Assembly: GCA_038244765.1 (NCBI GenBank)
Contig: JBBRTC010000005.1
Location: 915-64,914, forward strand
From: Candidatus Nanopelagicales bacterium
GTDB lineage: Bacteria; Actinomycetota; Actinomycetes; S36-B12; JBBRLC01
Direction: 5' to 3'
DNA length: 64,000 bases
The position numbers and the translations under genes were made by a program. This document shows, piece by piece, positions 1 through 64,000 of this stretch (position 1 is its first letter; every line of letters starts with the position of its first letter). The notes below the pieces were generated by a model that worked only from the letters and a program-made list of their open reading frames with translations, was not told where the DNA came from and searched no databases.

Positions 1-1172
1 TCGCTGCGCGCGTCTTGCAAGGTGCAGGCGCGGCGATTGCCTCGCCAACGGCTCTTGCCCTTATCGCTACCACCTTCCCGGAAGGCCCTCCGCGCAACCG
101 CGCCTTCGCGGTCTACGCCGCAATGTCTGGTGCCGGCGCCGCCGTCGGACTGATCGCGGGCGGACTTCTCACTGACTACCTGTCGTGGCGATGGGTGTTC
201 TGGGTCAACGTCCCGATTGGACTCTTCGTCGCGTTTGTCGCCCCCCGCGTACTCGGCGAATCAACACCCAAGCCAGGGAAATTCGACCTTCCCGGCGCGA
301 TCCTCGGCACCGTCGGGCTCACCAGTTTGGTGTACGGCATCACCCGAGCATCGACAAGCGGATGGGGCGACACAAAGACGGTCAGCTTTATCGGAATTGG
401 CGCGCTCCTCCTTGTGACCTTCATCATCGTCGAGAGTCGAAGTGCCGAACCGTTGATGCCACTTCGACTGTTTAGTGAACGCAATCGCGCCACGTCGTAC
501 GGAATTGCGCTGGTCGTCGGCGGCGCGATCCTGTCGATGTTCTTCTTCCTGTCGCTGTTTATCCAGGGAATTTTGCAGTACAGCCCGCTCAAGGCTGGGC
601 TGGCATTTCTGCCATTCACATTGGGGATCGTCTTTGGCGCTGGGAGCGCATCACAACTTATTCCTCGCCTACCACCGCGGATGATCGCTGCTCCTGGACT
701 CCTCATCGCGTCCTTCGGCATCTACCTCTTCTCTCGCCTTGAACCCACGTCGACGTACGTCAGCGGACTTCTCATCCCGATGATCATCACTGCAATTGGA
801 ATGGGGCTTACGTTCGTCACGCTCACGCTGACGGCGGTTTCGAGAGTGGAGGAGCGAGACACTGGTATTGCGTCCGGCGTTCTGAACGCGATGCAGCAAA
901 TCGGTGGATCGCTGGGGTTGGCGCTTCTTGCCACGCTGGCCGTGAACGTCACCACGAACAAGGTGATCGAAATTGTCGGCAATGCAGGGGGCAACCCAGC
1001 TGCGGGTCAGGGAGCGGGGGGGTACGCACCAGCGGAGGCTCTCACTAGCGGCTACACCGCGGCCTTCCTCGGCTCATCCATCGCGTTGTTGATCATGAGT
1101 TTCGTCGCGTTCATCGCGATGAACGCACCGAAACAAGAAGCGCCAGTCGCCGTCGCAGCGGCGGCTGCGTAG
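1..1172 (+). CDS. MFS transporter, DHA2 (EmrB/QacA-like) family, 5'-truncated by window edge
   Basis: ORF 15..1172 stays open to the window start. Multiple hydrophobic helices and a typical MFS stretch AAMSGAGAAVGLIAGGLLTDYLSWRWVFWVNVPIGL. Confidence 0.8.
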   Translation, partial: AARVLQGAGAAIASPTALALIATTFPEGPPRNRAFAVYAAMSGAGAAVGLIAGGLLTDYLSWRWVFWVNVPIGLFVAFVAPRVLGESTPKPGKFDLPGAILGTVGLTSLVYGITRASTSGWGDTKTVSFIGIGALLLVTFIIVESRSAEPLMPLRLFSERNRATSYGIALVVGGAILSMFFFLSLFIQGILQYSPLKAGLAFLPFTLGIVFGAGSASQLIPRLPPRMIAAPGLLIASFGIYLFSRLEPTSTYVSGLLIPMIITAIGMGLTFVTLTLTAVSRVEERDTGIASGVLNAMQQIGGSLGLALLATLAVNVTTNKVIEIVGNAGGNPAAGQGAGGYAPAEALTSGYTAAFLGSSIALLIMSFVAFIAMNAPKQEAPVAVAAAAA

Positions 1173-1205
1173 ACGAACCCAACCGGAGTGTCACAGCGCC
1201 GGTAG

Positions 1206-1245
1206 GACGAAGCCCCGCACCTCGAGATGACTGCGGGGCTTCGTC
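1206..1245. terminator. Bidirectional intrinsic-terminator-like hairpin between convergent MFS and hppA genes
   Basis: Perfect 14-bp inverted repeat GACGAAGCCCCGCA / TGCGGGGCTTCGTC with a 12-nt loop. Confidence 0.7.
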
Positions 1246-1285
1246 GTACTAATTGCGATGCGGAACCCAGAAACTGGGCGACGGA

Positions 1286-3649
1286 CTAAACCTCGATCGC
1301 CTCCGGGATCTCCGCGACCGGCTCTTCGCCGACTGTGATCGGACGGGACTTCGACACGAGAACAGCAGCCACAACAATGACCACCGCAGTGGCCGCAATC
1401 GCATAACGCCAGTTGTTCTGCTCTAGCGCCAAGGCGACGACTGCTGGAGCGATCAGCAACGACACCAGGTTCATCACCTTGATGAGCGGGTTAATCGCGG
1501 GACCGGCGGTGTCCTTAAACGGGTCGCCAACCGTGTCACCAATGACAGTCGCCGAGTGAGCCTCAGAACCCTTTCCGCCGAAGTTGCCGTCCTCGACAAA
1601 CTTCTTTGCGTTGTCCCAGGCCCCACCGGAATTGGAGAGGAAGACAGCCATCAAGGTGCCGGTGGCGATCGTCCCAGCGAGGTAGGCACCAAGCGGCCCG
1701 ATACCCAATCCGAAACCAACTGCGATCGGGGTAAAGAGCGCGAGTAGGCCCGGTGTTGCGAGCTCACGGAGCGAGTCACGCGTCACGATGTCGACGACCT
1801 TGCCGTACTCCGGCAACTCCGTGCCTTCCATGATTCCCGGGTGGTCGCGGAACTGGCGACGTACCTCGAAGATCACCGCGCCCGCAGCGCGCGACACCGC
1901 ATTGATGAGGAGGCCCGAGAACAAGAAGACGACGGCTGCACCGACGAGCAGACCGACCAGGTTGCGGGGGTCCGCCACGTTGAGGACACCGCCGTACTGG
2001 GCTTGGTCATTGATCGGCGGAATGACAAGATTCCCGCCCCGGATTGCCGACTGAGTCGCGGTCACCACGGCGTCACGGAATGATCCGAACAGCGCCGTCG
2101 CGGCGAGTACGGCAGTCGCGATCGCGATGCCCTTAGTGATTGCCTTGGTGGTGTTCCCAACGGCGTCGAGGCTGGTCAGGATTTGTGCACCTTCACCCTC
2201 GACATCGCCAGACATCTCTGCGATGCCTTGTGCGTTGTCTGATACTGGGCCAAAGGTGTCCATCGCGACGATGACGCCGACGGTGGTCAACAGACCCGTA
2301 CCGGCGAGGGCAATCGCGAACAGCGACAGCGTGATCGAGCCAGCGCCGAGGAGGAATGCGGCGTACACCGCAGCCCCGATAAGCAGCGCGGAGTACACCG
2401 CTGACTCCAAACCGAGCGACACACCCGCGAGGATCACCGTGGCAGGCCCGGTTAGTGACGACTTGGACACGTCGTCGACAGGCTTTCGGTTGGTCTCGGT
2501 GAAGTAGCCCGTGAGTTGTTGAATCGCGGCCGCAAGCACAATGCCGATGATCACTGCACCGATGGTGAGCAACCGAGGATTGAAGGTGTCGACATCGATA
2601 CCGAGGAACACGCTGGTGTTGCCTTCAAGAACAACACCCTTGAGCTGAGCAGCCGTGGAAGGCAACCACAAGAACGCCGCACCTACGACCATGAGGGCCG
2701 ACACAATCGCGGAGATAAAGAACCCACGGTTGATCGCGGTCATGCCGGAACGATCGCCGGGACGCGGCGAGACGGCGAAAATACCGATGACCGCGGTGAT
2801 GACGCCAATGGCAGGAACGACCAAAGGAAGAACGAGACCGACGTTGCCGAAGGCGGCCTTTCCGAGAATGAGCGCCGCGACCAGCATGACGGCGTACGAC
2901 TCGAACAGGTCCGCTGCCATGCCCGCGCAGTCACCCACGTTGTCACCGACGTTGTCAGCGATCGTGGCCGCGTTGCGCGGGTCGTCCTCAGGGATTCCCT
3001 GCTCGACCTTGCCCACCAGGTCGGCACCCACGTCGGCGGCCTTGGTGAAGATTCCGCCGCCCACACGCATGAACATGGCCAACAGCGCGGCACCGAATCC
3101 GAAGCCCTCCAGCACTGCAGGTGCTTCAGCTTTGTAGATCAACACAACAATGGATACGCCCAGAAGTCCTAGGCCAACGGTGAACATGCCCGCGACGCCG
3201 CCGGTCCGGAAGGCGATCTTCATCGCGCGCTGCTCGCCACCATCGCGGGCCGCCGCTGCGACGCGCACGTTGGCGCGTACCGCCAACCACATACCGACAT
3301 AGCCGGTGACACCGGAGAAGACTGCTCCGACTATGAAGAAGAGAGAACGACCGACTTTTTCGCTTGTCGTGTCCGCCGGAAGGACGAACAACACGAAGAA
3401 GACCAGAACCGCGAAGAACGCGAGCGTCCGGAATTGGCGACTCAGATACGCAGATGCACCTTCCTGAATCGCTGAAGCAATGTTCTTCATGCTCTCGGTG
3501 CCCTCATCAGCGGCGAGAACTTCACGTGCGAGAACAGCGGCTACTAGCAGCGCGAGGACGGCAATGAGCGCCACCACGGCAACCGTGACCAAGTTGCTCC
3601 CGGCGAGTTCGACGCTCACCGCATCAGCGGCGCTTGTCACTCCGGACAT
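1286..3649 (-). CDS. hppA: Membrane-bound H+-translocating pyrophosphatase
   Basis: About 16 TM segments. Motifs GDNVGDCAG and DNAKKFVE, plus GDTVGDPFKDTAGP. ATG at 3649 preceded by AAGGAGA (the maximal ORF runs to 3691). Confidence 0.93.
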   Translation of the reverse strand: MSGVTSAADAVSVELAGSNLVTVAVVALIAVLALLVAAVLAREVLAADEGTESMKNIASAIQEGASAYLSRQFRTLAFFAVLVFFVLFVLPADTTSEKVGRSLFFIVGAVFSGVTGYVGMWLAVRANVRVAAAARDGGEQRAMKIAFRTGGVAGMFTVGLGLLGVSIVVLIYKAEAPAVLEGFGFGAALLAMFMRVGGGIFTKAADVGADLVGKVEQGIPEDDPRNAATIADNVGDNVGDCAGMAADLFESYAVMLVAALILGKAAFGNVGLVLPLVVPAIGVITAVIGIFAVSPRPGDRSGMTAINRGFFISAIVSALMVVGAAFLWLPSTAAQLKGVVLEGNTSVFLGIDVDTFNPRLLTIGAVIIGIVLAAAIQQLTGYFTETNRKPVDDVSKSSLTGPATVILAGVSLGLESAVYSALLIGAAVYAAFLLGAGSITLSLFAIALAGTGLLTTVGVIVAMDTFGPVSDNAQGIAEMSGDVEGEGAQILTSLDAVGNTTKAITKGIAIATAVLAATALFGSFRDAVVTATQSAIRGGNLVIPPINDQAQYGGVLNVADPRNLVGLLVGAAVVFLFSGLLINAVSRAAGAVIFEVRRQFRDHPGIMEGTELPEYGKVVDIVTRDSLRELATPGLLALFTPIAVGFGLGIGPLGAYLAGTIATGTLMAVFLSNSGGAWDNAKKFVEDGNFGGKGSEAHSATVIGDTVGDPFKDTAGPAINPLIKVMNLVSLLIAPAVVALALEQNNWRYAIAATAVVIVVAAVLVSKSRPITVGEEPVAEIPEAIEV

Positions 3650-3972
3650 GCGATCTCCTTGAGACGTTGGCCCGAACCGGGGGATGCGCACGTGGGCGTA
3701 CGCGGGAATCCGGCAGGCGTTTGCGGGGTGTCACGCACTCACCGGACACGAATCCGCGGCCGCAAGAGCGACACCGGGGGCTCCGTGACGATGCCTGGAT
3801 TCCTCGCGAGGAGGCCCGGGCCGTCCGTGACCGGCGCAGTCTACGCAGCGCGACAACGGGCTCACGCCAGGGTCAATCTCGACCCAAATGAGGCCAGTTC
3901 AGCCTCTCACTCGCTGTGACGCTCTCGACCAGGGCTCTTGCTCCCCTGAGCCGTGAGGGCCATGAGTTCAGG

Positions 3973-4419
3973 TCAGGCCGATCGAGGCCAACTCATCACG
4001 ACCTGGGTAGACCCGGGAGTGGATCCCGCTCGGACTTCGTGAGAAGGGATCAAACCGGCAATCACAGCTAGGGACAACGCGTCGGGGTCAGCCAGATCAA
4101 TATCGATAGTTGCTTGTTCGGCGGTGGGACCCGTCTGAGCTGGAGTTGAACCGGTCGGGTCGATACGACCGCCAACATGATCTGCCACCGACACCGTGAA
4201 CTCGTCGGCGTCGTCGGTGAAAGTCACTTCAATTGGAACTACCGAACCTGCGCTGACGTGCCGGCGTACGGCGCGCGAGCAGGCTTCTGCAACGGCGAGG
4301 CGCACGTCATCGAGCAATTCCTCGGAGACCCCACTGCGTCGAGCCGCCACGGCGGCAACGAGTCGCGCCGTGCGCACTTGGTCGGCTCGAGGCGACAGGC
4401 TCATCGATACGTCAGGCAC
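3973..4419 (-). CDS. Anti-sigma regulatory factor (RsbW/SpoIIAB-like Ser kinase fold, ApgA-like)
   Basis: Small HATPase-like protein immediately downstream of the STAS antagonist. N-box-like stretch LAVAEACSRAVRRH. Pairing as in the Streptomyces bldG-apgA locus. Confidence 0.7.
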   Translation of the reverse strand: MPDVSMSLSPRADQVRTARLVAAVAARRSGVSEELLDDVRLAVAEACSRAVRRHVSAGSVVPIEVTFTDDADEFTVSVADHVGGRIDPTGSTPAQTGPTAEQATIDIDLADPDALSLAVIAGLIPSHEVRAGSTPGSTQVVMSWPRSA

Positions 4420-4431
4420 TGCGAGGCCGAA

Positions 4432-4773
4432 TCAATGCGTCGCGGCAAAAGCGTCGGCGAGAGTTGCGTGCAAGGGAATGACTGCGTCAAGACCGGTTAC
4501 CTTGAAGACCTTCGCAATCCGATCCGACGTGACGACGAGCCGCAAAGTGCCTTCGTGATCGCGAACCCGTTTCAGTGCTTTGACGAGGACGCCCAGGCCA
4601 CTGGAGTCGAGAAAGTCCACACCGGTGAGGTCCACGATTACTTGCGGCGAGGGCTGAGATGTCAGCGGTTCGAGCGCCTCATCCAAAGCCGGGGCAGTAA
4701 AGACGTCCACCTCACCCGACGGAGCGACAACAGTGAAGCCAGCCTCCTCGCGGGTGGTCAGAGACAAATCCAC
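4432..4773 (-). CDS. bldG: Anti-sigma factor antagonist (STAS domain), BldG-like
   Basis: MDLSL...GEVDVFTAPAL...GVDFLDSSGLGVLV...LRLV...KVFKVTGL resembles BldG/RsfB-type STAS proteins as I recall them. The conserved phospho-Ser context DFLDSSG is present. Confidence 0.85.
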   Translation of the reverse strand: MDLSLTTREEAGFTVVAPSGEVDVFTAPALDEALEPLTSQPSPQVIVDLTGVDFLDSSGLGVLVKALKRVRDHEGTLRLVVTSDRIAKVFKVTGLDAVIPLHATLADAFAATH

Positions 4774-4940
4774 TGGTACGCCTCCTGCGTCTGTTGCCGA
4801 ACTCTCCTGGGTTCACTCTGGCATACGAGCCTGAGCGGCGAGAGGTTCCGCACGTACTGGCGACCCGAGCCCGGGGCGCCTGGAACCCCCGACGGCATCG
4901 CGAACGCCGACATCGAGGGAGTGGGGGTGAGAATGCGGGG

Positions 4941-7289
4941 GTGGGTCAGGGGTTGGAGAGTTGGAGATCGCGCGCCCGCGACGGGCGGCTAGTCCATGTC
5001 GAACACATCCCTGCCCGAGAAGCAACCTTCGCAAATTGGCCCCCCTGGGTCGACCCCGCCCTCGAATTGGCGCTCGTGGCAAGTGGCATCGCGCAGCCGT
5101 GGGCGCACCAAGTGGAGGCTGCCGATCTTGCTCACGCTGGGAGCCACACCGTGATCTCGACGGGGACGGCATCCGGAAAGAGCATCGCCTACTGGTTGCC
5201 AACGCTGACGTCGTCGCTCGTCGGCACCCGCTCCATGAGCGGACGTGGAGCGACTGTTCTCTACATTGCGCCCACAAAAGCGTTGGCCCATGACCAGCAA
5301 GCTCGCATCAAGTCGCTGGAACTTCCCTCGTTGCGCGTCGCGGCGTACGACGGGGATACGCCACGCGAGGAACGAACGTGGGTACGCGCACACGCTGCCT
5401 ATGTTGTGACCAATCCCGACATGGTGCATCGATCAATTCTTCCCGGGCATCAGGCGTGGAAGTCGTTCTTTCGCGCTCTCACCTATGTCGTGCTCGACGA
5501 GTGCCACGTCTATCGTGGGGTTTTCGGTTCCCATACCGCGAATGTCATTCGTCGCCTCCGTCGCATCGCGAATCACTACGGCGCTAACCCGACATTCGTG
5601 TGCTCATCGGCAACCATCGCTAACCCCAGCTCCACGGCATCGCGATTGACCGGACTACCCATGGCTGCGGTGACCGATGACGCTTCGCCCCGTGGGGCAG
5701 CAGAGTTCCTCCTATGGGAACCACCCATGGTCAACGATGCGCGACGATCGGCCGTCGCTGAAAGCGCAGACTTACTTGCGGACTTAGTCATCGATGGCGC
5801 GTCCACTTTAGCCTTCGCCCGCTCGCGAAGATCGGCAGAAATCATCGCGCTGGCCACGCGCGCCCACCTCGATGATGTCGACCCGGCGCTCGGCGAGTTG
5901 GTCGCGGCATATCGCGGTGGTTACCTTCCAGACGAACGTCGCGAGTTGGAAAATGCCCTGCGCGATGGGCGACTGCGGGCATTGGCAACCACGAACGCTC
6001 TTGAACTCGGCATCGATATGACGGGACTCGATGCCGTGCTGATGTGCGGCTGGCCCGGGACCCGTGCGGCCCTGTGGCAGCAGGCCGGTCGCGCAGGTCG
6101 GGGAACCAAGGATGCCCTCGCGATCTTTGTGGCCCGTGATGATCCACTTGATACCTATCTCGTTCGAAACCCGACTGCGCTCTTTGGTGCGCCGGTCGAA
6201 GCGAGCGTGAGCGACCCGAGTAACCCGTACGTCTTGGGGCCTCATCTGTGCGCGGCAGCTGCCGAGTTACCGCTGACTGACGATGACCTCTCGATCTTTG
6301 CTGCTGATCCGGCCGAGTTGGAATCACTCCAGGTGTTGATGGACAGCCTGGTCTCTGATGATTTGCTTCGTCGGCGCACTGCCGGGTGGTTCTGGACCCG
6401 CCCCGAACGCGCGGCCGACCTTGCGGATCTGCGCGGCACCGGCGATCCCGCAGTGAGGGTGGCAGAAGAAAGCACCGGGCGCCTGCTAGGAACAGTTGAT
6501 TCGGGGGCAGCACACTCCAGCGTTCACCCGGGTGCGATCTATCTGCATCAAGGGTTGACGTACCTCGTTCGTAGCCTCGACCAAGAAGCTCACGTAGCAC
6601 TGGTTGAACCGATCACGGTGGACTACTCCACCCATGCGCGAGATATCAGCCATCTAAGGATTGTGAGCGCTGACGAGCAGCGTGAGTGGGGCGACGCCAC
6701 GATTTCGCACGGCACCGTCGAGGTCACATCACAGGTTGTGTCCTTCCACCGACGCCAAGACATCACCGGGGAAGTCATCGACGAGACCCGACTCGACCTG
6801 CCGCCGCGCCAACGGAGCACGCATGCCGTGTGGTGGACGGTGTCCGCTGACCAACTCACCAAAGCCGGGTTGGGTCCGGTCGATATTCCGGGTGCTGCGC
6901 ATGCCGCTGAACACGCCTCGATCGGCCTGTTGCCACTGTTCGCGAGTTGCGACCGTTGGGATATTGGGGGAATCTCCACCGCACTTCACCCTGATACCGG
7001 CCGGATGACTGTCGTGGTCTACGACGGCCATCACGGTGGCGCGGGATTCGCCGAACGCGGGTTCCTCGCCGCACGCGAGTGGCTTGACGCGACACGAGAC
7101 GCGATCACCTCGTGTCCGTGCAAGGAAGGGTGTCCGTCGTGCGTCCAGTCGCCTAAGTGCGGCAACGGGAATGAGCCGTTGGACAAGTACGGCGCCATCC
7201 GGTTACTCACGGTGTTACTGGCGGACCCGCGCGGGCACGGACCCGGATCATCGGAACCCCTTGGTGAGCCAACTGTGCGAGTCGTGTGA
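4941..7289 (+). CDS. DEAD/DEAH-box (DECH) helicase with C-terminal DUF1998 zinc module (MrfA/YprA-like; Rv3649-like)
   Basis: Walker A TGTASGKS, DECH box VLDECHVY, helicase C motifs, C-terminal CPCKEGCPSCVQSPKCGN. Start uncertain: the maximal ORF begins at 4794, and the in-frame GTG at 4941 precedes the conserved N-terminus. Confidence 0.88.
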   Translation: MGQGLESWRSRARDGRLVHVEHIPAREATFANWPPWVDPALELALVASGIAQPWAHQVEAADLAHAGSHTVISTGTASGKSIAYWLPTLTSSLVGTRSMSGRGATVLYIAPTKALAHDQQARIKSLELPSLRVAAYDGDTPREERTWVRAHAAYVVTNPDMVHRSILPGHQAWKSFFRALTYVVLDECHVYRGVFGSHTANVIRRLRRIANHYGANPTFVCSSATIANPSSTASRLTGLPMAAVTDDASPRGAAEFLLWEPPMVNDARRSAVAESADLLADLVIDGASTLAFARSRRSAEIIALATRAHLDDVDPALGELVAAYRGGYLPDERRELENALRDGRLRALATTNALELGIDMTGLDAVLMCGWPGTRAALWQQAGRAGRGTKDALAIFVARDDPLDTYLVRNPTALFGAPVEASVSDPSNPYVLGPHLCAAAAELPLTDDDLSIFAADPAELESLQVLMDSLVSDDLLRRRTAGWFWTRPERAADLADLRGTGDPAVRVAEESTGRLLGTVDSGAAHSSVHPGAIYLHQGLTYLVRSLDQEAHVALVEPITVDYSTHARDISHLRIVSADEQREWGDATISHGTVEVTSQVVSFHRRQDITGEVIDETRLDLPPRQRSTHAVWWTVSADQLTKAGLGPVDIPGAAHAAEHASIGLLPLFASCDRWDIGGISTALHPDTGRMTVVVYDGHHGGAGFAERGFLAAREWLDATRDAITSCPCKEGCPSCVQSPKCGNGNEPLDKYGAIRLLTVLLADPRGHGPGSSEPLGEPTVRVV

Positions 7290-7629
7290 CCAGTTCGGGC
7301 ACGGGCAATTCCACCAACACGGTCACGTTCGGAAAGTCGACCTGGCAACTCACGAGAACGGCATGGTTTTCACGCGCGACCTCGCCAGACTCCTCGCACG
7401 CCACGACCTCATCTGTCTGCGCAAGTTGGGCGGCTCCTGCCAGCGCGGACATGTCGGCGGCGATGGAGACGCGTTGACGCACCAATGCAACCTGCGCGAT
7501 CGCGACGGCGGCGGTTCCCGCGAACGCGATCACCGCCGCAAGAACCAGAACCCAAATGGTGGCCATCCCCGTCTGCCCCTCATCAAGGGCGGACGCGGGT
7601 GGGGTTTGGGAAAACTGCCACGCCTTCAT
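7207..7629 (-). CDS. Helicase/secretion-neighbourhood TadE-like protein (Rv3654c-like)
   Basis: N-terminal DEGQTGMATIWVLVLAAVIAFAG hydrophobic segment. ATGA start/stop overlap with the upstream TadE-like gene. Position within the tad-like operon. Confidence 0.7.
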   Translation of the reverse strand: MKAWQFSQTPPASALDEGQTGMATIWVLVLAAVIAFAGTAAVAIAQVALVRQRVSIAADMSALAGAAQLAQTDEVVACEESGEVARENHAVLVSCQVDFPNVTVLVELPVPELVTRLAQLAHQGVPMIRVRARAGPPVTP

Positions 7630-8009
7630 GATGCCAGCGACTCCACCCGCGCCGTCGCGTCACCGTGGATCTCAAAGCTGCCGAGGTCGCGCAAGAAAGC
7701 AATCGGCGAGGCTTCGGACCAATGAACCCGCACAACAACACGATCCCCCACGCCGTCAATCTCAACGACCGCGCGCGGGTCGGTCTGGCGGACGGCTGCA
7801 CGCAAGGACTCCCAGGAGTCCCCGCGTGCAGCCGATCGCGCCGTACGTTGTGCGATGTCCGTCGCACGCGTGTGAGCCGAGGCGAGCGAAAGGATCCACA
7901 GAACTACGACCAGGAGAACTACTAGCACCGGAAACACGACCGCGGTTTCCGCGGTCACGTATCCGTCGTCAGCACGCCGAAAGGCCGAACTCCTACGGTG
8001 GTTCACCAT
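7626..8009 (-). CDS. TadE-family pilus assembly/minor pilin-like protein (Rv3655c-like)
   Basis: TadE N-terminal signature GYVTAETAVVFPVLVVLLVV. ATG at 8009 chosen so it does not overlap the Flp gene (the maximal ORF runs to 8063). Confidence 0.7.
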   Translation of the reverse strand: MVNHRRSSAFRRADDGYVTAETAVVFPVLVVLLVVVLWILSLASAHTRATDIAQRTARSAARGDSWESLRAAVRQTDPRAVVEIDGVGDRVVVRVHWSEASPIAFLRDLGSFEIHGDATARVESLAS

Positions 8010-8023
8010 CGCCGCCACTCTCC

Positions 8024-8203
8024 CTAGAACAAAAACGAAAATGCGCCCTTGACCACGTTCCACAGCAGGTTGGCGACGTTGTCACCGGTAAGCAACTTCA
8101 TCAGAATTCCGCCGAGGCCGGCAGTGGCGCAGGTACCGACGGCGTATTCAGCCGTCGTCATTCCAGCGTCATTGCAACGCACTCGCGTGAGAATCTTCGG
8201 CAT
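8024..8203 (-). CDS. Flp-type prepilin (DUF4244 / Rv3656c-like), 59 aa
   Basis: My own translation: MPKILTRVRCNDAGMTTAEYAVGTCATAGLGGILMKLLTGDNVANLLWNVVKGAFSFLF. Flp cleavage motif G/MTTAEY followed by a hydrophobic helix. Strong RBS GAGGGGGA upstream. Absent from the ORF track, which lists no ORF below 60 aa. Confidence 0.8.
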   Translation of the reverse strand: MPKILTRVRCNDAGMTTAEYAVGTCATAGLGGILMKLLTGDNVANLLWNVVKGAFSFLF

Positions 8204-8349
8204 TTGTCCCCCTCATTCATTGCCCAACCGAAGGTCAGGCCGACGCCGGAGTTGGCGTCACAACTGACCCTGGACGGAACCCGCCGGTCCGGTCCCACGC
8301 CCGAACGAATCTGGGGATGACTCACCGACGCTGGCAGGTGGGGATGACC

Positions 8350-9162
8350 TCAAACAATCCAGAGGGTCCGGACGAAACCCGCAACAACGGGGACCACCCC
8401 AATCAGCAGAAATGCGGGCAGAAAGCAAAAACCCAGTGGCGCAACCGCTTTGATCCCAATGGCTTTGGCCGCGGACTCCAGCGCACGTCCCCTTTCGCTA
8501 TCAAGATCTTCTGCCAATCTGGCCAACGTTTCCTGTACGGGTGCACCTGTTCGCGCGGTTCGTTCGAATGCGGCAGCCAGTGGAATCAGTTTCCTCCCCG
8601 CGGTGGAATCAACTGACCAACAGGCGGCGGGATCTGCACCTAGATCCATTCTGGCTACGACCGTCGACAGGGTCGTCTTGAGTGGTTCGTCGATCGCATC
8701 GCGCACCGCAGCCGACGCGTCTCTGAGCGTCGCACCGGCCGCCAGGCAGGATCCGAGCAGCATCGCCACCTCCGGAAGCTGCGCCGTCGCTGCCTCCCGT
8801 TCTTGCCGAACTCGGGTGGGTTCCAACTTTGACAACAGGACAGGTCCAAGCGTAAGGATCGCGGCCGCCGCGATCCCCCCGAGGACGCCACCGACGACCA
8901 CAAAGACTCCCGCGCCCAGTGCCAGCGACGAGGCGACGCGATTCCATCCGAGAGATCCGAAATGTCGTCTCCCTTTTATGGCGCCGCCTGTGCGAATGGC
9001 TGGGTCATGACGACTCGCCGCGTGCATCGTCACGGCGACGACGCGCTGGTGGGGACGTGGGTCCGGTGCAGTCCAGACGACGTACGCCGCGAGAGCGAAC
9101 ATCAAGGCGATGACCACTACGGCATCCGACTCTCGACGGTGCGCACGAGGCGCGCCATCCAC
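8350..9162 (-). CDS. Type II secretion system F-family membrane protein (TadC-like, Rv3657c-like)
   Basis: Polytopic membrane protein in the tad operon. Start uncertain: ATG at 9162, or GTG at 9117 overlapping the upstream stop. Confidence 0.72.
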   Translation of the reverse strand: MDGAPRAHRRESDAVVVIALMFALAAYVVWTAPDPRPHQRVVAVTMHAASRHDPAIRTGGAIKGRRHFGSLGWNRVASSLALGAGVFVVVGGVLGGIAAAAILTLGPVLLSKLEPTRVRQEREAATAQLPEVAMLLGSCLAAGATLRDASAAVRDAIDEPLKTTLSTVVARMDLGADPAACWSVDSTAGRKLIPLAAAFERTARTGAPVQETLARLAEDLDSERGRALESAAKAIGIKAVAPLGFCFLPAFLLIGVVPVVAGFVRTLWIV

Positions 9163-9863
9163 CAGAAGCCCAGGAGATCAAGAACGACTCCGGTGCCAAG
9201 GACGAGGAGACCGAGAGGCGAACCAACCAACCAACCCACGGGATCGGCGCCCAAAGCATGACCAATCATCAAGCCCATGATGGGCAATGACCCAACGAGT
9301 CGGGCCGTCGCCCGAGGCGCCGCCAATTCCGAGGACAGTTGGCGGCGTACATCGTTGTCGCGTGACGCGCGCGCGATGAGCCGATCGACCGCTTCCGCAA
9401 ACCGCGCCCCGGACGCTTCCCCGATCTGCCAACATGCCGCCAACCCCCGTAGCACCGATCCACCGGCCACCCTGGAATCGTGACGCAAAGCCACGTCGAC
9501 ACCCGCGCCCAGATTCGCTGCAACAAGCGCGCCCGGGCACACGGACGTCGGCGCGAAGATTGATGCTTCGCGTAACGCAACTCCCGGCGGCTGGCCCGCA
9601 CGTAACTCCGCACTCAACGCCACCAACAGCGTGATGACATCAGTACGGCGGGTCTGCTCAGCCCGGCGAGCCGACCCGGGAATTCGTATGGCCGACATGG
9701 TCTTCCGATGAGATGGGCGCCTGGCAAGCGCCTCGGAGACCGGCAACACCGAAATTGCGGCCAGTGCCCGAGCGCGCCGCCGACTCCGCGCGGGTATCGA
9801 TTCGGTGACCAACCAGATGGCACCAACGCCAGTCAATGCGATCCAGAAGTCTGGGCTGCTCAT
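9117..9863 (-). CDS. Type II secretion system F-family membrane protein (TadB-like, Rv3658c-like)
   Basis: Membrane protein. ATG at 9863 forms an ATGA overlap with the tadA-like stop (the maximal ORF runs to 9923). Confidence 0.72.
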   Translation of the reverse strand: MSSPDFWIALTGVGAIWLVTESIPARSRRRARALAAISVLPVSEALARRPSHRKTMSAIRIPGSARRAEQTRRTDVITLLVALSAELRAGQPPGVALREASIFAPTSVCPGALVAANLGAGVDVALRHDSRVAGGSVLRGLAACWQIGEASGARFAEAVDRLIARASRDNDVRRQLSSELAAPRATARLVGSLPIMGLMIGHALGADPVGWLVGSPLGLLVLGTGVVLDLLGFWWMARLVRTVESRMP

Positions 9864-11080
9864 TGCGTATGCGGAACCGACGCAACGCTGCCGACCCCGA
9901 TCCTCGACCCGAGAACTTCGCACAACCGCGACCAGCCCGAACCACGGACGAGTCTTCCCGATTCATCAAACTCGGCGGCTATCTGCACGTCGACACGCTC
10001 CCCGCCGGGTGACGTAAGGACGTGAATACCCTCGACGCGACGTTGGCCGCCGCGATCGCGTACGACGTGAACGACGACTTGCAGCGCGGCCTTCAGTTGC
10101 GCGTGCAACGCATCTCGGCCTAGCCCCGCGCTGAGGGCCAACGCTTCAAGCCGCGCTGGGACATCGGCCGCCGAATTGGCGTGCACGGTTGCGGCGCCAC
10201 CTTCGTGGCCGGTGTTCAATGCAGCCAATAGGTCGACGACTTCCGCGCCTCGGACTTCGCCCACAACAATTCGATCGGGTCTCATTCGCAAGGCTTGCCG
10301 AACAAGGTCGCGCAACTCAATCGCGCCAGCACCTTCGATATTGGGTGGTCGGGTCTCCAGTCGCATGACGTGGGGATGAATCGGACGCAACTCCGCACAA
10401 TCCTCAACCAACAGCAACCGCTCGCCGGGATCAACGAGGCCCAACAGCGTCGACAAGATCGTCGTTTTGCCCGAGCCGGTACCACCACTGACCAAGAAGG
10501 ACGTACGCGAGGCGAGCAAGGCTTCGAGGAGCAGCGCGCATCGCGGCGATACCGTCTGGAGTTCAACAAGTTCGGCAAGACTGAAACTCACCCGGCGCGG
10601 CACTCGCAGTGAGATTGCGGTCCCGGTTGGCGAGATCGGGGGCAACACCGCGTGGAGTCGCGTCCCATCGCGCATCCGCGCATCGACATAGGGCGACGCA
10701 TCGTCGAGGCGTCGACCGGCCGCAGCCGCGAGCCGTTGAGCGAGCCGTCGCACGGTTGATTCGTCGGTCAGGTTAACGTCGGCACGCTCGAGTCCCTGAC
10801 CGCGGTCGACCCACACATCATCTGGTCCGTTGACAAGGACGTCTGTGACCGTGGGCTCGCGCAGCACGGGTTCCAGTGCCCCAGCTCCGACAAGTTCGTC
10901 GCGGACGAGACGAACTACTTCGAGCAACCCGATATCACCCAGCACGATTCCCTCGTCGCGCAATGCGGCTGTTACATCAAGGGATGTGGCCTGCGAACCC
11001 GACGTCACAAGTCGAGTGCGAACACGATCCACCAACGCCGACGAGACACCGTTGCCCACGTCGTAGTGAGTTGATTTCAT
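9860..11080 (-). CDS. TadA/CpaF-family secretion ATPase (helicase/secretion-neighbourhood ATPase, Rv3659c-like)
   Basis: Walker [10 protein letters not shown], Walker [10 protein letters not shown], and the His box / VirB11-like core [12 protein letters not shown]. Confidence 0.9.
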
Positions 11081-12189
11081 GCGGCCGAGGCAGAGCCTTC
11101 GACACCAGCATCACGCAGGAGTGCGAGGCATGCTCTTGCCATCGGCGTACGCCCTCGAACGTTGGGCGGATCCCCGCGTTCCAGCGCTTGCACGATGCGC
11201 CGCTCCGACACCAACTCGACTGCGAGTGGGAGTCCCACCGCATCTGCGAAGTCGCTGGCTTCAAGGCCGCCGGGGCCAGGACCGCGTACAACCAGGCGAA
11301 GCTCGCGGGCGTACGGTCGAATCGCCGCAGCCGTTTTCACCACACTCGCTGTCGCTCGTACTTCAGCAGGGGAGACCAGATACGTCATTGATGCACGAGT
11401 CAGCACGTCTCGAGTGGTCTCATCGATCCGTCGGGGCAGGTCGACAACGACGAGGTCGTAGGCACGACTCCCCGCATCTAGGACGCTTCGAATCGCTTCC
11501 CCCGAAATCTCTACTTCGTCAGTGCGATCCCACGACAAGACCGAAAGTCCGTCATAGAACACCAAGGCCTCATCCAGGGTTGTGGGAGCCAGCCGACCGC
11601 GCGCTCCGGACAACTCGGGCCATCGCACGCCAGGAGCGTCTTCGGCCCCGAGGATTAAGTCAATGCCACCTGCCAATGGATCAGCGTCCAGAAGCAAGGT
11701 GCGGATTCCACGCTGCGAGGCGCACAGCGCGAGACCGGTGGCCATCACCGATGCGCCCGCACCACCTCGTCCCCCCATGACGGCGACAACGACGGCCGGC
11801 GACCCCGTGGAGGTTGCTGAGTCACCGAATTGCTCGACGAGCCATTGCTCACCGTCGGGAAGAACGACTACGTGCTCGGCACCGAGATCGACCGCCAGTC
11901 GCCACAGCTCCACATCCGGTTCTCGGGTGCAGACGAGAACAACGCCAGGGCGGCGCGGCTGCGCATCGAGTCGCGACGCGATGTCCGCACCGATGACGAC
12001 AAGCGAACAACTGTCCCAACGATGCCCCGCCCTCGCCAGGCTCGACGCCACGTCGACCTCGACCTCCGCAGCTGCTGCAAGTCGCAACAGATCTTCGAGG
12101 AGCGCCGGATCTTCGGTCACCACCAACGGGCGGGAGGCGGTTTGCTCCCCATGTTCTCGTTGAACCACTGGAATCCCCCGCGTTCTCAT
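11077..12189 (-). CDS. ssd: Septum-site-determining / CpaE-like ATPase (Ssd, Rv3660c-like)
   Basis: Deviant Walker A VMGGRGGAGAS, then LLDADPLAGGIDL. Overlaps the tadA-like start by 4 nt. ATG at 12189 chosen (the maximal ORF runs to 12300). Confidence 0.8.
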   Translation of the reverse strand: MRTRGIPVVQREHGEQTASRPLVVTEDPALLEDLLRLAAAAEVEVDVASSLARAGHRWDSCSLVVIGADIASRLDAQPRRPGVVLVCTREPDVELWRLAVDLGAEHVVVLPDGEQWLVEQFGDSATSTGSPAVVVAVMGGRGGAGASVMATGLALCASQRGIRTLLLDADPLAGGIDLILGAEDAPGVRWPELSGARGRLAPTTLDEALVFYDGLSVLSWDRTDEVEISGEAIRSVLDAGSRAYDLVVVDLPRRIDETTRDVLTRASMTYLVSPAEVRATASVVKTAAAIRPYARELRLVVRGPGPGGLEASDFADAVGLPLAVELVSERRIVQALERGDPPNVRGRTPMARACLALLRDAGVEGSASAA

Positions 12190-12325
12190 TTTGTCTGTCG
12201 CACAAGTCAACGGCGACAGTGACGCGGGTTCTCGAAATTCGCGACGAGTCGGACACGTCCTGTGGGCGCTGCGCCATGGGGAACGCCCTGTGGACGGCAC
12301 CGATTTGATCCGAGCGAGGGCGCTA

Positions 12326-12341
12326 AACGGTCTAGACCGTT
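12326..12341. promoter_or_regulatory. Perfect 16-bp palindrome AACGGTCTAGACCGTT, candidate HutC/GntR-type operator
   Basis: Read directly from the sequence, 11 nt upstream of the ATG at 12353. The core GGTCTAGACC recurs at 19682..19691. Confidence 0.6.
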
Positions 12342-12352
12342 ACCGTGTCGGC

Positions 12353-14833
12353 ATGGCAAAGGACCTGCCCGCCAGGGCTCGAGTCGTCGTGATCGGCGGG
12401 GGCGTCGGCGGAGCGAGCGTGGCGTATCACTTGGCGCGCAGAGGCGAAACCGACGTCGTGTTGCTGGATCGCGACGAACTCACCAGTGGATCGACCTTCC
12501 ACAGCGCCGGACTCGTCGGCCAACTGCGCTCGGACCCCACCCTGACTGCCATGAACCAATACTCCGTGGACCTCTACCGCAACTTGGAGTCCACTGAATC
12601 CCCACCGGGTTGGGTGGAGACGGGCAGCATTCGACTAGCCAGTTCCAGCGCGCGGATGGAGGAAATCCACCGGCAAATTTCGTGGGCGCGAACCTCGGGG
12701 TTGCCGCTCGAACGAATCAGCGCCGACGAGGCACGCACATTGTTCCCGCCCATGGTCGCCGACGGTGTGGTGGGCGCGGCGTACATGCCGACGGACGGCC
12801 AAGTAGATCCGTCCATGTTGTGTAACTCCCTTGCCGCCGCGGCCCGGCGCGAAGGCGTACAGATTCTCACCCACACTCGGGTCGTCGGGATCGACACCGA
12901 AGGGTTCGGTCACGCGCGTCGAGTCAGTGTTGTGCGAACCGATCGCGGTGACATCGAGACAGAAGTCGTCGTGAACTGCGGGGGCATCTTTGCTGCCGAG
13001 ATCGCGCGGATGGTTGGCGTCCGCGTGCCGATCGTTCCGATGTCACACCAATACCTCGTCACCGAAGCGTGTCTTGAGCGCCGGGATTCACCACTTCCCT
13101 CACTGCGCGACCCAGATTTGCTGATCTATTTCCGCCAAGAGGTCGACGCGCTACTCATGGGTGGATACGAACGGCAATCACTGCCGTGGACGGCAACGGC
13201 ATCGTCCTTTGATGCCATCCCGGCTGACTTCAACGGCCGACTCTTGGCTGACGACTGGGACCGATTCTTGGAGATAACGGACAATTCGCGGACTCGAGTC
13301 CCCCTCATGGCCGACATCGGTATCCGCAAACTGATCAACGGTCCTGAGGCGTTCACACCCGACAACGAATTCTGCCTTGGCGAGAGCGATGTACCTGGAT
13401 TCTTCGTCGCCGCGGGCTTCTGCGCTCATGGCATCGCCGGGGCCGGCGGCATCGGGAAGGTGATGGCCGATTGGATCCTTGACGGTGATCCGGGCCTGGA
13501 TCTCTGGCACATGGACGTACGCCGATTCGGGCCGACCTACCGTTCGCCGTCCTTCACCCTGAAGCGCACCGTTGAGAATTACGAGACGTATTACGACATC
13601 CACTACCCCAACCACGAGCGAACAAGCGGTCGACCGTTGCGAGTTTCGTCGGCGTACGCCTGGCATGCGTCGCACGACGCGGTGTTCGGGGAGAAGTCGG
13701 GTTGGGAACGCGTCAACTATTACCAACGCAATGCAGCAGCTGGGGACTTAAGCCTGGCTCCCCGTGGGTGGGCCGGTCAGCACTGGTCACCTGCAATTGG
13801 CGCCGAACATCGCGCCACCCGGGAATCGGTTGGGCTATTTGATGAGTCGAGTTTCGCGAAGATCGAAGTGAGTGGGCCCGACGCTGCCTCGTTGCTTCAG
13901 TGGGTATGCGACAACGACGTGGCGCGGGCCGTGGGAGCCGTGACATACACGCAGATGCTCAACGCTCGGGGCGGGATAGAAGCTGACGTCACCGTCACCC
14001 GCGTGAGTGAGGACGTTTTTTCGCTCGTGACCGGAACAGCCTTCGGCACCCACGACGCGGGATGGTTACGCGATCAGGCGCGAGCGACGGGCGCGCAAGT
14101 GCGCATCGTCGATGTAACGGGGCAGTATTCGTGCGTTGCCTTATGGGGTCCCAATGCTCGCGAAGTCTTGAGCGGTCTCACCCCGCAAGACTTGTCCAAC
14201 AAGGCTTTTCCGTTCATGTCCATGCGCGAGACGACCATCGGTGACGTGCCGGTTCGTGCGCTACGCGTGACGTTCGTTGGTGAGTTGGGCTGGGAGTTTT
14301 ACTGCTCCGCGGAGTATGGCAATGCGTTATGGCGCACGCTGTGGGACGCCGGACAGGACCACGGGATCGTGGCGTGCGGGTACCGAGCCATTGACAGCAT
14401 GCGGGTCGAGAAGGGCTACCGCGTGTGGGGCTCCGACATCACACCAGAGACCACTCCTGACGAGGCTGGCCTCGGTTTTTGTGTACGGCTCGACAAGGCC
14501 GGCGGCTTCCTCGGTCGCGACGCTCTCATCACGGCGCGCGCAGCAGGTGTCGCGCGGTTGCTGTGTGCCGTCGTACTGGCTGACCCCCGGTCGATCGTGC
14601 TGGGGAACGAACCGATTCAAATTGACGACGTGGTCGTCGGGCGCGTCACGTCGGGTGGCTTCGGATACACCTTGGGTGTATCCATCGCGTACGCCTACTT
14701 GCCCACCGAATACTGCGACCCTGGAACAGTCGTTGGCGTCGACATATTCGGCGAGTGGATCGATGGAGTGGTCACCGCCGAGCCCCTCTTCGACCCCACC
14801 AGTTCCCGCCCCCGAACCAACACAGGATCTTGA
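12353..14833 (+). CDS. FAD-dependent oxidoreductase fused to a GcvT-type folate-binding aminomethyltransferase domain (dimethylglycine/sarcosine dehydrogenase-oxidase family)
   Basis: N-terminal VVVIGGGVGGASVAYHL dinucleotide fold. About 826 aa with a C-terminal GcvT-like region. ATG at 12353 chosen over the maximal ORF start at 12191. Confidence 0.85.
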   Translation: MAKDLPARARVVVIGGGVGGASVAYHLARRGETDVVLLDRDELTSGSTFHSAGLVGQLRSDPTLTAMNQYSVDLYRNLESTESPPGWVETGSIRLASSSARMEEIHRQISWARTSGLPLERISADEARTLFPPMVADGVVGAAYMPTDGQVDPSMLCNSLAAAARREGVQILTHTRVVGIDTEGFGHARRVSVVRTDRGDIETEVVVNCGGIFAAEIARMVGVRVPIVPMSHQYLVTEACLERRDSPLPSLRDPDLLIYFRQEVDALLMGGYERQSLPWTATASSFDAIPADFNGRLLADDWDRFLEITDNSRTRVPLMADIGIRKLINGPEAFTPDNEFCLGESDVPGFFVAAGFCAHGIAGAGGIGKVMADWILDGDPGLDLWHMDVRRFGPTYRSPSFTLKRTVENYETYYDIHYPNHERTSGRPLRVSSAYAWHASHDAVFGEKSGWERVNYYQRNAAAGDLSLAPRGWAGQHWSPAIGAEHRATRESVGLFDESSFAKIEVSGPDAASLLQWVCDNDVARAVGAVTYTQMLNARGGIEADVTVTRVSEDVFSLVTGTAFGTHDAGWLRDQARATGAQVRIVDVTGQYSCVALWGPNAREVLSGLTPQDLSNKAFPFMSMRETTIGDVPVRALRVTFVGELGWEFYCSAEYGNALWRTLWDAGQDHGIVACGYRAIDSMRVEKGYRVWGSDITPETTPDEAGLGFCVRLDKAGGFLGRDALITARAAGVARLLCAVVLADPRSIVLGNEPIQIDDVVVGRVTSGGFGYTLGVSIAYAYLPTEYCDPGTVVGVDIFGEWIDGVVTAEPLFDPTSSRPRTNTGS

Positions 14834-15118
14834 CTTAAGGGTACAAACCCGCAGTTAAACTTCAGTTTCGTACCTCAAACAATGATCTTGTCCGTACGCA
14901 GCGCCCACTCGCCCGCTCCACCGGCGAATGGGTTCCGTGCCGCTCACCTGGTTCATCGATGAAGGAGGGATCGGCGACTCGATTCCCGTTGTGGGAGATG
15001 GTTCACCGTGGCGCGTGTCGAAATGGCGATAACTTTGGCCTAACGCTGCGAAGATCAGCGGGACAGGGAGACATCCCTGCTGTTGACTTGCGCCCGGACC
15101 CTTGAGGAGGGCAGATCC

Positions 15119-16012
15119 ATGACCGAACGCCCCGTCAGCCCTGACGGTTACTGGGAATGGGACGGACAGGCTTGGGTGCCTCGTCAGGTCGCCGCGCAGG
15201 TACCAGCGGACGCCGCGATGCAGGCCCAACAGGCCGCCCAAGCTCAAGCCGCCCAGGCTCAGGCGGCGCAGCAGGCCGCAGCCCAGGCAGCACAACAACA
15301 GGCAGCCGCGGTAGCCGCGCAGCAGGCAGCTCAACAACAAGCCGCGCAGCAACAGGCAGCGCAGCAGCAGGCCGCGCAAGCCGCCCAACAGCAAGCAACC
15401 GCGCAACAACAGGCCGCCGACATGGCGGCACAACAAGCCGCGTACCAAGCCCAACAGGCCGCCTACGAAGCCCAGCAGAAAGCGGCGGCACAACAAGCCG
15501 CTGCGCAAGGCGCACAGGCAAGCCCGTATGCGCCTCCAGCAGCAGTGGCGGCAGCCGCAGAGCCGTACGCATCACCTGGTTATGCCGCCGCACCCGATCC
15601 GTACGCCCCCTATAACCCCTCCGGCAGCGACCCGTCCGTTGTGCCAGGGGGGTCGAATTCGGGAGCGAGCGCCGGAACAGGATCGGCCAGCCCGTTGAGT
15701 TTGGCTGGACTCATCATCGGCGCCTTGGGGATCGTCGCCTTTGTCGTTCTGGTGTTCCAGTACAAGTCCGCGCTGAACTCCATCACCGACGCATTCGCCA
15801 ACGGCACGACGATTACCGAACCGTTCCTGACCAAGAGCGCCGTCTACTACGGACTCACTGCTATCACTGCCCTTGGTCTGATTCTTGCCGTCCTCGGCGA
15901 GAAGGCATCGCATGCCGCAGGGCGCACCATCGTGATGGCGTCGATCGCGATCTCTGCTGTTGGGTTCGGCATGTGGGGAGCCTGGGCCATTTCCCGCGCC
16001 GTTCTCGGTTAG
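15119..16012 (+). CDS. Membrane protein with N-terminal Trp-rich motif, ~100-residue Gln/Ala tract and C-terminal TM helices
   Basis: MTERPVSPDGYWEWDGQAWVP, then an (A/Q)n tract, then a Pro/Tyr-rich linker, then 3-4 hydrophobic helices. ATG at 15119 lies within ORF 15083..16012. Confidence 0.65.
   Translation: MTERPVSPDGYWEWDGQAWVPRQVAAQVPADAAMQAQQAAQAQAAQAQAAQQAAAQAAQQQAAAVAAQQAAQQQAAQQQAAQQQAAQAAQQQATAQQQAADMAAQQAAYQAQQAAYEAQQKAAAQQAAAQGAQASPYAPPAAVAAAAEPYASPGYAAAPDPYAPYNPSGSDPSVVPGGSNSGASAGTGSASPLSLAGLIIGALGIVAFVVLVFQYKSALNSITDAFANGTTITEPFLTKSAVYYGLTAITALGLILAVLGEKASHAAGRTIVMASIAISAVGFGMWGAWAISRAVLG
15215..15520 (+). repeat. Imperfect GCN/CAR trinucleotide low-complexity tract encoding poly(Ala/Gln)
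   Basis: Codon-level repeat visible in the sequence. It creates long shadow ORFs in other frames on both strands. Confidence 0.85.
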
Positions 16013-16042
16013 CCAACCGCTCGTCAACGTCGACGACCCGCG

Positions 16043-16783
16043 CTAGACCATGCTCCGCACCATGATTCTCACTCGATCGGGCCGAAACAGATCGCGCGCG
16101 TATTCGACCGGCGTCCCCGACGCCGAACGCGCCGTGCGATCGATCAACATCAAAGCGGCCCCCGACTCAACCTTCAACAATTCGGCTTCATCGGGACCGG
16201 CAATTACTGGGTCGAGGTACTCGACAGCGACATCAGGCGCCTGCCCATAGTGCTTTGCTAGCAGGGCATACAGGCTTCCCGTGAGTCGCTGACCGAGGAG
16301 ATCCGGAAAGAGTTTGGCCGGAAAGAACGACCGCTCCAGTGCGTACGGGCTACGCCTGACGGATCGCACGCGCACTACTTCATGAACCTTCGCGCCCTTG
16401 GGGAGTTCCAGGGCGGTGCGCACGGACAGTTCGGCCGAGATGGTCTGGCCGCTCACGAGCCGCGCGGTTGCGCGGAGGTCGGCCTTGCGCATCTGATCGG
16501 TAAACCCCGCGAGCCCCGTTAGATCAACGTCAGTGCGGATCTGATTCACGACTGCACCGCCGCCACGTCCGGCCGTACGCGCAAGTAGGCCGCGCTGCTC
16601 AACACCACTGAGCGCTTGCCGAAGCGTCATTCGGCTGACGCCCAGAACCTCCGCGAACTCGCGCTCAGCCGGTAGGCGATCACCGACTTTGAGTTCTCCT
16701 CGTTGGATCCTCCCGACGAGCCACAACTCGATCTGACCGTGAGCGGGGATAGCGGTGTTTCGATTGAGGGCAAAGGGCTTCAC
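16043..16783 (-). CDS. GntR-family transcriptional regulator, HutC subfamily (wHTH + UTRA domain)
   Basis: wHTH region LPAEREFAEVLGVSRMTLRQALSGVEQRGLL. C-terminal UTRA-like effector domain of about 150 aa. Confidence 0.88.
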   Translation of the reverse strand: MKPFALNRNTAIPAHGQIELWLVGRIQRGELKVGDRLPAEREFAEVLGVSRMTLRQALSGVEQRGLLARTAGRGGGAVVNQIRTDVDLTGLAGFTDQMRKADLRATARLVSGQTISAELSVRTALELPKGAKVHEVVRVRSVRRSPYALERSFFPAKLFPDLLGQRLTGSLYALLAKHYGQAPDVAVEYLDPVIAGPDEAELLKVESGAALMLIDRTARSASGTPVEYARDLFRPDRVRIMVRSMV

Positions 16784-16843
16784 GGTTCGGTCAGCCCCCG
16801 GATTTCGCCCCCCACTACAACGACGCGGGTGCTCACGATGTGC

Positions 16844-16881
16844 GTTGAGGACCGGACACCGAGTGGCATCCGGTCCTCAAC
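16844..16881 (-). terminator. Strong hairpin between the permease stop and the gntR start
   Basis: Perfect 13-bp inverted repeat GTTGAGGACCGGA / TCCGGTCCTCAAC with a 12-nt loop. Confidence 0.6.
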
Positions 16882-16908
16882 AACATCAATCACATGGGTA
16901 CGAGGTTG

Positions 16909-18549
16909 CTAGCCCTTTGGAGGATGGTCGCCATGGGACCCGGGGTGGCCATGTTCTATCGCGATTTCATCGGCACCAGTGACACCGGCCGGGAGATCGA
17001 TCGTGTTCTTCGGGCCGGTGAACCACTTCTTTGCTGAGAGGTGCCAACCAATCCAAAGCGCCAGGAAGATTGCACCCATCACAAGTGGCGCATAGTTGAC
17101 GAACTTCCAGTCGAAGGCTTCGTTGCCAGGCCAACCCGAGGGATAGAGCGGCATGATGAAGTAGACCGATGTGATGATGATTTCGGCTACCGCAACAGGG
17201 GCCATCCACTTCCACTTGTTGCCAAGATTCCACGAGCCTTGGACGAAGGAACTGCCGGCCCGCCAGCGAAGGAAGATCGGGATCGCGAACGCAAGGTAGA
17301 GCCCCAGAACGCCAATTGAGACGATTGCGAAGAAGGCCGTGACGGTGTAGATCGGCGCCTCTTCGGTGCCGATATTCACCTTCCACAGGGCCGGCAAGGT
17401 GATCACAAACGCGCCGGCAGCAGCCAGGCCGGCAGCGTTTGCCGGTGACTTGTTCTTGCTGAGTTTCGCCCAATAGCGAGCACCTGGAATAGCACCGTCG
17501 CGACTGAATGCGTAAATCATCCGAGAGCACGACGTGAGGCAAGCGACCGTGCAGAAAAGTTGACCGACGGTCGCAATCAGAAGCACGGTGGCGGACAGCC
17601 TTGGTGAAAGTGCTTGGTCGAAGATGACCTGCACCCCACCTCCACCCGCCGTCACGCCGTCTCTGTCCTGAACTGCGAAAAGGAAAGACAAGAGAAGGAC
17701 GTATCCGAAGATCGCCGAGTAGAAGATTGAGCGCCACATCCCCTTGGCCGCCGTGTCTGCGGCGGAATGAGTTTCTTCCGAAAGGTGAGCTGAGGCGTCA
17801 TAACCGGTGATCGTGTATTGCGTCATGACGAAGCCCAAGGGCAGCACATAGAACCAAAAACCCGGGCCCGAAGTTGCGCCGCTGTTGAGGCCGCCTGTGC
17901 TGTTCACCGTTCCGGTGAATACGTCGGAGATGCTGGAGTGATTGTCGGGTACGAAGATAAGAATTCCGACGACGATCGCGGCGCCCGCGACGTGCCACCA
18001 CACGGAGATGTTGTTCAGTACTGCGAGCAAGTGGCTCTGGAAAATGTTGAGTATCAAGGCAATCGCAAGAATCACCAGGAACATCACGAACACTCGGTTA
18101 AGCGAATACCCCTCCGCCCACGAGTCGCTGTAGCGCGAGAGGCTGTAGTCGAGGAAAGTGGCGGCCGCATATGCGACAGACGCCACGATAGCGACAAGTC
18201 CGACGAGGTTCAGCCACCCCGTGTAGTAGCCAGCCTTGGCTCCACCCAGCTTTGACGCCCACCAATAGATTCCCCCTGACGTGGGGTACGCCGATACAAG
18301 TTCTGACATGCAGAAGCCGACGATCAGGATGAGAGCGGCAATGATCGGCCACCCAATCGAGATTGCGATGGCTCCGCCGTTGTTCCAGGCGATGTAGAAC
18401 GAGGTGAAACAGCCCGCCAGGATCGAGATGATCGAGAACGAAATGGCGAAGTTCGAGAATCCTGACCAACTTCGATTGAGTTCTTGCTTATAACCCAACT
18501 CGGCGAGACGGCGTTCGTCCGCGTTCAGTTTTGATAGATCGGCTGACAC
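16909..18549 (-). CDS. APC-superfamily amino acid/amine permease
   Basis: About 12 TM helices. N-terminal GYKQELNRSWSGFSNFAISFSIISILAG is typical of APC amine/amino acid permeases. Confidence 0.85.
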   Translation of the reverse strand: MSADLSKLNADERRLAELGYKQELNRSWSGFSNFAISFSIISILAGCFTSFYIAWNNGGAIAISIGWPIIAALILIVGFCMSELVSAYPTSGGIYWWASKLGGAKAGYYTGWLNLVGLVAIVASVAYAAATFLDYSLSRYSDSWAEGYSLNRVFVMFLVILAIALILNIFQSHLLAVLNNISVWWHVAGAAIVVGILIFVPDNHSSISDVFTGTVNSTGGLNSGATSGPGFWFYVLPLGFVMTQYTITGYDASAHLSEETHSAADTAAKGMWRSIFYSAIFGYVLLLSFLFAVQDRDGVTAGGGGVQVIFDQALSPRLSATVLLIATVGQLFCTVACLTSCSRMIYAFSRDGAIPGARYWAKLSKNKSPANAAGLAAAGAFVITLPALWKVNIGTEEAPIYTVTAFFAIVSIGVLGLYLAFAIPIFLRWRAGSSFVQGSWNLGNKWKWMAPVAVAEIIITSVYFIMPLYPSGWPGNEAFDWKFVNYAPLVMGAIFLALWIGWHLSAKKWFTGPKNTIDLPAGVTGADEIAIEHGHPGSHGDHPPKG

Positions 18550-18684
18550 AGTTCCTCCTCCTAAGCGCCCCTGATGCGGCGTACGAGCCCTGCGCTAGGG
18601 CCGTTCTAGCGAACTTTGTGCGTTCGTGCGGCGTATTTCGGTATCTCGACACGATGAATCTGGGAAAGTTGGACTACTGGCGGG

Positions 18685-19638
18685 TCAATCGGGCAGGGCC
18701 ACCTCCTCCAGGAGGCGAGCGAACCCGTGATCGGAGAACGTTTCGACGGCGCGCTCGTAACGTTCCATCCCCCACGACCAAAAGTCGAAATCGATGTCGC
18801 TCACGCTCGCTTGGATCGAGCCCCACAACGTCCAGCCGTACTGGCCCATCAACGCCCAGAGCCGGGCGCGCGCGATCCGGCTTACGCGGCGGCCGTCGTA
18901 GTACGTCGTGACAAGTTCGTCAAGCAAATCGTCGCTGAGTACTGATTCACTCCAGATGTTGCCCAGCTCAAAGCACGGGTCGTTGTTGCCCGAGTACTCG
19001 TAGTCGATGAGCCAGACGCGCTTGCCATCGTCGATGAAGTTGGCTGCCAACAAGTCGTTGTTGCACGGGACGGTCGGCTCCTCTCGAACCGCCATGGCCG
19101 CGCGCATGTGTTCGACTTGTGTCATGAACCGTTCGTAGCCGCGTGGGATCCGATATCCCCGCTCGTGCGCGGCATTCAGATATCGGCGTTGAATGTCAAA
19201 CATGTTGAAGTCATTGACAAAGCGTGGACCCTGATGCAGTTGGCGCACCGCGTGCGAAGCGCGCCGCAAAGTCGCCAGGTCCGCCAGGTCTTCTTCGGCG
19301 TACGTCCGACCAACGAGAAACTCAACGACAAGAACCCCTTCGCCGGGGAGATATCCCACCACCGGCGCACCCACTCCGGATTCGGCTGCGGCGAGCGAGT
19401 TGCGATATTCGTTGTCGCGATCGATGCCCAAGATCGAACTTCGGTTATCCGAGATCCGCACGACATAACGGCCGGTAGGAGTGCCAACGCAGAGATTTCG
19501 GTTCGTGAGGCCGCCCGGCAGCGCATCGACGGTCAGCGCCTCGGCTAGCACGGGGATCCGAGCGCCCAGAGCCGCGCGCAGGATCGCCGGATCGCCCAAA
19601 TCAAGGGAGGAAATGACCGGTGCCGAGCCTTCGGGCAT
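18685..19638 (-). CDS. Choline/ethanolamine-kinase-like phosphotransferase (APH fold)
   Basis: Brenner-type motif PCNNDLLAANFI and the choline-kinase motif WLIDYEYSGNNDPCFELGN. Confidence 0.8.
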   Translation of the reverse strand: MPEGSAPVISSLDLGDPAILRAALGARIPVLAEALTVDALPGGLTNRNLCVGTPTGRYVVRISDNRSSILGIDRDNEYRNSLAAAESGVGAPVVGYLPGEGVLVVEFLVGRTYAEEDLADLATLRRASHAVRQLHQGPRFVNDFNMFDIQRRYLNAAHERGYRIPRGYERFMTQVEHMRAAMAVREEPTVPCNNDLLAANFIDDGKRVWLIDYEYSGNNDPCFELGNIWSESVLSDDLLDELVTTYYDGRRVSRIARARLWALMGQYGWTLWGSIQASVSDIDFDFWSWGMERYERAVETFSDHGFARLLEEVALPD

Positions 19639-19678
19639 TAACGCCTCCTCGGCGCCGGAGCGTAGACCTGTGACGGCT

Positions 19679-19694
19679 TTCGGTCTAGACCAAT
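19679..19694. promoter_or_regulatory. Candidate HutC/GntR-type operator TTCGGTCTAGACCAAT in a divergent promoter region
   Basis: Shares the 11-nt core CGGTCTAGACC with the palindrome at 12326..12341. Lies between the kinase start (19638, minus strand) and the glnA-like start (19779, plus strand). Confidence 0.55.
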
Positions 19695-19778
19695 CCAGCG
19701 ATTCGGTTTGCCCTCCGAATAGCGCGCGACACGGCAGGATGTGACGGCAAGCAGCGAATCACCGGTGAAGGAGGAGTT

Positions 19779-21143
19779 ATGGCGAAGACGGCACCTTTGA
19801 GCATTGAGGAGCTGCGCGAACTCATCGCGAGCGGCGATATCGACACCGTGCTCGTCGCGTTCACCGACATGCAGGGCCGGCTTCAGGGCAAGCGACTGCA
19901 CTCCCGCTTCTTCCTCGAAGAGGTGCTCCACCACGGCACTGAGGGGTGCAACTACCTATTAGCCATCGACATGGAAATGAATACCGTCGACGGCTACTCG
20001 ATGTCATCCTGGGATCTGGGTTACGGCGACATGGTTTTCAAGCCTGATCTTGACACGCTGCGTCGCTTGCCGTGGGCACCCGGCACGGCGATGTTGGTCG
20101 CCGATCTCGAGTGGGAAGACGGTCGCGAAGTCGTCGCGTCCCCTCGACAGATTTTGAAACGGCAGACCAATCGACTAGCCGAGCGCGGCTGGGAAGCCAT
20201 GGTGGGAACCGAACTTGAATTCATCGTCTTCCGTGATACCTACGAAAGCGCCTGGGACGCGACATACCGTGAACTCACCCCCGCCAACCAGTACAACATC
20301 GACTACTCGGTGCTTGGAACTGCGCGAGTAGAGCCGCTGCTTCGCCGCATTCGCAACGAAATGACCGATGCAGGGCTCTACGTCGAGTCGGCCAAAGGCG
20401 AATGCAACCTCGGCCAGCATGAGATCGCGTTCAGGTACGCCGAGGCGGTCCAAACATGCGACAACCATGCTGTCTACAAGAGTGGCGCCAAGGAAATTGC
20501 GGCCCAAGAGGGTATGGCGTTGACCTTCATGGCGAAGTTCAACCAGCGCGAAGGCAACTCGTGCCACGTCCACATCTCGCTGCGCGGAATCGATGGTTCG
20601 ATGATCATGGCGGACCACGATGCGGCTGACGGGATGTCAGCTCTCGGTCGTTCATTCATCGCCGGTCAAGTTGCCCATATGCGCGAACTCACTTTGTTCT
20701 CCGCGCCAAACATCAACTCCTATAAACGCTACGTCCCAGGCTCGTTTGCTCCCACTTCGGTTGCATGGGGTCGAGACAACCGCACGTGCTCCTTGCGTCT
20801 CGTGGGTCACGGACCCTCACTGCGAGTCGAGAACCGCGTACCGGGTGGCGATGTCAACCCCTACCTCGTCGTTGCCGCGCTGATCGCCGCCGGACTCGAT
20901 GGAATCGATCGCGGCCTGGAACTCGGAGAACCCTTCGCTGGCAATGCCTACGAGGCGGACGCACCGCAGGTGCCTCACACGATGGCGATGGCAGCACAGT
21001 TGTGGGAATCGTCGGATTTCGCTCGTTCAGTCTTCGGCGATGAAGTCGTTGAGCACTACGCGAACTACGCTCGAGTTGAACTATCGGCGTATGACAGCGC
21101 CGTGACCGACTGGGAACTCGTACGCAACTTCGAACGAAGTTAG
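19779..21143 (+). CDS. Glutamine synthetase-family gamma-glutamyl-amine synthetase (GlnA4/PuuA-like)
   Basis: GS catalytic-domain motifs [10 protein letters not shown] and NRTCSLRL...[15 protein letters not shown]. Genomic context with aldehyde dehydrogenase, SDR and a PuuD-like hydrolase. Confidence 0.85.
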
Positions 21144-21156
21144 GGACATCTCAAGC

Positions 21157-22524
21157 ATGACTACGACGTACGACGTCATCAGCCCAGTAACGATCCAAGT
21201 GGTTGCGACCGTTGCCGAACTCGACTTGATCGAAACTGACCTCGCAATCGAGCGTTCGCGCTTGGCCTTTGAGTCGTGGCGTGCGGTGAGCCCAGGTGAT
21301 CGGGCGCGGCTGCTGAGGCGCTTTGCTGAAGTTGTCGACGCCCATGGCGAGGAGTTGGCGCAACTCGAAGTACGCAATACCGGTCACACAATCTCCAACG
21401 CGCGTTGGGAGGCGGGCAATGTCCGCGATGTGCTGGCCTACTACTCCGCTTCGCCGGAAAGGCTGTTCGGTCGACAGATCCCAGTCCCTGGCGGCGTGAA
21501 CATCACATTCAAGGAGCCACTTGGTGTGGTCGGCGTCATCGTCCCGTGGAACTTCCCCATGCCGATTGCCGGTTGGGGATTCGCTCCCGCGTTAGCGGCC
21601 GGAAACACCGTCGTCCTCAAACCCGCTGAGATCACGCCGCTCACTGCTATCCGGCTCGCCGAACTGGCACGTGACGCCGGGCTCCCCGACGATGTGTTCC
21701 AGGTGTTGCCCGGCAAGGGTTCCGTGGTGGGTGAGCGGTTTGTAACCAACCCAACCGTGCGCAAAGTGGTATTTACCGGGTCGACACAGATCGGCAAACG
21801 AGTAATGGCGGGATGCGCCGACCAGGTCAAACGGGTCACGCTTGAACTAGGCGGCAAGAGCGCGAACGTTATTTTTGCTGACGCCGATCTCGCAAAAGCT
21901 GCCGCGAGCGCGCCCGGCGGAGCTTTCGACAATGCCGGGCAAGACTGTTGCGCGCGTTCGCGAATTCTGGTGCAGCGCAGCGTCTTCGACGAGTTCATGG
22001 CGTTGCTGGAACCGGCCGTCCTCGCCGTACGCTGCGAAGATCCTGCGCTCGAAACTGCAGACATGGGTCCTCTCGTGTCAGCCGCTCAACTCGCCACGAT
22101 TTCTTCCTACGTGGACGCCGAATCCTCGATTGCGATCCAAGGATCCGCGCCAGAAGGTCCCGGCTACTGGTTCCCGGCCACTGTGCTCGCCCCAGTGTCA
22201 GAAACGGATCGAGCCTGGCGCGAAGAGATCTTTGGCCCCGTCGTGGCCGTGATGGCGTTCGACGACGAGGCCGATGCGGTCCGACTGGCAAACGACTCCG
22301 ACTACGGATTGTCCGGGTCCATCTGGACGCGCGATGTCGGTCGCGCAATGCGCGTTGCTCGCTCAATCGAAAGTGGCAACCTGTCGGTCAATTCGCATTC
22401 GTCCGTCCGCTACTGGACACCGTTTGGCGGCTACAAACAATCCGGCCTGGGTCGCGAGCTCGGCCCGGATGCCGTTGATGCCTTCACCGAGACCAAGAAC
22501 GTCTTCTTTGATACTGACGACTGA
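21157..22524 (+). CDS. NAD(P)-dependent aldehyde dehydrogenase
   Basis: Motif [11 protein letters not shown] and catalytic Cys context GQDCCARSR. Confidence 0.9.
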
Positions 22525-22567
22525 CTCTCCGACCCGCTGACCGACACTCATCCCCACGGAGGATTTC

Positions 22568-23332
22568 GTGAATCGCTTGCAGGATCGCGTTGCTGTCATC
22601 ACCGGTGGGGCAGGCGGAATCGGCCTTGCAACCGGGCTGCGTTTTGCGTCTGAAGGTGCTCGAGTTGTGATCGCCGACATGGTGGAGGAGGCGGGAGCCG
22701 CGGCAGCAGAAGCGGTCGGGGGTATCTACGTCAGGACCGACGTGACCAATGCCGATGACGTCGCCGCGATGTTCAAAACAGCGTTCGACACGTACGGCTC
22801 GGTTGACATCGCATTCAACAACGCAGGTATTTCCCCGCCAGACGACGATTCAATCCTCGACACCGGCATCGAAGCGTGGGATCGCGTACAACGGGTGAAC
22901 CTCACGTCAGTCTATTTGTGTTGCAAGGAGGTAATTCCCTACATGCAGCGTCAGGGCAAGGGCTCGATCATCAATACCGCATCTTTTGTCGCCACCATGG
23001 GCGCGGCGACTTCGCAAATCTCCTACACCGCGTCTAAGGGCGGCGTACTCGCCATGTCTCGCGAACTCGGTGTTCAGTTCGCCCGCGAAGGCATCCGCGT
23101 GAATGCGCTGAGTCCTGGCCCCATCAATACTCCGCTGCTTCAAGAACTTTTCGCCAAAGACCCCGAGCGGGCAGCGCGACGAATGGTTCACATCCCCTTT
23201 GGACGATTCGGTGAGCCGTCCGAAATCGCTGCGGCAGTGGCATTCTTGGCCTCAGATGATTCCTCATTCATCACGGCATCCAACTTCTTGGTCGACGGCG
23301 GAATCTCGGGGGCGTACGTCACACCGCTCTAA
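22568..23332 (+). CDS. SDR-family oxidoreductase
   Basis: Cofactor motif ITGGAGGIG and catalytic YTASK. GTG start. Confidence 0.88.
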   Translation: MNRLQDRVAVITGGAGGIGLATGLRFASEGARVVIADMVEEAGAAAAEAVGGIYVRTDVTNADDVAAMFKTAFDTYGSVDIAFNNAGISPPDDDSILDTGIEAWDRVQRVNLTSVYLCCKEVIPYMQRQGKGSIINTASFVATMGAATSQISYTASKGGVLAMSRELGVQFAREGIRVNALSPGPINTPLLQELFAKDPERAARRMVHIPFGRFGEPSEIAAAVAFLASDDSSFITASNFLVDGGISGAYVTPL

Positions 23333-23363
23333 CTGCAACAGTGGACCGCACGAGAGGATCACG

Positions 23364-24062
23364 ATGTACCGGCCCGTCATCGGCATCACGGCATACGTCG
23401 AACAAGCGCGCTGGGGTGTGTGGGACACGATGGCGACGCTGATCCCCCATGCGTACGTGCACGCTGTCACCGTCAGCGGCGGTCGGGCCGTCGTTATCCC
23501 GCCCGAGTCCGTCGCGCCGGACCTGGTCGAACTTCTCGACGGCCTCGTTCTCGCTGGCGGGCCCGACGTGACGCCGGACAATTACGGACAGACTCCGCAC
23601 ACCGAGACAACCGTCGTACGTCCCGAACGCGACGCCGCGGAATTGGGCGTACTGCATGCGGCCCTTGCTGCCGATCTGCCGGTGTTAGGTGTGTGCCGCG
23701 GATTGCAGTTGATGGCGGTCGATGCTGGGGGTCACTTGCACCAGCACGTTCCGGATCTCGTCGGCCACGTTGCCCACCGGCCAGCCCCCGGAGAATACGG
23801 CGTACACAACGCCCGGTTCACCCCGGGAAGCCGGATTGCCGCCGTACTCGGCGAAGAACTTGTAGTGAACTCCTATCACCACCAATCGGTGGCGGACGCG
23901 GGCAGTCTCGTCGTCACTGGATGGGCTGACGATGACACCATCGAGGTCGCCGAGATGAACGGTCGGCGCTTTGTCCTCGGCGTCCAGTGGCACCCGGAAG
24001 CCACCGACGACCACCGCCTTTTCGCCGCGTTGGTCGACGCCGCGAGAGAATCCCGCCCCTGA
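23364..24062 (+). CDS. Gamma-glutamyl-amide hydrolase (PuuD-like, peptidase C26 / class I glutamine amidotransferase)
   Basis: Nucleophile elbow GVCRGLQLM and the QWHPE motif. ATG at 23364 lies inside the longer ORF 23199..24062. Confidence 0.85.
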   Translation: MYRPVIGITAYVEQARWGVWDTMATLIPHAYVHAVTVSGGRAVVIPPESVAPDLVELLDGLVLAGGPDVTPDNYGQTPHTETTVVRPERDAAELGVLHAALAADLPVLGVCRGLQLMAVDAGGHLHQHVPDLVGHVAHRPAPGEYGVHNARFTPGSRIAAVLGEELVVNSYHHQSVADAGSLVVTGWADDDTIEVAEMNGRRFVLGVQWHPEATDDHRLFAALVDAARESRP

Positions 24063-24077
24063 ACACTCACCCCTGAT

Positions 24078-24141
24078 CGCCGAGTCGTCAGTTCTTGGTC
24101 AGTTAGAGGCCCTCCAGTGACCAAAAAGTGACGACTCGGCG
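24078..24141 (+). terminator. Nested long hairpin downstream of the gamma-glutamylation operon
   Basis: Outer perfect 13-bp arms CGCCGAGTCGTCA / TGACGACTCGGCG. Inner 7-bp arms TTGGTCA / TGACCAA. Confidence 0.6.
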
Positions 24142-24168
24142 GAGGGGGTGGCGGCTTAGGATCGAACC

Positions 24169-24969
24169 GTGACCGAAACAGGCGTACGGGCTGCAGCGTT
24201 CTTTGATTTAGACAAGACGATCTTGGCCAAATCCAGCAGCCTGCTGTTTGCCCGGCCCTTCTACAAAGGCGGACTCATCGGTCGAGCCGACGTGCTGAAG
24301 AGCGGCTACGCGCAGTTCCTCTACCTCGCCAGTGGCGCTGACCACGACCAGATGGAACAAATGCGCTCGTACCTCTCAGCGCTATGTCGCGGTTGGGAAG
24401 TCGACAAGGTCAGCGCCATCGTTGCCGAAACGCTTGACGAACTTGTCGAACCGATCATCTATTCCGAGGCGCTCGCGCTCATCGACGAACATCACGCTGC
24501 CGGACGCGATGTGATCATCATTTCGTCGTCTGGCACCGAAATGGTCGAGTTGATCGGAGCGCGGCTCGGCGCCGAGATCGCGATTGGTACCCAGATGGAA
24601 ATCGTCGATGGTCGCTATAGCGGCGAGATTCTGTTCTACGCGTACGGCGAGGGAAAGGCCGATGCCATGCGCGCCCTTGCGAGCGAGCACGGGTACGACC
24701 TATCCGCCTCGTACGCCTATTCCGACTCCGCCACCGACGCACCAATGCTTGAGCTGGTCGGACATCCGGTCGCTGTCAATCCCGACCTCGAACTCCGTGG
24801 GCTCGCCGAGGTGCGCAACTGGCCGGTGCTTGATTTCGAAAAGCCGGTCGCCATGCGATCGCGGCTCAGCGCACAGGAGACCAAGCGAGCCGCCGGCGCT
24901 GCTGGCGTCGCCCTTGGTGCTGCGGCCCTCGGTGTCGCCTGGTACGCCGCGCGTCGACGCCCGCGATAA
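24169..24969 (+). CDS. HAD-IB family hydrolase (SerB-like phosphatase family) with C-terminal hydrophobic tail
   Basis: Motif I FFDLDKTI, a HAD-IB cap region, and the C-terminal segment AAGAAGVALGAAALGVAWYAA. Confidence 0.8.
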   Translation: MTETGVRAAAFFDLDKTILAKSSSLLFARPFYKGGLIGRADVLKSGYAQFLYLASGADHDQMEQMRSYLSALCRGWEVDKVSAIVAETLDELVEPIIYSEALALIDEHHAAGRDVIIISSSGTEMVELIGARLGAEIAIGTQMEIVDGRYSGEILFYAYGEGKADAMRALASEHGYDLSASYAYSDSATDAPMLELVGHPVAVNPDLELRGLAEVRNWPVLDFEKPVAMRSRLSAQETKRAAGAAGVALGAAALGVAWYAARRRPR

Positions 24970-25023
24970 GCGCAACGTCACACAACGAGCGCAATTGGAT
25001 TAGTTCGGGGCAATAATCGTGAC

Positions 25024-25686
25024 GTGAACCCCGGTGATCCGCGAAGCGAACGCCTCAATGCAAGTGAGATCGAGGTCGTGCTCTCAGGTCACGGCGAGGC
25101 GTACCTGTCGTTTGATGAACTGTCCCACGAAACTCTCGCCCACGACGAGCGGCCCTCACTGACTCAGCGGGCCAGGCTATGGATTTCCACTCATCGTGGG
25201 CAATCAGCAGTCATTGCATTCGTCATCGCGCTCGCGGGCGTGGCCAGCTTGGTCGCAATCGCTGGCCCCAAAACGGCACCGCCAGCACCAATCACGATCG
25301 CAGTGGAATCGACGGGCACGGTGAACAACGGCGCAACCATCGAGTTCCGCACCATCAGCGTCGAAATCAATCTTCACGACTCCAGCGTGGGCGGTCCCGG
25401 GTACACGTTGTTCACGGTTTCGGGACCGCACATCACTCGAGGCCGATCCACGATCGCGTACGTCGGCCCTGGGCAAACTGTGGGAGGCATCCTCTACGCC
25501 GACGTAGATTGCAGCGGCACGCCCAGTGAGACGGACAAGTACGAAATCGCGTTGACGGTGGGGCGGCTCAGCGACTCGGCCAACCAATCCGCTGATCGAG
25601 TGGCGATCGGATTGGGTCCCGTTGAGGGAACCTGGAGATCACTTGTCAAGAAGGCGTGCGAAGAGAAGTCCGTCATTATCGGCTAG
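25024..25686 (+). CDS. Hypothetical single-pass membrane protein
   Basis: GTG start. One TM helix (SAVIAFVIALAGVASLVAIAG) followed by a beta-rich extracytoplasmic region. No family recognised. Confidence 0.5.
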   Translation: MNPGDPRSERLNASEIEVVLSGHGEAYLSFDELSHETLAHDERPSLTQRARLWISTHRGQSAVIAFVIALAGVASLVAIAGPKTAPPAPITIAVESTGTVNNGATIEFRTISVEINLHDSSVGGPGYTLFTVSGPHITRGRSTIAYVGPGQTVGGILYADVDCSGTPSETDKYEIALTVGRLSDSANQSADRVAIGLGPVEGTWRSLVKKACEEKSVIIG

Positions 25687-25991
25687 CCGCAGCCGGCTCC
25701 TCGTTTCGCGACACGCCGCAGCGTTCACGGCGCCGTACGGCGTGTTGGCCGTTGGCAGAAACTCACGCCGTTTTGGGGTTCCGCCGCGGTGGCAATTGGC
25801 GGTAGGAACGGACTGCTGGCGACGGCACCGCCACTCACGCGCGAGCGTGTGCGGACGGACCTGATACCGAGTGCATCGAACGGGTACCCACGCGGCGACC
25901 TGCCCATGTACGGGCGTCCGAGGCGTGACGCAAGTCGCGCCCGGCGGATGAGTAGCACGCTTGATCGCCCGACTATTCGGTGCGCATCGCG

Positions 25992-26021
25992 ACGGCGCCC
26001 CACGCGCGCGAGGGGCGCCGT
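25992..26021. terminator. GC-rich hairpin in a convergent intergenic region
   Basis: Perfect 10-bp arms ACGGCGCCCC / GGGGCGCCGT with a 10-nt loop, 54 nt downstream of the minus-strand gene ending at 26075. Confidence 0.5.
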
Positions 26022-26074
26022 TCGCGTGCCGATGAAAGCGCCCAGCGTTCAATAGAGACTGACGACCGTACCTT

Positions 26075-26917
26075 TCACGCAGAACGGAGGCGGGAGTGAG
26101 ATTGGCGCGCGGCGATAGCGACCGCATCGGCATGAAAGATCAACCACGTAGCGAGCCCTTCGGGTTCTCCGTTGGCGAATCCGCGCAACGCGGCGACGTA
26201 CTTGGGTCGACCGAGCGCCACAATCCCCGCTTCGACAGGAACCAAGAAATCAGGATCGAGAATCCGCGTGGCTAATGTCAATCGACCTGACGCGCGGGCC
26301 ACAAGGCCTGAGCCCCACGCGAATGGGCGAAGGACGGCCAATTCAGCGTGAACAACTGCGGCCACCACCAGAGCAGGCGCCTCAGTCGGACGGGTTATCA
26401 GATCCACAAGTAGTTCCATCCTGGAAGCGACCTCAGCTACATCGGGAGGCGCACCCAACCGCAGAGGATCGTCGGGCGATGGGGAGGGTCGCGACGGCGA
26501 GCGCGCTGGCAAGGCGGAAGGTCCCGACAGCGAGCGCGGGCGGCCCAACACCTCGGGGTCAACAAAACCCACCGCAGCGACCGCGTGCAATCGTGCGAGC
26601 GCTTGAAGCGGCGAGATTCGCCATATATCCACCAAGGCCGGCAATTCTCGCTGGACGCGAAGGGCGGCATCCGCAACTCGACCTATGGGTGACGAGTCCA
26701 ACGCTGAACCGTCACGAAAACCCTCGTACGAGATTTCGGCGCCTTCGAGGGCGGCCGCGGAATGAGCCGCAGCGAAGACAACTTCGCCAGCAAGTTCCGC
26801 GCCACGGGAGATCAGAGCGCGATCAAACAGAAGTTTGTCGACCTCGCCACGCGCTGCCTCACACACCGAGCCGACTTCGGGCAAGGTGGCAAGTCTGGCC
26901 AGCACGTCCGCCGTCAC
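26075..26917 (-). CDS. Conserved hypothetical protein, possible degenerate Fic/DOC-like fold
   Basis: Long ORF with coding-like composition. The segment HAELAVLRPFAWGSGLVARASGRL resembles the Fic motif HPFxDGNGRxxR, but the catalytic residues are replaced. Confidence 0.45.
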   Translation of the reverse strand: MTADVLARLATLPEVGSVCEAARGEVDKLLFDRALISRGAELAGEVVFAAAHSAAALEGAEISYEGFRDGSALDSSPIGRVADAALRVQRELPALVDIWRISPLQALARLHAVAAVGFVDPEVLGRPRSLSGPSALPARSPSRPSPSPDDPLRLGAPPDVAEVASRMELLVDLITRPTEAPALVVAAVVHAELAVLRPFAWGSGLVARASGRLTLATRILDPDFLVPVEAGIVALGRPKYVAALRGFANGEPEGLATWLIFHADAVAIAARQSHSRLRSA

Positions 26918-27001
26918 AGATCAGGAACCTAAGCCCCTCGATTCCGCAAACGCACGGCGGTGCCAGTTGCTCGGATCGAGTTCGGCTGGTGAGGTAGCCC
27001 C

Positions 27002-28960
27002 GTGACCAACGACGCCCTTGAGAACCTGCTGCGCGAAGATCGATCCTTCCCACCGACGCCGGAGTTCGCCGCCAACGCGAACGTCACGGCCGAGGCGTAC
27101 GACGAAGCCCGCGCGGATCGGGAATCCTTTTGGGCGACCCAAGCGCGGCGACTGGACTGGTCTCACGACTGGACCTCAGTACTCGATTGGTCAAAGGCGC
27201 CATTCGCGCGTTGGTTTGTTGACGGTCGACTAAACGTCACAGTCAACTGCGTTGATCGACACGTCGACGCGGGCAACGGGGATCGAGTGGCAATCCACTT
27301 CGAAGGCGAGCCGGGTGACACGCGCACGATTACCTATGCCGAGTTGCAGTCCGACGTCTGTCGAGCCGCAAACGCGCTCATTGAACTAGGTGTGCGCGCT
27401 GGTGACCGCGTCGCCATCTACCTTCCGATGATCCCCGAGGCCGCGATCTCAATGCTCGCCTGCGCCCGAATCGGCGCCGCGCATTCCGTCGTCTTCGGTG
27501 GCTTTTCCGCTGAAGCACTTCGTTCCCGAATTGACGACGCACAAGCGACCTTGGTCATTACCTCCGACGGGGGGAACCGCCGCGGCTCGCCTGCTGCGTT
27601 GAAACCCGCGGTCGACGAGGCGGTCGCAGCGACCCCACAGGTCCGCAACGTCTTGGTGGTACGCCGTACCGGCCAAGAGGTTGAGTGGACTGAGGGACGC
27701 GACGTCTGGTGGCATGACGTCATGTCGCGGCAGCCTGATACCCACACGGCAGAGTCCTTCGACAGCGAGCATCCGCTGTTCATCCTCTACACCAGCGGCA
27801 CGACGGGGAAGCCCAAGGGAATCCTGCACACAAGTGGCGGCTACCTCACCCAGACCGCCTACACACACCACGCAGTGTTCGATCTGAAGCCCGAGAGCGA
27901 CGTCTATTGGTGCACCGCCGATGTCGGTTGGGTGACTGGTCACTCGTACATCGTCTACGGACCACTCGCGAACGGCGCGACGCAAGTGATGTACGAAGGC
28001 ACACCCGACACTCCACATCGAGGGCGGTTCTGGGAGCTCATCGAGAAGTATGGCGTCACGATTCTCTACACCGCGCCGACCGCAATTCGAACGTTCATGA
28101 AGTGGGGCGAAGACATCCCCGCGCAGCACGACTTGTCATCACTTCGCCTGCTCGGAAGCGTTGGCGAACCCATTAATCCCGAGGCATGGATGTGGTACCA
28201 CCGCGTCATCGGTCACGACCGATGCCCAATCGTGGACACCTGGTGGCAAACCGAGACTGGCGCGATCATGATCAGCCCACTTCCCGGCGTGACCACGACA
28301 AAACCCGGCTCCGCCATGACTCCATTACCCGGCATCGGTGCCGCCGTCGTTGATGAGCGCGGCACCGAAGTACCGCACGGCGGAGGCGGCTTCCTCGTAC
28401 TTACCGAACCATGGCCGGCCATGTTGCGCGGCATTTGGGGCGACGATGAGCGGTACGCCTCGACCTACTGGCACCGCTGGCCACGTGTCTACTTTGCCGG
28501 CGATGGCGCGAAGTACGACGAGGACGGCGCGATTTGGTTGTTGGGACGCGTCGACGACGTCATGAATATCTCCGGGCATCGAATATCGACAACCGAGGTT
28601 GAGTCAGCGTTGGTCTCCCATCCGAGCGTCGCTGAGGCCGCGGTCGTCGGGGCATCGGATCCCACAACGGGTCAAGGCATCGTCGCGTTTGTGATCCTGC
28701 GCGGCGATGTTGAAAGCGGCCCCGGAGTCGTGACCGCGTTGCGCAATCATGTGGCCCACGAGATCGGCTCGATCGCGAAGCCACGTCAAATTCTGATTGT
28801 GGCCGAATTGCCAAAGACGCGTTCCGGAAAAATCATCCGTCGACTTCTGCGCGATGTGGCTGAACATCGAAGCTTGGGTGACGTCACAACGCTAGCCGAC
28901 CCCACGATCATGGCTCTCATCTCCACTGGTCTTGACAGCACCATCGCCGACGACTCGTGA
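27002..28960 (+). CDS. acs: Acetyl-CoA synthetase
   Basis: AMP-binding motif YTSGTTGKPKG. 652 aa with Acs-like N-terminus and C-terminus (PKTRSGKIIRRLLRD). GTG start. Confidence 0.95.
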   Translation: MTNDALENLLREDRSFPPTPEFAANANVTAEAYDEARADRESFWATQARRLDWSHDWTSVLDWSKAPFARWFVDGRLNVTVNCVDRHVDAGNGDRVAIHFEGEPGDTRTITYAELQSDVCRAANALIELGVRAGDRVAIYLPMIPEAAISMLACARIGAAHSVVFGGFSAEALRSRIDDAQATLVITSDGGNRRGSPAALKPAVDEAVAATPQVRNVLVVRRTGQEVEWTEGRDVWWHDVMSRQPDTHTAESFDSEHPLFILYTSGTTGKPKGILHTSGGYLTQTAYTHHAVFDLKPESDVYWCTADVGWVTGHSYIVYGPLANGATQVMYEGTPDTPHRGRFWELIEKYGVTILYTAPTAIRTFMKWGEDIPAQHDLSSLRLLGSVGEPINPEAWMWYHRVIGHDRCPIVDTWWQTETGAIMISPLPGVTTTKPGSAMTPLPGIGAAVVDERGTEVPHGGGGFLVLTEPWPAMLRGIWGDDERYASTYWHRWPRVYFAGDGAKYDEDGAIWLLGRVDDVMNISGHRISTTEVESALVSHPSVAEAAVVGASDPTTGQGIVAFVILRGDVESGPGVVTALRNHVAHEIGSIAKPRQILIVAELPKTRSGKIIRRLLRDVAEHRSLGDVTTLADPTIMALISTGLDSTIADDS

Positions 28961-30210
28961 CCCCGACGCACGTTGTTTTTGAACGGCTTTCTCGTCCTGA
29001 ACGACGTCACGTCATTTCGGCCCTCCGCGATGAAACGGTCGGAGGAGTTCTTCTTCTAGTTGCCGCCGCGCTGGCATTGATCGTCGCGAATTCGGCGCTG
29101 TACGACACCTACTTGCGGATCTCTAGCACCGAACTCGGTCCGGATGCCTTGCATCTACATCTGCCGGTCTCCGTCTGGGCTGCCGACGGTCTGCTCGCTG
29201 TCTTCTTTTTCGTCGCCGGACTTGAACTCAAACACGAACTAGTGCTGGGAACACTGTCGAAACCGGCTAAGGCTGCGGTGCCGATCGTGGCCGCGCTCGG
29301 GGGTATGGCGGTCCCCGCGGCTTTGTACGCATTGATCAATGCCGTGAATCAGCGAGGTGCCCCCGAAGGGTGGGGCATTCCGATGGCCACCGACATCGCC
29401 TTCGCATTGGCCGTTCTCGCCGTCGTCGGGAAGCGACTCCCAGTAGCACTGCGGGCGTTTCTCCTCACCCTTGCCGTTGTCGATGATCTCGGCGCCATCG
29501 CAGTCATCGCGATCTTCTACACCGATTCGCTGTCCTTTGGATACCTCGCTGTTGGTGTTGTCGGTCTACTCACGTACGCGATCCTCCAACGACGCCGCGT
29601 CCGTAGCCCATGGATCTACGTACCACTCGCGGCAATTGTCTGGTGGGCCGTGCACTCCAGCGGCATCCATGCCACGGTGGCCGGCGTCGCGTTCGGATTG
29701 CTCACGCGGGCCAAACCGGATCACGGCGAGGACCAACCGCCGACTGATCGCCTGGATCACTACATCCGCCCGTGGTCGGCCGGCGTTTGCGTCCCGATCT
29801 TCGCGTTCTTCGCCGCGGGCGTACACATCGGCGACGCATCGCTGGTGTCGGTACTCACCACTCCGGAAGCGATCGGCATTCTTATCGGCCTCGTCATCGG
29901 AAAACCGGTTGGCGTATTCGTCGGCGCCTGGCTCACCGCTCGATTCACTCACGCGGAACTCGATCCCACCTTGCAGTGGCGAGACATCTTCACCGTCGGG
30001 GTGTTGTCGGGCATGGGTTTCACTGTCGCGTTGTTTGTCTCCGGGCTCGCCTTCGGGGACAAGCCGGATCTCCTGGCTTCGGCCAAGCTCGCCGTCCTCG
30101 CGGCGTCGGTGATCGCCGCCGCGCTGTCCGCCGTCAGCATCAGAAGCCGCAATCGCTACTACGCGGAACTCGAAGCATCCGAACAGTTGGATTCCGACGA
30201 GCGAGACTGA
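28957..30210 (+). CDS. nhaA: Na+/H+ antiporter NhaA
   Basis: NhaA signature VVDDLGAIAVIAIFY and about 11-12 TM helices. The GTG start overlaps the acs stop (GTGA). Confidence 0.9.
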   Translation: MTPTHVVFERLSRPERRHVISALRDETVGGVLLLVAAALALIVANSALYDTYLRISSTELGPDALHLHLPVSVWAADGLLAVFFFVAGLELKHELVLGTLSKPAKAAVPIVAALGGMAVPAALYALINAVNQRGAPEGWGIPMATDIAFALAVLAVVGKRLPVALRAFLLTLAVVDDLGAIAVIAIFYTDSLSFGYLAVGVVGLLTYAILQRRRVRSPWIYVPLAAIVWWAVHSSGIHATVAGVAFGLLTRAKPDHGEDQPPTDRLDHYIRPWSAGVCVPIFAFFAAGVHIGDASLVSVLTTPEAIGILIGLVIGKPVGVFVGAWLTARFTHAELDPTLQWRDIFTVGVLSGMGFTVALFVSGLAFGDKPDLLASAKLAVLAASVIAAALSAVSIRSRNRYYAELEASEQLDSDERD

Positions 30211-30330
30211 CCAAACTCCTCTCGGCCGGACCGGGTAGAAGGACTACCCACATCCCCGGGATCTTGGGCGCAGGAGACGACTAGCCTGTCCACAACGCTG
30301 ACGAGACGACGCTCCACACGGAGGGCACAC

Positions 30331-30798
30331 ATGAGTACGCCGAACAAAGGCGCGAACCCGAGCCGACCGGACAAGAGCCTCGGCGAACTTTTCGCCGCGC
30401 TCCAAACCGACGTCAAAACACTCGTCACCGACCAGATCAGCCTCGCAAAAGCGGAACTGCGTGAGTCTGCGCGCAACGCTGGAGCTGCCGCTGCCCTCGT
30501 GGGAGCCGCCCTCTTCTTAGGCGTTCTCGCCCTGATCTTTTTGTTTGTCACACTCGCGTACGTGCTGGTCCAGCTCGGCCTCCCCGTCTGGGCCGGATTT
30601 GGGATCGTGACGCTGCTACTCCTTCTCGTGGCCGCGGTGCTCGGCCTTATCGCGCGCTCGCGCGGCAGCAAGGTGAAGTCTCCTGAACGGACTGCGCGCG
30701 CAATGTCGGCGCTTTCCACCATCCGCCCCACCCACGACTCCGATCCCGCTTCCACCGCGACAGGAGACGACGTCGCATCTGCCGAGCTCAGGGCGTGA
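30331..30798 (+). CDS. Phage-holin-family (Holin-X / holin superfamily III-like) membrane protein
   Basis: N-terminal amphipathic region, then two adjacent TM helices (AAAALVGAALFLGVLALIFLFV and VWAGFGIVTLLLLLVAAVLGLI). Same position as Rv3669 in the mycobacterial backbone. Confidence 0.65.
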   Translation: MSTPNKGANPSRPDKSLGELFAALQTDVKTLVTDQISLAKAELRESARNAGAAAALVGAALFLGVLALIFLFVTLAYVLVQLGLPVWAGFGIVTLLLLLVAAVLGLIARSRGSKVKSPERTARAMSALSTIRPTHDSDPASTATGDDVASAELRA

Positions 30799-30808
30799 CA
30801 AGCAAACC

Positions 30809-31750
30809 GTGACACTTCCCGATCCCGCTGAGGTCGTACGCCTCCACGGACCGTGGACTCATCGCGACGTACACGCCAACGGTGCGCGCTTCCATGTCGC
30901 CGAGATGGGCGCGGGTCCGCTCGTGTTGTTCTTGCATGGCTTTCCGATGTTTTGGTGGACCTGGCGACACCAACTCGAGGCGCTCGCAGCCGCGGGGTAC
31001 CGGGCGGTCGCCGTCGACCTACGCGGATACGCCGGAAGCGATCACACCCCCCACGGCTACGACCCCGTGACCGCGGCAAGTGACATGGCCGCGGTGATTC
31101 GATCGCTGGGGGAACCCGATGCAGTCGTCGTCGGTCACGGTTGGGGCGGGCTCATTGCCTGGTCGATGGGTGTCCTCGAACCCCACGTGGTCCGCGGCCT
31201 CGTGCCGGTCTCCATGCCGCACCCGCGTCGACTCCGCAAAGCGATCTTGACCAACCCACGTCAACTGCGCCGAGCGCTGTATGCCTTGAATTTCCAGCCG
31301 CCGTTTGCTCCAGAACGTTCGCTGGAGCGCCATGACGCCGCCCGGATCGAGAGGATCTTGCGCAAGCGATCTGCTCTTGGCGCGACGTGGCTTGATTCCG
31401 AAACCACGGAGAATTTTCGCTCGGCGATGACCATCCCGCACTCTGCTCACTGCGCGATCGAGTATCACCGTTGGGCGATTCGATCGATTCCGCGCCCCGA
31501 TGGCATCCGGTTCCAACGCGCCATGCGTTCGGCGATTGCCGTACCTGTCTTGCATGTCCATGGCGAAAATGATCCGTCGATTCTTGCCGCGTCCAGCAGA
31601 GGATCGAGCGAATTCGTGACCGGTCCTTACACGCACCACATCGCCCCCGGAGTCGGCCACTACCCACACGAAGAGGCACCCGGGGCGTTCTCGCTGCTCC
31701 TCCTCGGGTGGCTCGATGCGATGTCGACCGCGTCCGAGGATGTCCACTGA
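30809..31750 (+). CDS. Alpha/beta-fold hydrolase, epoxide-hydrolase-like (EphE position)
   Basis: HGFPMFWWTWRHQ oxyanion/HGxP region. The nucleophile elbow reads GHGWGG rather than GHDWG. GTG start. Confidence 0.8.
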   Translation: MTLPDPAEVVRLHGPWTHRDVHANGARFHVAEMGAGPLVLFLHGFPMFWWTWRHQLEALAAAGYRAVAVDLRGYAGSDHTPHGYDPVTAASDMAAVIRSLGEPDAVVVGHGWGGLIAWSMGVLEPHVVRGLVPVSMPHPRRLRKAILTNPRQLRRALYALNFQPPFAPERSLERHDAARIERILRKRSALGATWLDSETTENFRSAMTIPHSAHCAIEYHRWAIRSIPRPDGIRFQRAMRSAIAVPVLHVHGENDPSILAASSRGSSEFVTGPYTHHIAPGVGHYPHEEAPGAFSLLLLGWLDAMSTASEDVH

Positions 31751-32244
31751 GTACGCCGCCACGTCCGCGTGATCGGCTGGGTCGTCCATTGCCGCACGAC
31801 GCAGACCCTGCCAACGTGGCACCCGTCGTTCCTGAGCTCCCGATGATCGGGGCGGCCGAGACGATCGACTTGGCCGAGAGCTATCTACGCGACGGTTTGC
31901 CGTTTCACGCACATGAAGTCTTCGAGGCCCGCTGGCGTTGCTGCCCCGTCGACGAACGTCCACTCTGGCGCGCGCTGGCACAACTTGCAGCGGGGCTCAC
32001 CCATCATGCGCGCGGGAACAACATCGGGGCGGACGCCTTGCTACGGCGTGCAATCGAGGGACTCGAGGCGTACGCCGACTCGCAAGCCGGTGACTCCCAA
32101 GACGCCGCTCCCGTCACCGATGCGCGCGGGAGCGTTCTCGACTTTGACGAACTCGTCACACGAATTCGGGTCGCCCTCGCCGACGACGACATCGACGCGC
32201 TCACGCACGACCTCATCGCCTTGCCACGAGCCCTCGGCCGATGA
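31708..32244 (+). CDS. DUF309 domain protein
   Basis: N-terminal PRPRDRLGRPLP and the core LPFHAHEVFEARWR are typical of DUF309. Overlaps the preceding gene by 43 nt. Confidence 0.7.
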   Translation: MARCDVDRVRGCPLSTPPRPRDRLGRPLPHDADPANVAPVVPELPMIGAAETIDLAESYLRDGLPFHAHEVFEARWRCCPVDERPLWRALAQLAAGLTHHARGNNIGADALLRRAIEGLEAYADSQAGDSQDAAPVTDARGSVLDFDELVTRIRVALADDDIDALTHDLIALPRALGR

Positions 32245-32307
32245 TTTCCATCACTCGACCAGTTCGAATCGGCCAGGCGTCTCGCGTGCACTGCGCCTCG
32301 CGATTAG

Positions 32308-32964
32308 CTAGCTCCAAGCGCCGTCGGGCAGCGTCAACGTCCGCTCGTTATCCCACGGCTTCTCCCAACCCGCGAGCGCGATCACTCGGGCAAGCAGTCC
32401 ACCGGTGAATCCCCAGACAATCAAGTCTTCGACTTCAAAGGCCGGCCCGACGTAACCCGACGGATGCCGCACGCTGCCGCGGTTGTTCGGATCAGTCAGG
32501 GCGTCGATCGCTACCCGGTGCACAGAGGCAACTTCGCGGGCGTCGACCGCGCGCACATCCACCGGCGAATGCCACCACCCAAGAACCGGAGTGACCACGA
32601 AGCCCGAGGGGGGCAAGAACAACGCGGGTAGTGATCCGAATACGTGCACACCACTTGGGTCGAGACCGGTTTCCTCCCGGGCTTCACGTAGTGCGGCGGC
32701 AACGGGTCCGGCGTCGTCAGGGTCCACTGCGCCGCCAGGAAACGCTGGCTGGCCGGCGTGCGATCGCATGTCGTGAGCGCGTTCAATCAACAGGATGTCT
32801 GGGCCGCGTGTGGTCTCGCCGAACAACATGAGTACGGCGGATTCGCGGCCTCCCTCTGCGGGTGGGAGAAACCGCGAGAGTTGTTCTGGCGCAACCTCTT
32901 GACCCACCCGTCGTACAGGTTCAAGCCAGGATGGAAGATCCCGCGGCTCGACGTCGACGATCAC
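32308..32964 (-). CDS. NUDIX hydrolase (CoA pyrophosphatase-like)
   Basis: Nudix box GGAVDPDDAGPVAAALREAREETGL. The GTG start overlaps the tlpA-like stop (GTGA). Confidence 0.85.
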   Translation of the reverse strand: MIVDVEPRDLPSWLEPVRRVGQEVAPEQLSRFLPPAEGGRESAVLMLFGETTRGPDILLIERAHDMRSHAGQPAFPGGAVDPDDAGPVAAALREAREETGLDPSGVHVFGSLPALFLPPSGFVVTPVLGWWHSPVDVRAVDAREVASVHRVAIDALTDPNNRGSVRHPSGYVGPAFEVEDLIVWGFTGGLLARVIALAGWEKPWDNERTLTLPDGAWS

Positions 32965-33557
32965 AGCGATACACCGAGGTGCTCGCGGATCAATCCGCGC
33001 AACTGTTCCTCAGACGTGATCGGAGCCCTCCATTCGTACGCCACGGAACCGTCCGCGCGCACAAACAGCGTGAGCGGCAATCCCACGATTCGGATGCCAG
33101 ACTTCAACGCTCCGTCATCGTCACGAACGGAGGGATAGTGCGCGTCGGCGACCGCGAGAAAGTCCAAGGCCGAATCGGGATCGTCTTCGTAGTCGACTCC
33201 AAGGAAGCGGACCTTGGCTCCAGCCTTTTCCGACACACTTGCCAGTGCTGGCAACTCCTTGCGGCACGGAGTGCACCAGGAGCCCCAGACATTAACCACG
33301 GTCGGAACGCCCGTGAGTCGCTCCAGGTTCACTGCGGGGCCACTGCCCAGACAGGCCAAGGTCAGATCGGGAAGGGCGGGCGCCGCGGCCGGGCTGGTGG
33401 ACTCGGGACAGGGCGCCAGCTTCGCGGCGGCAACCAAATCGGCGGAGGCAACTTGCGGTGATGAAACTCCCGCAGCGTCATCGGGCGACACTTGTATGCA
33501 TCCGGCAAGCGCGACCGCGCACGATGCCGCAATCGCCGCACTCAATAACTTCTTCAC
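32961..33557 (-). CDS. TlpA-family thiol-disulfide oxidoreductase lipoprotein
   Basis: Redox motif WCTPC. From the GTG at 33557 the signal peptide reads VKKLLSAAIAASCAVALAGC with lipobox LAGC (the maximal ORF runs to 33587). Confidence 0.85.
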   Translation of the reverse strand: MKKLLSAAIAASCAVALAGCIQVSPDDAAGVSSPQVASADLVAAAKLAPCPESTSPAAAPALPDLTLACLGSGPAVNLERLTGVPTVVNVWGSWCTPCRKELPALASVSEKAGAKVRFLGVDYEDDPDSALDFLAVADAHYPSVRDDDGALKSGIRIVGLPLTLFVRADGSVAYEWRAPITSEEQLRGLIREHLGVSL

Positions 33558-33574
33558 GACAACTTCTTCACGAC
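33547..33574. repeat. Perfect tandem duplication (2 x 14 nt, AACTTCTTCACGAC) at the nth / tlpA-like junction
   Basis: Read directly from the sequence. Each copy carries a GTGA stop/start overlap on the minus strand. Confidence 0.95.
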
Positions 33575-34413
33575 GATAAGTCCTCAAAGGTCTTCACCAA
33601 TCGCGCGGCTTCTACGGGATCGGTGGGCCCTTCGCCGTACGCGGGACACAATCGCGCAATCGGGCATACCCCGCAGGCCGGTCGCCGCGCGCTACACAAC
33701 CGCCGCCCATGAAAGATCGCTCGATGAGAGAGCAACGTCCATTCCTTGCGCGGAAACAGTTCCATCAGGTCGTACTCAACTTTGACCGGATCCGTCTCGC
33801 TCGTCCACCCAAACCTGCGCGACAGCCTGCCCAGGTGCGTGTCCACAGTGAAGCCGGGTACGTCAAAAGCATTGCCAAGAACCACGTTGGCGGTCTTGCG
33901 ACCGACCCCCGGCAGCGTGACGAGGTCTCTCAACTTGCGCGGAACCTCCCCGCGGTAGCGATCGCAAAGAGCCTGGCCCAGACCGATCAGTGAATTCGCT
34001 TTGGCTCGAAAGAATCCGGTCGATTGAATGAGCGCCTCGAGTTCAGCGCGATCGGCACCGGCGTAGGCGGCTGCATCCGGGTACTGGGCAAACAGGGCGG
34101 GGGTCACCAGATTGACCCGCTTATCGGTGCACTGAGCGGACAAGATTGTGGCCACCAACAGTTCGAGCGGATTGGTGAAGTCGAGTTCGCAATGGGCATC
34201 GGGGTAGAGCGCGGCGAGCTCGCGATTGATACGGCGCGCGCGACGAACCAGGGCGATGCGCGACTCACCCGTGGGCGTCGGCTTTTCACTCGCGATCTCG
34301 CGCGACGACGCTCCCACAGACACGACCTGAGAGTACGTCGTTGTGAGGACCGCAGAGACGTCACCCGTTCGGCTCAAGGTTTGACCAAATCGGCCGATAA
34401 CCCCCAGGGTCAT
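33568..34413 (-). CDS. nth: Endonuclease III
   Basis: HhH motif [13 protein letters not shown] and the Fe-S loop [17 protein letters not shown]. Start uncertain: ATG at 34413 chosen, and the maximal ORF runs to 34596. Confidence 0.9.
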
Positions 34414-34455
34414 CCAGTTGTTCGATCTGGCCCGTGAGATGAGGAGACGATCACC

Positions 34456-35049
34456 ATGACAGCCACGCTGGCCGACACGGCGACCGACGCCGAAACGGAG
34501 GCAGGGATAGCCGACTCCGCTGCCGAGCGCCGCAAGGCTCGAAAAGCTGCTCGCGCCGCCGTACCGCCTCCGGAGCGCGACGCGGCGTACGACCACCTGT
34601 CTCTGGATGACCTTCGGTCCATGAAGGCCGAACTACAGGCCGAAGAGACTCGCGTGTCTTATTGGCGCCGAATTGTGCAAGCGCGCCTCGACCTCATCGG
34701 GTCGCAGGGCCGCGATGGTGAACCAGTCGCGAAACTTCGCGAGGTCCTCGCCGATGCCGCCGGATCGCACCGTCGAATCGCCCACCTTTCAGTCGATCAG
34801 GTTGACGACGTACCCCCCTTGCCCGACCTCAGCGAGTTGTGGGCTCGACAAATCGACCCGTCAAACAAGACCAAATTAGCCAAACTCACCAAAGATCTCA
34901 CGGCAGCCGAACAAGAACTCTCGGTCCTGCGAAACGAACTCTTCCGGCTCATCGATGGGGTCACCCACGAGCTGATTGCCCGCTACCGGGAGGACCCGGG
35001 CCTGGCGTTGGCTATCCTTCCCGGCGACCCCATGCGGCTTCGCCCCTAG
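34456..35049 (+). CDS. RsiG-like protein (candidate c-di-GMP-binding anti-sigma factor)
   Basis: 197 aa, predicted helical. Residues 64-79 [17 protein letters not shown] match E-x3-S-x2-R-x3-Q-x3-D exactly. A second, degenerate copy [14 protein letters not shown] spans residues 152-167 (Q replaced by F). Confidence 0.6.
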
Positions 35050-35142
35050 CCGCTTCGCGTAGCCGCGGCGGCCTTACCGCTGCGCTCGGAGCCTGGGTGC
35101 GAGAGACTGTCGGGCAACCCGAAAGCCTGCGGAAGGACCAAG

Positions 35143-35817
35143 GTGGACGACACCCTGATGGGGGCACCGCTATTCGCGGCGCTCGACGCCGATGCCGCGG
35201 AGGCGCTTCACTCGTCCATGGACGAGGTGACGCTAGAAAGAGGCGACGTGATCTTCGCCGAAGGCGAGCCCGGCGATCGGCTCTACGTCGTCATCGATGG
35301 CAAGGTCAAACTTGGTCACGCCTCAGGGGACGGGCGGGAGTCTCTGCTTGCCGTCCTCGGCCCGGGCGAAATGTTTGGCGAACTGTCGCTTTTCGACCCA
35401 GGTGCTCGTACGGCGACCGCAACCGCGCTCACCGAGGCGACGGTCGCGGGGTTGGGCCGCCCGGCTCTGAGGCCTTGGCTCACCGGCCGGCCAGAAGTTG
35501 CCGAGACTCTGCTCACGGCGCTGGCCCAGCGGCTTCGGCGTACCAACGACGCCATGGCTGATCTCGTGTTCACCGACGTACCTGGTCGGGTGGCCAAGGC
35601 GTTGCTCGACCTGGGTGAGAAGTTCGGCGAGTCCTCGCCGGAAGGCCTGGCGGTCACTCATGACTTGACTCAAGAGGAACTCGCACAACTCGTGGGCGCA
35701 TCTCGGGAAACCGTCAACAAAGCCCTGGCCGATTTTGCCTCGCGTGGGTGGCTCCAACTCGAGTCGCGCTCGGTCGTACTCCTTGACGTCGAACGCCTCC
35801 GCCGCCGCGCTGGCTAA
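35143..35817 (+). CDS. crp: cAMP receptor protein (Crp/Fnr family, Rv3676/GlxR-like)
   Basis: Resembles mycobacterial CRP as recalled: FAEGEPGDRLY, MFGELS.FDPG.RT, TDVPGRVAK, THDLTQEE.AQLVGASRETVNKALADFA.RGW. GTG start giving VDD. Confidence 0.95.
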   Translation: MDDTLMGAPLFAALDADAAEALHSSMDEVTLERGDVIFAEGEPGDRLYVVIDGKVKLGHASGDGRESLLAVLGPGEMFGELSLFDPGARTATATALTEATVAGLGRPALRPWLTGRPEVAETLLTALAQRLRRTNDAMADLVFTDVPGRVAKALLDLGEKFGESSPEGLAVTHDLTQEELAQLVGASRETVNKALADFASRGWLQLESRSVVLLDVERLRRRAG

Positions 35818-35910
35818 CCCTCCCCGAACCTTTACCCCGTTGCGCCGTGTCCGGGGTTACGCCCTCTTGTGGGCTTGTTCTGGGACTTGCATCCAGACTC
35901 AGCGGAGGGG

Positions 35911-36777
35911 CTAGGACTCGGCGTTGAGGTACTCGAGTTGGGCGGCCACGCTCAACTCGGCCGCTGGCCACAGTTCTCGAGGGACGTCGGCGTAGACCAT
36001 CGCAACGATGTCCTTGATCAGCCCATCGCTGATCAGCCCTCCTGTGGTCGGCTCGCCTTCACTCGACCCAAGCTCGCTGGCCGAGACCGGTTTCGCGATC
36101 CCTTCGAGGGCGCGACGTACTTGGTCGAGTCGCTCGTAGCGATGCTGCATGTAGTACGCGACGGCGTCAGCCGGTGAAGACACCACCGGCCCGTGACCGG
36201 GAAGTACGACGTCAATCGGGGACTCGTCGATGAGGCGCTGCAACGTCCGAAGGGACGACAAGTAGTCGACCAGCCGACCATCGGGGTGGGCGACCATGGT
36301 GGTGCCCCGCCCCAAGACCGTGTCACCAGTGAGCAGTGCGGAATCCGCGGCAAGAAGAAACGACATCGAGTCCCCCGAGTGACCTGGGGTAGCCACCGCC
36401 GCGATCTGCAATCCGCCGACTTCGATCACATCCCCATCGACGACCCCCTCGGATCCGAGGACGTGGCGCGGATCGCACGCGCGTACGGCTGACCCGGTCG
36501 CCGCCGCGAACGCCCGCGCACCTCCGGCGTGATCGGAATGTCCGTGTGTGAGCAAGGTAAGTCCGACAACCGCCTCAACTTCTTCGACCGCGCGCTGCAC
36601 TGCCGCCAAATGACGCGGATCATCCGGCCCCGGATCAATCACCACCGCGTGTCGCGCACCAGGTTCTAACAAGATCCACGTGTTGGTTCCTTCCAACGTC
36701 ATCGGACTCGCGTTCGGCGCGAGAATGCAGACCGCGCGTGTGGTGCCCACGCCGCCGATCCACGGCACTGCCGTCAT
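35911..36777 (-). CDS. MBL-fold metallo-hydrolase (Rv3677c-like)
   Basis: Metal-binding motif THGHSDHAGG. ATGA overlap with the upstream Nudix gene. Confidence 0.85.
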   Translation of the reverse strand: MTAVPWIGGVGTTRAVCILAPNASPMTLEGTNTWILLEPGARHAVVIDPGPDDPRHLAAVQRAVEEVEAVVGLTLLTHGHSDHAGGARAFAAATGSAVRACDPRHVLGSEGVVDGDVIEVGGLQIAAVATPGHSGDSMSFLLAADSALLTGDTVLGRGTTMVAHPDGRLVDYLSSLRTLQRLIDESPIDVVLPGHGPVVSSPADAVAYYMQHRYERLDQVRRALEGIAKPVSASELGSSEGEPTTGGLISDGLIKDIVAMVYADVPRELWPAAELSVAAQLEYLNAES

Positions 36778-37532
36778 GGGGGCGGTCCCAACCCGCGGAC
36801 TTCAGACCCGCCGGGTTCGCCGTGATTCGGATCGATCACGCTCCCGTCGTTGGCATCACAGAGCCGCCAGACGATTCCCCCATTGCGGGCGGCGAATGGT
36901 CGCGGAATCAGCGGGCGGATCTCGCGTCGAGCCGCAGCGGCGAGCGCCTCGTCTACCCGTACGAATGTGAGGAGATCGCGCAAGGTGGCCGATGTCGGCG
37001 GCAACATCGGCATGCGTCCGCTGGCGTGTTCGGCGAGAACGGCACTTGGGGTTGCCCATGCACTCGCGTTGCTCTCATCGGTCAACGATTGAGCTCGCTG
37101 ACCGGCCGGAAGTTTCGCAGCAAAGAAACGGGTATCAAATCGCCGCGATTCGATTTCCGGTGTGACCCAGTGGGTCCACGGCACAAGGGTCGTGGCATCT
37201 AGTTTTACGCCGCACTCTTCGTATGTCTCTCTGATGGCTGCGACGACAAGCGACGAACCAAAAGCACTCGGGTGGGCCACGTCGAGCGATTCTCTTTCGT
37301 CAGCCACGTCGACCGCCCCACCCGGGAAGACGTACATCCCAGGCGCAAATGCCATCGTCATCGGGCGTCGCATGAGGAATACCTCGAGTCCCTCATCACC
37401 ATCACGCAGCAGAACGACAGTCGCCGCGTCACGAGGCGGCGGAACAACCCACGGAGTTCCGATTCCATAGACAAGTGCGTGGGCGCGGGCTCGAAGTGAG
37501 TCGGGCAGCTCCAACTCAGGCTCCACAATCAA
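36774..37532 (-). CDS. NUDIX hydrolase
   Basis: Nudix box GGAVDVADERES...AAIRETYEECGV. Confidence 0.8.
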   Translation of the reverse strand: MIVEPELELPDSLRARAHALVYGIGTPWVVPPPRDAATVVLLRDGDEGLEVFLMRRPMTMAFAPGMYVFPGGAVDVADERESLDVAHPSAFGSSLVVAAIRETYEECGVKLDATTLVPWTHWVTPEIESRRFDTRFFAAKLPAGQRAQSLTDESNASAWATPSAVLAEHASGRMPMLPPTSATLRDLLTFVRVDEALAAAARREIRPLIPRPFAARNGGIVWRLCDANDGSVIDPNHGEPGGSEVRGLGPPP

Positions 37533-37553
37533 TCCCTGCTCCGGGCCATAGCC

Positions 37554-38018
37554 CTAGTCGCGCACCTCGACGATGACTTCGACTTCCACCGGAGCATCGA
37601 GTGGGAGTACGGCCACTCCAACGGCTGAACGGGCATGCACACCCGCGTCGCCAAAGGCCGTACCGAACAACTCGCTAGCTCCATTGATCACACCGGGCTG
37701 GCCGCTAAAATTCGGCGCACTCGCCACGAACCCAACGACCTTCACCACGCGCACAACTCTGTCGAGATCGCCAACGACACTCTTGATCGCCGCGATGGCA
37801 TTAAGCGCGCACGTTGTCGCAAGTTGCTTGGCCTGCTCGGGGTTGATGTCGATGCCTACTTTGCCCACGCCGGCGAGAGAGCCAGCGACCATCGGCAACT
37901 GTCCGCTGGTGTAGACGTAGTCCCCACTACGTACAGCCGGAACGTATGTCGCGACGGGCGGCACTAGGTCGGGAACGGTCAGCCCAATGGCGGCGAGCCG
38001 CGCTTCAACAGCACTCAC
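37554..38018 (-). CDS. RidA/YjgF-family protein (Rv3678c-like)
   Basis: RidA-like core YVYTSGQLP...GVHARSAVGVAVLPLDAPVEVE. GTG at 38018 preceded by GGAGGGAG (the maximal ORF to 38177 is an unlikely extension). Confidence 0.82.
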   Translation of the reverse strand: MSAVEARLAAIGLTVPDLVPPVATYVPAVRSGDYVYTSGQLPMVAGSLAGVGKVGIDINPEQAKQLATTCALNAIAAIKSVVGDLDRVVRVVKVVGFVASAPNFSGQPGVINGASELFGTAFGDAGVHARSAVGVAVLPLDAPVEVEVIVEVRD

Positions 38019-38029
38019 GACTCTCCCTC

Positions 38030-38197
38030 CTAGGACTTCGGTCGCTTGAAGTACGCCACCATGTTTTCGGGATTCAGTCCCGGTATCACCGCGACCAACT
38101 CCCAGCCATCGAGGCCGAAGTTGTCGAGGATCGCCTTGGTGTTGTGAATGAGCAGCGGTGCCGTGAGGTACTCCCACTGCGTCTTCTCTTGAGTCAT
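38030..38197 (-). CDS. DUF4177-like small protein (Rv3678A-like), 55 aa
   Basis: My own translation: MTQEKTQWEYLTAPLLIHNTKAILDNFGLDGWELVAVIPGLNPENMVAYFKRPKS. Below the 60-aa floor of the ORF track. Its stop lies 11 nt upstream of the RidA start. Confidence 0.7.
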   Translation of the reverse strand: MTQEKTQWEYLTAPLLIHNTKAILDNFGLDGWELVAVIPGLNPENMVAYFKRPKS

Positions 38198-38232
38198 GTC
38201 GCGACCCTAGTGGATCGGATTAGGCTCATCAG

Positions 38233-39255
38233 GTGCCGGACGACGAGGAGACTCCCGAGACTCGCGATCGTGATTGGGAAGGCGTTCGACTCCACGTCGT
38301 AACAGGCAAGGGCGGAACAGGCAAGACCACCGTCGCCTGTGCGCTTGCGCTTGCACTCGCAAAGGGCGGTCATCGGGTCCTCGTGATGGAAGTCGAGGGT
38401 CGACAGGGAATCGCGCAACTCTTCGACACGACGGCACTGCCGTACGCCGAACGACAAGTTGCTGTTGCATCGGGGGGCGGAGAGGTCTGGGCGCTCGCCG
38501 TTGACCCCGAAGAAGCGCTGTTGGAATACCTCGAGCTGTTCTACAAGATGAGACGGGCCGGCTCGGCACTGCGGCGGATGGGTGCGATCGAGTTTGCCAC
38601 CACGATCGCGCCAGGAATGCGCGACGTGTTGTTAACTGGCAAGGCGATGGAAGCGACCAAGCGGACACACGACGGGAAACCTGTCTACGACGCGGTCGTC
38701 CTGGATGCGCCCCCGACGGGTCGCATCACGAGATTCCTCAACGTCAACACTGAAGTTGCCGGGCTCGCCAAAGTTGGACCGATCAAGTCCCACGCCGACA
38801 GCGTCATGTCCATCATCAAATCCCCACGAACCGCTGTTCATTTGGTGTCAATCCTGGAACAGATGCCGGTGCAGGAAACAATCGAAGGCGTTCGCGATCT
38901 GCGCGCTGCTGGTATCCCGGTGGGAGCACTCATCATCAACATGGATCGCGGGACGGCGCTGTCACCGACACAGCTAAAAGCCGCCCTCAAGGACTCGCTT
39001 CCGCGCGACGCAATAGCCCGAAGTCTGGAAGAAGCTGGCCTGGCCCGCAATGCAAAAATGCTCACCGCCATGGTCGAGGAGTTGGCCGACGTGGGCCATG
39101 ATCACGCCGTACGCGCCAGCCTCGAAACCGTTGAGCGTCAGGCGCTGGCGCAATTGGATCGACCGACGTACACGCTGCCGCTGCTGCCCGACGGAGCTGA
39201 CCTCTCCGGCTTGTACGAATTGGCTGACTCGCTGAGCGCGCAGGGGGCAGCGTGA
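38233..39255 (+). CDS. ArsA/Get3-like ATPase (Rv3679-like)
   Basis: P-loop VVTGKGGTGKTTVACALA. GTG start. Confidence 0.88.
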   Translation: MPDDEETPETRDRDWEGVRLHVVTGKGGTGKTTVACALALALAKGGHRVLVMEVEGRQGIAQLFDTTALPYAERQVAVASGGGEVWALAVDPEEALLEYLELFYKMRRAGSALRRMGAIEFATTIAPGMRDVLLTGKAMEATKRTHDGKPVYDAVVLDAPPTGRITRFLNVNTEVAGLAKVGPIKSHADSVMSIIKSPRTAVHLVSILEQMPVQETIEGVRDLRAAGIPVGALIINMDRGTALSPTQLKAALKDSLPRDAIARSLEEAGLARNAKMLTAMVEELADVGHDHAVRASLETVERQALAQLDRPTYTLPLLPDGADLSGLYELADSLSAQGAA

Positions 39256-40418
39256 CGTCCGCTACACCACTTGACATCGATCAACTCTTGAAAGATCCCG
39301 CCATCCACATCGTGGTGTGTTGCGGATCCGGTGGTGTCGGCAAGACGACCACAGCGGCAGCCCTCGGCGTGCGCGCCGCCGAACTCGGCCGCCGGGCAGT
39401 TGTCCTCACCATCGATCCGGCTCGACGACTCGCCCAGTCGCTGGGTCTCACGGAGTTGGACAATGAGCCCCGCCTGGTCACCGACGTCGTTTCGGAATCG
39501 AGCGGGGGATCGCTCAGCGCGATGATGCTCGACATGAAACGTACTTTCGACGAGATTGTCGAGGGACATTCGGATCCCAAACGGGCCGAGACAATTTTGG
39601 CCAATCCGTTCTATCAAGCTCTGTCGACATCGTTTGCTGGGACGCAGGAATACATGGCAATGGAAAAACTCGGGCAACTGCATGCGCGACTTGGCCAGGA
39701 TCACGACTGGGATTTGATCGTTGTGGACACCCCGCCCTCTCGATCGGCGCTGGATTTCTTGGATGCCCCACGACGATTGGGGTCGTTCTTGGACGGACGT
39801 TTAATGCGGTTGCTCGCGGCGCCGGCGCGAGCCGGAGGTCGGCTGTCGATGCGCGTCGTGAACGCCGGATTTGGGATCTTCAGCGGTGTGCTCACGCGCA
39901 TCTTGGGTGCATCGGTGCTGCGTGACATTCAGGGATTTGTTGGCTCGTTTGATGCGCTATTCGGTGACTTCCGGCTCCGGGCCGAGGCGACCTACAACCT
40001 GCTCCAGTCCGACGAAACCGCATTCCTTGTCGTGGCGACTCCCGAATCGGATGCCCTTCGGGAAGCGTCGTACTTCGTGGAGCGGTTAGAAAAGGACCAG
40101 ATGCCCCTTGCCGGGTTAGTACTGAACCGTGTCCAACCCGCGGCCTCGATTGACCTCACTGCAGAGGCGGCCATTGCCAGTGCACAACGTTTGGAAACCC
40201 GCGGTCGCACACACGCCCTGACCGCGGCCTTGTTACGGCTGCACGCCGAACGAGTTCGACTCCGCGACCGCCAGCGACACCTCAGCGAGCGATTCACTGC
40301 CGCCCACCGCGAGGTACCAGTTGTGGCGGTCGCTGCCCTCGCTCAAGACGTCCACGATCTTGAGTCACTGCGCGAGATCGGTGCCTCGTTGCACGCGGGC
40401 GACGATCTCGTCGGTTAG
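39252..40418 (+). CDS. ArsA/Get3-like ATPase (Rv3680-like)
   Basis: P-loop CCGSGGVGKTTTAAALG. 4-nt overlap with the preceding paralogue. Confidence 0.88.
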   Translation: MTSATPLDIDQLLKDPAIHIVVCCGSGGVGKTTTAAALGVRAAELGRRAVVLTIDPARRLAQSLGLTELDNEPRLVTDVVSESSGGSLSAMMLDMKRTFDEIVEGHSDPKRAETILANPFYQALSTSFAGTQEYMAMEKLGQLHARLGQDHDWDLIVVDTPPSRSALDFLDAPRRLGSFLDGRLMRLLAAPARAGGRLSMRVVNAGFGIFSGVLTRILGASVLRDIQGFVGSFDALFGDFRLRAEATYNLLQSDETAFLVVATPESDALREASYFVERLEKDQMPLAGLVLNRVQPAASIDLTAEAAIASAQRLETRGRTHALTAALLRLHAERVRLRDRQRHLSERFTAAHREVPVVAVAALAQDVHDLESLREIGASLHAGDDLVG

Positions 40419-40732
40419 CCCGCTTCAGTTCCAATCAGAGTGGCCACGGTGGGTGCGCGGTCGTACTCCTCCCGCGCGGTCTCAAGCAAGGCCCGCCATG
40501 AGGTCACATTCGCGCGCCGACGAAGCATCGAGCGTCGCTCGCGTTCGGTGAGTCCACCCCACACACCAAACTCGATGTGATTGTCCAGCGCATCGGCAAG
40601 ACACTCGGTTCGCACGGAACAGCCCATGCAGACAGTCTTGGCACGGTTTTGGGCCGCACCTTGAACGAACAGCGAATCCGGGTCGCTTCCGCGACAGGCA
40701 GCTGAAGCATTCCAACTCGACTTCCACGTCAT
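40415..40732 (-). CDS. whiB: WhiB-family Fe-S transcriptional regulator (WhiB4 position)
   Basis: Cys pattern C...CxxCxxxxxC (AACRG...VCMGCSVRTEC) and the GVWGG turn. Its stop codon overlaps the stop of the convergent ArsA-like gene (TTAG). Confidence 0.9.
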   Translation of the reverse strand: MTWKSSWNASAACRGSDPDSLFVQGAAQNRAKTVCMGCSVRTECLADALDNHIEFGVWGGLTERERRSMLRRRANVTSWRALLETAREEYDRAPTVATLIGTEAG

Positions 40733-40970
40733 GTACGTCTTCCCCTCGTGCAGGGTCCGGGCTGCACCCCAATTCCGACGCTGCGAAACAGGTTCCGCGT
40801 TGCTGGCATAGGGACCGGACAGGGCCGTCCGGTGAGCGCGACGTTAGACCTGTACATCAAGGGCGTACAGAACCATGTTCACTATCTGAGATGGCCTAGA
40901 TGGGCTATCCCGCTGCCCCAAGTGGCCGAGTCCACCGAGAGGGCGGCTCTCGACGTACCCTGAGCCCACT

Positions 40971-43259
40971 ATGTCCACGACTCGCCCGCCTGGTCCAGGC
41001 TCAGCTAGGCCTGGTTGGGGCGGATTCTCGGGCCCTGAGTCGGGTCACCTAGTGAATCCGCGCGCCGCCTGGTGGTCGCGGTTGGCTCTCTTCATCGTCG
41101 TCAGCCTGGTGGCCGGGCTGGTGGCCTCTGCGGCGGCGCTGCCGTTCGTCGGCGGGTTCGGCGTCACGGCTCGAGCCGCAGTCCAAGACTTTGAGGCGCT
41201 CCCGGACGCACTGGCTACCCCTCCGTTGCCGCAGCGCTCGGTGATTCTGGCTGCAGACGGCACGCGGCTGGCGACCATCTACTACCAAAACCGCGTCGAG
41301 GTCCCGCTGTCGGAGATTGCACCGGTCATGCGTCAGGCGGTCATCGCGACTGAAGACTCGCGCTTTTATGAACACCGGGGCATCGATTTGCGTGGCACGT
41401 TGCGCGCCTTCGTCTCAAACGCGGACGGCGGAACTGTCCAAGGTGGGTCGACGCTGACACAGCAGTACGTCAAGAATGTGCTACTCAACAGTGCGCGTAC
41501 CCCCGAGGAAGCGGCCGCGGCTAAAGCTAAAACACCGATCCGCAAACTCAAAGAACTTCGCCTGGCGCTTGGACTCGAACGCCGATTCACCAAGGACCAG
41601 ATCCTGGCCGGCTACCTCAATATTTCCTACTTCGGCAGAGGCGCGTACGGCGTGCAAGCCGCCGCTCGACGCTACTTCTCCAAAGATGCAAGCCAGCTCA
41701 CGCTGGTCGAGGCGGCAACATTGGCGGGTGCGATTCAATCGCCGACCGCCTACGACCCGACCCGACACCCTGCCGCGTCTCAGAGGCGGCGCGCACAAGT
41801 ACTAGGTCGAATGGTCGCAGAGGGCTACGTATCGAGATCAGCCGCCAAAGCCGCAACCGCGATTCCGACCGCGAAGATCCTCAAGCAATCCGACGTTTCC
41901 AATGGATGTACGACGTCGGTGGCCCCGTATTTCTGCGACTACGTCGTCCAGTCCATCCGTACGAACGCGGGCTTTGGCGCAACCCCGGCAGAGCGGGAAA
42001 ACCTCTTGCGCCGCGGGGGCTTGACGATCCGTACCACGCTGGACATGAAAGCACAGGCCGCCGCCCAAGCGGCGGTTGACAAGTACATCCCGCGTAAAGA
42101 TCCCAGTCGCAAGGCCGCGGCCATCACCATGCTCCGCCCTAGTGACGGCGCCATCATGGCGATGGCTCAGGACCGAAGTTGGGGCACCAAGGGGCGCGGT
42201 AACACCGCACTGAACTACAACGTGGGGACGTCGTTTCATGGCGTTAACGGCTACCAAGCTGGATCAACTTTCAAGGTCTTTACGTTGTCCGCCGCATTGA
42301 CTCAAGGCATCTCGCCGTATGACTCAATCGTGGCCCCGCAGGAGAAGAAGTTCACGGATTTCAAGAGTTGTAGTTCGGATGCGGTGTTCCCGCCGTACCG
42401 CGTTCGCAACTCCACCGGCGCTGGCACGTTCAACATGCTCAGCGGTACGGCGTACTCGATCAACACCTTCTTTATGGGGCTCGAAGAGAAGACTGGTCTG
42501 TGCGCGCCCGCTGACATCGCCGAGTCGATGGGCGTACGCCACGGAGATGGCAGCCCACTCGATCGTTTCCCGTCCTTCACACTCGGAACCGATCTGGTGA
42601 CCCCGATTGCGATGTCGGGCGCCTACGCGACGATTGCCAATCATGGAATGCGCTGCGTGCCGCTCGCCGTACTCGACATCGTCGATCGAAACCGCGTCTC
42701 ACAACCCGTCGCGCAACCGCAATGCACGCGAGTTCTGGACCGCAAGGTTGCCGACACGGTGGCGAGCATCTTGACCGGCGTCGTCGACGGTCCACTGCAA
42801 GGGCGCACCGGTCAGAAGATGTCCTTGGGTCGCCCCGCGGGTGGCAAGACCGGAACGATCAATGACTCGGCAGCGGTGTGGTTCGCCGGTTTTACGCCCG
42901 ATCTTGCGGCGGCGGTGTGGGTGGGTGACCCGCGAGGCGGGCAGGCCCATCCGATGAAGAACCTCACGATCGGGGGGCAGTACTTCGATCAGGTATTCGG
43001 GTCATCGCTACCCGGACCGATCTGGAAGCAGGCGATGCTAGGAGCGCTCGACGGGACACCCGAGGCTCAGTTTGATCTGCGAACGCTCTTCGGGCTTTCA
43101 GCTTTCACCGCTCCACCACCGGTTGTCAGCCAGCCAACTCCGAACCTGACCCCGAGCGGTACCCCAGTCCCCACCACGTCGGCGACAAAATCTCCGTCGC
43201 CCGCCCCGACCAAGTCGGGCAGCCCGACCTCAACGGCTAGTCCGCCGCCGCCGCCGTAA
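40971..43259 (+). CDS. ponA: Class A penicillin-binding protein (transglycosylase/transpeptidase, PonA2-like)
   Basis: Transglycosylase motifs EDSRFYEHRGID and GGSTLTQQ. Transpeptidase motifs STFK, SIN and KTGT. Pro/Ser/Thr-rich C-terminus. Confidence 0.93.
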   Translation: MSTTRPPGPGSARPGWGGFSGPESGHLVNPRAAWWSRLALFIVVSLVAGLVASAAALPFVGGFGVTARAAVQDFEALPDALATPPLPQRSVILAADGTRLATIYYQNRVEVPLSEIAPVMRQAVIATEDSRFYEHRGIDLRGTLRAFVSNADGGTVQGGSTLTQQYVKNVLLNSARTPEEAAAAKAKTPIRKLKELRLALGLERRFTKDQILAGYLNISYFGRGAYGVQAAARRYFSKDASQLTLVEAATLAGAIQSPTAYDPTRHPAASQRRRAQVLGRMVAEGYVSRSAAKAATAIPTAKILKQSDVSNGCTTSVAPYFCDYVVQSIRTNAGFGATPAERENLLRRGGLTIRTTLDMKAQAAAQAAVDKYIPRKDPSRKAAAITMLRPSDGAIMAMAQDRSWGTKGRGNTALNYNVGTSFHGVNGYQAGSTFKVFTLSAALTQGISPYDSIVAPQEKKFTDFKSCSSDAVFPPYRVRNSTGAGTFNMLSGTAYSINTFFMGLEEKTGLCAPADIAESMGVRHGDGSPLDRFPSFTLGTDLVTPIAMSGAYATIANHGMRCVPLAVLDIVDRNRVSQPVAQPQCTRVLDRKVADTVASILTGVVDGPLQGRTGQKMSLGRPAGGKTGTINDSAAVWFAGFTPDLAAAVWVGDPRGGQAHPMKNLTIGGQYFDQVFGSSLPGPIWKQAMLGALDGTPEAQFDLRTLFGLSAFTAPPPVVSQPTPNLTPSGTPVPTTSATKSPSPAPTKSGSPTSTASPPPPP

Positions 43260-43290
43260 GACGGCGCCCCTTCCCGGTGAAACGAGCGGA

Positions 43291-43755
43291 CTAAGGGTTG
43301 AGAGTGGCCTTCACGAGTTCCGCGACCTTGCCGCCATGGGCCCTGCCCGCCACCTGCGGGGACACCAGTTTCATAACTGCGCCCATCGCCCGAGGCCCTT
43401 CGGCACCGTCAGCGCGAGCCGTTTCAACGGCCACAGAAACGATCGCGGCGATCTCATCATCGGAGAGTTGCGCGGGCAAATAGCCCTGCAACACAACGAG
43501 TTCGGCCCTTTCGCGCTCTGCAAGCTCAGGGCGACCTGCATCGTCGTACGCCGTGGCCGACTCGCGACGCTTCTTGCCCTCACGCCCCAGAATGGTCACA
43601 ACTTCATCATCCGTGAGTACCCGCGCGACCTTGCCTGAGACCTCTTCGACCGTGACGGCGGCAAGGGCCATCCGGATTGTCGACGCTGCGATTTCGTCGC
43701 GACTTCGGATGGCTTCGGTGAGGTCGAGCTTGAGTTGTTCCTTCATCGTCGTCAT
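43291..43755 (-). CDS. GatB/YqeY domain protein
   Basis: 154 aa. MKEQLKLDLTEAIRSRDE...YLP.QLSDDE pattern typical of YqeY. Confidence 0.8.
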   Translation of the reverse strand: MTTMKEQLKLDLTEAIRSRDEIAASTIRMALAAVTVEEVSGKVARVLTDDEVVTILGREGKKRRESATAYDDAGRPELAERERAELVVLQGYLPAQLSDDEIAAIVSVAVETARADGAEGPRAMGAVMKLVSPQVAGRAHGGKVAELVKATLNP

Positions 43756-43844
43756 GGCGTCATCCTCGCAGCAGCCGACTTATTCGCCGGTATCTGTTCT
43801 TCGGCTCGTTTCGCCCGAGGCCGCCCACGTGCGATCCTCGTGTC

Positions 43845-44792
43845 GTGGGAAATTGGACGAAGGCTGGCCTCGGTGCCGCCACCATCGGAGTCGCGGGCCT
43901 TGGCTACTCGCTTCTCGAGGCGCGCTCCTACCGCCTACGTCGTGTGGACGTACCAGTCCTGCCGGACGGTTCACCACCATTGCGTGTTCTGCATCTATCC
44001 GACCTTCACGTGACGCCGAACCAACGCAGCAAGCAGGCTTGGGTACGCCGCCTCGCCTCGCTCAGTCCCGATGCGGTCGTCGTCACCGGTGACTTTCTGG
44101 CCCACCAAGAGTCGGTGCCCTATGCGCTTGAGGTTCTTGAACCGCTGCGCGACAAACCCGGAGCCTTCGTGCTCGGCAGTAACGACTACTACGAACCGAC
44201 ATTGAAGAATCCGATTCGTTATCTCATGCCGGACGTGGGTCGGCGCATCCACGGACGTATGTTGCCGTGGACTGACCTGACTCGCGGATTGTCGAGTTCT
44301 GGTTGGCTTGATCTGAGTAACGCGCGCGGCGTACTCAAAGTTGATGGTCGCGAACTCGACATCCGTGGCGTCGACGATCCCCATATCAATCGAGATGACT
44401 ACGGGCAGGTAGGCGGGGAATTCGATGCCGGCGCGGACCTGTCATTGGGTGTCACACACGCGCCGTACCTGCGCGTCCTCGACGCCATGGCTGCCGACGG
44501 CGCGGGTCTCATTCTCGCGGGGCACACGCACGGTGGGCAGTTGTGCCTGCCCGGCATCGGCGCCCTGGTCACGAACTGCGACATAGATCGGCGTCGCGCC
44601 AAAGGACTACACCGGTATGCGAAACCGTTCGATCCCACCGACTCCACCACGTCAGATCCGAGTCTCGGCGGCATCGACGGGCGCGGAACATGGCTCCATG
44701 TCTCGGCGGGATTGGGGACAAATCCGTACACACCGGTTCGCTTCTTCTGTCCCCCCGAAGCAACGCTGCTCACCTTGACGTCAGCGGACTGA
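43845..44792 (+). CDS. Metallophosphoesterase (Rv3683-like)
   Basis: Motifs LHLSDLH, TGDF, GSNDYY and GHTHGG. N-terminal TM helix. GTG start. Confidence 0.85.
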   Translation: MGNWTKAGLGAATIGVAGLGYSLLEARSYRLRRVDVPVLPDGSPPLRVLHLSDLHVTPNQRSKQAWVRRLASLSPDAVVVTGDFLAHQESVPYALEVLEPLRDKPGAFVLGSNDYYEPTLKNPIRYLMPDVGRRIHGRMLPWTDLTRGLSSSGWLDLSNARGVLKVDGRELDIRGVDDPHINRDDYGQVGGEFDAGADLSLGVTHAPYLRVLDAMAADGAGLILAGHTHGGQLCLPGIGALVTNCDIDRRRAKGLHRYAKPFDPTDSTTSDPSLGGIDGRGTWLHVSAGLGTNPYTPVRFFCPPEATLLTLTSAD

Positions 44793-44882
44793 ACCTTCAC
44801 CCCACCCCGATTTTGGCGTTTCAGCGCGCATGTGCCCGCGGGGAGTCAGTGCGCTGGGCTCGGTTAGACTCCGCGGGCTGTA

Positions 44883-44956
<74 letters not shown>

Positions 44957-44962
44957 CGCAAT

Positions 44963-44999
44963 CCAGCCGGTGCCCCTGCAGATCAGGAGCGCCGGCTGG
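44963..44999 (+). terminator. Hairpin immediately downstream of tRNA-Pro
   Basis: Arms CCAGCCGG / CCGGCTGG (8 bp) with a 21-nt loop. Confidence 0.45.
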
Positions 45000-45040
45000 A
45001 GCTATTAGGGAAGTCGCGAGCCGACCCTGATGACGCAGAA

Positions 45041-45634
45041 TTACTCCACCCGCGATTCGTCGATGCTGACCAGAAAACTGAGGACTCTTTGGGTGAGCAG
45101 AGCCGCTGATTCCTTGTCGTACGAAGTCAAGCTGGTGTCAGCAAAGAGATGCTTGTTGCCCGAGTACAGGAACAGTTCCGCACCAGGAGTTGACGCGACG
45201 AGGGCGCGGGCTGCGTCGATATCGCCCTCATCGACAAAGGACTCGTCGCCATCCATGCCGTGGATTTGGACCGGGACATGTTGTGGCCACGAATCGCCGA
45301 ACTCCGAGGTCGGGACACAGGCTTCGAACAGCAGCGCGCCCTTAGCGCCCGGTCGAGTCTGCGCGAGCATTTGAGTTGGCAGTACTCCGAGCGAGAAGCC
45401 CGCATAGACAAGTTCACTCGTGAGCCCAACAGACGCGAGCCGGCCACGTTCGATGATCTCAAGAAACCCGACATCGTGGGCGTATGCGATGCCTTCGTGG
45501 AGATCCTTGAAGACACGTCCGTCGTACAGGTCCGGGACGTGCACGGTGTGGCCGGATCGCGTCAGAGTCTTGGCGAATTCGTGGACACCGGGCGTCAGTC
45601 CTAATGCGTGGTGAAACAACAGCACTTCAGCCAT
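45041..45634 (-). CDS. Dienelactone hydrolase-family protein
   Basis: 197-aa alpha/beta protein. N-terminal LLFHHALGLTPG and nucleophile-elbow-like GFSLG. Confidence 0.7.
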   Translation of the reverse strand: MAEVLLFHHALGLTPGVHEFAKTLTRSGHTVHVPDLYDGRVFKDLHEGIAYAHDVGFLEIIERGRLASVGLTSELVYAGFSLGVLPTQMLAQTRPGAKGALLFEACVPTSEFGDSWPQHVPVQIHGMDGDESFVDEGDIDAARALVASTPGAELFLYSGNKHLFADTSLTSYDKESAALLTQRVLSFLVSIDESRVE

Positions 45635-45704
45635 GACCGCTCCTTTCCCGGGGCTCGAACTGTGCAGGGCCGGGATCGCACGCTAGTGGGCGCGACCGCC
45701 AACC

Positions 45705-46523
45705 ATGCGTTCGGCATCAAGTTCCGTACGTGACAGTGTGGACAACGTGGGAGTCACCGATGAGCAGTGGGACGGGTATCTCCGCACCTACCATCGCGAC
45801 CACGCGGGCATCACCGAACGATTGCTGAGTAGGGCAACCAGCCACGAAGGACGAGGCACGGCGTACGACTGGCTCAGGTCCGCAATTACCTCACCCGATC
45901 TGGTGCTCGATCTCGGCTGTGGAAGCGCCCCAATGCGTGACACATTCGCGTCGGCGCCTTACATCGGCGTTGACCTATCACCGGACGAACTCAGACTCGC
46001 GCTGTTGAGTGGTCGATCGTCTTTGGTGCGCGCGAATGCGCTCGCCTTGCCCCTGAAGGATCGCAGCGCGCCCACCGTGATCGCACCGATGTCGCTGATG
46101 TTGTTCACACCGACACGGGCAGCACTCGAAGAGGTCGCCAGAGTCCTCCGCCCGGGTGGAACGTTCGCGGCGTTGCTCCCGAACGCGTGGCCGCTTCTTC
46201 CGCGCGACGTGCTGACCGCCGCCCGACTAGCGCTGGCCTTACGCACCCAACCAGAATTTCCTCAGCGACTCAGATCACGGCCACTGGCCGCAGCGCTCCG
46301 CCGCTTCGGGTTAACAGTGACGGAGGATACGAGTCGACTGTTCCTCTACCCGATCACGTCCGAAAACGACGCCATCACCGCTGTGGACGGGCTATACCTG
46401 CCGGATCTACACCCGGATCGCCGCGCCGCTGCAATCCGGGTTCTCACCTCGCGGGCGGGCCGAGTGGATCTACCAATCCCGCTGAGACGCGTGGTTGCCA
46501 CGCGACACCAATCCGAGGGCTAG
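45705..46523 (+). CDS. Class I SAM-dependent methyltransferase
   Basis: Motif I VLDLGCGSAP and motif post-II/III RVLRPGG. The exact start is uncertain. Confidence 0.75.
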   Translation: MRSASSSVRDSVDNVGVTDEQWDGYLRTYHRDHAGITERLLSRATSHEGRGTAYDWLRSAITSPDLVLDLGCGSAPMRDTFASAPYIGVDLSPDELRLALLSGRSSLVRANALALPLKDRSAPTVIAPMSLMLFTPTRAALEEVARVLRPGGTFAALLPNAWPLLPRDVLTAARLALALRTQPEFPQRLRSRPLAAALRRFGLTVTEDTSRLFLYPITSENDAITAVDGLYLPDLHPDRRAAAIRVLTSRAGRVDLPIPLRRVVATRHQSEG

Positions 46524-46606
46524 TTGGCGACGAACGGGAGTCGATACGTTTCCCAACGTGTGACACTGACGTCGACGCGGGACCGCGCACATTCTCAGGA
46601 GGCTCA

Positions 46607-48028
46607 ATGCCCAGTGCACTTTCTCGGCTCCGCGACCAAGTCAGGGCCTTCGAATTGCGCACCCGCGCGATCGATCCGATCGCCCGTGCCGCCCGTGCAC
46701 GGCGCTGGGCCGCGCTGCCAGAATCGGCTCGGACACCTGAGCAGACCGTGGGGCGTTTTGCCATTGGCTGCGAAGGGACCCACGGCGTTTTCCCCAAATG
46801 CAATCTGACGTGCTCTCCGTGTTATCACTCCGCCGACGCCAACAAGGTACGGATCGACGGCGAGCACACAGTCGCCCAGGTGGAAGCACAGATGGCACTG
46901 CTTGAACAAGAGCGTGGACCGCACGCCCACGCTCAGCTGATCGGCGGAGAGGTCAGCTTGCTCGACCCAGATGCGCACGCGGAGTCCCTGCTCGCAATGC
47001 GACGCCACGGCCGAGAGCCAATGAGCATGACCCACGGTGACTTCGACTATGAGTATCTAGAAAAAGTGGCGCTCGGGGCCGATGGACATCCACGCCTAGA
47101 GAAACTCTCTTTTGCCGGCCACTTCGATTCACTCATGCGCGGCAGGCGCGGCCTGCCGCGACCCCGCCGAGAGCGTGAACTCGACTCGTACCGACAAGCG
47201 TTTGTCGACATGTTTCGCCGCCTTCAGCGCGAGCACGGAGTGAAATTCTTCCTCGCCCACAACATGACAGTCACGCCGCAAAACGTTGACCAAATCGCCG
47301 AGACGGTAGGTACGGCCAAAGACATGGGATTCGGGATGTTGTCGTTCCAACCGGCGGCGTATGTGGGCGACGACCGCCGGTGGACCGCAGATATGAGCGC
47401 GGCCTCTCCCGACGATATTTGGGGAGAAATCGAGAAAGGCGCTGGCGGCCGACTGTCACACCAGGCCGTTCAGATGGGAGATCCTCGCTGCAACCGAACG
47501 TCCTATGGACTCATGGTCGGCGAACGCTACGTACCGCTCATTGACGACCAACGGCCCCTCGACATCAAGACACGAGACATGTTCTTCGAGCGTTGCGGAG
47601 GCATGGGTTTCAACGCCGCACCCACCTGGCTCACCGCCGTACGCCTTGCGCGATTGGTAGTGCGGCATCCGTCCACGTTGGTCATCACCGCGCGATGGGC
47701 TGGCGGGAAAGTCGTCCAAGCCGGCGGACCGGTCGCGATCATGCGCGGCGGAATCCGGCCAATGACGTACGTGATGCACATGTTCATGGACGCCGAACAA
47801 GTTGCCCCGGCATGGGAACTGATGGAACAAGGCGTGGTCGCCACCGACCCGAAAGTCCGTGCAACCCAGGAGCGGCTGGGCGCATGCGTCTATGCGATGG
47901 CGCATCCAGAAACCGGCCGTATCGTGCCTGCCTGTGTCCAGCACAGCGTGTTGGATCCCAGCGAGAATGTCGAATTGCGAAAGTTGCTGCCACTTGTCGA
48001 AGTGCGTACGGCGCGTAAAGCCGCCTAA
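46607..48028 (+). CDS. Radical SAM enzyme of unknown specificity (473 aa)
   Basis: Canonical CNLTCSPC (CxxxCxxC) cluster motif near the N-terminus. ATG at 46607 preceded by AGGAGG. The ORF-track start at 46187 overlaps the methyltransferase and is unlikely. Confidence 0.8.
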   Translation: MPSALSRLRDQVRAFELRTRAIDPIARAARARRWAALPESARTPEQTVGRFAIGCEGTHGVFPKCNLTCSPCYHSADANKVRIDGEHTVAQVEAQMALLEQERGPHAHAQLIGGEVSLLDPDAHAESLLAMRRHGREPMSMTHGDFDYEYLEKVALGADGHPRLEKLSFAGHFDSLMRGRRGLPRPRRERELDSYRQAFVDMFRRLQREHGVKFFLAHNMTVTPQNVDQIAETVGTAKDMGFGMLSFQPAAYVGDDRRWTADMSAASPDDIWGEIEKGAGGRLSHQAVQMGDPRCNRTSYGLMVGERYVPLIDDQRPLDIKTRDMFFERCGGMGFNAAPTWLTAVRLARLVVRHPSTLVITARWAGGKVVQAGGPVAIMRGGIRPMTYVMHMFMDAEQVAPAWELMEQGVVATDPKVRATQERLGACVYAMAHPETGRIVPACVQHSVLDPSENVELRKLLPLVEVRTARKAA

Positions 48029-49099
48029 TCAACGGGTCGCTGGCACCGGAGCTGGCGACATGGGAACGGGCACCACATGGCGTTGGGAAACCGGCAGCAA
48101 TACCCCGACTGAGTCACCGACACGAGCCGACTGAGCAGGACCAACTTCGGCAACAACCCGAATCCCGTCGCAGCGCACGGTGACGGTTCGACGCGGCCCC
48201 GCCGACTCCACCGACAACACCTCACCCACAGCATCGGCGCGGGTATCTGTTGGACTGGCAAGGAAGACAGCCTCTTGCCGGATCACCAAAACCGCACCGC
48301 CATCGGCCGCGTCCGGAACCAGGAGATGACCAATGTCACTGATGTGGACGCCAGCAGAGACGACGCCGGGAAATTCATTCACGCCGCCAAGGAACCGGCT
48401 CACCACCAGGGACGCCGGCTGTGTGTAGAGGCGATCAGGTGTGTCGTGTTGTTCCAAGTGCCCATCCACGAGCAGGGCAATGGAGTCGGCAACGCTAGTC
48501 GCTTCGGTCTGATCGTGGGTCACCATCAGAATCGTTGGCTCGATGACGGCGCGCACCTCGGCCAACAGTTGGTGCATGTCCGCGCGCAACGACGGATCGA
48601 GCGCGCTGAACGGTTCATCAAGCAGGAGTACATCGGGCTCAGCAGCGAGGGCGCGCGCCAGCGCGACGCGTTGCTCTTGACCGCCTGACAACGAGCGCAC
48701 TGAGCGATCGCCGTAGTCATCAAGCTGGACAAGCTCAAGGAACCGGGCCGCTTTCACGCGAGCATCTCGGCGCGAAACTCCGGCCATCCGTGGCGCGAAG
48801 GCGATGTTGTCCAACACCGTCAAGTGCGGGAAAAGCAGGGGGCGCTGGAACATCAAGGCGATCCCTCGCCGCTCAGGCGCGACACCGCGCAAGTCGCGCC
48901 CTCCCACGGACACAGATCCCGCTTCTGGCTCGTCGAGGCCGGCCACCAAACGCAACACTGTGGTCTTGCCCGACCCGCTCGGGCCCAATAGCGCAACCAC
49001 TTCTCCCCGCGAGGCACTTAACGTCAAGTTGTTCACGGCGGGCGGTTGATTCGACGAGTGCTGACGCCGCAATCCGACGAGTTCGAGGTACGGCATCAT
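48029..49099 (-). CDS. ABC transporter ATP-binding protein (PotA/FbpC/YnjD-like)
   Basis: Walker A GPSGSGKTT, signature LSGGQEQRVALARAL, Walker B LLLDEPFSALD, and a C-terminal TOBE-like region. Confidence 0.92.
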   Translation of the reverse strand: MMPYLELVGLRRQHSSNQPPAVNNLTLSASRGEVVALLGPSGSGKTTVLRLVAGLDEPEAGSVSVGGRDLRGVAPERRGIALMFQRPLLFPHLTVLDNIAFAPRMAGVSRRDARVKAARFLELVQLDDYGDRSVRSLSGGQEQRVALARALAAEPDVLLLDEPFSALDPSLRADMHQLLAEVRAVIEPTILMVTHDQTEATSVADSIALLVDGHLEQHDTPDRLYTQPASLVVSRFLGGVNEFPGVVSAGVHISDIGHLLVPDAADGGAVLVIRQEAVFLASPTDTRADAVGEVLSVESAGPRRTVTVRCDGIRVVAEVGPAQSARVGDSVGVLLPVSQRHVVPVPMSPAPVPATR

Positions 49100-49944
49100 C
49101 GTGACCCCACCAATTCTGCCGCTGCAACGGGGCGATCGATTTCGGCGCTATGCGTGGGCTGAGATCGTCGACGGATGGGCGTGATGGCTCCAAAGAGTAG
49201 GAGCGGGCACAGCACGCAAAGCACTGCCATGACGGCCACAACTGACTCGTTCCCCGTCCCTGTGGTAGTCGCACCGAGCAGCATCGGGAGGGTAACTATC
49301 TGCCCGCCACCGACGAGCAAGGTCACGATGTAGTCGCTCCACCCGACCAGAAAGGCCAGAAACGCAGAGACAGTCAGCGCCGGTAGTACCAGCGGAACAT
49401 GGACCCGCCAACGCACGGCCTCAGGGGATGCGCCAAGTGTGCGGGCCTCCTCCTCGTACCCGAGGTCGTGTCCGAGGTAGGCGACTCTCATGACGTACGT
49501 CGTGTACGGGATGGCCGCAACCACCAAAATGGTCATCACTCCTACCAACCCGGGAACGCGCCAACGCAGCAGCACGATGTTGAGTCCCATCACCACGGCG
49601 AAGGACGGAATGGCAATCGGCGCAAGCAAGATGACTTCCACCAGCCTGCCGGCAGGGACTCTGCCGAAGGTGAGGGCACGCGCAGCCGCCGCGCCAATCG
49701 GGGTAGCCACCAATGCGACGACCGCGGCAAGCAACAACGAGCGACCCATGGCTGATGCGACGCCCTCGGTGACGGCTTGGTGAAGTCCGTCGGTCCCGAG
49801 TTCGGTGGGTAGGACCGACGGATAGGGCCATCGATTGGCGAAAACCCACAGCAACATCGGTACGAGTGGCACCACAAACCACAGCACCAGGCCGAGTCGT
49901 CCAACTACTCCGAAGGTCGAGCGAAGCCATCGCAGCGGTCTCAT
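49096..49944 (-). CDS. ABC transporter permease
   Basis: About 6 TM helices and an EAA-like loop (EEEARTLGASP). 4-nt overlaps with both neighbouring genes. Confidence 0.88.
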   Translation of the reverse strand: MRPLRWLRSTFGVVGRLGLVLWFVVPLVPMLLWVFANRWPYPSVLPTELGTDGLHQAVTEGVASAMGRSLLLAAVVALVATPIGAAAARALTFGRVPAGRLVEVILLAPIAIPSFAVVMGLNIVLLRWRVPGLVGVMTILVVAAIPYTTYVMRVAYLGHDLGYEEEARTLGASPEAVRWRVHVPLVLPALTVSAFLAFLVGWSDYIVTLLVGGGQIVTLPMLLGATTTGTGNESVVAVMAVLCVLCPLLLFGAITPIRRRSQPTHSAEIDRPVAAAELVGSR

Positions 49945-50816
49945 CGCAACGCCCTACTTCGACGTAGCAGCATGCTGCCGATGACGACAACAACGGCTGC
50001 TATTGCTGTAGTAATCGCCGCGACGGCGCTGGCTTGAGGCCGCACGGCCAGGTCCGTCGAAGTAAAAAGCTGATAGGCCAGCACCGAGAGCGGCTGTGGG
50101 TAGGCGCGCCCTAGCAACCACGCCACTTCGTACGACCCTAGGGTGTAGACGAACGAGATCGTCCCGGTCACGATCAACGCCGGGGCGAGCAGGGGCAAAG
50201 TGAGCGAGCGCAGCCGCTGCCACGGTGACGCGCCGAGAACAGCGCCGGCTTCGTCGTATTGAGCCGCGCGGCTTCGCAAGGACGCCACGACCACAATGGC
50301 GACAAAAGCCGACTCTTTCCAGGCGTACTCCGCAATCACCGCTGCCCACGAGGGACCACCGACGAATGCGGGAAAGGTGCCGGGCGTGGATCCGGTGAGA
50401 CGAGCGAGAAGACCTGAATCGGCCAGTAACAGGCCCATCGTCGCCGCACCCACTAAGTGCGGCACGGGGACAGTGACCGCCGCGGCCGCCCCGACTGCGC
50501 GACTCCCGCGTCGACGCCGCTGAATAGCGAGGCCCGCTGCCGTGCCAATGACGAGGGCTAGTGCCGTACTGATCACAGCGATGCCCAACGAAACGACGAG
50601 AGCCGATCCGAGCTCCCCCGCCGCGTTGACTTGTCGATAGGCATCCAGTCCCGGATTCGGTCGACCTGCGAAAGGCAACAACCCGAGGCTCTGAGAAAGA
50701 ACCAACCCGAGTCCCCCGACTAAAACTGCGACTGTGGGCACGAGGGCTGGCAAAACCCACCAACCGTGACCTCCAGGTGGTCGCGGTTGGCGAAATGGAT
50801 GTGCTAGATCGGTCAT
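49941..50816 (-). CDS. ABC transporter permease
   Basis: About 6 TM helices and an EAA-like loop (YDEAGAVLGASP). ATG at 50816 forms an ATGA overlap with the substrate-binding-protein stop (the maximal ORF runs to 50867). Confidence 0.88.
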   Translation of the reverse strand: MTDLAHPFRQPRPPGGHGWWVLPALVPTVAVLVGGLGLVLSQSLGLLPFAGRPNPGLDAYRQVNAAGELGSALVVSLGIAVISTALALVIGTAAGLAIQRRRRGSRAVGAAAAVTVPVPHLVGAATMGLLLADSGLLARLTGSTPGTFPAFVGGPSWAAVIAEYAWKESAFVAIVVVASLRSRAAQYDEAGAVLGASPWQRLRSLTLPLLAPALIVTGTISFVYTLGSYEVAWLLGRAYPQPLSVLAYQLFTSTDLAVRPQASAVAAITTAIAAVVVVIGSMLLRRSRALR

Positions 50817-52069
50817 CCCGCGCCAAGAACCTCGCGCCGCCAGCCAGCGTCGAGCGGCCCGACCCAACCAGAATTCAACTCGGGGTTTGCGTTGCGAGCC
50901 AACACCTCATAGGGCGGCACGACTTTCGACGCCGGAAGCGCTTCAAACAGCGCGCGATCTGCTGGGGAGAGCAGGCTCACGTCAAGAACGGTGAACTGAC
51001 CCCAGACCTGTGGATCTGCCTTTGCGGCTTGCTGCTCCGGGGACATCGCCAAGTTTGCGACCACTTTGGCACCCGCGGAGTCGGCCGCGTTCGCGGCAAG
51101 CCCAAGGAAACTGGCATTGCCGACGGTCCCCTCATCAAGCGTAAGCACCTTCGTGGTGGCCGGTAAGGCACCCTTGTCGACGAGCGAGGTTAGGGTGGCT
51201 GGCCCATAGGTCATCGAGAAGTCGACTTGGCCACCGGCGTATAACTTGTCCAGTTCAGCTTGATCACGGGGGTAGGTCGAACCACCTCGCCACAACGAGG
51301 ATTTGAGCCCCTGCAACGTCGAGTAGAGCGCGGGAGTTAGCCGGTCGTAGTCGCTCTGACTAAATGTGCTTGGCACGTTCTCTACCCCACCAGAAGCGGA
51401 GTAGAGGGCCTCGCGAACGAACACTGAGCCGGTGAAGTCCGGGGGCGCTGGATAGGTGAAACGCCCGGGGTGTTTGCGCGCCCAGGCAAATAGTTCCGCA
51501 AAAGTCGAAGGGGGGTCACTCAATTTGGCGGAGTCATAAACCAGAGTAAATTGTGCCTTGTGCCATGGTGCCTCACATCCGCCCGTCAGAACCCCAAAGT
51601 CCTTTACTAGCAGCGGATCGGTGGGATTGAGAAAGCGCGCGTTCGGCAACGTTTGAACCCAATCGCATGCCCACGCCTTAGCTTGTTGACCGGTACTGAA
51701 GTTGTTGCCATTGACCCAGACAAGATCCACACTTCCATCCGTGCGACCCGCTTGCTGCTCGGCAAGAATCCGATTGAGTGCATCTTTGGTGTCGGTGATG
51801 GGAACTCGACGTAGCGTCACATCCAACTTTGCCGCGGCGGGCGCCAACACGTTGTCGATGTAGGCGTTGCCCTGTGGATCACCCCCGTACATCCACAAGT
51901 CCACCGTCTGTCCCTTGGCCGCTGCCAGCACTGACTCCCAATTGGAATTAGCGGTCTGGCTTGCCGCGGTGGAAGCGGGATCCGCTCCGGCGCACGCACC
52001 CAAACTCAGGATTGTCACCAGCCCTAGCGCCGGAATGCCCAACATTGGGGTTCGATTCGACCTCTCCAC
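50813..52069 (-). CDS. ABC transporter substrate-binding lipoprotein (YnjB/ThiB-like family suspected)
   Basis: Signal peptide with lipobox LSLGAC. GTG at 52069 preceded by GGGAGG (the maximal ORF runs to 52087). Periplasmic-binding-protein-like length. Confidence 0.8.
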   Translation of the reverse strand: MERSNRTPMLGIPALGLVTILSLGACAGADPASTAASQTANSNWESVLAAAKGQTVDLWMYGGDPQGNAYIDNVLAPAAAKLDVTLRRVPITDTKDALNRILAEQQAGRTDGSVDLVWVNGNNFSTGQQAKAWACDWVQTLPNARFLNPTDPLLVKDFGVLTGGCEAPWHKAQFTLVYDSAKLSDPPSTFAELFAWARKHPGRFTYPAPPDFTGSVFVREALYSASGGVENVPSTFSQSDYDRLTPALYSTLQGLKSSLWRGGSTYPRDQAELDKLYAGGQVDFSMTYGPATLTSLVDKGALPATTKVLTLDEGTVGNASFLGLAANAADSAGAKVVANLAMSPEQQAAKADPQVWGQFTVLDVSLLSPADRALFEALPASKVVPPYEVLARNANPELNSGWVGPLDAGWRREVLGAG

Positions 52070-52248
52070 GCGCGCCTCCCACTTCAACTGAATGGACCAA
52101 GCGGGAACCGCATAGCCTGGAGTTTGCTACCACAGTCGCCCTTTGCTCTTCGGAGTGATCCCGGAATCGGATCGGTAAATGCACAGGCGCCTTGCTGGCT
52201 GGTACCCCACCAGGTCGGGAATGCGCAGATGGGAGCGGTGTCCACCCA

Positions 52249-52860
52249 ATGTTTGATCAACGCAGTCGGCGAGCCCTTACGCGACCCCTCGACGGCGTGG
52301 CTGCAACTCTTGATCGACCGTGGATTTCCCCCAACGGCGTAACGGTGGTCGGGCTGTTGGTCGGTCTGGGGGCGGCTTTTGCTGCTGGGCGCGCTCTGTG
52401 GGCCGTCGCGCTGCTGCTCTGGCTCGCCCGCTGCCTGGCAGACGGTGTGGACGGTTCATTGGCACGTCGTCGAGCAACGACGACCGGGACCCTGCCATCG
52501 GCGTCAGGGGGCTATCTGGATATTTGCTGCGATTTCGCGGTTTACGGAGCGTTCGTTGTGGGCGTCGGCATCGGTGTCGGCGACCTGCTGCCCTTTATGG
52601 CGGTCCTACTGGCCTACTACCTCAATGGCTCAGCCTTCTTGGCGTTTTCGTCACTTGCTGAGAAAACGGGGCGCCAGTTGGACGACGGACGATCATTGTC
52701 GTTTCTTGGTGGACTCGCCGAAGGCACCGAGACCGTAATCGTGCACTGCATGTGGTGTGTCGTTCCGTCGTACTCCGTACCCATTGCGTGGGCTTGGGCG
52801 CTCGTGGTGGGGGTTAGCGCCGTGGGCCGCACCGTCGCGGGATTTCGCATATTGCGCTAG
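52249..52860 (+). CDS. CDP-alcohol phosphatidyltransferase-family membrane protein
   Basis: Signature DGVDGSLAR...GGYLDICCD (D-G-x2-A-R...G-x3-D-x3-D) and several TM helices. Start is either the ATG at 52249 or the TTG at 52192. Confidence 0.85.
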   Translation: MFDQRSRRALTRPLDGVAATLDRPWISPNGVTVVGLLVGLGAAFAAGRALWAVALLLWLARCLADGVDGSLARRRATTTGTLPSASGGYLDICCDFAVYGAFVVGVGIGVGDLLPFMAVLLAYYLNGSAFLAFSSLAEKTGRQLDDGRSLSFLGGLAEGTETVIVHCMWCVVPSYSVPIAWAWALVVGVSAVGRTVAGFRILR

Positions 52861-52918
52861 TGCGAACCCGCCAGCGCTGTCCGGGAATTCGGCGGACATG
52901 CCTCATTCCCGGTCTCTG

Positions 52919-54346
52919 TCAGGGTCGGCGGCGTTCAGCTCGCCGACGTTGGATCGCCCCGAGGAAACGCGTTGCATGTGCTGTGAGACCTTGCGCCAAC
53001 CGAGTCTGGGTATCGTCGATGGCAGCCTTCCACGGACCATCACCAAACGTCGGGTAAGCATGAGTCGAACTCGCGAGGTCCCGAGTTGTGAGCCCCTTAC
53101 GCACCGCAAGCGTCAACTCCGCGAGCATCTCCCCCGCACGAGGAGCCACGACTGTAGCTCCGACAATCACGCCCTTGGAATCGAGAACCAAGCGAGTGAA
53201 ACCATCCGTACGACCCTCAGCGATCGCGCGATCGACGTGCTCGTGCGACATGGTCACCACTTTCGCGGCGCCTTCGGCTGCTTCTCCGACTGCGGCCAAT
53301 TCGGGGTCGGTAAAAGTCACTCGCGGAACCGTCGCTTCCACGCCGCGGCGCAGACCTAAGACTGCATTGCTAGCGGCGAGCGCACCATTGACACCGGCGA
53401 CGTGCGTGAACTGCGGATGACCCGTGATGTCGCCCGCTGCCCAAATTCGTCGGTTCGTGGTGCGCAATCCACCGTCGACCTGAACCATGCCGCGCTTGTC
53501 TACAGCGACGCCGGCGTTGTCCAGGCCGATTCCCTTGGTCCTCGGTGTTCGTCCAACGGCCACCAGCAACTGGTCGTAATCAATCCGGCTGTTGTCTTCC
53601 AAGACAACGACTCCAGCGGCTCCTTGCGCCTCAACTTTCGTCATCTTCAATCCGCAGACAATCGTGACCCCGTCTTCCACAAGCGCCGCAGTAACGAGTG
53701 CGGCCGCTTCTTCATCCTCACGTGAGAGTAGGCGCGGCAGCCCCTCGATAATCGTCACCTGCGAACCCAGCCTCGCAAAGGCCTGGCCCAATTCACATCC
53801 AATGCTTCCACCGCCGAGCACGACAAGGTTTTGTGGCAGTTCAGTGAGGTCCCACACAGTGTCTGAAGTGAGGAACTGCGCCTCAGCAAGTCCAGGAATC
53901 GGTGGAATGGCGGGCGACGCGCCTGTCGCGAGCAGTATGGCTCGCGCGTTGATGTCCATACCGTCGAGCAACACTCGATCAATGGACTCAAACCGAATCT
54001 CGCCGGTGCGTACCGTGACGCCTTGGGTCATCAACGTTTCGGCCGAGTCGTCGGGTTCGATGCGCGAAATGACCTCGCGAACATGTGTCATTACGGCAGC
54101 AAAATCGACGCGTGGCACCTCGAAGTGAATCCCAACTCGCTCCGAGCGACGAGCATCGGCGACATGATGCGCTGCCGCGAGCAGGGTCTTGCTGGGAACG
54201 CACCCCGTCCATAGACAGTCCCCGCCCATGCGCGCGCGCTCGACCAACAGTGTTCGGGCACCCAACATCGCGGCCGTCCTGGCTCCTACGATTCCGGCGG
54301 TGCCGCCGCCGACCACGAGCAAATCCCAGATCGAGTCATCGCCCAT
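52919..54346 (-). CDS. Class I pyridine nucleotide-disulfide oxidoreductase (dihydrolipoyl dehydrogenase / mercuric reductase-like core, no NmerA)
   Basis: FAD motif VVGGGTAG, redox-active CLWTGC in GGDCLWTGCVPSK, NAD motif VLGGGSIGCE, and the C-terminal dimerisation motif HAYPT. Confidence 0.85.
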   Translation of the reverse strand: MGDDSIWDLLVVGGGTAGIVGARTAAMLGARTLLVERARMGGDCLWTGCVPSKTLLAAAHHVADARRSERVGIHFEVPRVDFAAVMTHVREVISRIEPDDSAETLMTQGVTVRTGEIRFESIDRVLLDGMDINARAILLATGASPAIPPIPGLAEAQFLTSDTVWDLTELPQNLVVLGGGSIGCELGQAFARLGSQVTIIEGLPRLLSREDEEAAALVTAALVEDGVTIVCGLKMTKVEAQGAAGVVVLEDNSRIDYDQLLVAVGRTPRTKGIGLDNAGVAVDKRGMVQVDGGLRTTNRRIWAAGDITGHPQFTHVAGVNGALAASNAVLGLRRGVEATVPRVTFTDPELAAVGEAAEGAAKVVTMSHEHVDRAIAEGRTDGFTRLVLDSKGVIVGATVVAPRAGEMLAELTLAVRKGLTTRDLASSTHAYPTFGDGPWKAAIDDTQTRLAQGLTAHATRFLGAIQRRRAERRRP

Positions 54347-54374
54347 TGGCGTTGCCCTTCAGAGTGAGGTCAAG

Positions 54375-55634
54375 TTAGACGGTGAGCGCGTTCGAGATCG
54401 CGTCGAAGGCGTAGAGCGTCGAGAAGAGCTTGTCGGGGTCCTGCGGCGTCGGCCAGCTCGACACCTTGGCCGCCACCACCTGGGCACGCCGGTTCACATA
54501 GATCATCTGTCCGTGGATCCCGAGGCAGAGCCCGACATCGGGGTCGGCGGACGGGAACCAGATCTGGTTGCGGTACATCCCCCCGGGCATCAACGTCTGC
54601 CCAGGGCTGTCCGCGAAAGCCTTGCGGGAATCCACGCCGCCGTCAAAGGTGTCGGCGATCCACGACTCAGGGATCACCTGGGCGCCGGTGAGGGACGCCC
54701 CCTCTGCGAGGAACAGCGCACCAAAGCGCACCAGGTCGCGCAGCGACGCACTAATGCCGCCGTCGAACATCCCGGTGCCCACCGAGTCAATACCGATGTT
54801 CGCGTCGTGCTCCGCCCCGAGACGGCTCCAGAGCAAGTCGGACATGAGCTCGGGCATGCGAACTCCGGACGCGGCCTCGCAGATCCAGCCGAGCACGTCG
54901 GTCTCGCATGAGCGGTACTCGAACGGGCCGCCGTGCGGACCCTTCTGCTCGAGGGTGAGCAAGTAGTCGTACATGGTCGCCGGTACGTCGGGGCTACGCC
55001 GCGGCGCCCAGTCGATGGCCTCCTCGAGGACGCGTACGTGGGCGTTCGGGTCGAGGTAATCCTCGGAGAACAGGATGCCCGAGCGCATGTCGAGCAGGTG
55101 CCGGACGGTGGCGCCGGCATACCCGGAGGACATGAGCGCCGGCACATACGTCGTCAGCGGCGCCTCGACGTCGAGCTGGCCGGACGCCACTAGTGCACCG
55201 ACCACGGCCGAGACGAGCGACTTGCTCACGGACATAAGCAGGTGCAGTGAGCCCGCCGCCATGTCCCCCGTGTACGCCTCGGCCAGCACCACGCCGTGGT
55301 GGGCGAGAATCCAGCCGTCGGTGTCCGAGGCCGCCATGATCTCCGAGACCGTGCGCCGGTCATTGCCGTCGGAGCGGCCGTACCCGCGAAGGTGAGGCAC
55401 TTGCACGTCGCCGATCGAGGCCGGGGCCGAATGGAGTCTCGCGACCGGACCGGTCCCGCGCGAGATCGTCGCAGTCGGCAGAATCTCGGCGATGTGCTGG
55501 AACGACCACCGCAGGTGCTCTGCAAGCTGCCAATTGCCACGCGCCACATCGGTCGGCACCCGGCCGGGGTCGCTCCCGATCACCACACGCTCCTCGTCCC
55601 GGGTTCCGGCACCCCCCGTGCCGGGACCGAGCAT
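54375..55634 (-). CDS. Serine hydrolase, beta-lactamase/transpeptidase-like fold
   Basis: SxxK motif SVSKS within LLMSVSKSLVSAVVG. 419 aa. Confidence 0.75.
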   Translation of the reverse strand: MLGPGTGGAGTRDEERVVIGSDPGRVPTDVARGNWQLAEHLRWSFQHIAEILPTATISRGTGPVARLHSAPASIGDVQVPHLRGYGRSDGNDRRTVSEIMAASDTDGWILAHHGVVLAEAYTGDMAAGSLHLLMSVSKSLVSAVVGALVASGQLDVEAPLTTYVPALMSSGYAGATVRHLLDMRSGILFSEDYLDPNAHVRVLEEAIDWAPRRSPDVPATMYDYLLTLEQKGPHGGPFEYRSCETDVLGWICEAASGVRMPELMSDLLWSRLGAEHDANIGIDSVGTGMFDGGISASLRDLVRFGALFLAEGASLTGAQVIPESWIADTFDGGVDSRKAFADSPGQTLMPGGMYRNQIWFPSADPDVGLCLGIHGQMIYVNRRAQVVAAKVSSWPTPQDPDKLFSTLYAFDAISNALTV

Positions 55635-55670
55635 CGCACAGACCCCGCACCGTCCTGGATCAAGCCGAGG

Positions 55671-57233
55671 TCAGACCGTCTTCGCAGTGTGGGCCACGGG
55701 CACCGGGTCGTTGAGCGGGATCCCGGTGTACTCCGCACGGATCGAGTCGATGAAGTGCCGAGCCCGGATGGTCAGGGCCGTCGCGCCCGAGGCTGTGTCG
55801 ACTTGCAGCCGTCCCTTCGTCACCAGGACACCGAGGTCCGCGCCCTTCCACCGGTGGTCGCCGACACCGTAGATGCGCAGGAAGAACGCCTCCTGGTCGT
55901 TCTGCAGCTGGTGCCAGTCCAGGGCTGCGCGGCGGAAGACCAGAGCACCGCCGCTGTCGAGGGCGTACTGCCCGGTTCGGGCCGTGGTCTCGAGAAGCTG
56001 GACGCCAGGGGCCGTCTCCTTGATGATCATCTGGCTCCACATGTCGTCGGCCGCCAGTTCCTCCCACCGCTTGTTGATCTCGTCGACGTCCAGGTCGAAG
56101 TCGACGTCCATGAACTCCAACAGGTGGAACAAGAAGAGCGGCACGTCGGCGTACGCGCCAGCGGTGACGTTGGTGATCGCGGAAGCGCCACTAATGCGCG
56201 GGTTGAGCTCGCCGAGGTAGACCTCGTGGGTGTCGGTGTCCACGAGTACGTCGACCTCGAGGAACCCGCGGTAGCCCTCCTTCGCCAGCCGGCCGCCAAG
56301 CCGGCTCACGAGCCGTGCGGCCATCTCGCGCTCCTGGCCGGTGAGCACGTCTTTGAACATCTCGTTGCCGCACCAGCCGCCGCGGTACGGAGTCAGCTTG
56401 GAGTAGCCGGTGAGCTCGGACATGAACGGTCCGACGACGGTGCCGCACCGCGTTATCACAGCCTCTACCGCGACCGGGCGATTGTTGATCCGCGTCATCA
56501 CCTTGACGTCCTGGCCGGCGATCTCCTTGCTGTGCTTGTCCCAATCGGCCTCCGAGTTGATGAAGAACGTGGTCTTCCCCGAGTCGCCGTACGGCGTCTG
56601 AACCACGAGGTCGTCACCCAGCTTGGCCTTCTTCGACGCGGCAATCAGGCCCGGCCAGTCCTCGACGTTGGTGAGAACGTTCGGGACGCTCGGCACTTTC
56701 GCTTCGTTGCCGAGACGGGTGGTCACGAGTTTGCAGTCCAGGCGCTCGCGCAGGCTCGCCGGCGGCAAGATCAGGTCGTAGCCGAGCTCCGCGCAGATCG
56801 CCTCCGTCTCCTCGTTGAAGAACACCATCGCAACCTTCGGCCGTACGCCGGGCGCGAGTCCTCGGCCCATGAAGGTCCTCACCTCGGGGTTGTTCAACAG
56901 CCAATTGTTGATGTCCTCGCCGCTGGTGAACTCGACGTACGGCTTGTGCTTCGGGGAGAACACTCGCGGATGGGCACCGTCCCAGCCGTCGTAGTAGGCG
57001 ACGTACCAGAGGTTACGTACCCACCGGTCGAGGCCGAGAAGATTAAACGGAGTCGCACCCAGGAAGTAGATCGGGACGTCGTTCGTGCGGAAGAAGTTCC
57101 GTACCTCGGAGATGTTCTTGAGCGTCCGCCCGCGGGTGCCCGGGAACGCGCCAGGCGCCGACACAGCATCGGTCCCCATGCTGGTCTCGGCCGGCGCGAC
57201 AGCAGCCGATGTAACCGGCGTCTCCTGACTCAT
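55671..57233 (-). CDS. ATP-grasp-fold ligase with large N-terminal pre-ATP-grasp extension (520 aa)
   Basis: ATP-grasp-like central and C-terminal core (LVVQTPYGDSGKTTFF...GFLEVDVLVDTDTHEVYLGELNPRISG). ATG at 57233 preceded by GGAGG. The maximal ORF start at 57446 is unlikely. Confidence 0.7.
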   Translation of the reverse strand: MSQETPVTSAAVAPAETSMGTDAVSAPGAFPGTRGRTLKNISEVRNFFRTNDVPIYFLGATPFNLLGLDRWVRNLWYVAYYDGWDGAHPRVFSPKHKPYVEFTSGEDINNWLLNNPEVRTFMGRGLAPGVRPKVAMVFFNEETEAICAELGYDLILPPASLRERLDCKLVTTRLGNEAKVPSVPNVLTNVEDWPGLIAASKKAKLGDDLVVQTPYGDSGKTTFFINSEADWDKHSKEIAGQDVKVMTRINNRPVAVEAVITRCGTVVGPFMSELTGYSKLTPYRGGWCGNEMFKDVLTGQEREMAARLVSRLGGRLAKEGYRGFLEVDVLVDTDTHEVYLGELNPRISGASAITNVTAGAYADVPLFLFHLLEFMDVDFDLDVDEINKRWEELAADDMWSQMIIKETAPGVQLLETTARTGQYALDSGGALVFRRAALDWHQLQNDQEAFFLRIYGVGDHRWKGADLGVLVTKGRLQVDTASGATALTIRARHFIDSIRAEYTGIPLNDPVPVAHTAKTV

Positions 57234-57468
57234 GAAACCTCCGCTGTCGATGACCCATCGAGGCACGTGACCAAGCAGACGCACGTGGGACCCGCGATCT
57301 GCCGGTTCCTGGCGATCATGCCCCGTCCGGTGTATTGCCGCCATCGGTTCCGCTCCCTGGCGTTCAACATCTCGGCGGATCCCCATTTGACCAAGACCCC
57401 GCTTGCCAGCACAGCCGCTATTCAGGGCGGGCGAACCAACGCACAATTCACGTCAATCTCGACGTGAC

Positions 57469-58710
57469 TCAGGTCGTAGGTCGGTGCGCGCGTCGCCGCA
57501 AGAAGTCGGCTTCCGCGGTGCTTTGCGCCAACGCGATCGCTTCGCGATATTCCGCCGCCGCTTCATTGGTTTGACCAACTTGTTCGAGCAATTGCGCGCG
57601 AACGGCATGCCACCGATAGGCGAGGCCCCCTGTATCGGGGTCGAGGGCGTCGAGGGCGTCAACACCGGCCTGTGAGCCGTGCACCATACTCACCGCAACC
57701 ACGCGTCCGAGCCGAGCCGCGGGAGAATCGTCGACGGTCAGTAGCAAGTCATAAAGCACGAGAATCTCCGCCCAATCGGTCGCTTCGTACGTCGTCGCAT
57801 GTGCGTGAACCGCGGCGATCGCGGCTTGCAATTTGTACGAGCCCAAGGGACCACTGGTCAGCGCTGAGGTCACGAGCTGATCAGCTTCAGCGATCGTGGC
57901 TTGATCCCAACGGCCGCGGTCCTGCTCTTCCAGCGTGATGAGTTCCCCCTGCGCACCGACCCGACTCATCCGACGAGAATCGTGAAAGAGCATCAGCGCC
58001 AACAACCCCGACGCATCGACGTCCTCGGGCATCAGCCGAACAAGAAGTCGAGCCAACACGATGGCCTCGTCACAAAGCTCGGTGCGCAGAAACACATCGG
58101 CATCACTTGATGCGTAGCCCTCGTTAAAGACGAGGTAGATGACGTGACAAACAGAGGCCATGCGATCGGGAACTTCACGCACCGAGATGTCGAACGGAAT
58201 CTTGGTCGCTGCAATCTTTCGTTTGGCCCGGACCAGACGCTGAGCCATCGTCGGTTCGGGTACGAGGAAACCCCGCGCTATTTCGGCCGTCGTCAAACCC
58301 GCAACGCTTCGCAGGGTTAGTGCAATTCGCGATTCCTCCGAGAGCGCCGGATGGCAACACATGAAGAGCAAGAGAAGTTGGTCATCAAGAAAATCATCTC
58401 GAGGGGGCGCCCCCTCAACTGGTTCCATGCTGATCGGTGCAGCGCGTTCCCGCTCGGCGCGACGACCTTCTCGGCGTACTCGATCCACCACCCGGCGGCG
58501 GGCAACAGTCAGCAACCACGCGCCTGGGTTGTCGGGCAAACCCGAACGCGGCCACTGCTGCCAGGCGTCGAGGCACGCTTCCTGATAGCCGTCCTCGGCC
58601 AGATCCAAATCCCCGTACTGGCGCATCAGAGCGCCGAGGACGGTGCTCGACTCTTGTCGAAACACCGCCTCGGCGAGTGCTACATCGACTGACGCACTGA
58701 CGTCGACCAC
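57469..58710 (-). CDS. ECF sigma factor with long C-terminal TPR-like extension (ECF42-type)
   Basis: Sigma region 2 (GAWLLTVARRRVVDRVRRE) and region 4 (LTLRSVAGLTTAEIARGFLVPEPTMAQRLVRAKRKI) followed by about 230 extra residues. Directly downstream of a DGPF/YciI gene. Confidence 0.85.
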   Translation of the reverse strand: MVDVSASVDVALAEAVFRQESSTVLGALMRQYGDLDLAEDGYQEACLDAWQQWPRSGLPDNPGAWLLTVARRRVVDRVRREGRRAERERAAPISMEPVEGAPPRDDFLDDQLLLLFMCCHPALSEESRIALTLRSVAGLTTAEIARGFLVPEPTMAQRLVRAKRKIAATKIPFDISVREVPDRMASVCHVIYLVFNEGYASSDADVFLRTELCDEAIVLARLLVRLMPEDVDASGLLALMLFHDSRRMSRVGAQGELITLEEQDRGRWDQATIAEADQLVTSALTSGPLGSYKLQAAIAAVHAHATTYEATDWAEILVLYDLLLTVDDSPAARLGRVVAVSMVHGSQAGVDALDALDPDTGGLAYRWHAVRAQLLEQVGQTNEAAAEYREAIALAQSTAEADFLRRRAHRPTT

Positions 58711-58718
58711 AGCGGCAA

Positions 58719-59066
58719 TTACATGGAGACGACGGGACGAACTTCGACGCCCCCGGTTCGTGCGTCAGGGATCATCGCGGCGAGTTCGATGGCGCGGTCC
58801 AGATCGGGGACTTCGACGAGGTAGTAGCCCGCCAAAACCTCCTTCGTCTCGGCGAAGGGTCCATCGGTCGAGGTGCGCTTGCCGTTGCGTACTCGCACGG
58901 TGGTGGCGGTTTCGATGCCAGCGAGTGGTGCACCGTCGACCATTTCACCGGATGCCACGAGTTTGTCGGTGAATTCGGTGTACTCGGCGTGCATCTGGAT
59001 CTGCTGGGCCTCGGTCATCGTGCCGTTGGCCTCGGGGTTGGACGCAATCAGGAGCAGGTAACGCAT
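58719..59066 (-). CDS. YciI-related DGPF-domain protein
   Basis: MRYLLLI... and the DGPFAETKE motif. 115 aa. Confidence 0.85.
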   Translation of the reverse strand: MRYLLLIASNPEANGTMTEAQQIQMHAEYTEFTDKLVASGEMVDGAPLAGIETATTVRVRNGKRTSTDGPFAETKEVLAGYYLVEVPDLDRAIELAAMIPDARTGGVEVRPVVSM

Positions 59067-59115
59067 GGAGTCCTCCAGCTGGTCACGAGTGAGACGATCC
59101 CACTCTCAGCCGTAC

Positions 59116-59142
59116 GTCGAACGAACCCACCCATTCTCGACA
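59116..59142 (-). promoter_or_regulatory. Candidate ECF42-type promoter TGTCGA-N17-CGAC upstream of the DGPF gene
   Basis: Minus strand reads aaagaTGTCGAgaatgggtgggttcgttCGACgta, about 50 nt upstream of the start at 59066. As I recall, the ECF42 consensus is a -35 TGTCGA with a -10 CG(A/T)C. Confidence 0.45.
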
Positions 59143-59215
59143 TCTTTCTGGAGATGAATGTGCGCTTAGTCCCATCTAGTTGACCCAATGCGACATTCGT
59201 GTGGAAAGCCCGGGG

Positions 59216-61578
<2,363 letters not shown>

Positions 61579-61700
61579 GGGGGTTCCTCGTTCCTTCGCG
61601 CCCGGACGGTTTCGACCTATCAACCGACGGGTCGTGGGGAGATTTCCGACCAGTTTAGAGGCGGGAGATTTGCTCGGTTGCTGCGTCCGAATAGTGAGAT

Positions 61701-62372
61701 TTACGGTCGGAGGTCGAGAACTTCTTCGTCGTCATCCTCAAATTCACCAGTTCTCACGTGTGAAACGACCGCTGTGATGGCTCGCAAGGAGGCGACCGCG
61801 GCGGGTCCCCAGCTAGTAAGGAAGGAAAATTGCCACCACCAGAGCGCCTCGACAACGCGTTCTTCTTGGAAGTGGATGAGGCCGTGGACAAGGTCGCTGG
61901 TGATCTGCGCGACGTCGTCGGCGAGTGAGCCCCAGGCCATTTCCGGCTCGGCGTACGGGTCCACCACGTCGATGTATTCGTCGACCGGACCGATGGCCAA
62001 ACGGAGCGCATCGCGTACGTCGTCAACATCGGGTTCTGGGCCTGCATCGGGTTCGAACCGGCCTTCGGGAACGATGTCAACGATGGCTCCAAGCCGACAT
62101 CCCTCGGCGACCAGAGCCGAGATCTCCAGCAACAGCAGGGATATTGCCTCGTCGGGGTGTTCACCCTCGGCGATGGCTTCAACTAAGCCGATGAAGTCGC
62201 GAGCCGCGTCGGCGACATCGGCGGCGAGTTGAAGCAGGTCGGGGTCTGCGACGGTTGCGGCGGCTCCGGAGGCCAATACCTCGCCGGGCGTCGGGGCAGG
62301 GAGTTCCGTGGGGTCGCGGATCGCGGGAACGATGATTACCGCATCGGTGTCTGACGCACGTTCTTCAGCCAT
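61701..62372 (-). CDS. DUF5063 domain protein
   Basis: Acidic protein located between recR and ask, as is typical in actinobacteria. ATG at 62372 preceded by AAGGGAGG. Confidence 0.7.
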
Positions 62373-62964
62373 CGAGTCGTCGCCTCCCTTCAAACGCTCG
62401 ACCAAGGGTCACTTCGTCGGCGTACTCCAGGTCGCCCCCGACGGGCAGACCGCTAGCCAACCGTGTCACGGTCAGACCCATCGGGGCGATCAGGCGCGCG
62501 AGATAGCTCGCAGTTGCTTCACCTTCGAGGTTGGGATCGGTGGCCAAGATCAATTCCGCGACGGTTCCGTCGGCCAGCCGGGTCATGAGTTCACGAATCC
62601 GCAGGTCATCGGGACCGATACCGTCAATCGGGGAAATGGCGCCGCCCAGCACGTGATACCTGCCTCGGAATTCCCGCGTTCGCTCCACCGCGAGGACGTC
62701 CTTGGGTTCCTCCACGACGCAAATCATGGTGAGGTCGCGCCGCGGGTCGGCACAAATTCGGCACTGCGCGGACTCGGCGACGTTGAAGCAAATTTCGCAG
62801 TAACGCAACTTGTCCTTTACCTCAGTGATTACGTGAGCCAACCGGTCCAAGTCCGCTGGATCAGTGTCGAGCAAGTAGAACGCGATCCGCTGGGCACCCT
62901 TGGGACCCACTCCGGGAAGTCTGCTCAACTCATCGATCAGGTCCTGAACAATCCCTTCGTACAT
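62365..62964 (-). CDS. recR: Recombination protein RecR
   Basis: N-terminal HhH region [21 protein letters not shown], zinc finger C-x2-C...C-x2-C ([17 protein letters not shown]), and the Toprim segment [12 protein letters not shown]. Confidence 0.95.
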
Positions 62965-62972
62965 CGTGGAAC

Positions 62973-64000
62973 TCAGGATCCTTCAATTTCGCTGACGACC
63001 TTGCCACCGAGCATCTGCTCGACCAAGGGAACGCCGGCGAGCCCAACCTCGATGACGTCGGCATCGTGAACACTCGGAGCGTCGCCGTCCAGAACGCGAA
63101 GGTCGACAGCAGCGTCGGGCTCCGGCTTGGCTGGGATCTTGCGCGGCGTACGCCGCTTTGGCGTCGTCTTGTCGCTTGCCGGCACGACCGGGGGAGTGAT
63201 CTCGCGAGTTGCTTCCTCGACGTGCCCATCACCGCGTGCTGTCTCGGCCGGCGCGCTGTCGACACTTGCTGTCTGGTCAACGCTTGTCGCTTTGGGCGGC
63301 TCTTGAGACTCGGAGGGCTTGGTCGAATCGGTGCGCCTGGCAGTTTTTGCCGCTTCGATTGGCGCGGCGGACTTTGCTTGATCCGGCGACAGGACGAGGT
63401 CAGGGCGCAGATCGAGTTTGAGGACTTCAAGGATCGCGGCCCGCAAGCGCTCGTCTTGGCGCGACTGTAGGGCGAAGGTGATCCTGCCCTGGTCGGGGAA
63501 GGCCACCGCGATGGCTCCGTCGGATACCGAGACAGGCGACGTTTGAGCGAAAGCGGTCCATGTCACGCGGCTTTCCGCTTTGAGTGCATCGAGTACGGCT
63601 GGCCACATGGCGACGACTGAGGCGAGATCAATACCACTAGCGCGAGCGTCAGAGGCGGGCTCGGCGGAATCAACGCGGGTGCTTGCTGTTGCCGCCTCGG
63701 TCGTCACAACTGCTGCGGACTCCAAGGTGGGTGGTGCGGTCGCATCGTCGCGGCTCTCGATGTTGGACTGTGGCGAATCCGGAGCTTGCGATTGAGCTGC
63801 CGGTTGCTTAGCACCTCGGGAGGCCGCGGTTCGCTGCGGTCGAGTGGGCGACGTACGGGGCGCACTTGACACCGGCACTTCGCCGCCCTCAGCGAGAGTC
63901 GCCTGCAGCGCGGCTAGTCGGCGATCGATCTGGTCAACTCGCGTGAGCAGACCGATGCTGCTGTCGTCAGATCCCGGAAGCAATAGGCGCGCACATAACA
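62973..64000 (-). CDS. dnaX: DNA polymerase III subunit gamma/tau, C-terminal part (gene continues beyond the window end)
   Basis: The reading frame stays open to position 64000 (..[14 protein letters not shown]). Low-complexity Ala/Pro/Ser linker and a typical C-terminal tail ([23 protein letters not shown]). Located directly upstream of recR. Confidence 0.8.

Follow-up and report, generated by a model that had tools for sequence, protein, structure and literature searches.

To our knowledge, no anti-sigma factor other than RsiG depends on c-di-GMP for its activity. Another anti-sigma system is FlgM-FliA of Salmonella and E. coli, in which a sigma-28-dependent promoter drives the gene of the anti-sigma factor. 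RsiG of Streptomyces venezuelae (vnz_19430; AmfC/SCO4184 in S. coelicolor; structures 6PFJ and 6PFV) is a twin-motif monomer and the c-di-GMP-armed anti-sigma factor of WhiG (PMC7005675). Models of published RsiG-WhiG2 pairs show a confident interface (10.64898/2026.01.14.699351). Homodimeric RsiGs with a single motif are described from Rubrobacter radiotolerans and the Thermoleophilia (7LQ2-7LQ4; PMC8325347). These organisms are unicellular, as is the one considered here, with type IV pilus genes as predicted targets of their WhiG; for unicellular actinobacteria in general, type IV pili and regulators are the predicted WhiG targets (PMC8325347). Published phylogenomic surveys report one RsiG copy per genome with a single exception. 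In the 2021 survey the sole second copy is Acel_1994 of Acidothermus cellulolyticus 11B, for which neither crp linkage nor a promoter is reported (PMC8325347). The same survey set aside 14 sequences.

Here we describe a second RsiG-type gene, named rsiG2 in this work, in the genome of a Candidatus Nanopelagicales bacterium (assembly of 2.38 Mb in 147 contigs, 88% complete). The gene lies in a contiguous stretch of 64,000 nucleotides, referred to below as the window (Table 1). A sequence-only reading of the window had reported an exact E-x3-S-x2-R-x3-Q-x3-D motif at residues 64–79 of the product, a second copy at residues 152–167 with Gln replaced by Phe, and a gap of 93 nt to crp on the same strand. 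All three hold, except that the 17-letter string quoted for the first motif began at residue 63; the Phe is Phe163, at a position normally taken by Gln or His, and crp starts with GTG at 35143. In a six-frame translation of all 2.38 Mb, limited to open frames ≥100 aa, the pattern E-x3-S-x2-R-x3-[QHF]-x3-D has five matches: two in rsiG2, two in the canonical rsiG on another contig (C11), and one elsewhere. The RsiG2 motif is thus far beyond chance expectation.

Table 1. Features of the rsiG2 locus, in coordinates of the window
Feature	Position	Strand	Description
rsiG2 (name used here; rsiG paralogue)	34456..35049	+	197 aa, ATG start; twin-motif; nth-crp-linked clade
Shine-Dalgarno-like AGGAG	34442..34446	+	9 nt before rsiG2 ATG, read from sequence
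rsiG2 motif 1, helix alpha1	34645..34692	+	E64-x3-S68-x2-R71-x3-Q75-x3-D79
rsiG2 motif 2, helix alpha5	34909..34956	+	E152-x3-S156-x2-R159-x3-F163-x3-D167
rsiG2 clade-specific invariant block	34816..34842	+	P121-L-P-D-L-x3-W129, in the linker; from columns of alignment A1
Predicted WhiG (sigma-28 family) promoter	34373..34400	+	CTCAAGGTTTGACCAAATCGGCCGATAA; ends 56 nt before rsiG2 ATG
Predicted promoter, -35 part	34373..34378	+	CTCAAG, followed by a 14-nt spacer
Predicted promoter, -10 part	34393..34400	+	GCCGATAA
crp (cAMP receptor protein)	35143..35817	+	Pfam cNMP_binding and HTH_Crp_2; 93 nt downstream of rsiG2
nth (endonuclease III)	33568..34350 (start putative)	-	Pfam HhH-GPD and EndIII Fe-S; divergent from rsiG2

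The similarity to RsiG extends past the motif on which the sequence-only reading had built its assignment. RsiG2 reaches 56.2 bits in the Pfam family PF22802 (RsiG-like), where the gathering cut-off is 27, and no NCBIfam model matches it. Among PDB sequences, S. venezuelae RsiG (6pfj/6pfv) matches it best (E-value 1.5e-9, residues 25–180), in an alignment that spans both helices and the linker; single-motif RsiGs of the Rubrobacter type come next (E-value 4.7e-5). An AlphaFold2 model built with 25 homologues has a mean pLDDT of 74.9, a moderate value, rising to 86–93 in the helices 50–83 and 138–179. In a Foldseek search of the PDB with this model, 6pfv RsiG is the sole match with E < 0.001 (probability 1.0, TM 0.49/0.57). 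Modelling, which the sequence-only reading had proposed as a check, thus recovers the fold of two long helices at moderate overall confidence, and the predicted arrangement is an antiparallel two-helix coiled coil with one motif per helix. Judged by sequence and modelled structure together, RsiG2 is a genuine member of the RsiG family.

RsiG2 is a paralogue, because a more canonical RsiG is present elsewhere in the genome. This second RsiG-type gene, on contig C11, encodes 185 aa with the motifs EADLSFLRRMLHGRID and EQEVSITRGQVQKVAD. It matches S. venezuelae RsiG (6pfj) over its full length with an E-value of 5e-31, versus 1.5e-9 for RsiG2, and the two proteins of the genome share 26% identity. 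A maximum-likelihood tree of 35 RsiG2-related proteins and nine canonical RsiGs resolves two clades separated by a long branch (support 100/100). Profile-profile comparison of the RsiG2 clade with canonical RsiGs (hhalign) gives a probability of 98.2% across both helices. RsiG2 was considered as the RsiG orthologue of the genome and rejected in that role, given the closer match of the C11 protein to 6pfj and the 100/100 split. On these sequence comparisons, RsiG2 is the second, diverged copy and belongs to an old, deep paralogous clade, and the C11 protein is the true RsiG orthologue. Rooting the paralogues with single-motif RsiGs was unworkable, both clades matching those equally weakly. The sequence-only reading had overlooked the canonical RsiG elsewhere in the genome, as well as the WhiG-type promoter before rsiG2.

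That reading had also stated that the window holds no WhiG gene, and this is correct, but the genome does contain one. A search for WhiG and for diguanylate cyclases, which it had left as a further check, found a single WhiG/FliA-family sigma gene above the NCBIfam cut-off (contig C31; 282 bits versus 189.6) and six genes for GGDEF proteins, all of them outside the contig of the window. Two further sigma genes related to TIGR02479 fall below the cut-off. The genome's WhiG matches S. venezuelae WhiG with ~388 bits (E-value 2.9e-115) and keeps L50, H51, K57, Y58, G61, R62, T235, L236, Y239, E240 and L242, residues at the c-di-GMP and RsiG interfaces of the crystal structure (PMC7005675). No flagellin was found in the genome; PilB and PilT homologues are present.

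We searched 401 genomes of the class with profiles for the RsiG2 clade and canonical RsiG and with TIGR02479. Both paralogues occur together with WhiG in 150 genomes and with no WhiG match in 12, most of which are <90% complete. The RsiG2 clade is the only RsiG type in 27 genomes with WhiG and in six with none (all <85% complete). Canonical RsiG is the only type in 43 genomes with WhiG; these include the 7–10 Mb Streptomyces-like genomes of the sample, from which the RsiG2 clade is absent. Four genomes have WhiG only, and 159 have none of the three. In all, the RsiG2 clade is found in 195 of the 401 genomes, and 177 of the 195 carry WhiG (most of the 18 others are <90% complete); these are raw counts with phylogeny not factored in, and phylogenetic inertia accounts for part of the co-occurrence. 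Where a genome has both paralogues, it nearly always has just one WhiG. In the same order, 19 of 31 genomes have RsiG-type genes and 18 have WhiG, the sole mismatch being a genome that is 64% complete, and four WhiG-bearing genomes of this order carry the crp-linked type only. Moreover, RsiG-type genes and WhiG have been lost together independently inside otherwise positive families (G017, G030), which argues for a functional tie between them.

The predicted WhiG promoter upstream of rsiG2 fits the published actinobacterial consensus (CTCA-N16-17-GCCGA, T(A/C)AA-N16-GCCGATAA; bioRxiv 10.64898/2026.01.14.699351). Upstream of orthologues, the strict GCCGATAA element alone was of little use (just 4 of 78 loci), and the pattern was relaxed to the form CTCA/T(A/C)AA-N16-17-GCCGA. 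The strict promoter pattern then occurs at 34 of the 78 loci, versus a mean of 0.46 and a maximum of 3 in shuffled sequences and none on the reverse strand. With one mismatch allowed, in the pattern used in 10.64898/2026.01.14.699351, it occurs at 50 of 78 loci (2.1 in shuffles). An in-gene region tried as a control gave nine spurious matches, which arise from conserved L..DL..AE codons and have no T/A after GCCGA; it is not a neutral control, and shuffles and the reverse strand were therefore used instead. Positions that the search left free are conserved as well: A5 in 47 of 49 sites, G6 in 39 of 49 and T after GCCGA in 35 of 49. The promoter is conserved in Nanopelagicales-like, Acidothermaceae and Frankiales-like orthologues, far above chance, and about one third of the orthologous loci have no recognisable WhiG promoter under the patterns used. 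One close relative (L043) has nine differences in 171 nt, of which two fall in the spacer, with the -35 and -10 parts unchanged, and is too similar to provide a footprint.

Within the genome, CTCAAG-N14-15-GCCGA(T/A) has nine sites, versus a mean of 2.3 for scrambled patterns. Besides the one at rsiG2, extended sites lie 57–139 nt before genes for a type IV pilin, PilT, a Roadblock-like protein (in the pilus cluster), a WhiB-family protein and two secreted proteins. This candidate site set is centred on the pilus and matches the predictions made for WhiG in unicellular actinobacteria (PMC8325347). Upstream regions of canonical rsiG in 13 related genomes gave two weak matches only. Taken at the level of sequence, rsiG2 appears to be switched on by WhiG.

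Overall, we suggest, with moderate confidence, that rsiG2 encodes a feedback anti-sigma factor of WhiG that is induced by WhiG and armed by c-di-GMP. From the conserved residues and the promoter we infer that RsiG2 would bind c-di-GMP and, once armed, WhiG, and that the promoter before its gene would be used by WhiG. Active WhiG would then induce its own c-di-GMP-armed inhibitor, closing a negative feedback loop of the FliA-to-FlgM kind. Since promoters of this type also stand before type IV pilus genes, the loop would probably tune pilus expression in this non-flagellated organism. Several observations count against this reading: two RsiG-type partners for one WhiG in 150 of the 401 genomes, the third of orthologous loci that lack a recognisable promoter, Phe163 in motif 2, the divergent linker described below, the moderate confidence of the AlphaFold2 model and the phylogenetic inertia in the co-occurrence.

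The main alternative is that RsiG2 binds c-di-GMP but was re-targeted after duplication, to another group-3 sigma factor, to canonical RsiG (as a sink or antagonist) or to Crp. We regard this as unlikely, though worth serious consideration, and the residues that make contacts in S. venezuelae RsiG bear on it directly. We mapped the published list of these residues (PMC7005675) through the alignment of RsiG2 with 6pfj. The ligand-reading residues of both motifs are kept, save for the Q-to-F change in motif 2, as is R54 (R57 is K57). Y69 is kept, and in the hydrophobic pocket I80, V95 and L99 correspond to L80, V91 and L94; at the sigma-4 contacts, I183 corresponds to L173, Y187 to Y177 and L197/L198 to I187/L188. 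Most of the kept contact residues are invariant or nearly so within the RsiG2 clade. Conservation of the sigma-4 contacts and of Y69 speaks against a new partner, but R58 (A58 in RsiG2), D142 (Q132) and the overall sequence of the alpha2–alpha4 linker are not kept. In RsiG this linker touches sigma-2 of WhiG; in RsiG2 it is very different, and a clade-invariant PPLPDLxxxW block stands there instead. It is this clade-specific linker that leaves room for re-targeting.

Genome content also points both ways. The two sub-threshold sigma genes offer candidate partners, and the retention of both paralogues for one WhiG in so many genomes would be in keeping with re-targeting, as duplicates are usually retained when their functions diverge. 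Against this, the RsiG2 clade is the sole RsiG in the 27 WhiG-bearing genomes mentioned above and essentially never occurs without WhiG in complete genomes, and one RsiG2 homologue (f59) lies next to a WhiG-family sigma gene in divergent orientation.

Crp as the partner would be suggested by gene order. Among 80 loci of named genome records, 77 have crp after the rsiG2 orthologue and 78 have divergent nth before it, the remaining loci being cut by contig ends; the adjacency of rsiG2 and crp, on which the sequence-only reading had remarked, is therefore real and conserved. The records sampled comprise Candidatus Nanopelagicales, Acidothermaceae, Frankiales/Frankiaceae, Sporichthyaceae, 'Mycobacteriales' MAGs and the cultured Longivirga aurantiaca. 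The nth gene itself is shorter than its listed ORF of 342 aa, which is over-extended at the 5' end: the HhH-GPD domain begins ~150 residues into it (Pfam), and in tblastn with the first 100 residues removed, homologue matches reach no further upstream than that cut. Because nth-crp is a conserved backbone position, the adjacency of rsiG2 and crp can be historical. Moreover, RsiG2 homologues persist away from crp in some families, which we count against a functional coupling. In one of them (f55) the crp linkage is lost, yet the protein is retained, between a PilB-like ATPase (T2SSE and MshEN) and a PilT-like ATPase. A + strand scan of 34200..35300, the rsiG2-crp interval included, detected neither a sigma-70 promoter nor an intrinsic terminator. 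Folding of the rsiG2-crp spacer is no better than that of shuffled sequences (z = -0.8), so that a structured RNA element is not indicated there. The link between the two genes is positional only, and transcripts may read through into crp.

A more elaborate form of the WhiG feedback reading would place a two-tier anti-sigma system on the single WhiG in many uncultured Actinomycetes. Here a WhiG-independent canonical RsiG would be joined by a WhiG-induced His/Phe paralogue with a different c-di-GMP threshold, and read-through into crp would link the c-di-GMP and cAMP networks. We consider this whole scheme improbable as it stands.

Still less probable is the placement that the sequence-only reading had given RsiG2, between the twin-motif monomers and the single-motif homodimers, with motif 2 decaying and helix 1 alone binding c-di-GMP, possibly in a dimer. 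Motif 2 does lack the canonical Gln or His in RsiG2, and Pfam scores the second repeat weakly (14 bits). However, the twin-helix architecture is complete in RsiG2, whose alignment with RsiG runs beyond both motifs, and both helices and motifs are conserved across the clade; single-motif RsiGs are far shorter (84–118 aa) and have no alpha5 (PMC8325347). We found 977 RsiG2 homologues at E ≤ 1e-3 in a large protein collection. The best 120 of these 977 are all annotated with PF22802 and nearly all named 'hypothetical protein'. Among these 120, the stacking position of motif 1 is Gln in 116 of 117, and that of motif 2, in the 111 two-motif homologues, is His in 87, Phe in 24 and never Gln, so that a ring capable of stacking on a base is present in 111 of 111. 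In motif 2 the clade keeps E, S, R and D and admits only His or Phe at the stacking position, and this indicates purifying selection rather than decay. In published RsiGs, too, His is accepted as the residue that stacks (PMC8325347), and stacking of Phe on guanine in RsiG2 is plausible. On this pattern, the RsiG2 clade conserves a variant with two motifs and is not an intermediate in decay.

Least credible of all is a structural coiled-coil relic with neither ligand nor sigma partner, kept as part of the crp unit (e.g. as a leader ORF): the same orientation, tight linkage and lack of a detected terminator between rsiG2 and crp would suit it, but homologues persist where crp is not the neighbour, the clade is found strictly together with WhiG, and alignment A1 has 31 invariant columns in 25 sequences at 44–86% identity to RsiG2, every ligand-contacting residue included.

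Pfam already labels such proteins 'RsiG-like', and this much is known. The locus adds four things: the demonstration that both paralogues coexist in one genome, the joint distribution of WhiG and the two RsiG clades, a motif 2 with Phe, and the pilus-centred set of predicted WhiG promoters. In the literature searched, we found no description of a widespread second RsiG clade, of its usual coexistence with canonical RsiG, of its nth-crp position or of its WhiG-type promoter, nor of a feedback loop from WhiG to an RsiG-type inhibitor. This deep second clade is common in the sample, at 195 of 401 genomes, mostly of uncultured freshwater and soil lineages. It usually stands alongside canonical RsiG and a single WhiG, with a predicted WhiG-type promoter in most lineages. 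If the feedback reading is true, these lineages have a WhiG switch with built-in c-di-GMP-gated negative feedback that is absent from the Streptomyces model. The natural His/Phe series at the base-stacking position can be used for a study of ligand affinity. The fixed place before crp makes a connection of c-di-GMP and cAMP, itself hypothetical, cheaply testable.

Acel_1994, treated as a single exception in the 2021 survey, probably belongs to the RsiG2 clade, because genomes of Acidothermus sp. and other Acidothermaceae carry nth-crp-linked members; the Acidothermus members that we saw are proteins of Acidothermus sp. MAGs only. Compared with S. venezuelae RsiG, RsiG2 shares the Pfam family, the predicted antiparallel coiled coil of alpha1 and alpha5, two long helices joined by a linker in the AlphaFold2 model as in the RsiG fold, and one E-x3-S-x2-R-x3-X-x3-D motif per helix, the first at the same residue numbers, 64–79 (PMC7005675). 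Both have two elements that in RsiG contact sigma-4 of WhiG, a C-terminal E(L/I)xxRYRE block and a hydrophobic pair, and both occur with a WhiG that keeps K57, G61 and R62. The differences are the ~26% identity, Phe (His in most of the clade) for Gln in motif 2, and the place of the gene between nth and crp behind a WhiG-type promoter. Invariant in the clade and distinct from canonical RsiG are SYW in motif 1, the PPLPDLxxxW block of the sigma-2-contacting linker, which is missing from canonical RsiG, a C-terminal 14-residue block followed by ..LP, and a long basic N-terminal helix.

The single-motif RsiGs resemble RsiG2 in the alpha1 helix and its motif (E-value 4.7e-5). They have one motif in 84–118 aa and must dimerise, whereas RsiG2 has both helices in one chain; RsiG2 was considered as a Rubrobacter-type single-motif RsiG and rejected, because it has a second helix whose motif is conserved. 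With FlgM-FliA, the predicted likeness is one of circuit logic. In FlgM-FliA a sigma-28-family factor transcribes the gene of its own inhibitor, and the promoter sequence of rsiG2 predicts the same for WhiG. FlgM differs in its unrelated fold and in being controlled by secretion through the flagellar apparatus, and RsiG2 would instead be governed by c-di-GMP.

The genome of this non-flagellated organism carries a type IV pilus cluster in which three WhiG-type promoters, CTCAAG-N14–15-GCCGA(T/A), lie on the coding strand at positions 8722, 3269 and 346 of contig C43. Its pili are probably driven by WhiG. Further matches lie on contigs C1 and C3. The gene downstream of the C1 match belongs to the WhiB family (Pfam Whib, 85 bits), and a weaker match on C3 precedes a membrane protein gene encoding GGDEF and EAL-like regions. 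DGC/PDE genes are common WhiG targets according to published work, and the C3 arrangement would fit this. The C11 protein is the canonical twin-motif RsiG orthologue. Its gene, which adjoins the stop codon of a 299-aa gene upstream, has no WhiG-type promoter ahead of it.

Coordinates of features in the window, in other contigs of the same genome (C) and in loci of other genomes (L)
Feature	Location	Strand	Remark
Type IV pilus cluster	C43:1-9000	-	pilB, pilT, pilin
pilB	C43, about 3481-4899	-	cluster member
pilT	C43, about 1857-2825	-	cluster member
pilin	C43, near 280	-	contains GFTLIELLVV
WhiG-type promoter CTCAAGAAATCCACCCAATTGGCCGATA	C1:1014	+	138 nt upstream of WhiB-family gene
Weaker match CTCA-N17-GCCGAAA	C3:61015	-	41 nt upstream of 926-aa membrane protein gene
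Canonical rsiG	C11:46294-46845 (locus L001 ORF 1195..1752)	-	185 aa; E 5e-31 to PDB 6pfj
Window-protein homologue	L155 (G075, family f55) 1504..2232	-	flanked by pilus-type ATPase genes
RsiG-like gene	L157 (G353, family f59) 1246..1989	+	divergent from sigma gene
WhiG-family sigma gene	L157 615..1406	-	divergent from RsiG-like gene
nth ORF as mechanically called	window 33568..34596	-	342 aa, GTG start
Basic Ala/Arg/Lys-rich N-terminal helix, then PPPERD	window 34456..34570	+	rsiG2 residues 1-38

Homologues of the window protein also occur away from crp. The L155 homologue is encoded between genes for two ATPases, one PilB-like and bearing an MshEN domain, the other PilT-like. It carries the motifs E-x3-S-x2-R-x3-H-x3-D and E-x3-T-x2-R-x3-F-x3-D. 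In its family, f55, genomes have two WhiG-family sigmas and lack canonical RsiG. The L157 RsiG-like gene falls in the same broad clade as the window protein, and the neighbouring sigma is 45% identical to the WhiG of our organism.

Upstream of rsiG2, the mechanically called nth ORF is over-extended and overlaps both the rsiG2 start and the promoter. Since similarity to Nth homologues starts at ORF residue 101 (the search covered residue 101 onward only) and the Pfam HhH-GPD domain starts about 150 residues in, nth itself probably begins close to 34350 or at a lower coordinate. In the N-terminal region of the rsiG2 protein itself, R26, K30, R33 and P39 are invariant across the clade. Canonical RsiG lacks a counterpart of the basic N-terminal helix.

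Follow-up and report, generated by a model that had tools for sequence, protein, structure and literature searches.

ECF42 sigma factors accompanied by a DGPF/YCII protein have been described in S. venezuelae (SVEN_0747/4377/7131), S. meliloti (RpoE10) and P. putida (ECF-10) (PMC8999054, PMC6180224). Promoters of RpoE10 in S. meliloti read TGTCGG-N17-CGTC (PMC6180224). Besides these regulatory systems, the catabolism of polyamines by gamma-glutamylation is known from E. coli, with PuuA-PuuB-PuuC-PuuD-PuuE-PuuP, and from S. coelicolor, with GlnA2/GlnA3 (PMC5403932, PMC8998196). The locus considered here lies in a 64,000-nt stretch of DNA from a Candidatus Nanopelagicales bacterium, which is referred to as the window. 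We read this locus as a mosaic of three independent pieces, namely a backbone DGPF-ECF42 pair, a ligase-amidase cassette and a reductase, and give this reading with all its parts a probability of about 0.6. It is based on co-conservation, the comparison of backbone and slot, the cassette breakpoints and a contrast in GC3.

All five genes are encoded on the minus strand. They comprise a DGPF/YCII-domain protein of 115 aa (58719..59066; Pfam YCII 3.7e-20, with the DGPF motif in the translation), an ECF42-type sigma factor of 413 aa (57469..58710), an ATP-grasp enzyme of 520 aa (55671..57233; GGAGG 6 nt 5' of the ATG), a NylB-like serine amidohydrolase of the beta-lactamase fold with 419 aa (54375..55634; Pfam Beta-lactamase 1.8e-31) and a class I pyridine-nucleotide disulfide oxidoreductase of 475 aa (52919..54346; Pyr_redox_2 and Pyr_redox_dim). 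The preliminary description located these genes, their successive gaps of 8, 235, 36 and 28 nt and two ECF42-like motifs correctly. Nevertheless, the compact unit it saw in them is divided by composition and synteny into three separate pieces. Family searches with the ORFs opposite the five genes gave no matches, and these ORFs are shadows of GC3-rich genes.

The sigma gene was rightly recognised as ECF42 with a DGPF partner, since domain architecture, partner gene and a conserved ECF42-type promoter are all present. Sigma70_r2, Sigma70_r4_2 and DUF6596 occur together in this protein, which has a C-terminal extension of ~240 aa, and in all 120 of the 120 listed homologues, some of which also have TPR Pfam matches. 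The DGPF and sigma genes are syntenic in the related loci L112, L113 and L114, and the surrounding order is dnaX-recR-DUF5063-ask-asd-DGPF-ECF42-[variable]-tRNA-Pro-metallophosphoesterase-YqeY-PBP. The pair is the end part of a conserved chromosomal backbone and has its own ECF42-type promoter. This promoter, TGTCGA-N17-CGAC (59116..59142, minus strand), has the same architecture as those of RpoE10. Exact matches to TGTCGR-N17-CGWC number three in the window against 2.0 expected, and the site upstream of the DGPF gene is the sole intergenic one. It is identical base for base in the two nearest sigma relatives; TGTCGA, TTCGAY (the -10 region) and the GTACGG that follows it are shared without change by the window, L112/L113 and L114. 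The promoter is considered credible because of its intergenic position and this conservation.

Downstream of the sigma gene lies a variable slot of 12.5 kb (44958..57468), which extends from the 3' end of a tRNA-Pro(CGG) gene (44883..44957, plus strand; ARAGORN and Rfam) to the ECF42 stop codon. Here it contains the cassette, the reductase, a CDP-alcohol transferase, a Pot/Phn-type ABC importer, a radical-SAM-like ORF, a methyltransferase and a dienelactone hydrolase. Its flanks are conserved in L112, L114 and L083, with the same tRNA-Pro(CGG) in all three; neither an integrase nor an att repeat was found in the slot. In L112, which has the closest sigma relative (73% identity), the sigma stop codon is ~220 nt from tRNA-Pro with no genes between them, and in L114 the same slot is filled by TetR and a methyltransferase. 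The closest relative of the cassette is found in L083 (protein 93% identical), with no sigma gene upstream and no reductase downstream. Positions 377-3427 of L083 align to window positions 57416-54366 at 90.5%, homology stops at 54366, which is 9 nt beyond the NylB stop codon, and the alignment then jumps to 45135-42468 at 83.8%. However, L083 still has the final ~95 nt of the ORF for the dienelactone hydrolase (~178 nt of DNA beside tRNA-Pro), so the NylB-reductase order may predate a deletion in L083.

Between these breakpoints (57416..54366), GC3 is 0.879 for the ATP-grasp gene and 0.876 for the NylB-like gene, against 0.64-0.77 in 19 neighbouring genes, and the contrast is repeated in L083. 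Such foreign codon composition points to horizontal acquisition of a cassette that consists of the two genes and a leader of its own of ~185 nt. The non-coding leader (57234..57416, minus strand) shares 83% identity with L083/L084, from which it differs by indels that break the frame, and its homology ends at ~57416; it has no Rfam match and its RNA stability is unremarkable (z = -0.42). Within it, the block TGTTGA-N17-CGAT (57343..57369, minus strand) is a candidate cassette promoter, as its two hexamer regions do not differ between the window and L083/L084, whereas its spacer does.

Comparison of related loci gave the same division. We inspected the best 80 of 502 genome matches (GTDB) and added metagenome loci, which made 109 related loci overall. 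The NylB-like gene is immediately downstream of the ATP-grasp gene in 75 of the 80 GTDB loci, and the pairing recurs in the metagenome loci. ECF42 sigma, DGPF and the flavin disulfide reductase were each absent within 10 kb in all 109 loci (0/109), and together with ask and asd they had no match in these loci even at E 1e-3; ECF42 adjacency could still occur among the remainder of the 502. On this evidence, hundreds of genomes from Actinomycetota and other groups probably carry the cassette as a unit, with unrelated surroundings (502 matches; best 80 inspected). Of the three enzymes earlier grouped as one set, ligase and hydrolase do belong together and the reductase falls away; the neighbourhood conservation by which the preliminary description proposed to be judged thus went against it, for ECF42/DGPF as well as for the reductase. 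Its view of the ligase-hydrolase pair as uncharacterised agrees with our literature search, in which no paper on the NF005096 ATP-grasp family was found.

These data weigh heavily against the proposal that the five genes are one ECF42-controlled module, in which CGTCGA-N17-CGTT drives three enzymes whose ligation, trimming and redox steps all act on one peptide or thiol metabolite. The genes do share a strand and are separated by short gaps, the element after the sigma gene resembles the ECF42 consensus, and the S. meliloti ECF42 sigma activates an operon directly 3' of its own gene (PMC6180224). Nevertheless, the arrangement is missing from the nearest relatives of both the cassette and the sigma gene, GC3 sets the cassette apart from the sigma gene and the reductase alike, and no neighbour in the loci surveyed suggests thiol chemistry. 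We regard a single module as highly improbable. Its best precedent is the trypanothione/glutathionylspermidine system, in which an ATP-grasp ligase makes an amide that is also the target of an amidase, and a class I disulfide reductase completes the set. The present locus differs from trypanothione synthetase-amidase and trypanothione reductase in that its reductase is not co-conserved, there is no sign of a thiol, and its amidase has a beta-lactamase fold instead of CHAP.

The element on which this proposal depends, a near-copy of the DGPF promoter (57438..57464, minus strand), is 5 nt past the sigma stop codon on the backbone side of the junction. It is there ahead of the ATP-grasp gene as had been claimed; its frequency and position speak against the meaning given to it. 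The near-copy matches the consensus only with 2 mismatches, and such matches number 318 in the window against 379 expected; even a looser, post hoc consensus (GTCGA-N17-CGWY) has 10 matches against 8.4 expected. By itself it is therefore indistinguishable from chance, and it falls outside the block homologous to L083/L084, i.e., outside the conserved cassette leader. Upstream of ATP-grasp genes elsewhere, a post hoc ECF42-like pattern was in mild excess (5 vs. 1.1) and the a priori consensus was not over-represented (2 vs. 0.65, P = 0.14).

Regulatory capture in this genome only, by which a cassette and a reductase of unrelated origin came under ECF42 control through the post-sigma element or read-through from the DGPF promoter, is an alternative. 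L112/L113 carry CGTCGA-N17-CGAT ~100 nt past the sigma stop codon, so the near-copy may be a genuine promoter of the backbone, from which transcription now runs into the cassette. The 235-nt interval between the sigma and ATP-grasp genes showed no intrinsic terminator, which makes read-through possible and would suit the single module too; no sigma-70 consensus promoter was found there, and the leader block is one mismatch from the ECF42 -35. However, the near-copy has C where the first T of the -35 is invariant in 6/6 credible ECF42 promoters compared, its -10 CGTT is unlike the local CGAC/CGAT, and alignment to L112 needs an 8-nt indel that puts the homologous -10 at N25. The L112 element, moreover, has just a hairpin and an antisense tRNA ahead of it and may be a relic. 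Capture thus appears possible, though unlikely, and the mosaic of independently derived pieces is preferred.

Regarding the enzymes, the ATP-grasp protein scores 709 bits against NF005096 (PRK06524; cutoff 684) and has no Pfam match. In its AF2 model (pLDDT 84.6) the protein has a biotin-carboxylase-like three-domain fold. Foldseek returned biotin carboxylases and PurK as top matches, the best being E. coli biotin carboxylase (E 1.8e-16), and a PDB profile search reached biotin carboxylase domains (1e-12), CPS (9e-5) and PGM1 (1e-3). Like biotin carboxylase, PurK and carbamoyl-phosphate synthetase, it has three domains over ~480 residues (TM 0.56-0.64), the E-x-N-P-R Mg/phosphate motif and conserved Lys/Glu ATP ligands; K168, E257, E326, E342, N344 and R346 are invariant. 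Unlike them, it is only 12-15% identical, has Ala at the position of biotin carboxylase Glu296, carries a family-specific GGWCGNE motif and is almost always partnered by an amidohydrolase. Because of these differences, and since no BCCP or carboxyltransferase gene was found near the ATP-grasp gene in 100 loci, the NCBIfam product name 'biotin carboxylase' is probably a misnomer.

The NylB-like protein matches 6-aminohexanoate-dimer hydrolase in the PDB (1e-65) and keeps the Ser-x-x-Lys motif and the Tyr of (Q/E)Y. It resembles NylB/NylB' of Paenarthrobacter KI72 in a near full-length match, an identical HLLMSVSKSL segment and the catalytic Tyr; its gene differs in being chromosomal and almost always paired with an ATP-grasp gene. 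The reductase (GC3 0.643) is below the cutoff of every NCBIfam equivalog, and among PDB entries it comes closest to mercuric reductase (1.7e-80) and then dihydrolipoamide dehydrogenase (Lpd 1e-72). Like both, it has the CxxxxC redox centre (GGDCLWTGC), domains for FAD and NAD(P) and a dimerisation domain. It has neither a C-terminal Cys pair nor an NmerA domain, and its HxxxxE dyad region reads YPTFGD. The reductase lies outside the cassette as a probably unrelated occupant of the slot, and it is probably co-transcribed with the cassette here only by virtue of the 28-nt gap.

Neighbours of the ATP-grasp gene in independent lineages include AA_permease (13 loci), Aldedh (10), Aminotran_3 (8), Pyridoxal_deC (8), AAT (7), OKR_DC_1 (6), amine oxidase (3) and PucR (3). 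In a clade ~50% identical to the query, CN_hydrolase-OKR_DC_1-ATP-grasp-AAT form a tight operon that was found four times, three of these in independent loci, and in a sister clade peptidase C45 replaces the NylB-like partner. These decarboxylases (basic-amino-acid and group-II), class-III aminotransferase, aldehyde dehydrogenase, amine oxidase, APC permease and PucR suggest that the cassette provides an ATP-dependent amide ligation/hydrolysis step in amine (diamine or polyamine) or omega-amino-acid metabolism; since genomes commonly carry such families, the link to amines is no more than suggestive. With its Mg, ATP and phosphoryl-transfer residues kept and the biotin-specific Glu missing, the ATP-grasp enzyme would form an acyl-phosphate-type (or carboxy-phosphate-type) intermediate with ATP and join it to an amine substrate as an amide, which the NylB-like (or C45) amidohydrolase would cleave later in the same pathway, in a logic of ligation, oxidation and hydrolysis like that of gamma-glutamylation (Puu/GlnA3). 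The peptide or thiol metabolite proposed earlier finds no pointer among these recurrent, amine-metabolic neighbours.

Two other functions were weighed. By analogy with urea carboxylase and allophanate hydrolase, a biotin-independent PurK/CPS-type carboxylase might use bicarbonate and ATP to N-carboxylate an amine or amide, and its partner would cleave the carboxylated product. The nearest folds and profiles, the CN_hydrolase (N-carbamoylputrescine-amidase family) of the sister-clade operon and an NPR-S-x-x-SA motif, which we take to resemble that of CPS (CarB), favour this idea. However, the profile also reaches PGM1 peptide ligase and PurT-type amide ligases, and enzymes of the NylB and C45 types are known to hydrolyse amides or peptides or to transfer acyl groups and are not known as decarboxylating hydrolases, which leaves it distinctly unlikely. 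A peptide or D-amino-acid ligase paired with a DD-peptidase/aminopeptidase-like hydrolase, acting on cell-wall-related or small-peptide substrates, would fit the beta-lactamase fold, which includes DD-peptidases and D-aminopeptidases, and the JGI annotation 'D-alanine-D-alanine ligase-like' of some family members. It is very improbable, as NylB and biotin carboxylase, and neither Ddl nor R61 peptidase, are the best relatives in structure and sequence, and the recurrent neighbours are amine-catabolic rather than cell-wall genes.

Compared with the known ECF42 systems, the pair itself is ordinary: sigma2 and sigma4 domains, a C-terminal extension of roughly 200-240 aa, a YCII/DGPF gene immediately upstream behind a TGTCGA-N17-CG(A/T)C promoter, and no anti-sigma gene. 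What differs is the variable slot downstream, in place of a conserved target operon. The likeness of the cassette to gamma-glutamylation, which is one of analogy only, consists in an ATP-dependent amide ligase and an amide hydrolase, both putative here, with amine oxidase or aminotransferase, aldehyde dehydrogenase and APC permease nearby in various genomes. Unlike that pathway, the ligase is an ATP-grasp instead of a glutamine-synthetase-like enzyme, and the hydrolase is of the beta-lactamase fold or C45 instead of the class-I glutamine amidotransferase type.

Five consecutive minus-strand genes, separated by gaps of 8, 235, 36 and 28 nt, were recovered as the preliminary description had given them: a DGPF/YCII-domain protein of 115 aa with the DGPF motif in its sequence (58719-59066), an ECF sigma factor of 413 aa (57469-58710), an ATP-grasp protein of 520 aa (55671-57233), a beta-lactamase-fold protein of 419 aa (54375-55634) and a class I pyridine-nucleotide disulfide oxidoreductase of 475 aa (52919-54346). 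Both promoter-like motifs were also located where reported, namely TGTCGA-N17-CGAC at 59142..59116 and the near-copy CGTCGA-N17-CGTT at 57464..57438. Opposite-strand ORFs, including one of 723 aa antisense to the ATP-grasp gene, gave no family matches and were therefore rejected as genes and treated as shadows of the GC3-rich genes. The further suggestion that the five genes form one functional unit finds no counterpart in the related loci examined, among which this arrangement is not conserved. Co-conservation, named beforehand as the test, holds for the ligase and hydrolase genes and fails for both the sigma/DGPF pair and the reductase. As an ECF42 module, the sigma/DGPF pair is of the usual kind, and the ligase-hydrolase cassette beside it is a new copy of a widespread, uncharacterised and probably mis-named gene pair. 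The interest of the locus, which is modest, lies in this cassette and not in the juxtaposition of the genes.

Conservation of the ATP-grasp family is very high, with 72-93% identity among the 120 best database matches, which belong to Mycobacterium, Mycolicibacterium, Antrihabitans and numerous uncultured Actinomycetota. A genome scan with one genome per species yielded 502 ATP-grasp loci, and the best 80 were taken with 10-kb flanks. When these were searched by tblastn with the window proteins, a NylB-like gene was found directly downstream of the ATP-grasp gene in 75 of the 80, and a sigma factor, DGPF, reductase, ask or asd gene in none, even at E 1e-3. All-against-all clustering of the neighbouring ORFs placed every other family in 21 loci or fewer, and these families reflect synteny inside one mycobacterial lineage. 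The same pattern was seen in 26 metagenome loci and in three contigs encoding the closest proteins, and more distant paralogues (55-66% identity) likewise had a NylB-like partner wherever the contig was long enough. In the closest clade, the third position is taken by a peptidase C45/AAT gene and not by a reductase. Tandem copies of the pair, in the order ATP-grasp, NylB-like, second ATP-grasp, second NylB-like, were noticed in four loci (L061, L097, L100 and L108); the second ATP-grasp protein shows 48-59% identity, and the full order is visible where the contig extends far enough. In Mycobacteriales, Micrococcales and further orders alike the pair is retained at more than 70% protein identity; its database names are 'biotin carboxylase' and 'serine hydrolase', and no experimental characterisation of it was found in the literature.

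The sigma gene belongs to a different genomic context. Its two nearest homologues (73% and 67% identity) both lie in the backbone of the window, that is dnaX, recR, DUF5063, ask, asd, YCII and ECF42. What follows the sigma gene differs among relatives: in L112, tRNA-Pro(CGG) stands about 220 nt after the sigma stop and the slot is empty, and in L114 the slot holds a TetR gene and a methyltransferase, followed by tRNA-Pro, metallophosphoesterase, YqeY, PBP and WhiB. The window keeps tRNA-Pro (44883-44957), metallophosphoesterase, YqeY, PBP and WhiB at 12.5 kb from the sigma gene. The interval from the 3' end of tRNA-Pro(CGG) to the ECF42 stop codon (44958-57468) is therefore a variable slot, of which the cassette is one occupant. 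L083, the locus most closely related to the cassette (93% identity for ATP-grasp, 89% for NylB-like, 92% for metallophosphoesterase and 97% for PBP), has another gene on the opposite strand, then the cassette, tRNA-Pro and metallophosphoesterase. Its positions 377-3427 align to window 57416-54366 at 90.5% and the next stretch to window 45135-42468 at 83.8%, and these limits define the cassette as a leader of about 185 nt followed by the ATP-grasp and NylB-like genes and a further 9 nt. L083 also keeps the last ~95 nt of a dienelactone-hydrolase ORF (about 178 nt of DNA next to the tRNA), so that the 9.2 kb including the reductase may represent a deletion in L083 rather than an insertion in the window; this scenario leaves the absence of co-conservation elsewhere intact.

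The cassette genes have GC3 values of 0.879 (ATP-grasp) and 0.876 (NylB-like) against 0.64-0.77 for 19 neighbouring genes (sigma 0.652; reductase 0.643), and the same contrast is present in L083. By its composition, the cassette looks like a horizontal acquisition from a higher-GC donor. A tRNA-associated integrative genomic island was considered and rejected, as the slot carries no integrase and no att-like repeat of the tRNA 3' end; island-like signs are limited to the variable content beside tRNA-Pro and the GC3 shift.

The sigma protein contains the ECF core (Sigma70_r2 1e-12, Sigma70_r4_2 2.1e-10, TIGR02937 above its cutoff), and after region 4 an extension of about residues 170-413 matches DUF6596 (2.2e-35). 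TPR models gave zero matches to the window protein itself; Pfam TPR matches (PF07719, PF13424, PF00515) are seen in close homologues with the same domain arrangement. An interval of 8 nt separates the sigma gene from the YCII gene upstream of it, an anti-sigma gene is absent, and the same pair is found in L112-L114. Core, C-terminal extension, DGPF neighbour and a TGTCGA/G-N17-CG(A/T)C promoter together place the protein in the ECF42 group. RpoE10 of Sinorhizobium (S. meliloti), an ECF42 sigma factor, uses TGTCGG-N17-CGTC promoters (PMC6180224), and the DGPF-upstream element matches this architecture. Exact matches to TGTCGR-N17-CGWC number three in the window versus 2.0 expected; the DGPF-upstream element is among them and the remaining two are intragenic. 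In the two nearest sigma relatives its -35 and -10 regions, and the GTACGG after them, are unchanged, while the surroundings diverge. The element at 59142..59116 is accepted as the predicted promoter of the DGPF-ECF42 pair. Read on either strand, this promoter (59116-59141) fits the relaxed motif (GTCGA...TCGAC), a consequence of the ECF42 -35 and -10 being mutual reverse complements.

The near-copy lies within the 52 nt separating the sigma stop from the cassette breakpoint, and is therefore outside the cassette. It requires two mismatches, and such sites number 318 in the window versus 379 expected; a looser consensus fitted post hoc gave 10 matches versus 8.4 expected. In the dereplicated upstream regions of ATP-grasp genes elsewhere, the a priori ECF42 consensus showed no enrichment (two clusters versus 0.65 expected, P = 0.14), and a looser post hoc pattern was enriched (5 versus 1.1 expected). 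About 100 nt past the ECF42 stop of L112 (9349-9375), and in L113, another relative of the sigma locus, CGTCGA-N17-CGAT stands on the sigma strand; its spacer has some similarity to that of the window near-copy, in an alignment that requires an 8-nt indel. Solely a strong hairpin and an antisense tRNA-Pro lie downstream, and the element may be an ECF42-type promoter that is orphaned or a relic.

Within the 235-nt spacer, the leader is non-coding, with frame-breaking indels relative to L083. A longer ATP-grasp ORF from 57446 was rejected since homologues begin near MSQE, and it is also disfavoured by frame-breaking indels upstream relative to L083 and by the GGAGG before the ATG at 57233. A riboswitch or structured leader was likewise rejected, as Rfam gave no match in the spacer even at E <= 1, and the folding energy of the spacer was no better than that of shuffles (z = -0.42). 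No intrinsic terminator-like sites were found in the sigma/cassette spacer, and no sigma-70 promoter-like sites in the 52-60 kb region of the window, which includes the cassette leader. The best-conserved leader block is the promoter-sized TGTTGA-N17-CGAT (57369..57343), invariant between the window and L083 and L084, the two cassette relatives, and one mismatch from the ECF42 -35. This block (57343-57369) is a candidate promoter that may be read by some sigma factor. ECF42-dependent expression of the cassette in this genome is judged unlikely, and a conserved functional link between ECF42 and the cassette far more so. A cassette under an ECF42 promoter would, if true, be a concrete physiological output for an ECF42 sigma factor, and the unit as first proposed would have given these factors a defined enzymatic regulon. 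That regulon is unsupported, and the locus is therefore unsuitable as an example of ECF42 targets.

The reductase carries the CxxxxC centre GGDCLWTGC with Pyr_redox_2 (2.4e-65) and Pyr_redox_dim (3.9e-22), as in class I enzymes. It is nearest to MerA and Lpd, and falls below all NCBIfam equivalog cutoffs. Assignment to mercuric reductase MerA was rejected (TIGR02053 364.7 versus a cutoff of 454; C-terminal Cys pair absent), and no mer genes were found near it in the window. It is a generic, unassigned class I flavoprotein. Elsewhere in the slot, 48029-52087 encodes a four-gene ABC importer of the PotABCD/PhnSTUV (polyamine/2-aminoethylphosphonate) type, whose substrate-binding protein matches NF008633 (PRK11622) at 444 bits. 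A CDP-alcohol phosphatidyltransferase-family gene (52192-52860, plus strand), weakly similar to inositol-phosphate and phosphatidylcholine synthases, is transcribed away from the ABC operon and towards the reductase. A plus-strand ORF of 613 aa (46187-48028) has a weak radical-SAM match (E 1.8e-4, below cutoff) and none in NCBIfam; it overlaps the 3' third of a methyltransferase ORF (45705-46523, plus strand), so its true start is probably later.

The ATP-grasp protein has no Pfam match and scores 709.1 bits against NF005096 (PRK06524; cutoff 684) over its whole length, a score that assigns it to this sequence family and to nothing more. The family is moderate in size, with 349 clusters retrieved at E <= 1e-30 by an exhaustive representative search; its full-length members, the most distant at about 30% identity, all match NF005096. 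An initial AF2 prediction, built on a shallow alignment, was too poor to use (pLDDT 49) and was remade after adding a clade about 50% identical; the second AlphaFold model reached pLDDT 84.6 and pTM 0.84. This predicted model has the three-domain ATP-grasp fold of AccC-type biotin carboxylase, and Foldseek listed biotin carboxylases (best E 1.8e-16, 2v58; TM 0.56-0.64; 12-15% identity) and also PurK. The family profile matched biotin carboxylase domains (1e-12), CPS (9e-5) and PGM1 (1e-3) in the PDB. The family keeps an E-x-N-P-R motif and the Lys/Glu ATP-binding residues without variation, and the protein looks like an active enzyme of ATP-grasp type. However, where biotin carboxylase carries its catalytic Glu296 in NPRIQVEH, the window protein reads NPRISGAS with Ala350, which is nearly invariant in the family. 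The protein contains no biotinyl or carboxyltransferase domain, and among neighbour families present in at least 3 of 100 loci within about 4 genes, neither BCCP nor carboxyltransferase was found. No experimental basis for the product name 'biotin carboxylase' was found in the literature, and searches on the family, PRK06524, ATP-grasp with NylB/6-aminohexanoate and ATP-grasp in polyamine catabolism returned nothing relevant. From these features the name is probably a misnomer. For the cassette, biotin-independent N-carboxylation and peptide ligation are alternatives to the amine-related role described below. GGWCGNE (residues 285-291) is an invariant family-specific motif with a conserved Cys, and we know of no counterpart in biotin carboxylase. 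The model shows disorder over the first ~33 residues, in place of which mycobacterial homologues have long Ala/Pro/Lys/Thr-rich extensions.

The hydrolase matches NylB, a 6-aminohexanoate-dimer hydrolase of class C-like beta-lactamase fold, over residues 23-398 (E 1e-65). Its SVSK (Ser-x-x-Lys) lies inside HLLMSVSKSL, identical to NylB, and the Tyr of (Q/E)Y(C/R)S aligns; by sequence it is a close relative of NylB. The cassette may also point to the natural role of NylB-type 'nylon' hydrolases.

Neighbour families were counted by loci and sub-clusters with a simple GC3-based gene call at 100 ATP-grasp loci. APC amino-acid permease was the most frequent (13 loci, 9 sub-clusters), followed by aldehyde dehydrogenase (10, 5), class-III aminotransferase (8, 6), group-II PLP decarboxylase (8, 2), AAT/C45 (7, 5), Orn/Lys/Arg decarboxylase (6, 3), flavin amine oxidase (3, 3) and PucR regulator (3, 2). 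These families recur beside the ATP-grasp gene in independent lineages, and in six loci the permease gene immediately precedes it in the same orientation. In the sister clade about 50% identical, from Gemmatimonadota and others (L115-L119, ATP-grasp at about 8001-9560), four places, representing three independent loci, share a tight operon of CN_hydrolase, Orn/Lys/Arg decarboxylase (920-986 aa), ATP-grasp and peptidase C45/AAT; two of these independent loci also carry genes for aldehyde dehydrogenase, class-III aminotransferase and permease. This is the set of neighbours that goes with diamine, polyamine and omega-amino-acid metabolism. By analogy, a role in such metabolism is the most likely one for the cassette, with a probability of roughly one in three, ahead of N-carboxylation and peptide ligation. 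The company of decarboxylase, aminotransferase, aldehyde dehydrogenase and permease makes amine or omega-amino-acid metabolism a testable prediction.

A parallel in logic is the gamma-glutamylation route of PuuA/PuuD and of GlnA2/GlnA3 in Streptomyces (PMC5403932, PMC8998196). More doubtful than the metabolic role itself is the fuller proposal that NF005096 proteins with NylB-like or C45 partners constitute an unrecognised widespread amine route, in which ATP-grasp replaces the glutamine-synthetase-like ligase and which is here perhaps driven by ECF42. In that route the ATP-grasp enzyme would mask or conjugate a diamine, polyamine or omega-amino acid, and a serine or Ntn amidase would free the product. 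The two routes resemble each other solely in their logic, since each joins an ATP-dependent ligase to an enzyme that hydrolyses amides, and the enzyme folds are unrelated: Puu and GlnA3 systems employ a glutamine-synthetase-like ligase and a glutamine-amidotransferase-like gamma-glutamyl hydrolase, whereas the cassette combines an ATP-grasp protein with a beta-lactamase-fold hydrolase.
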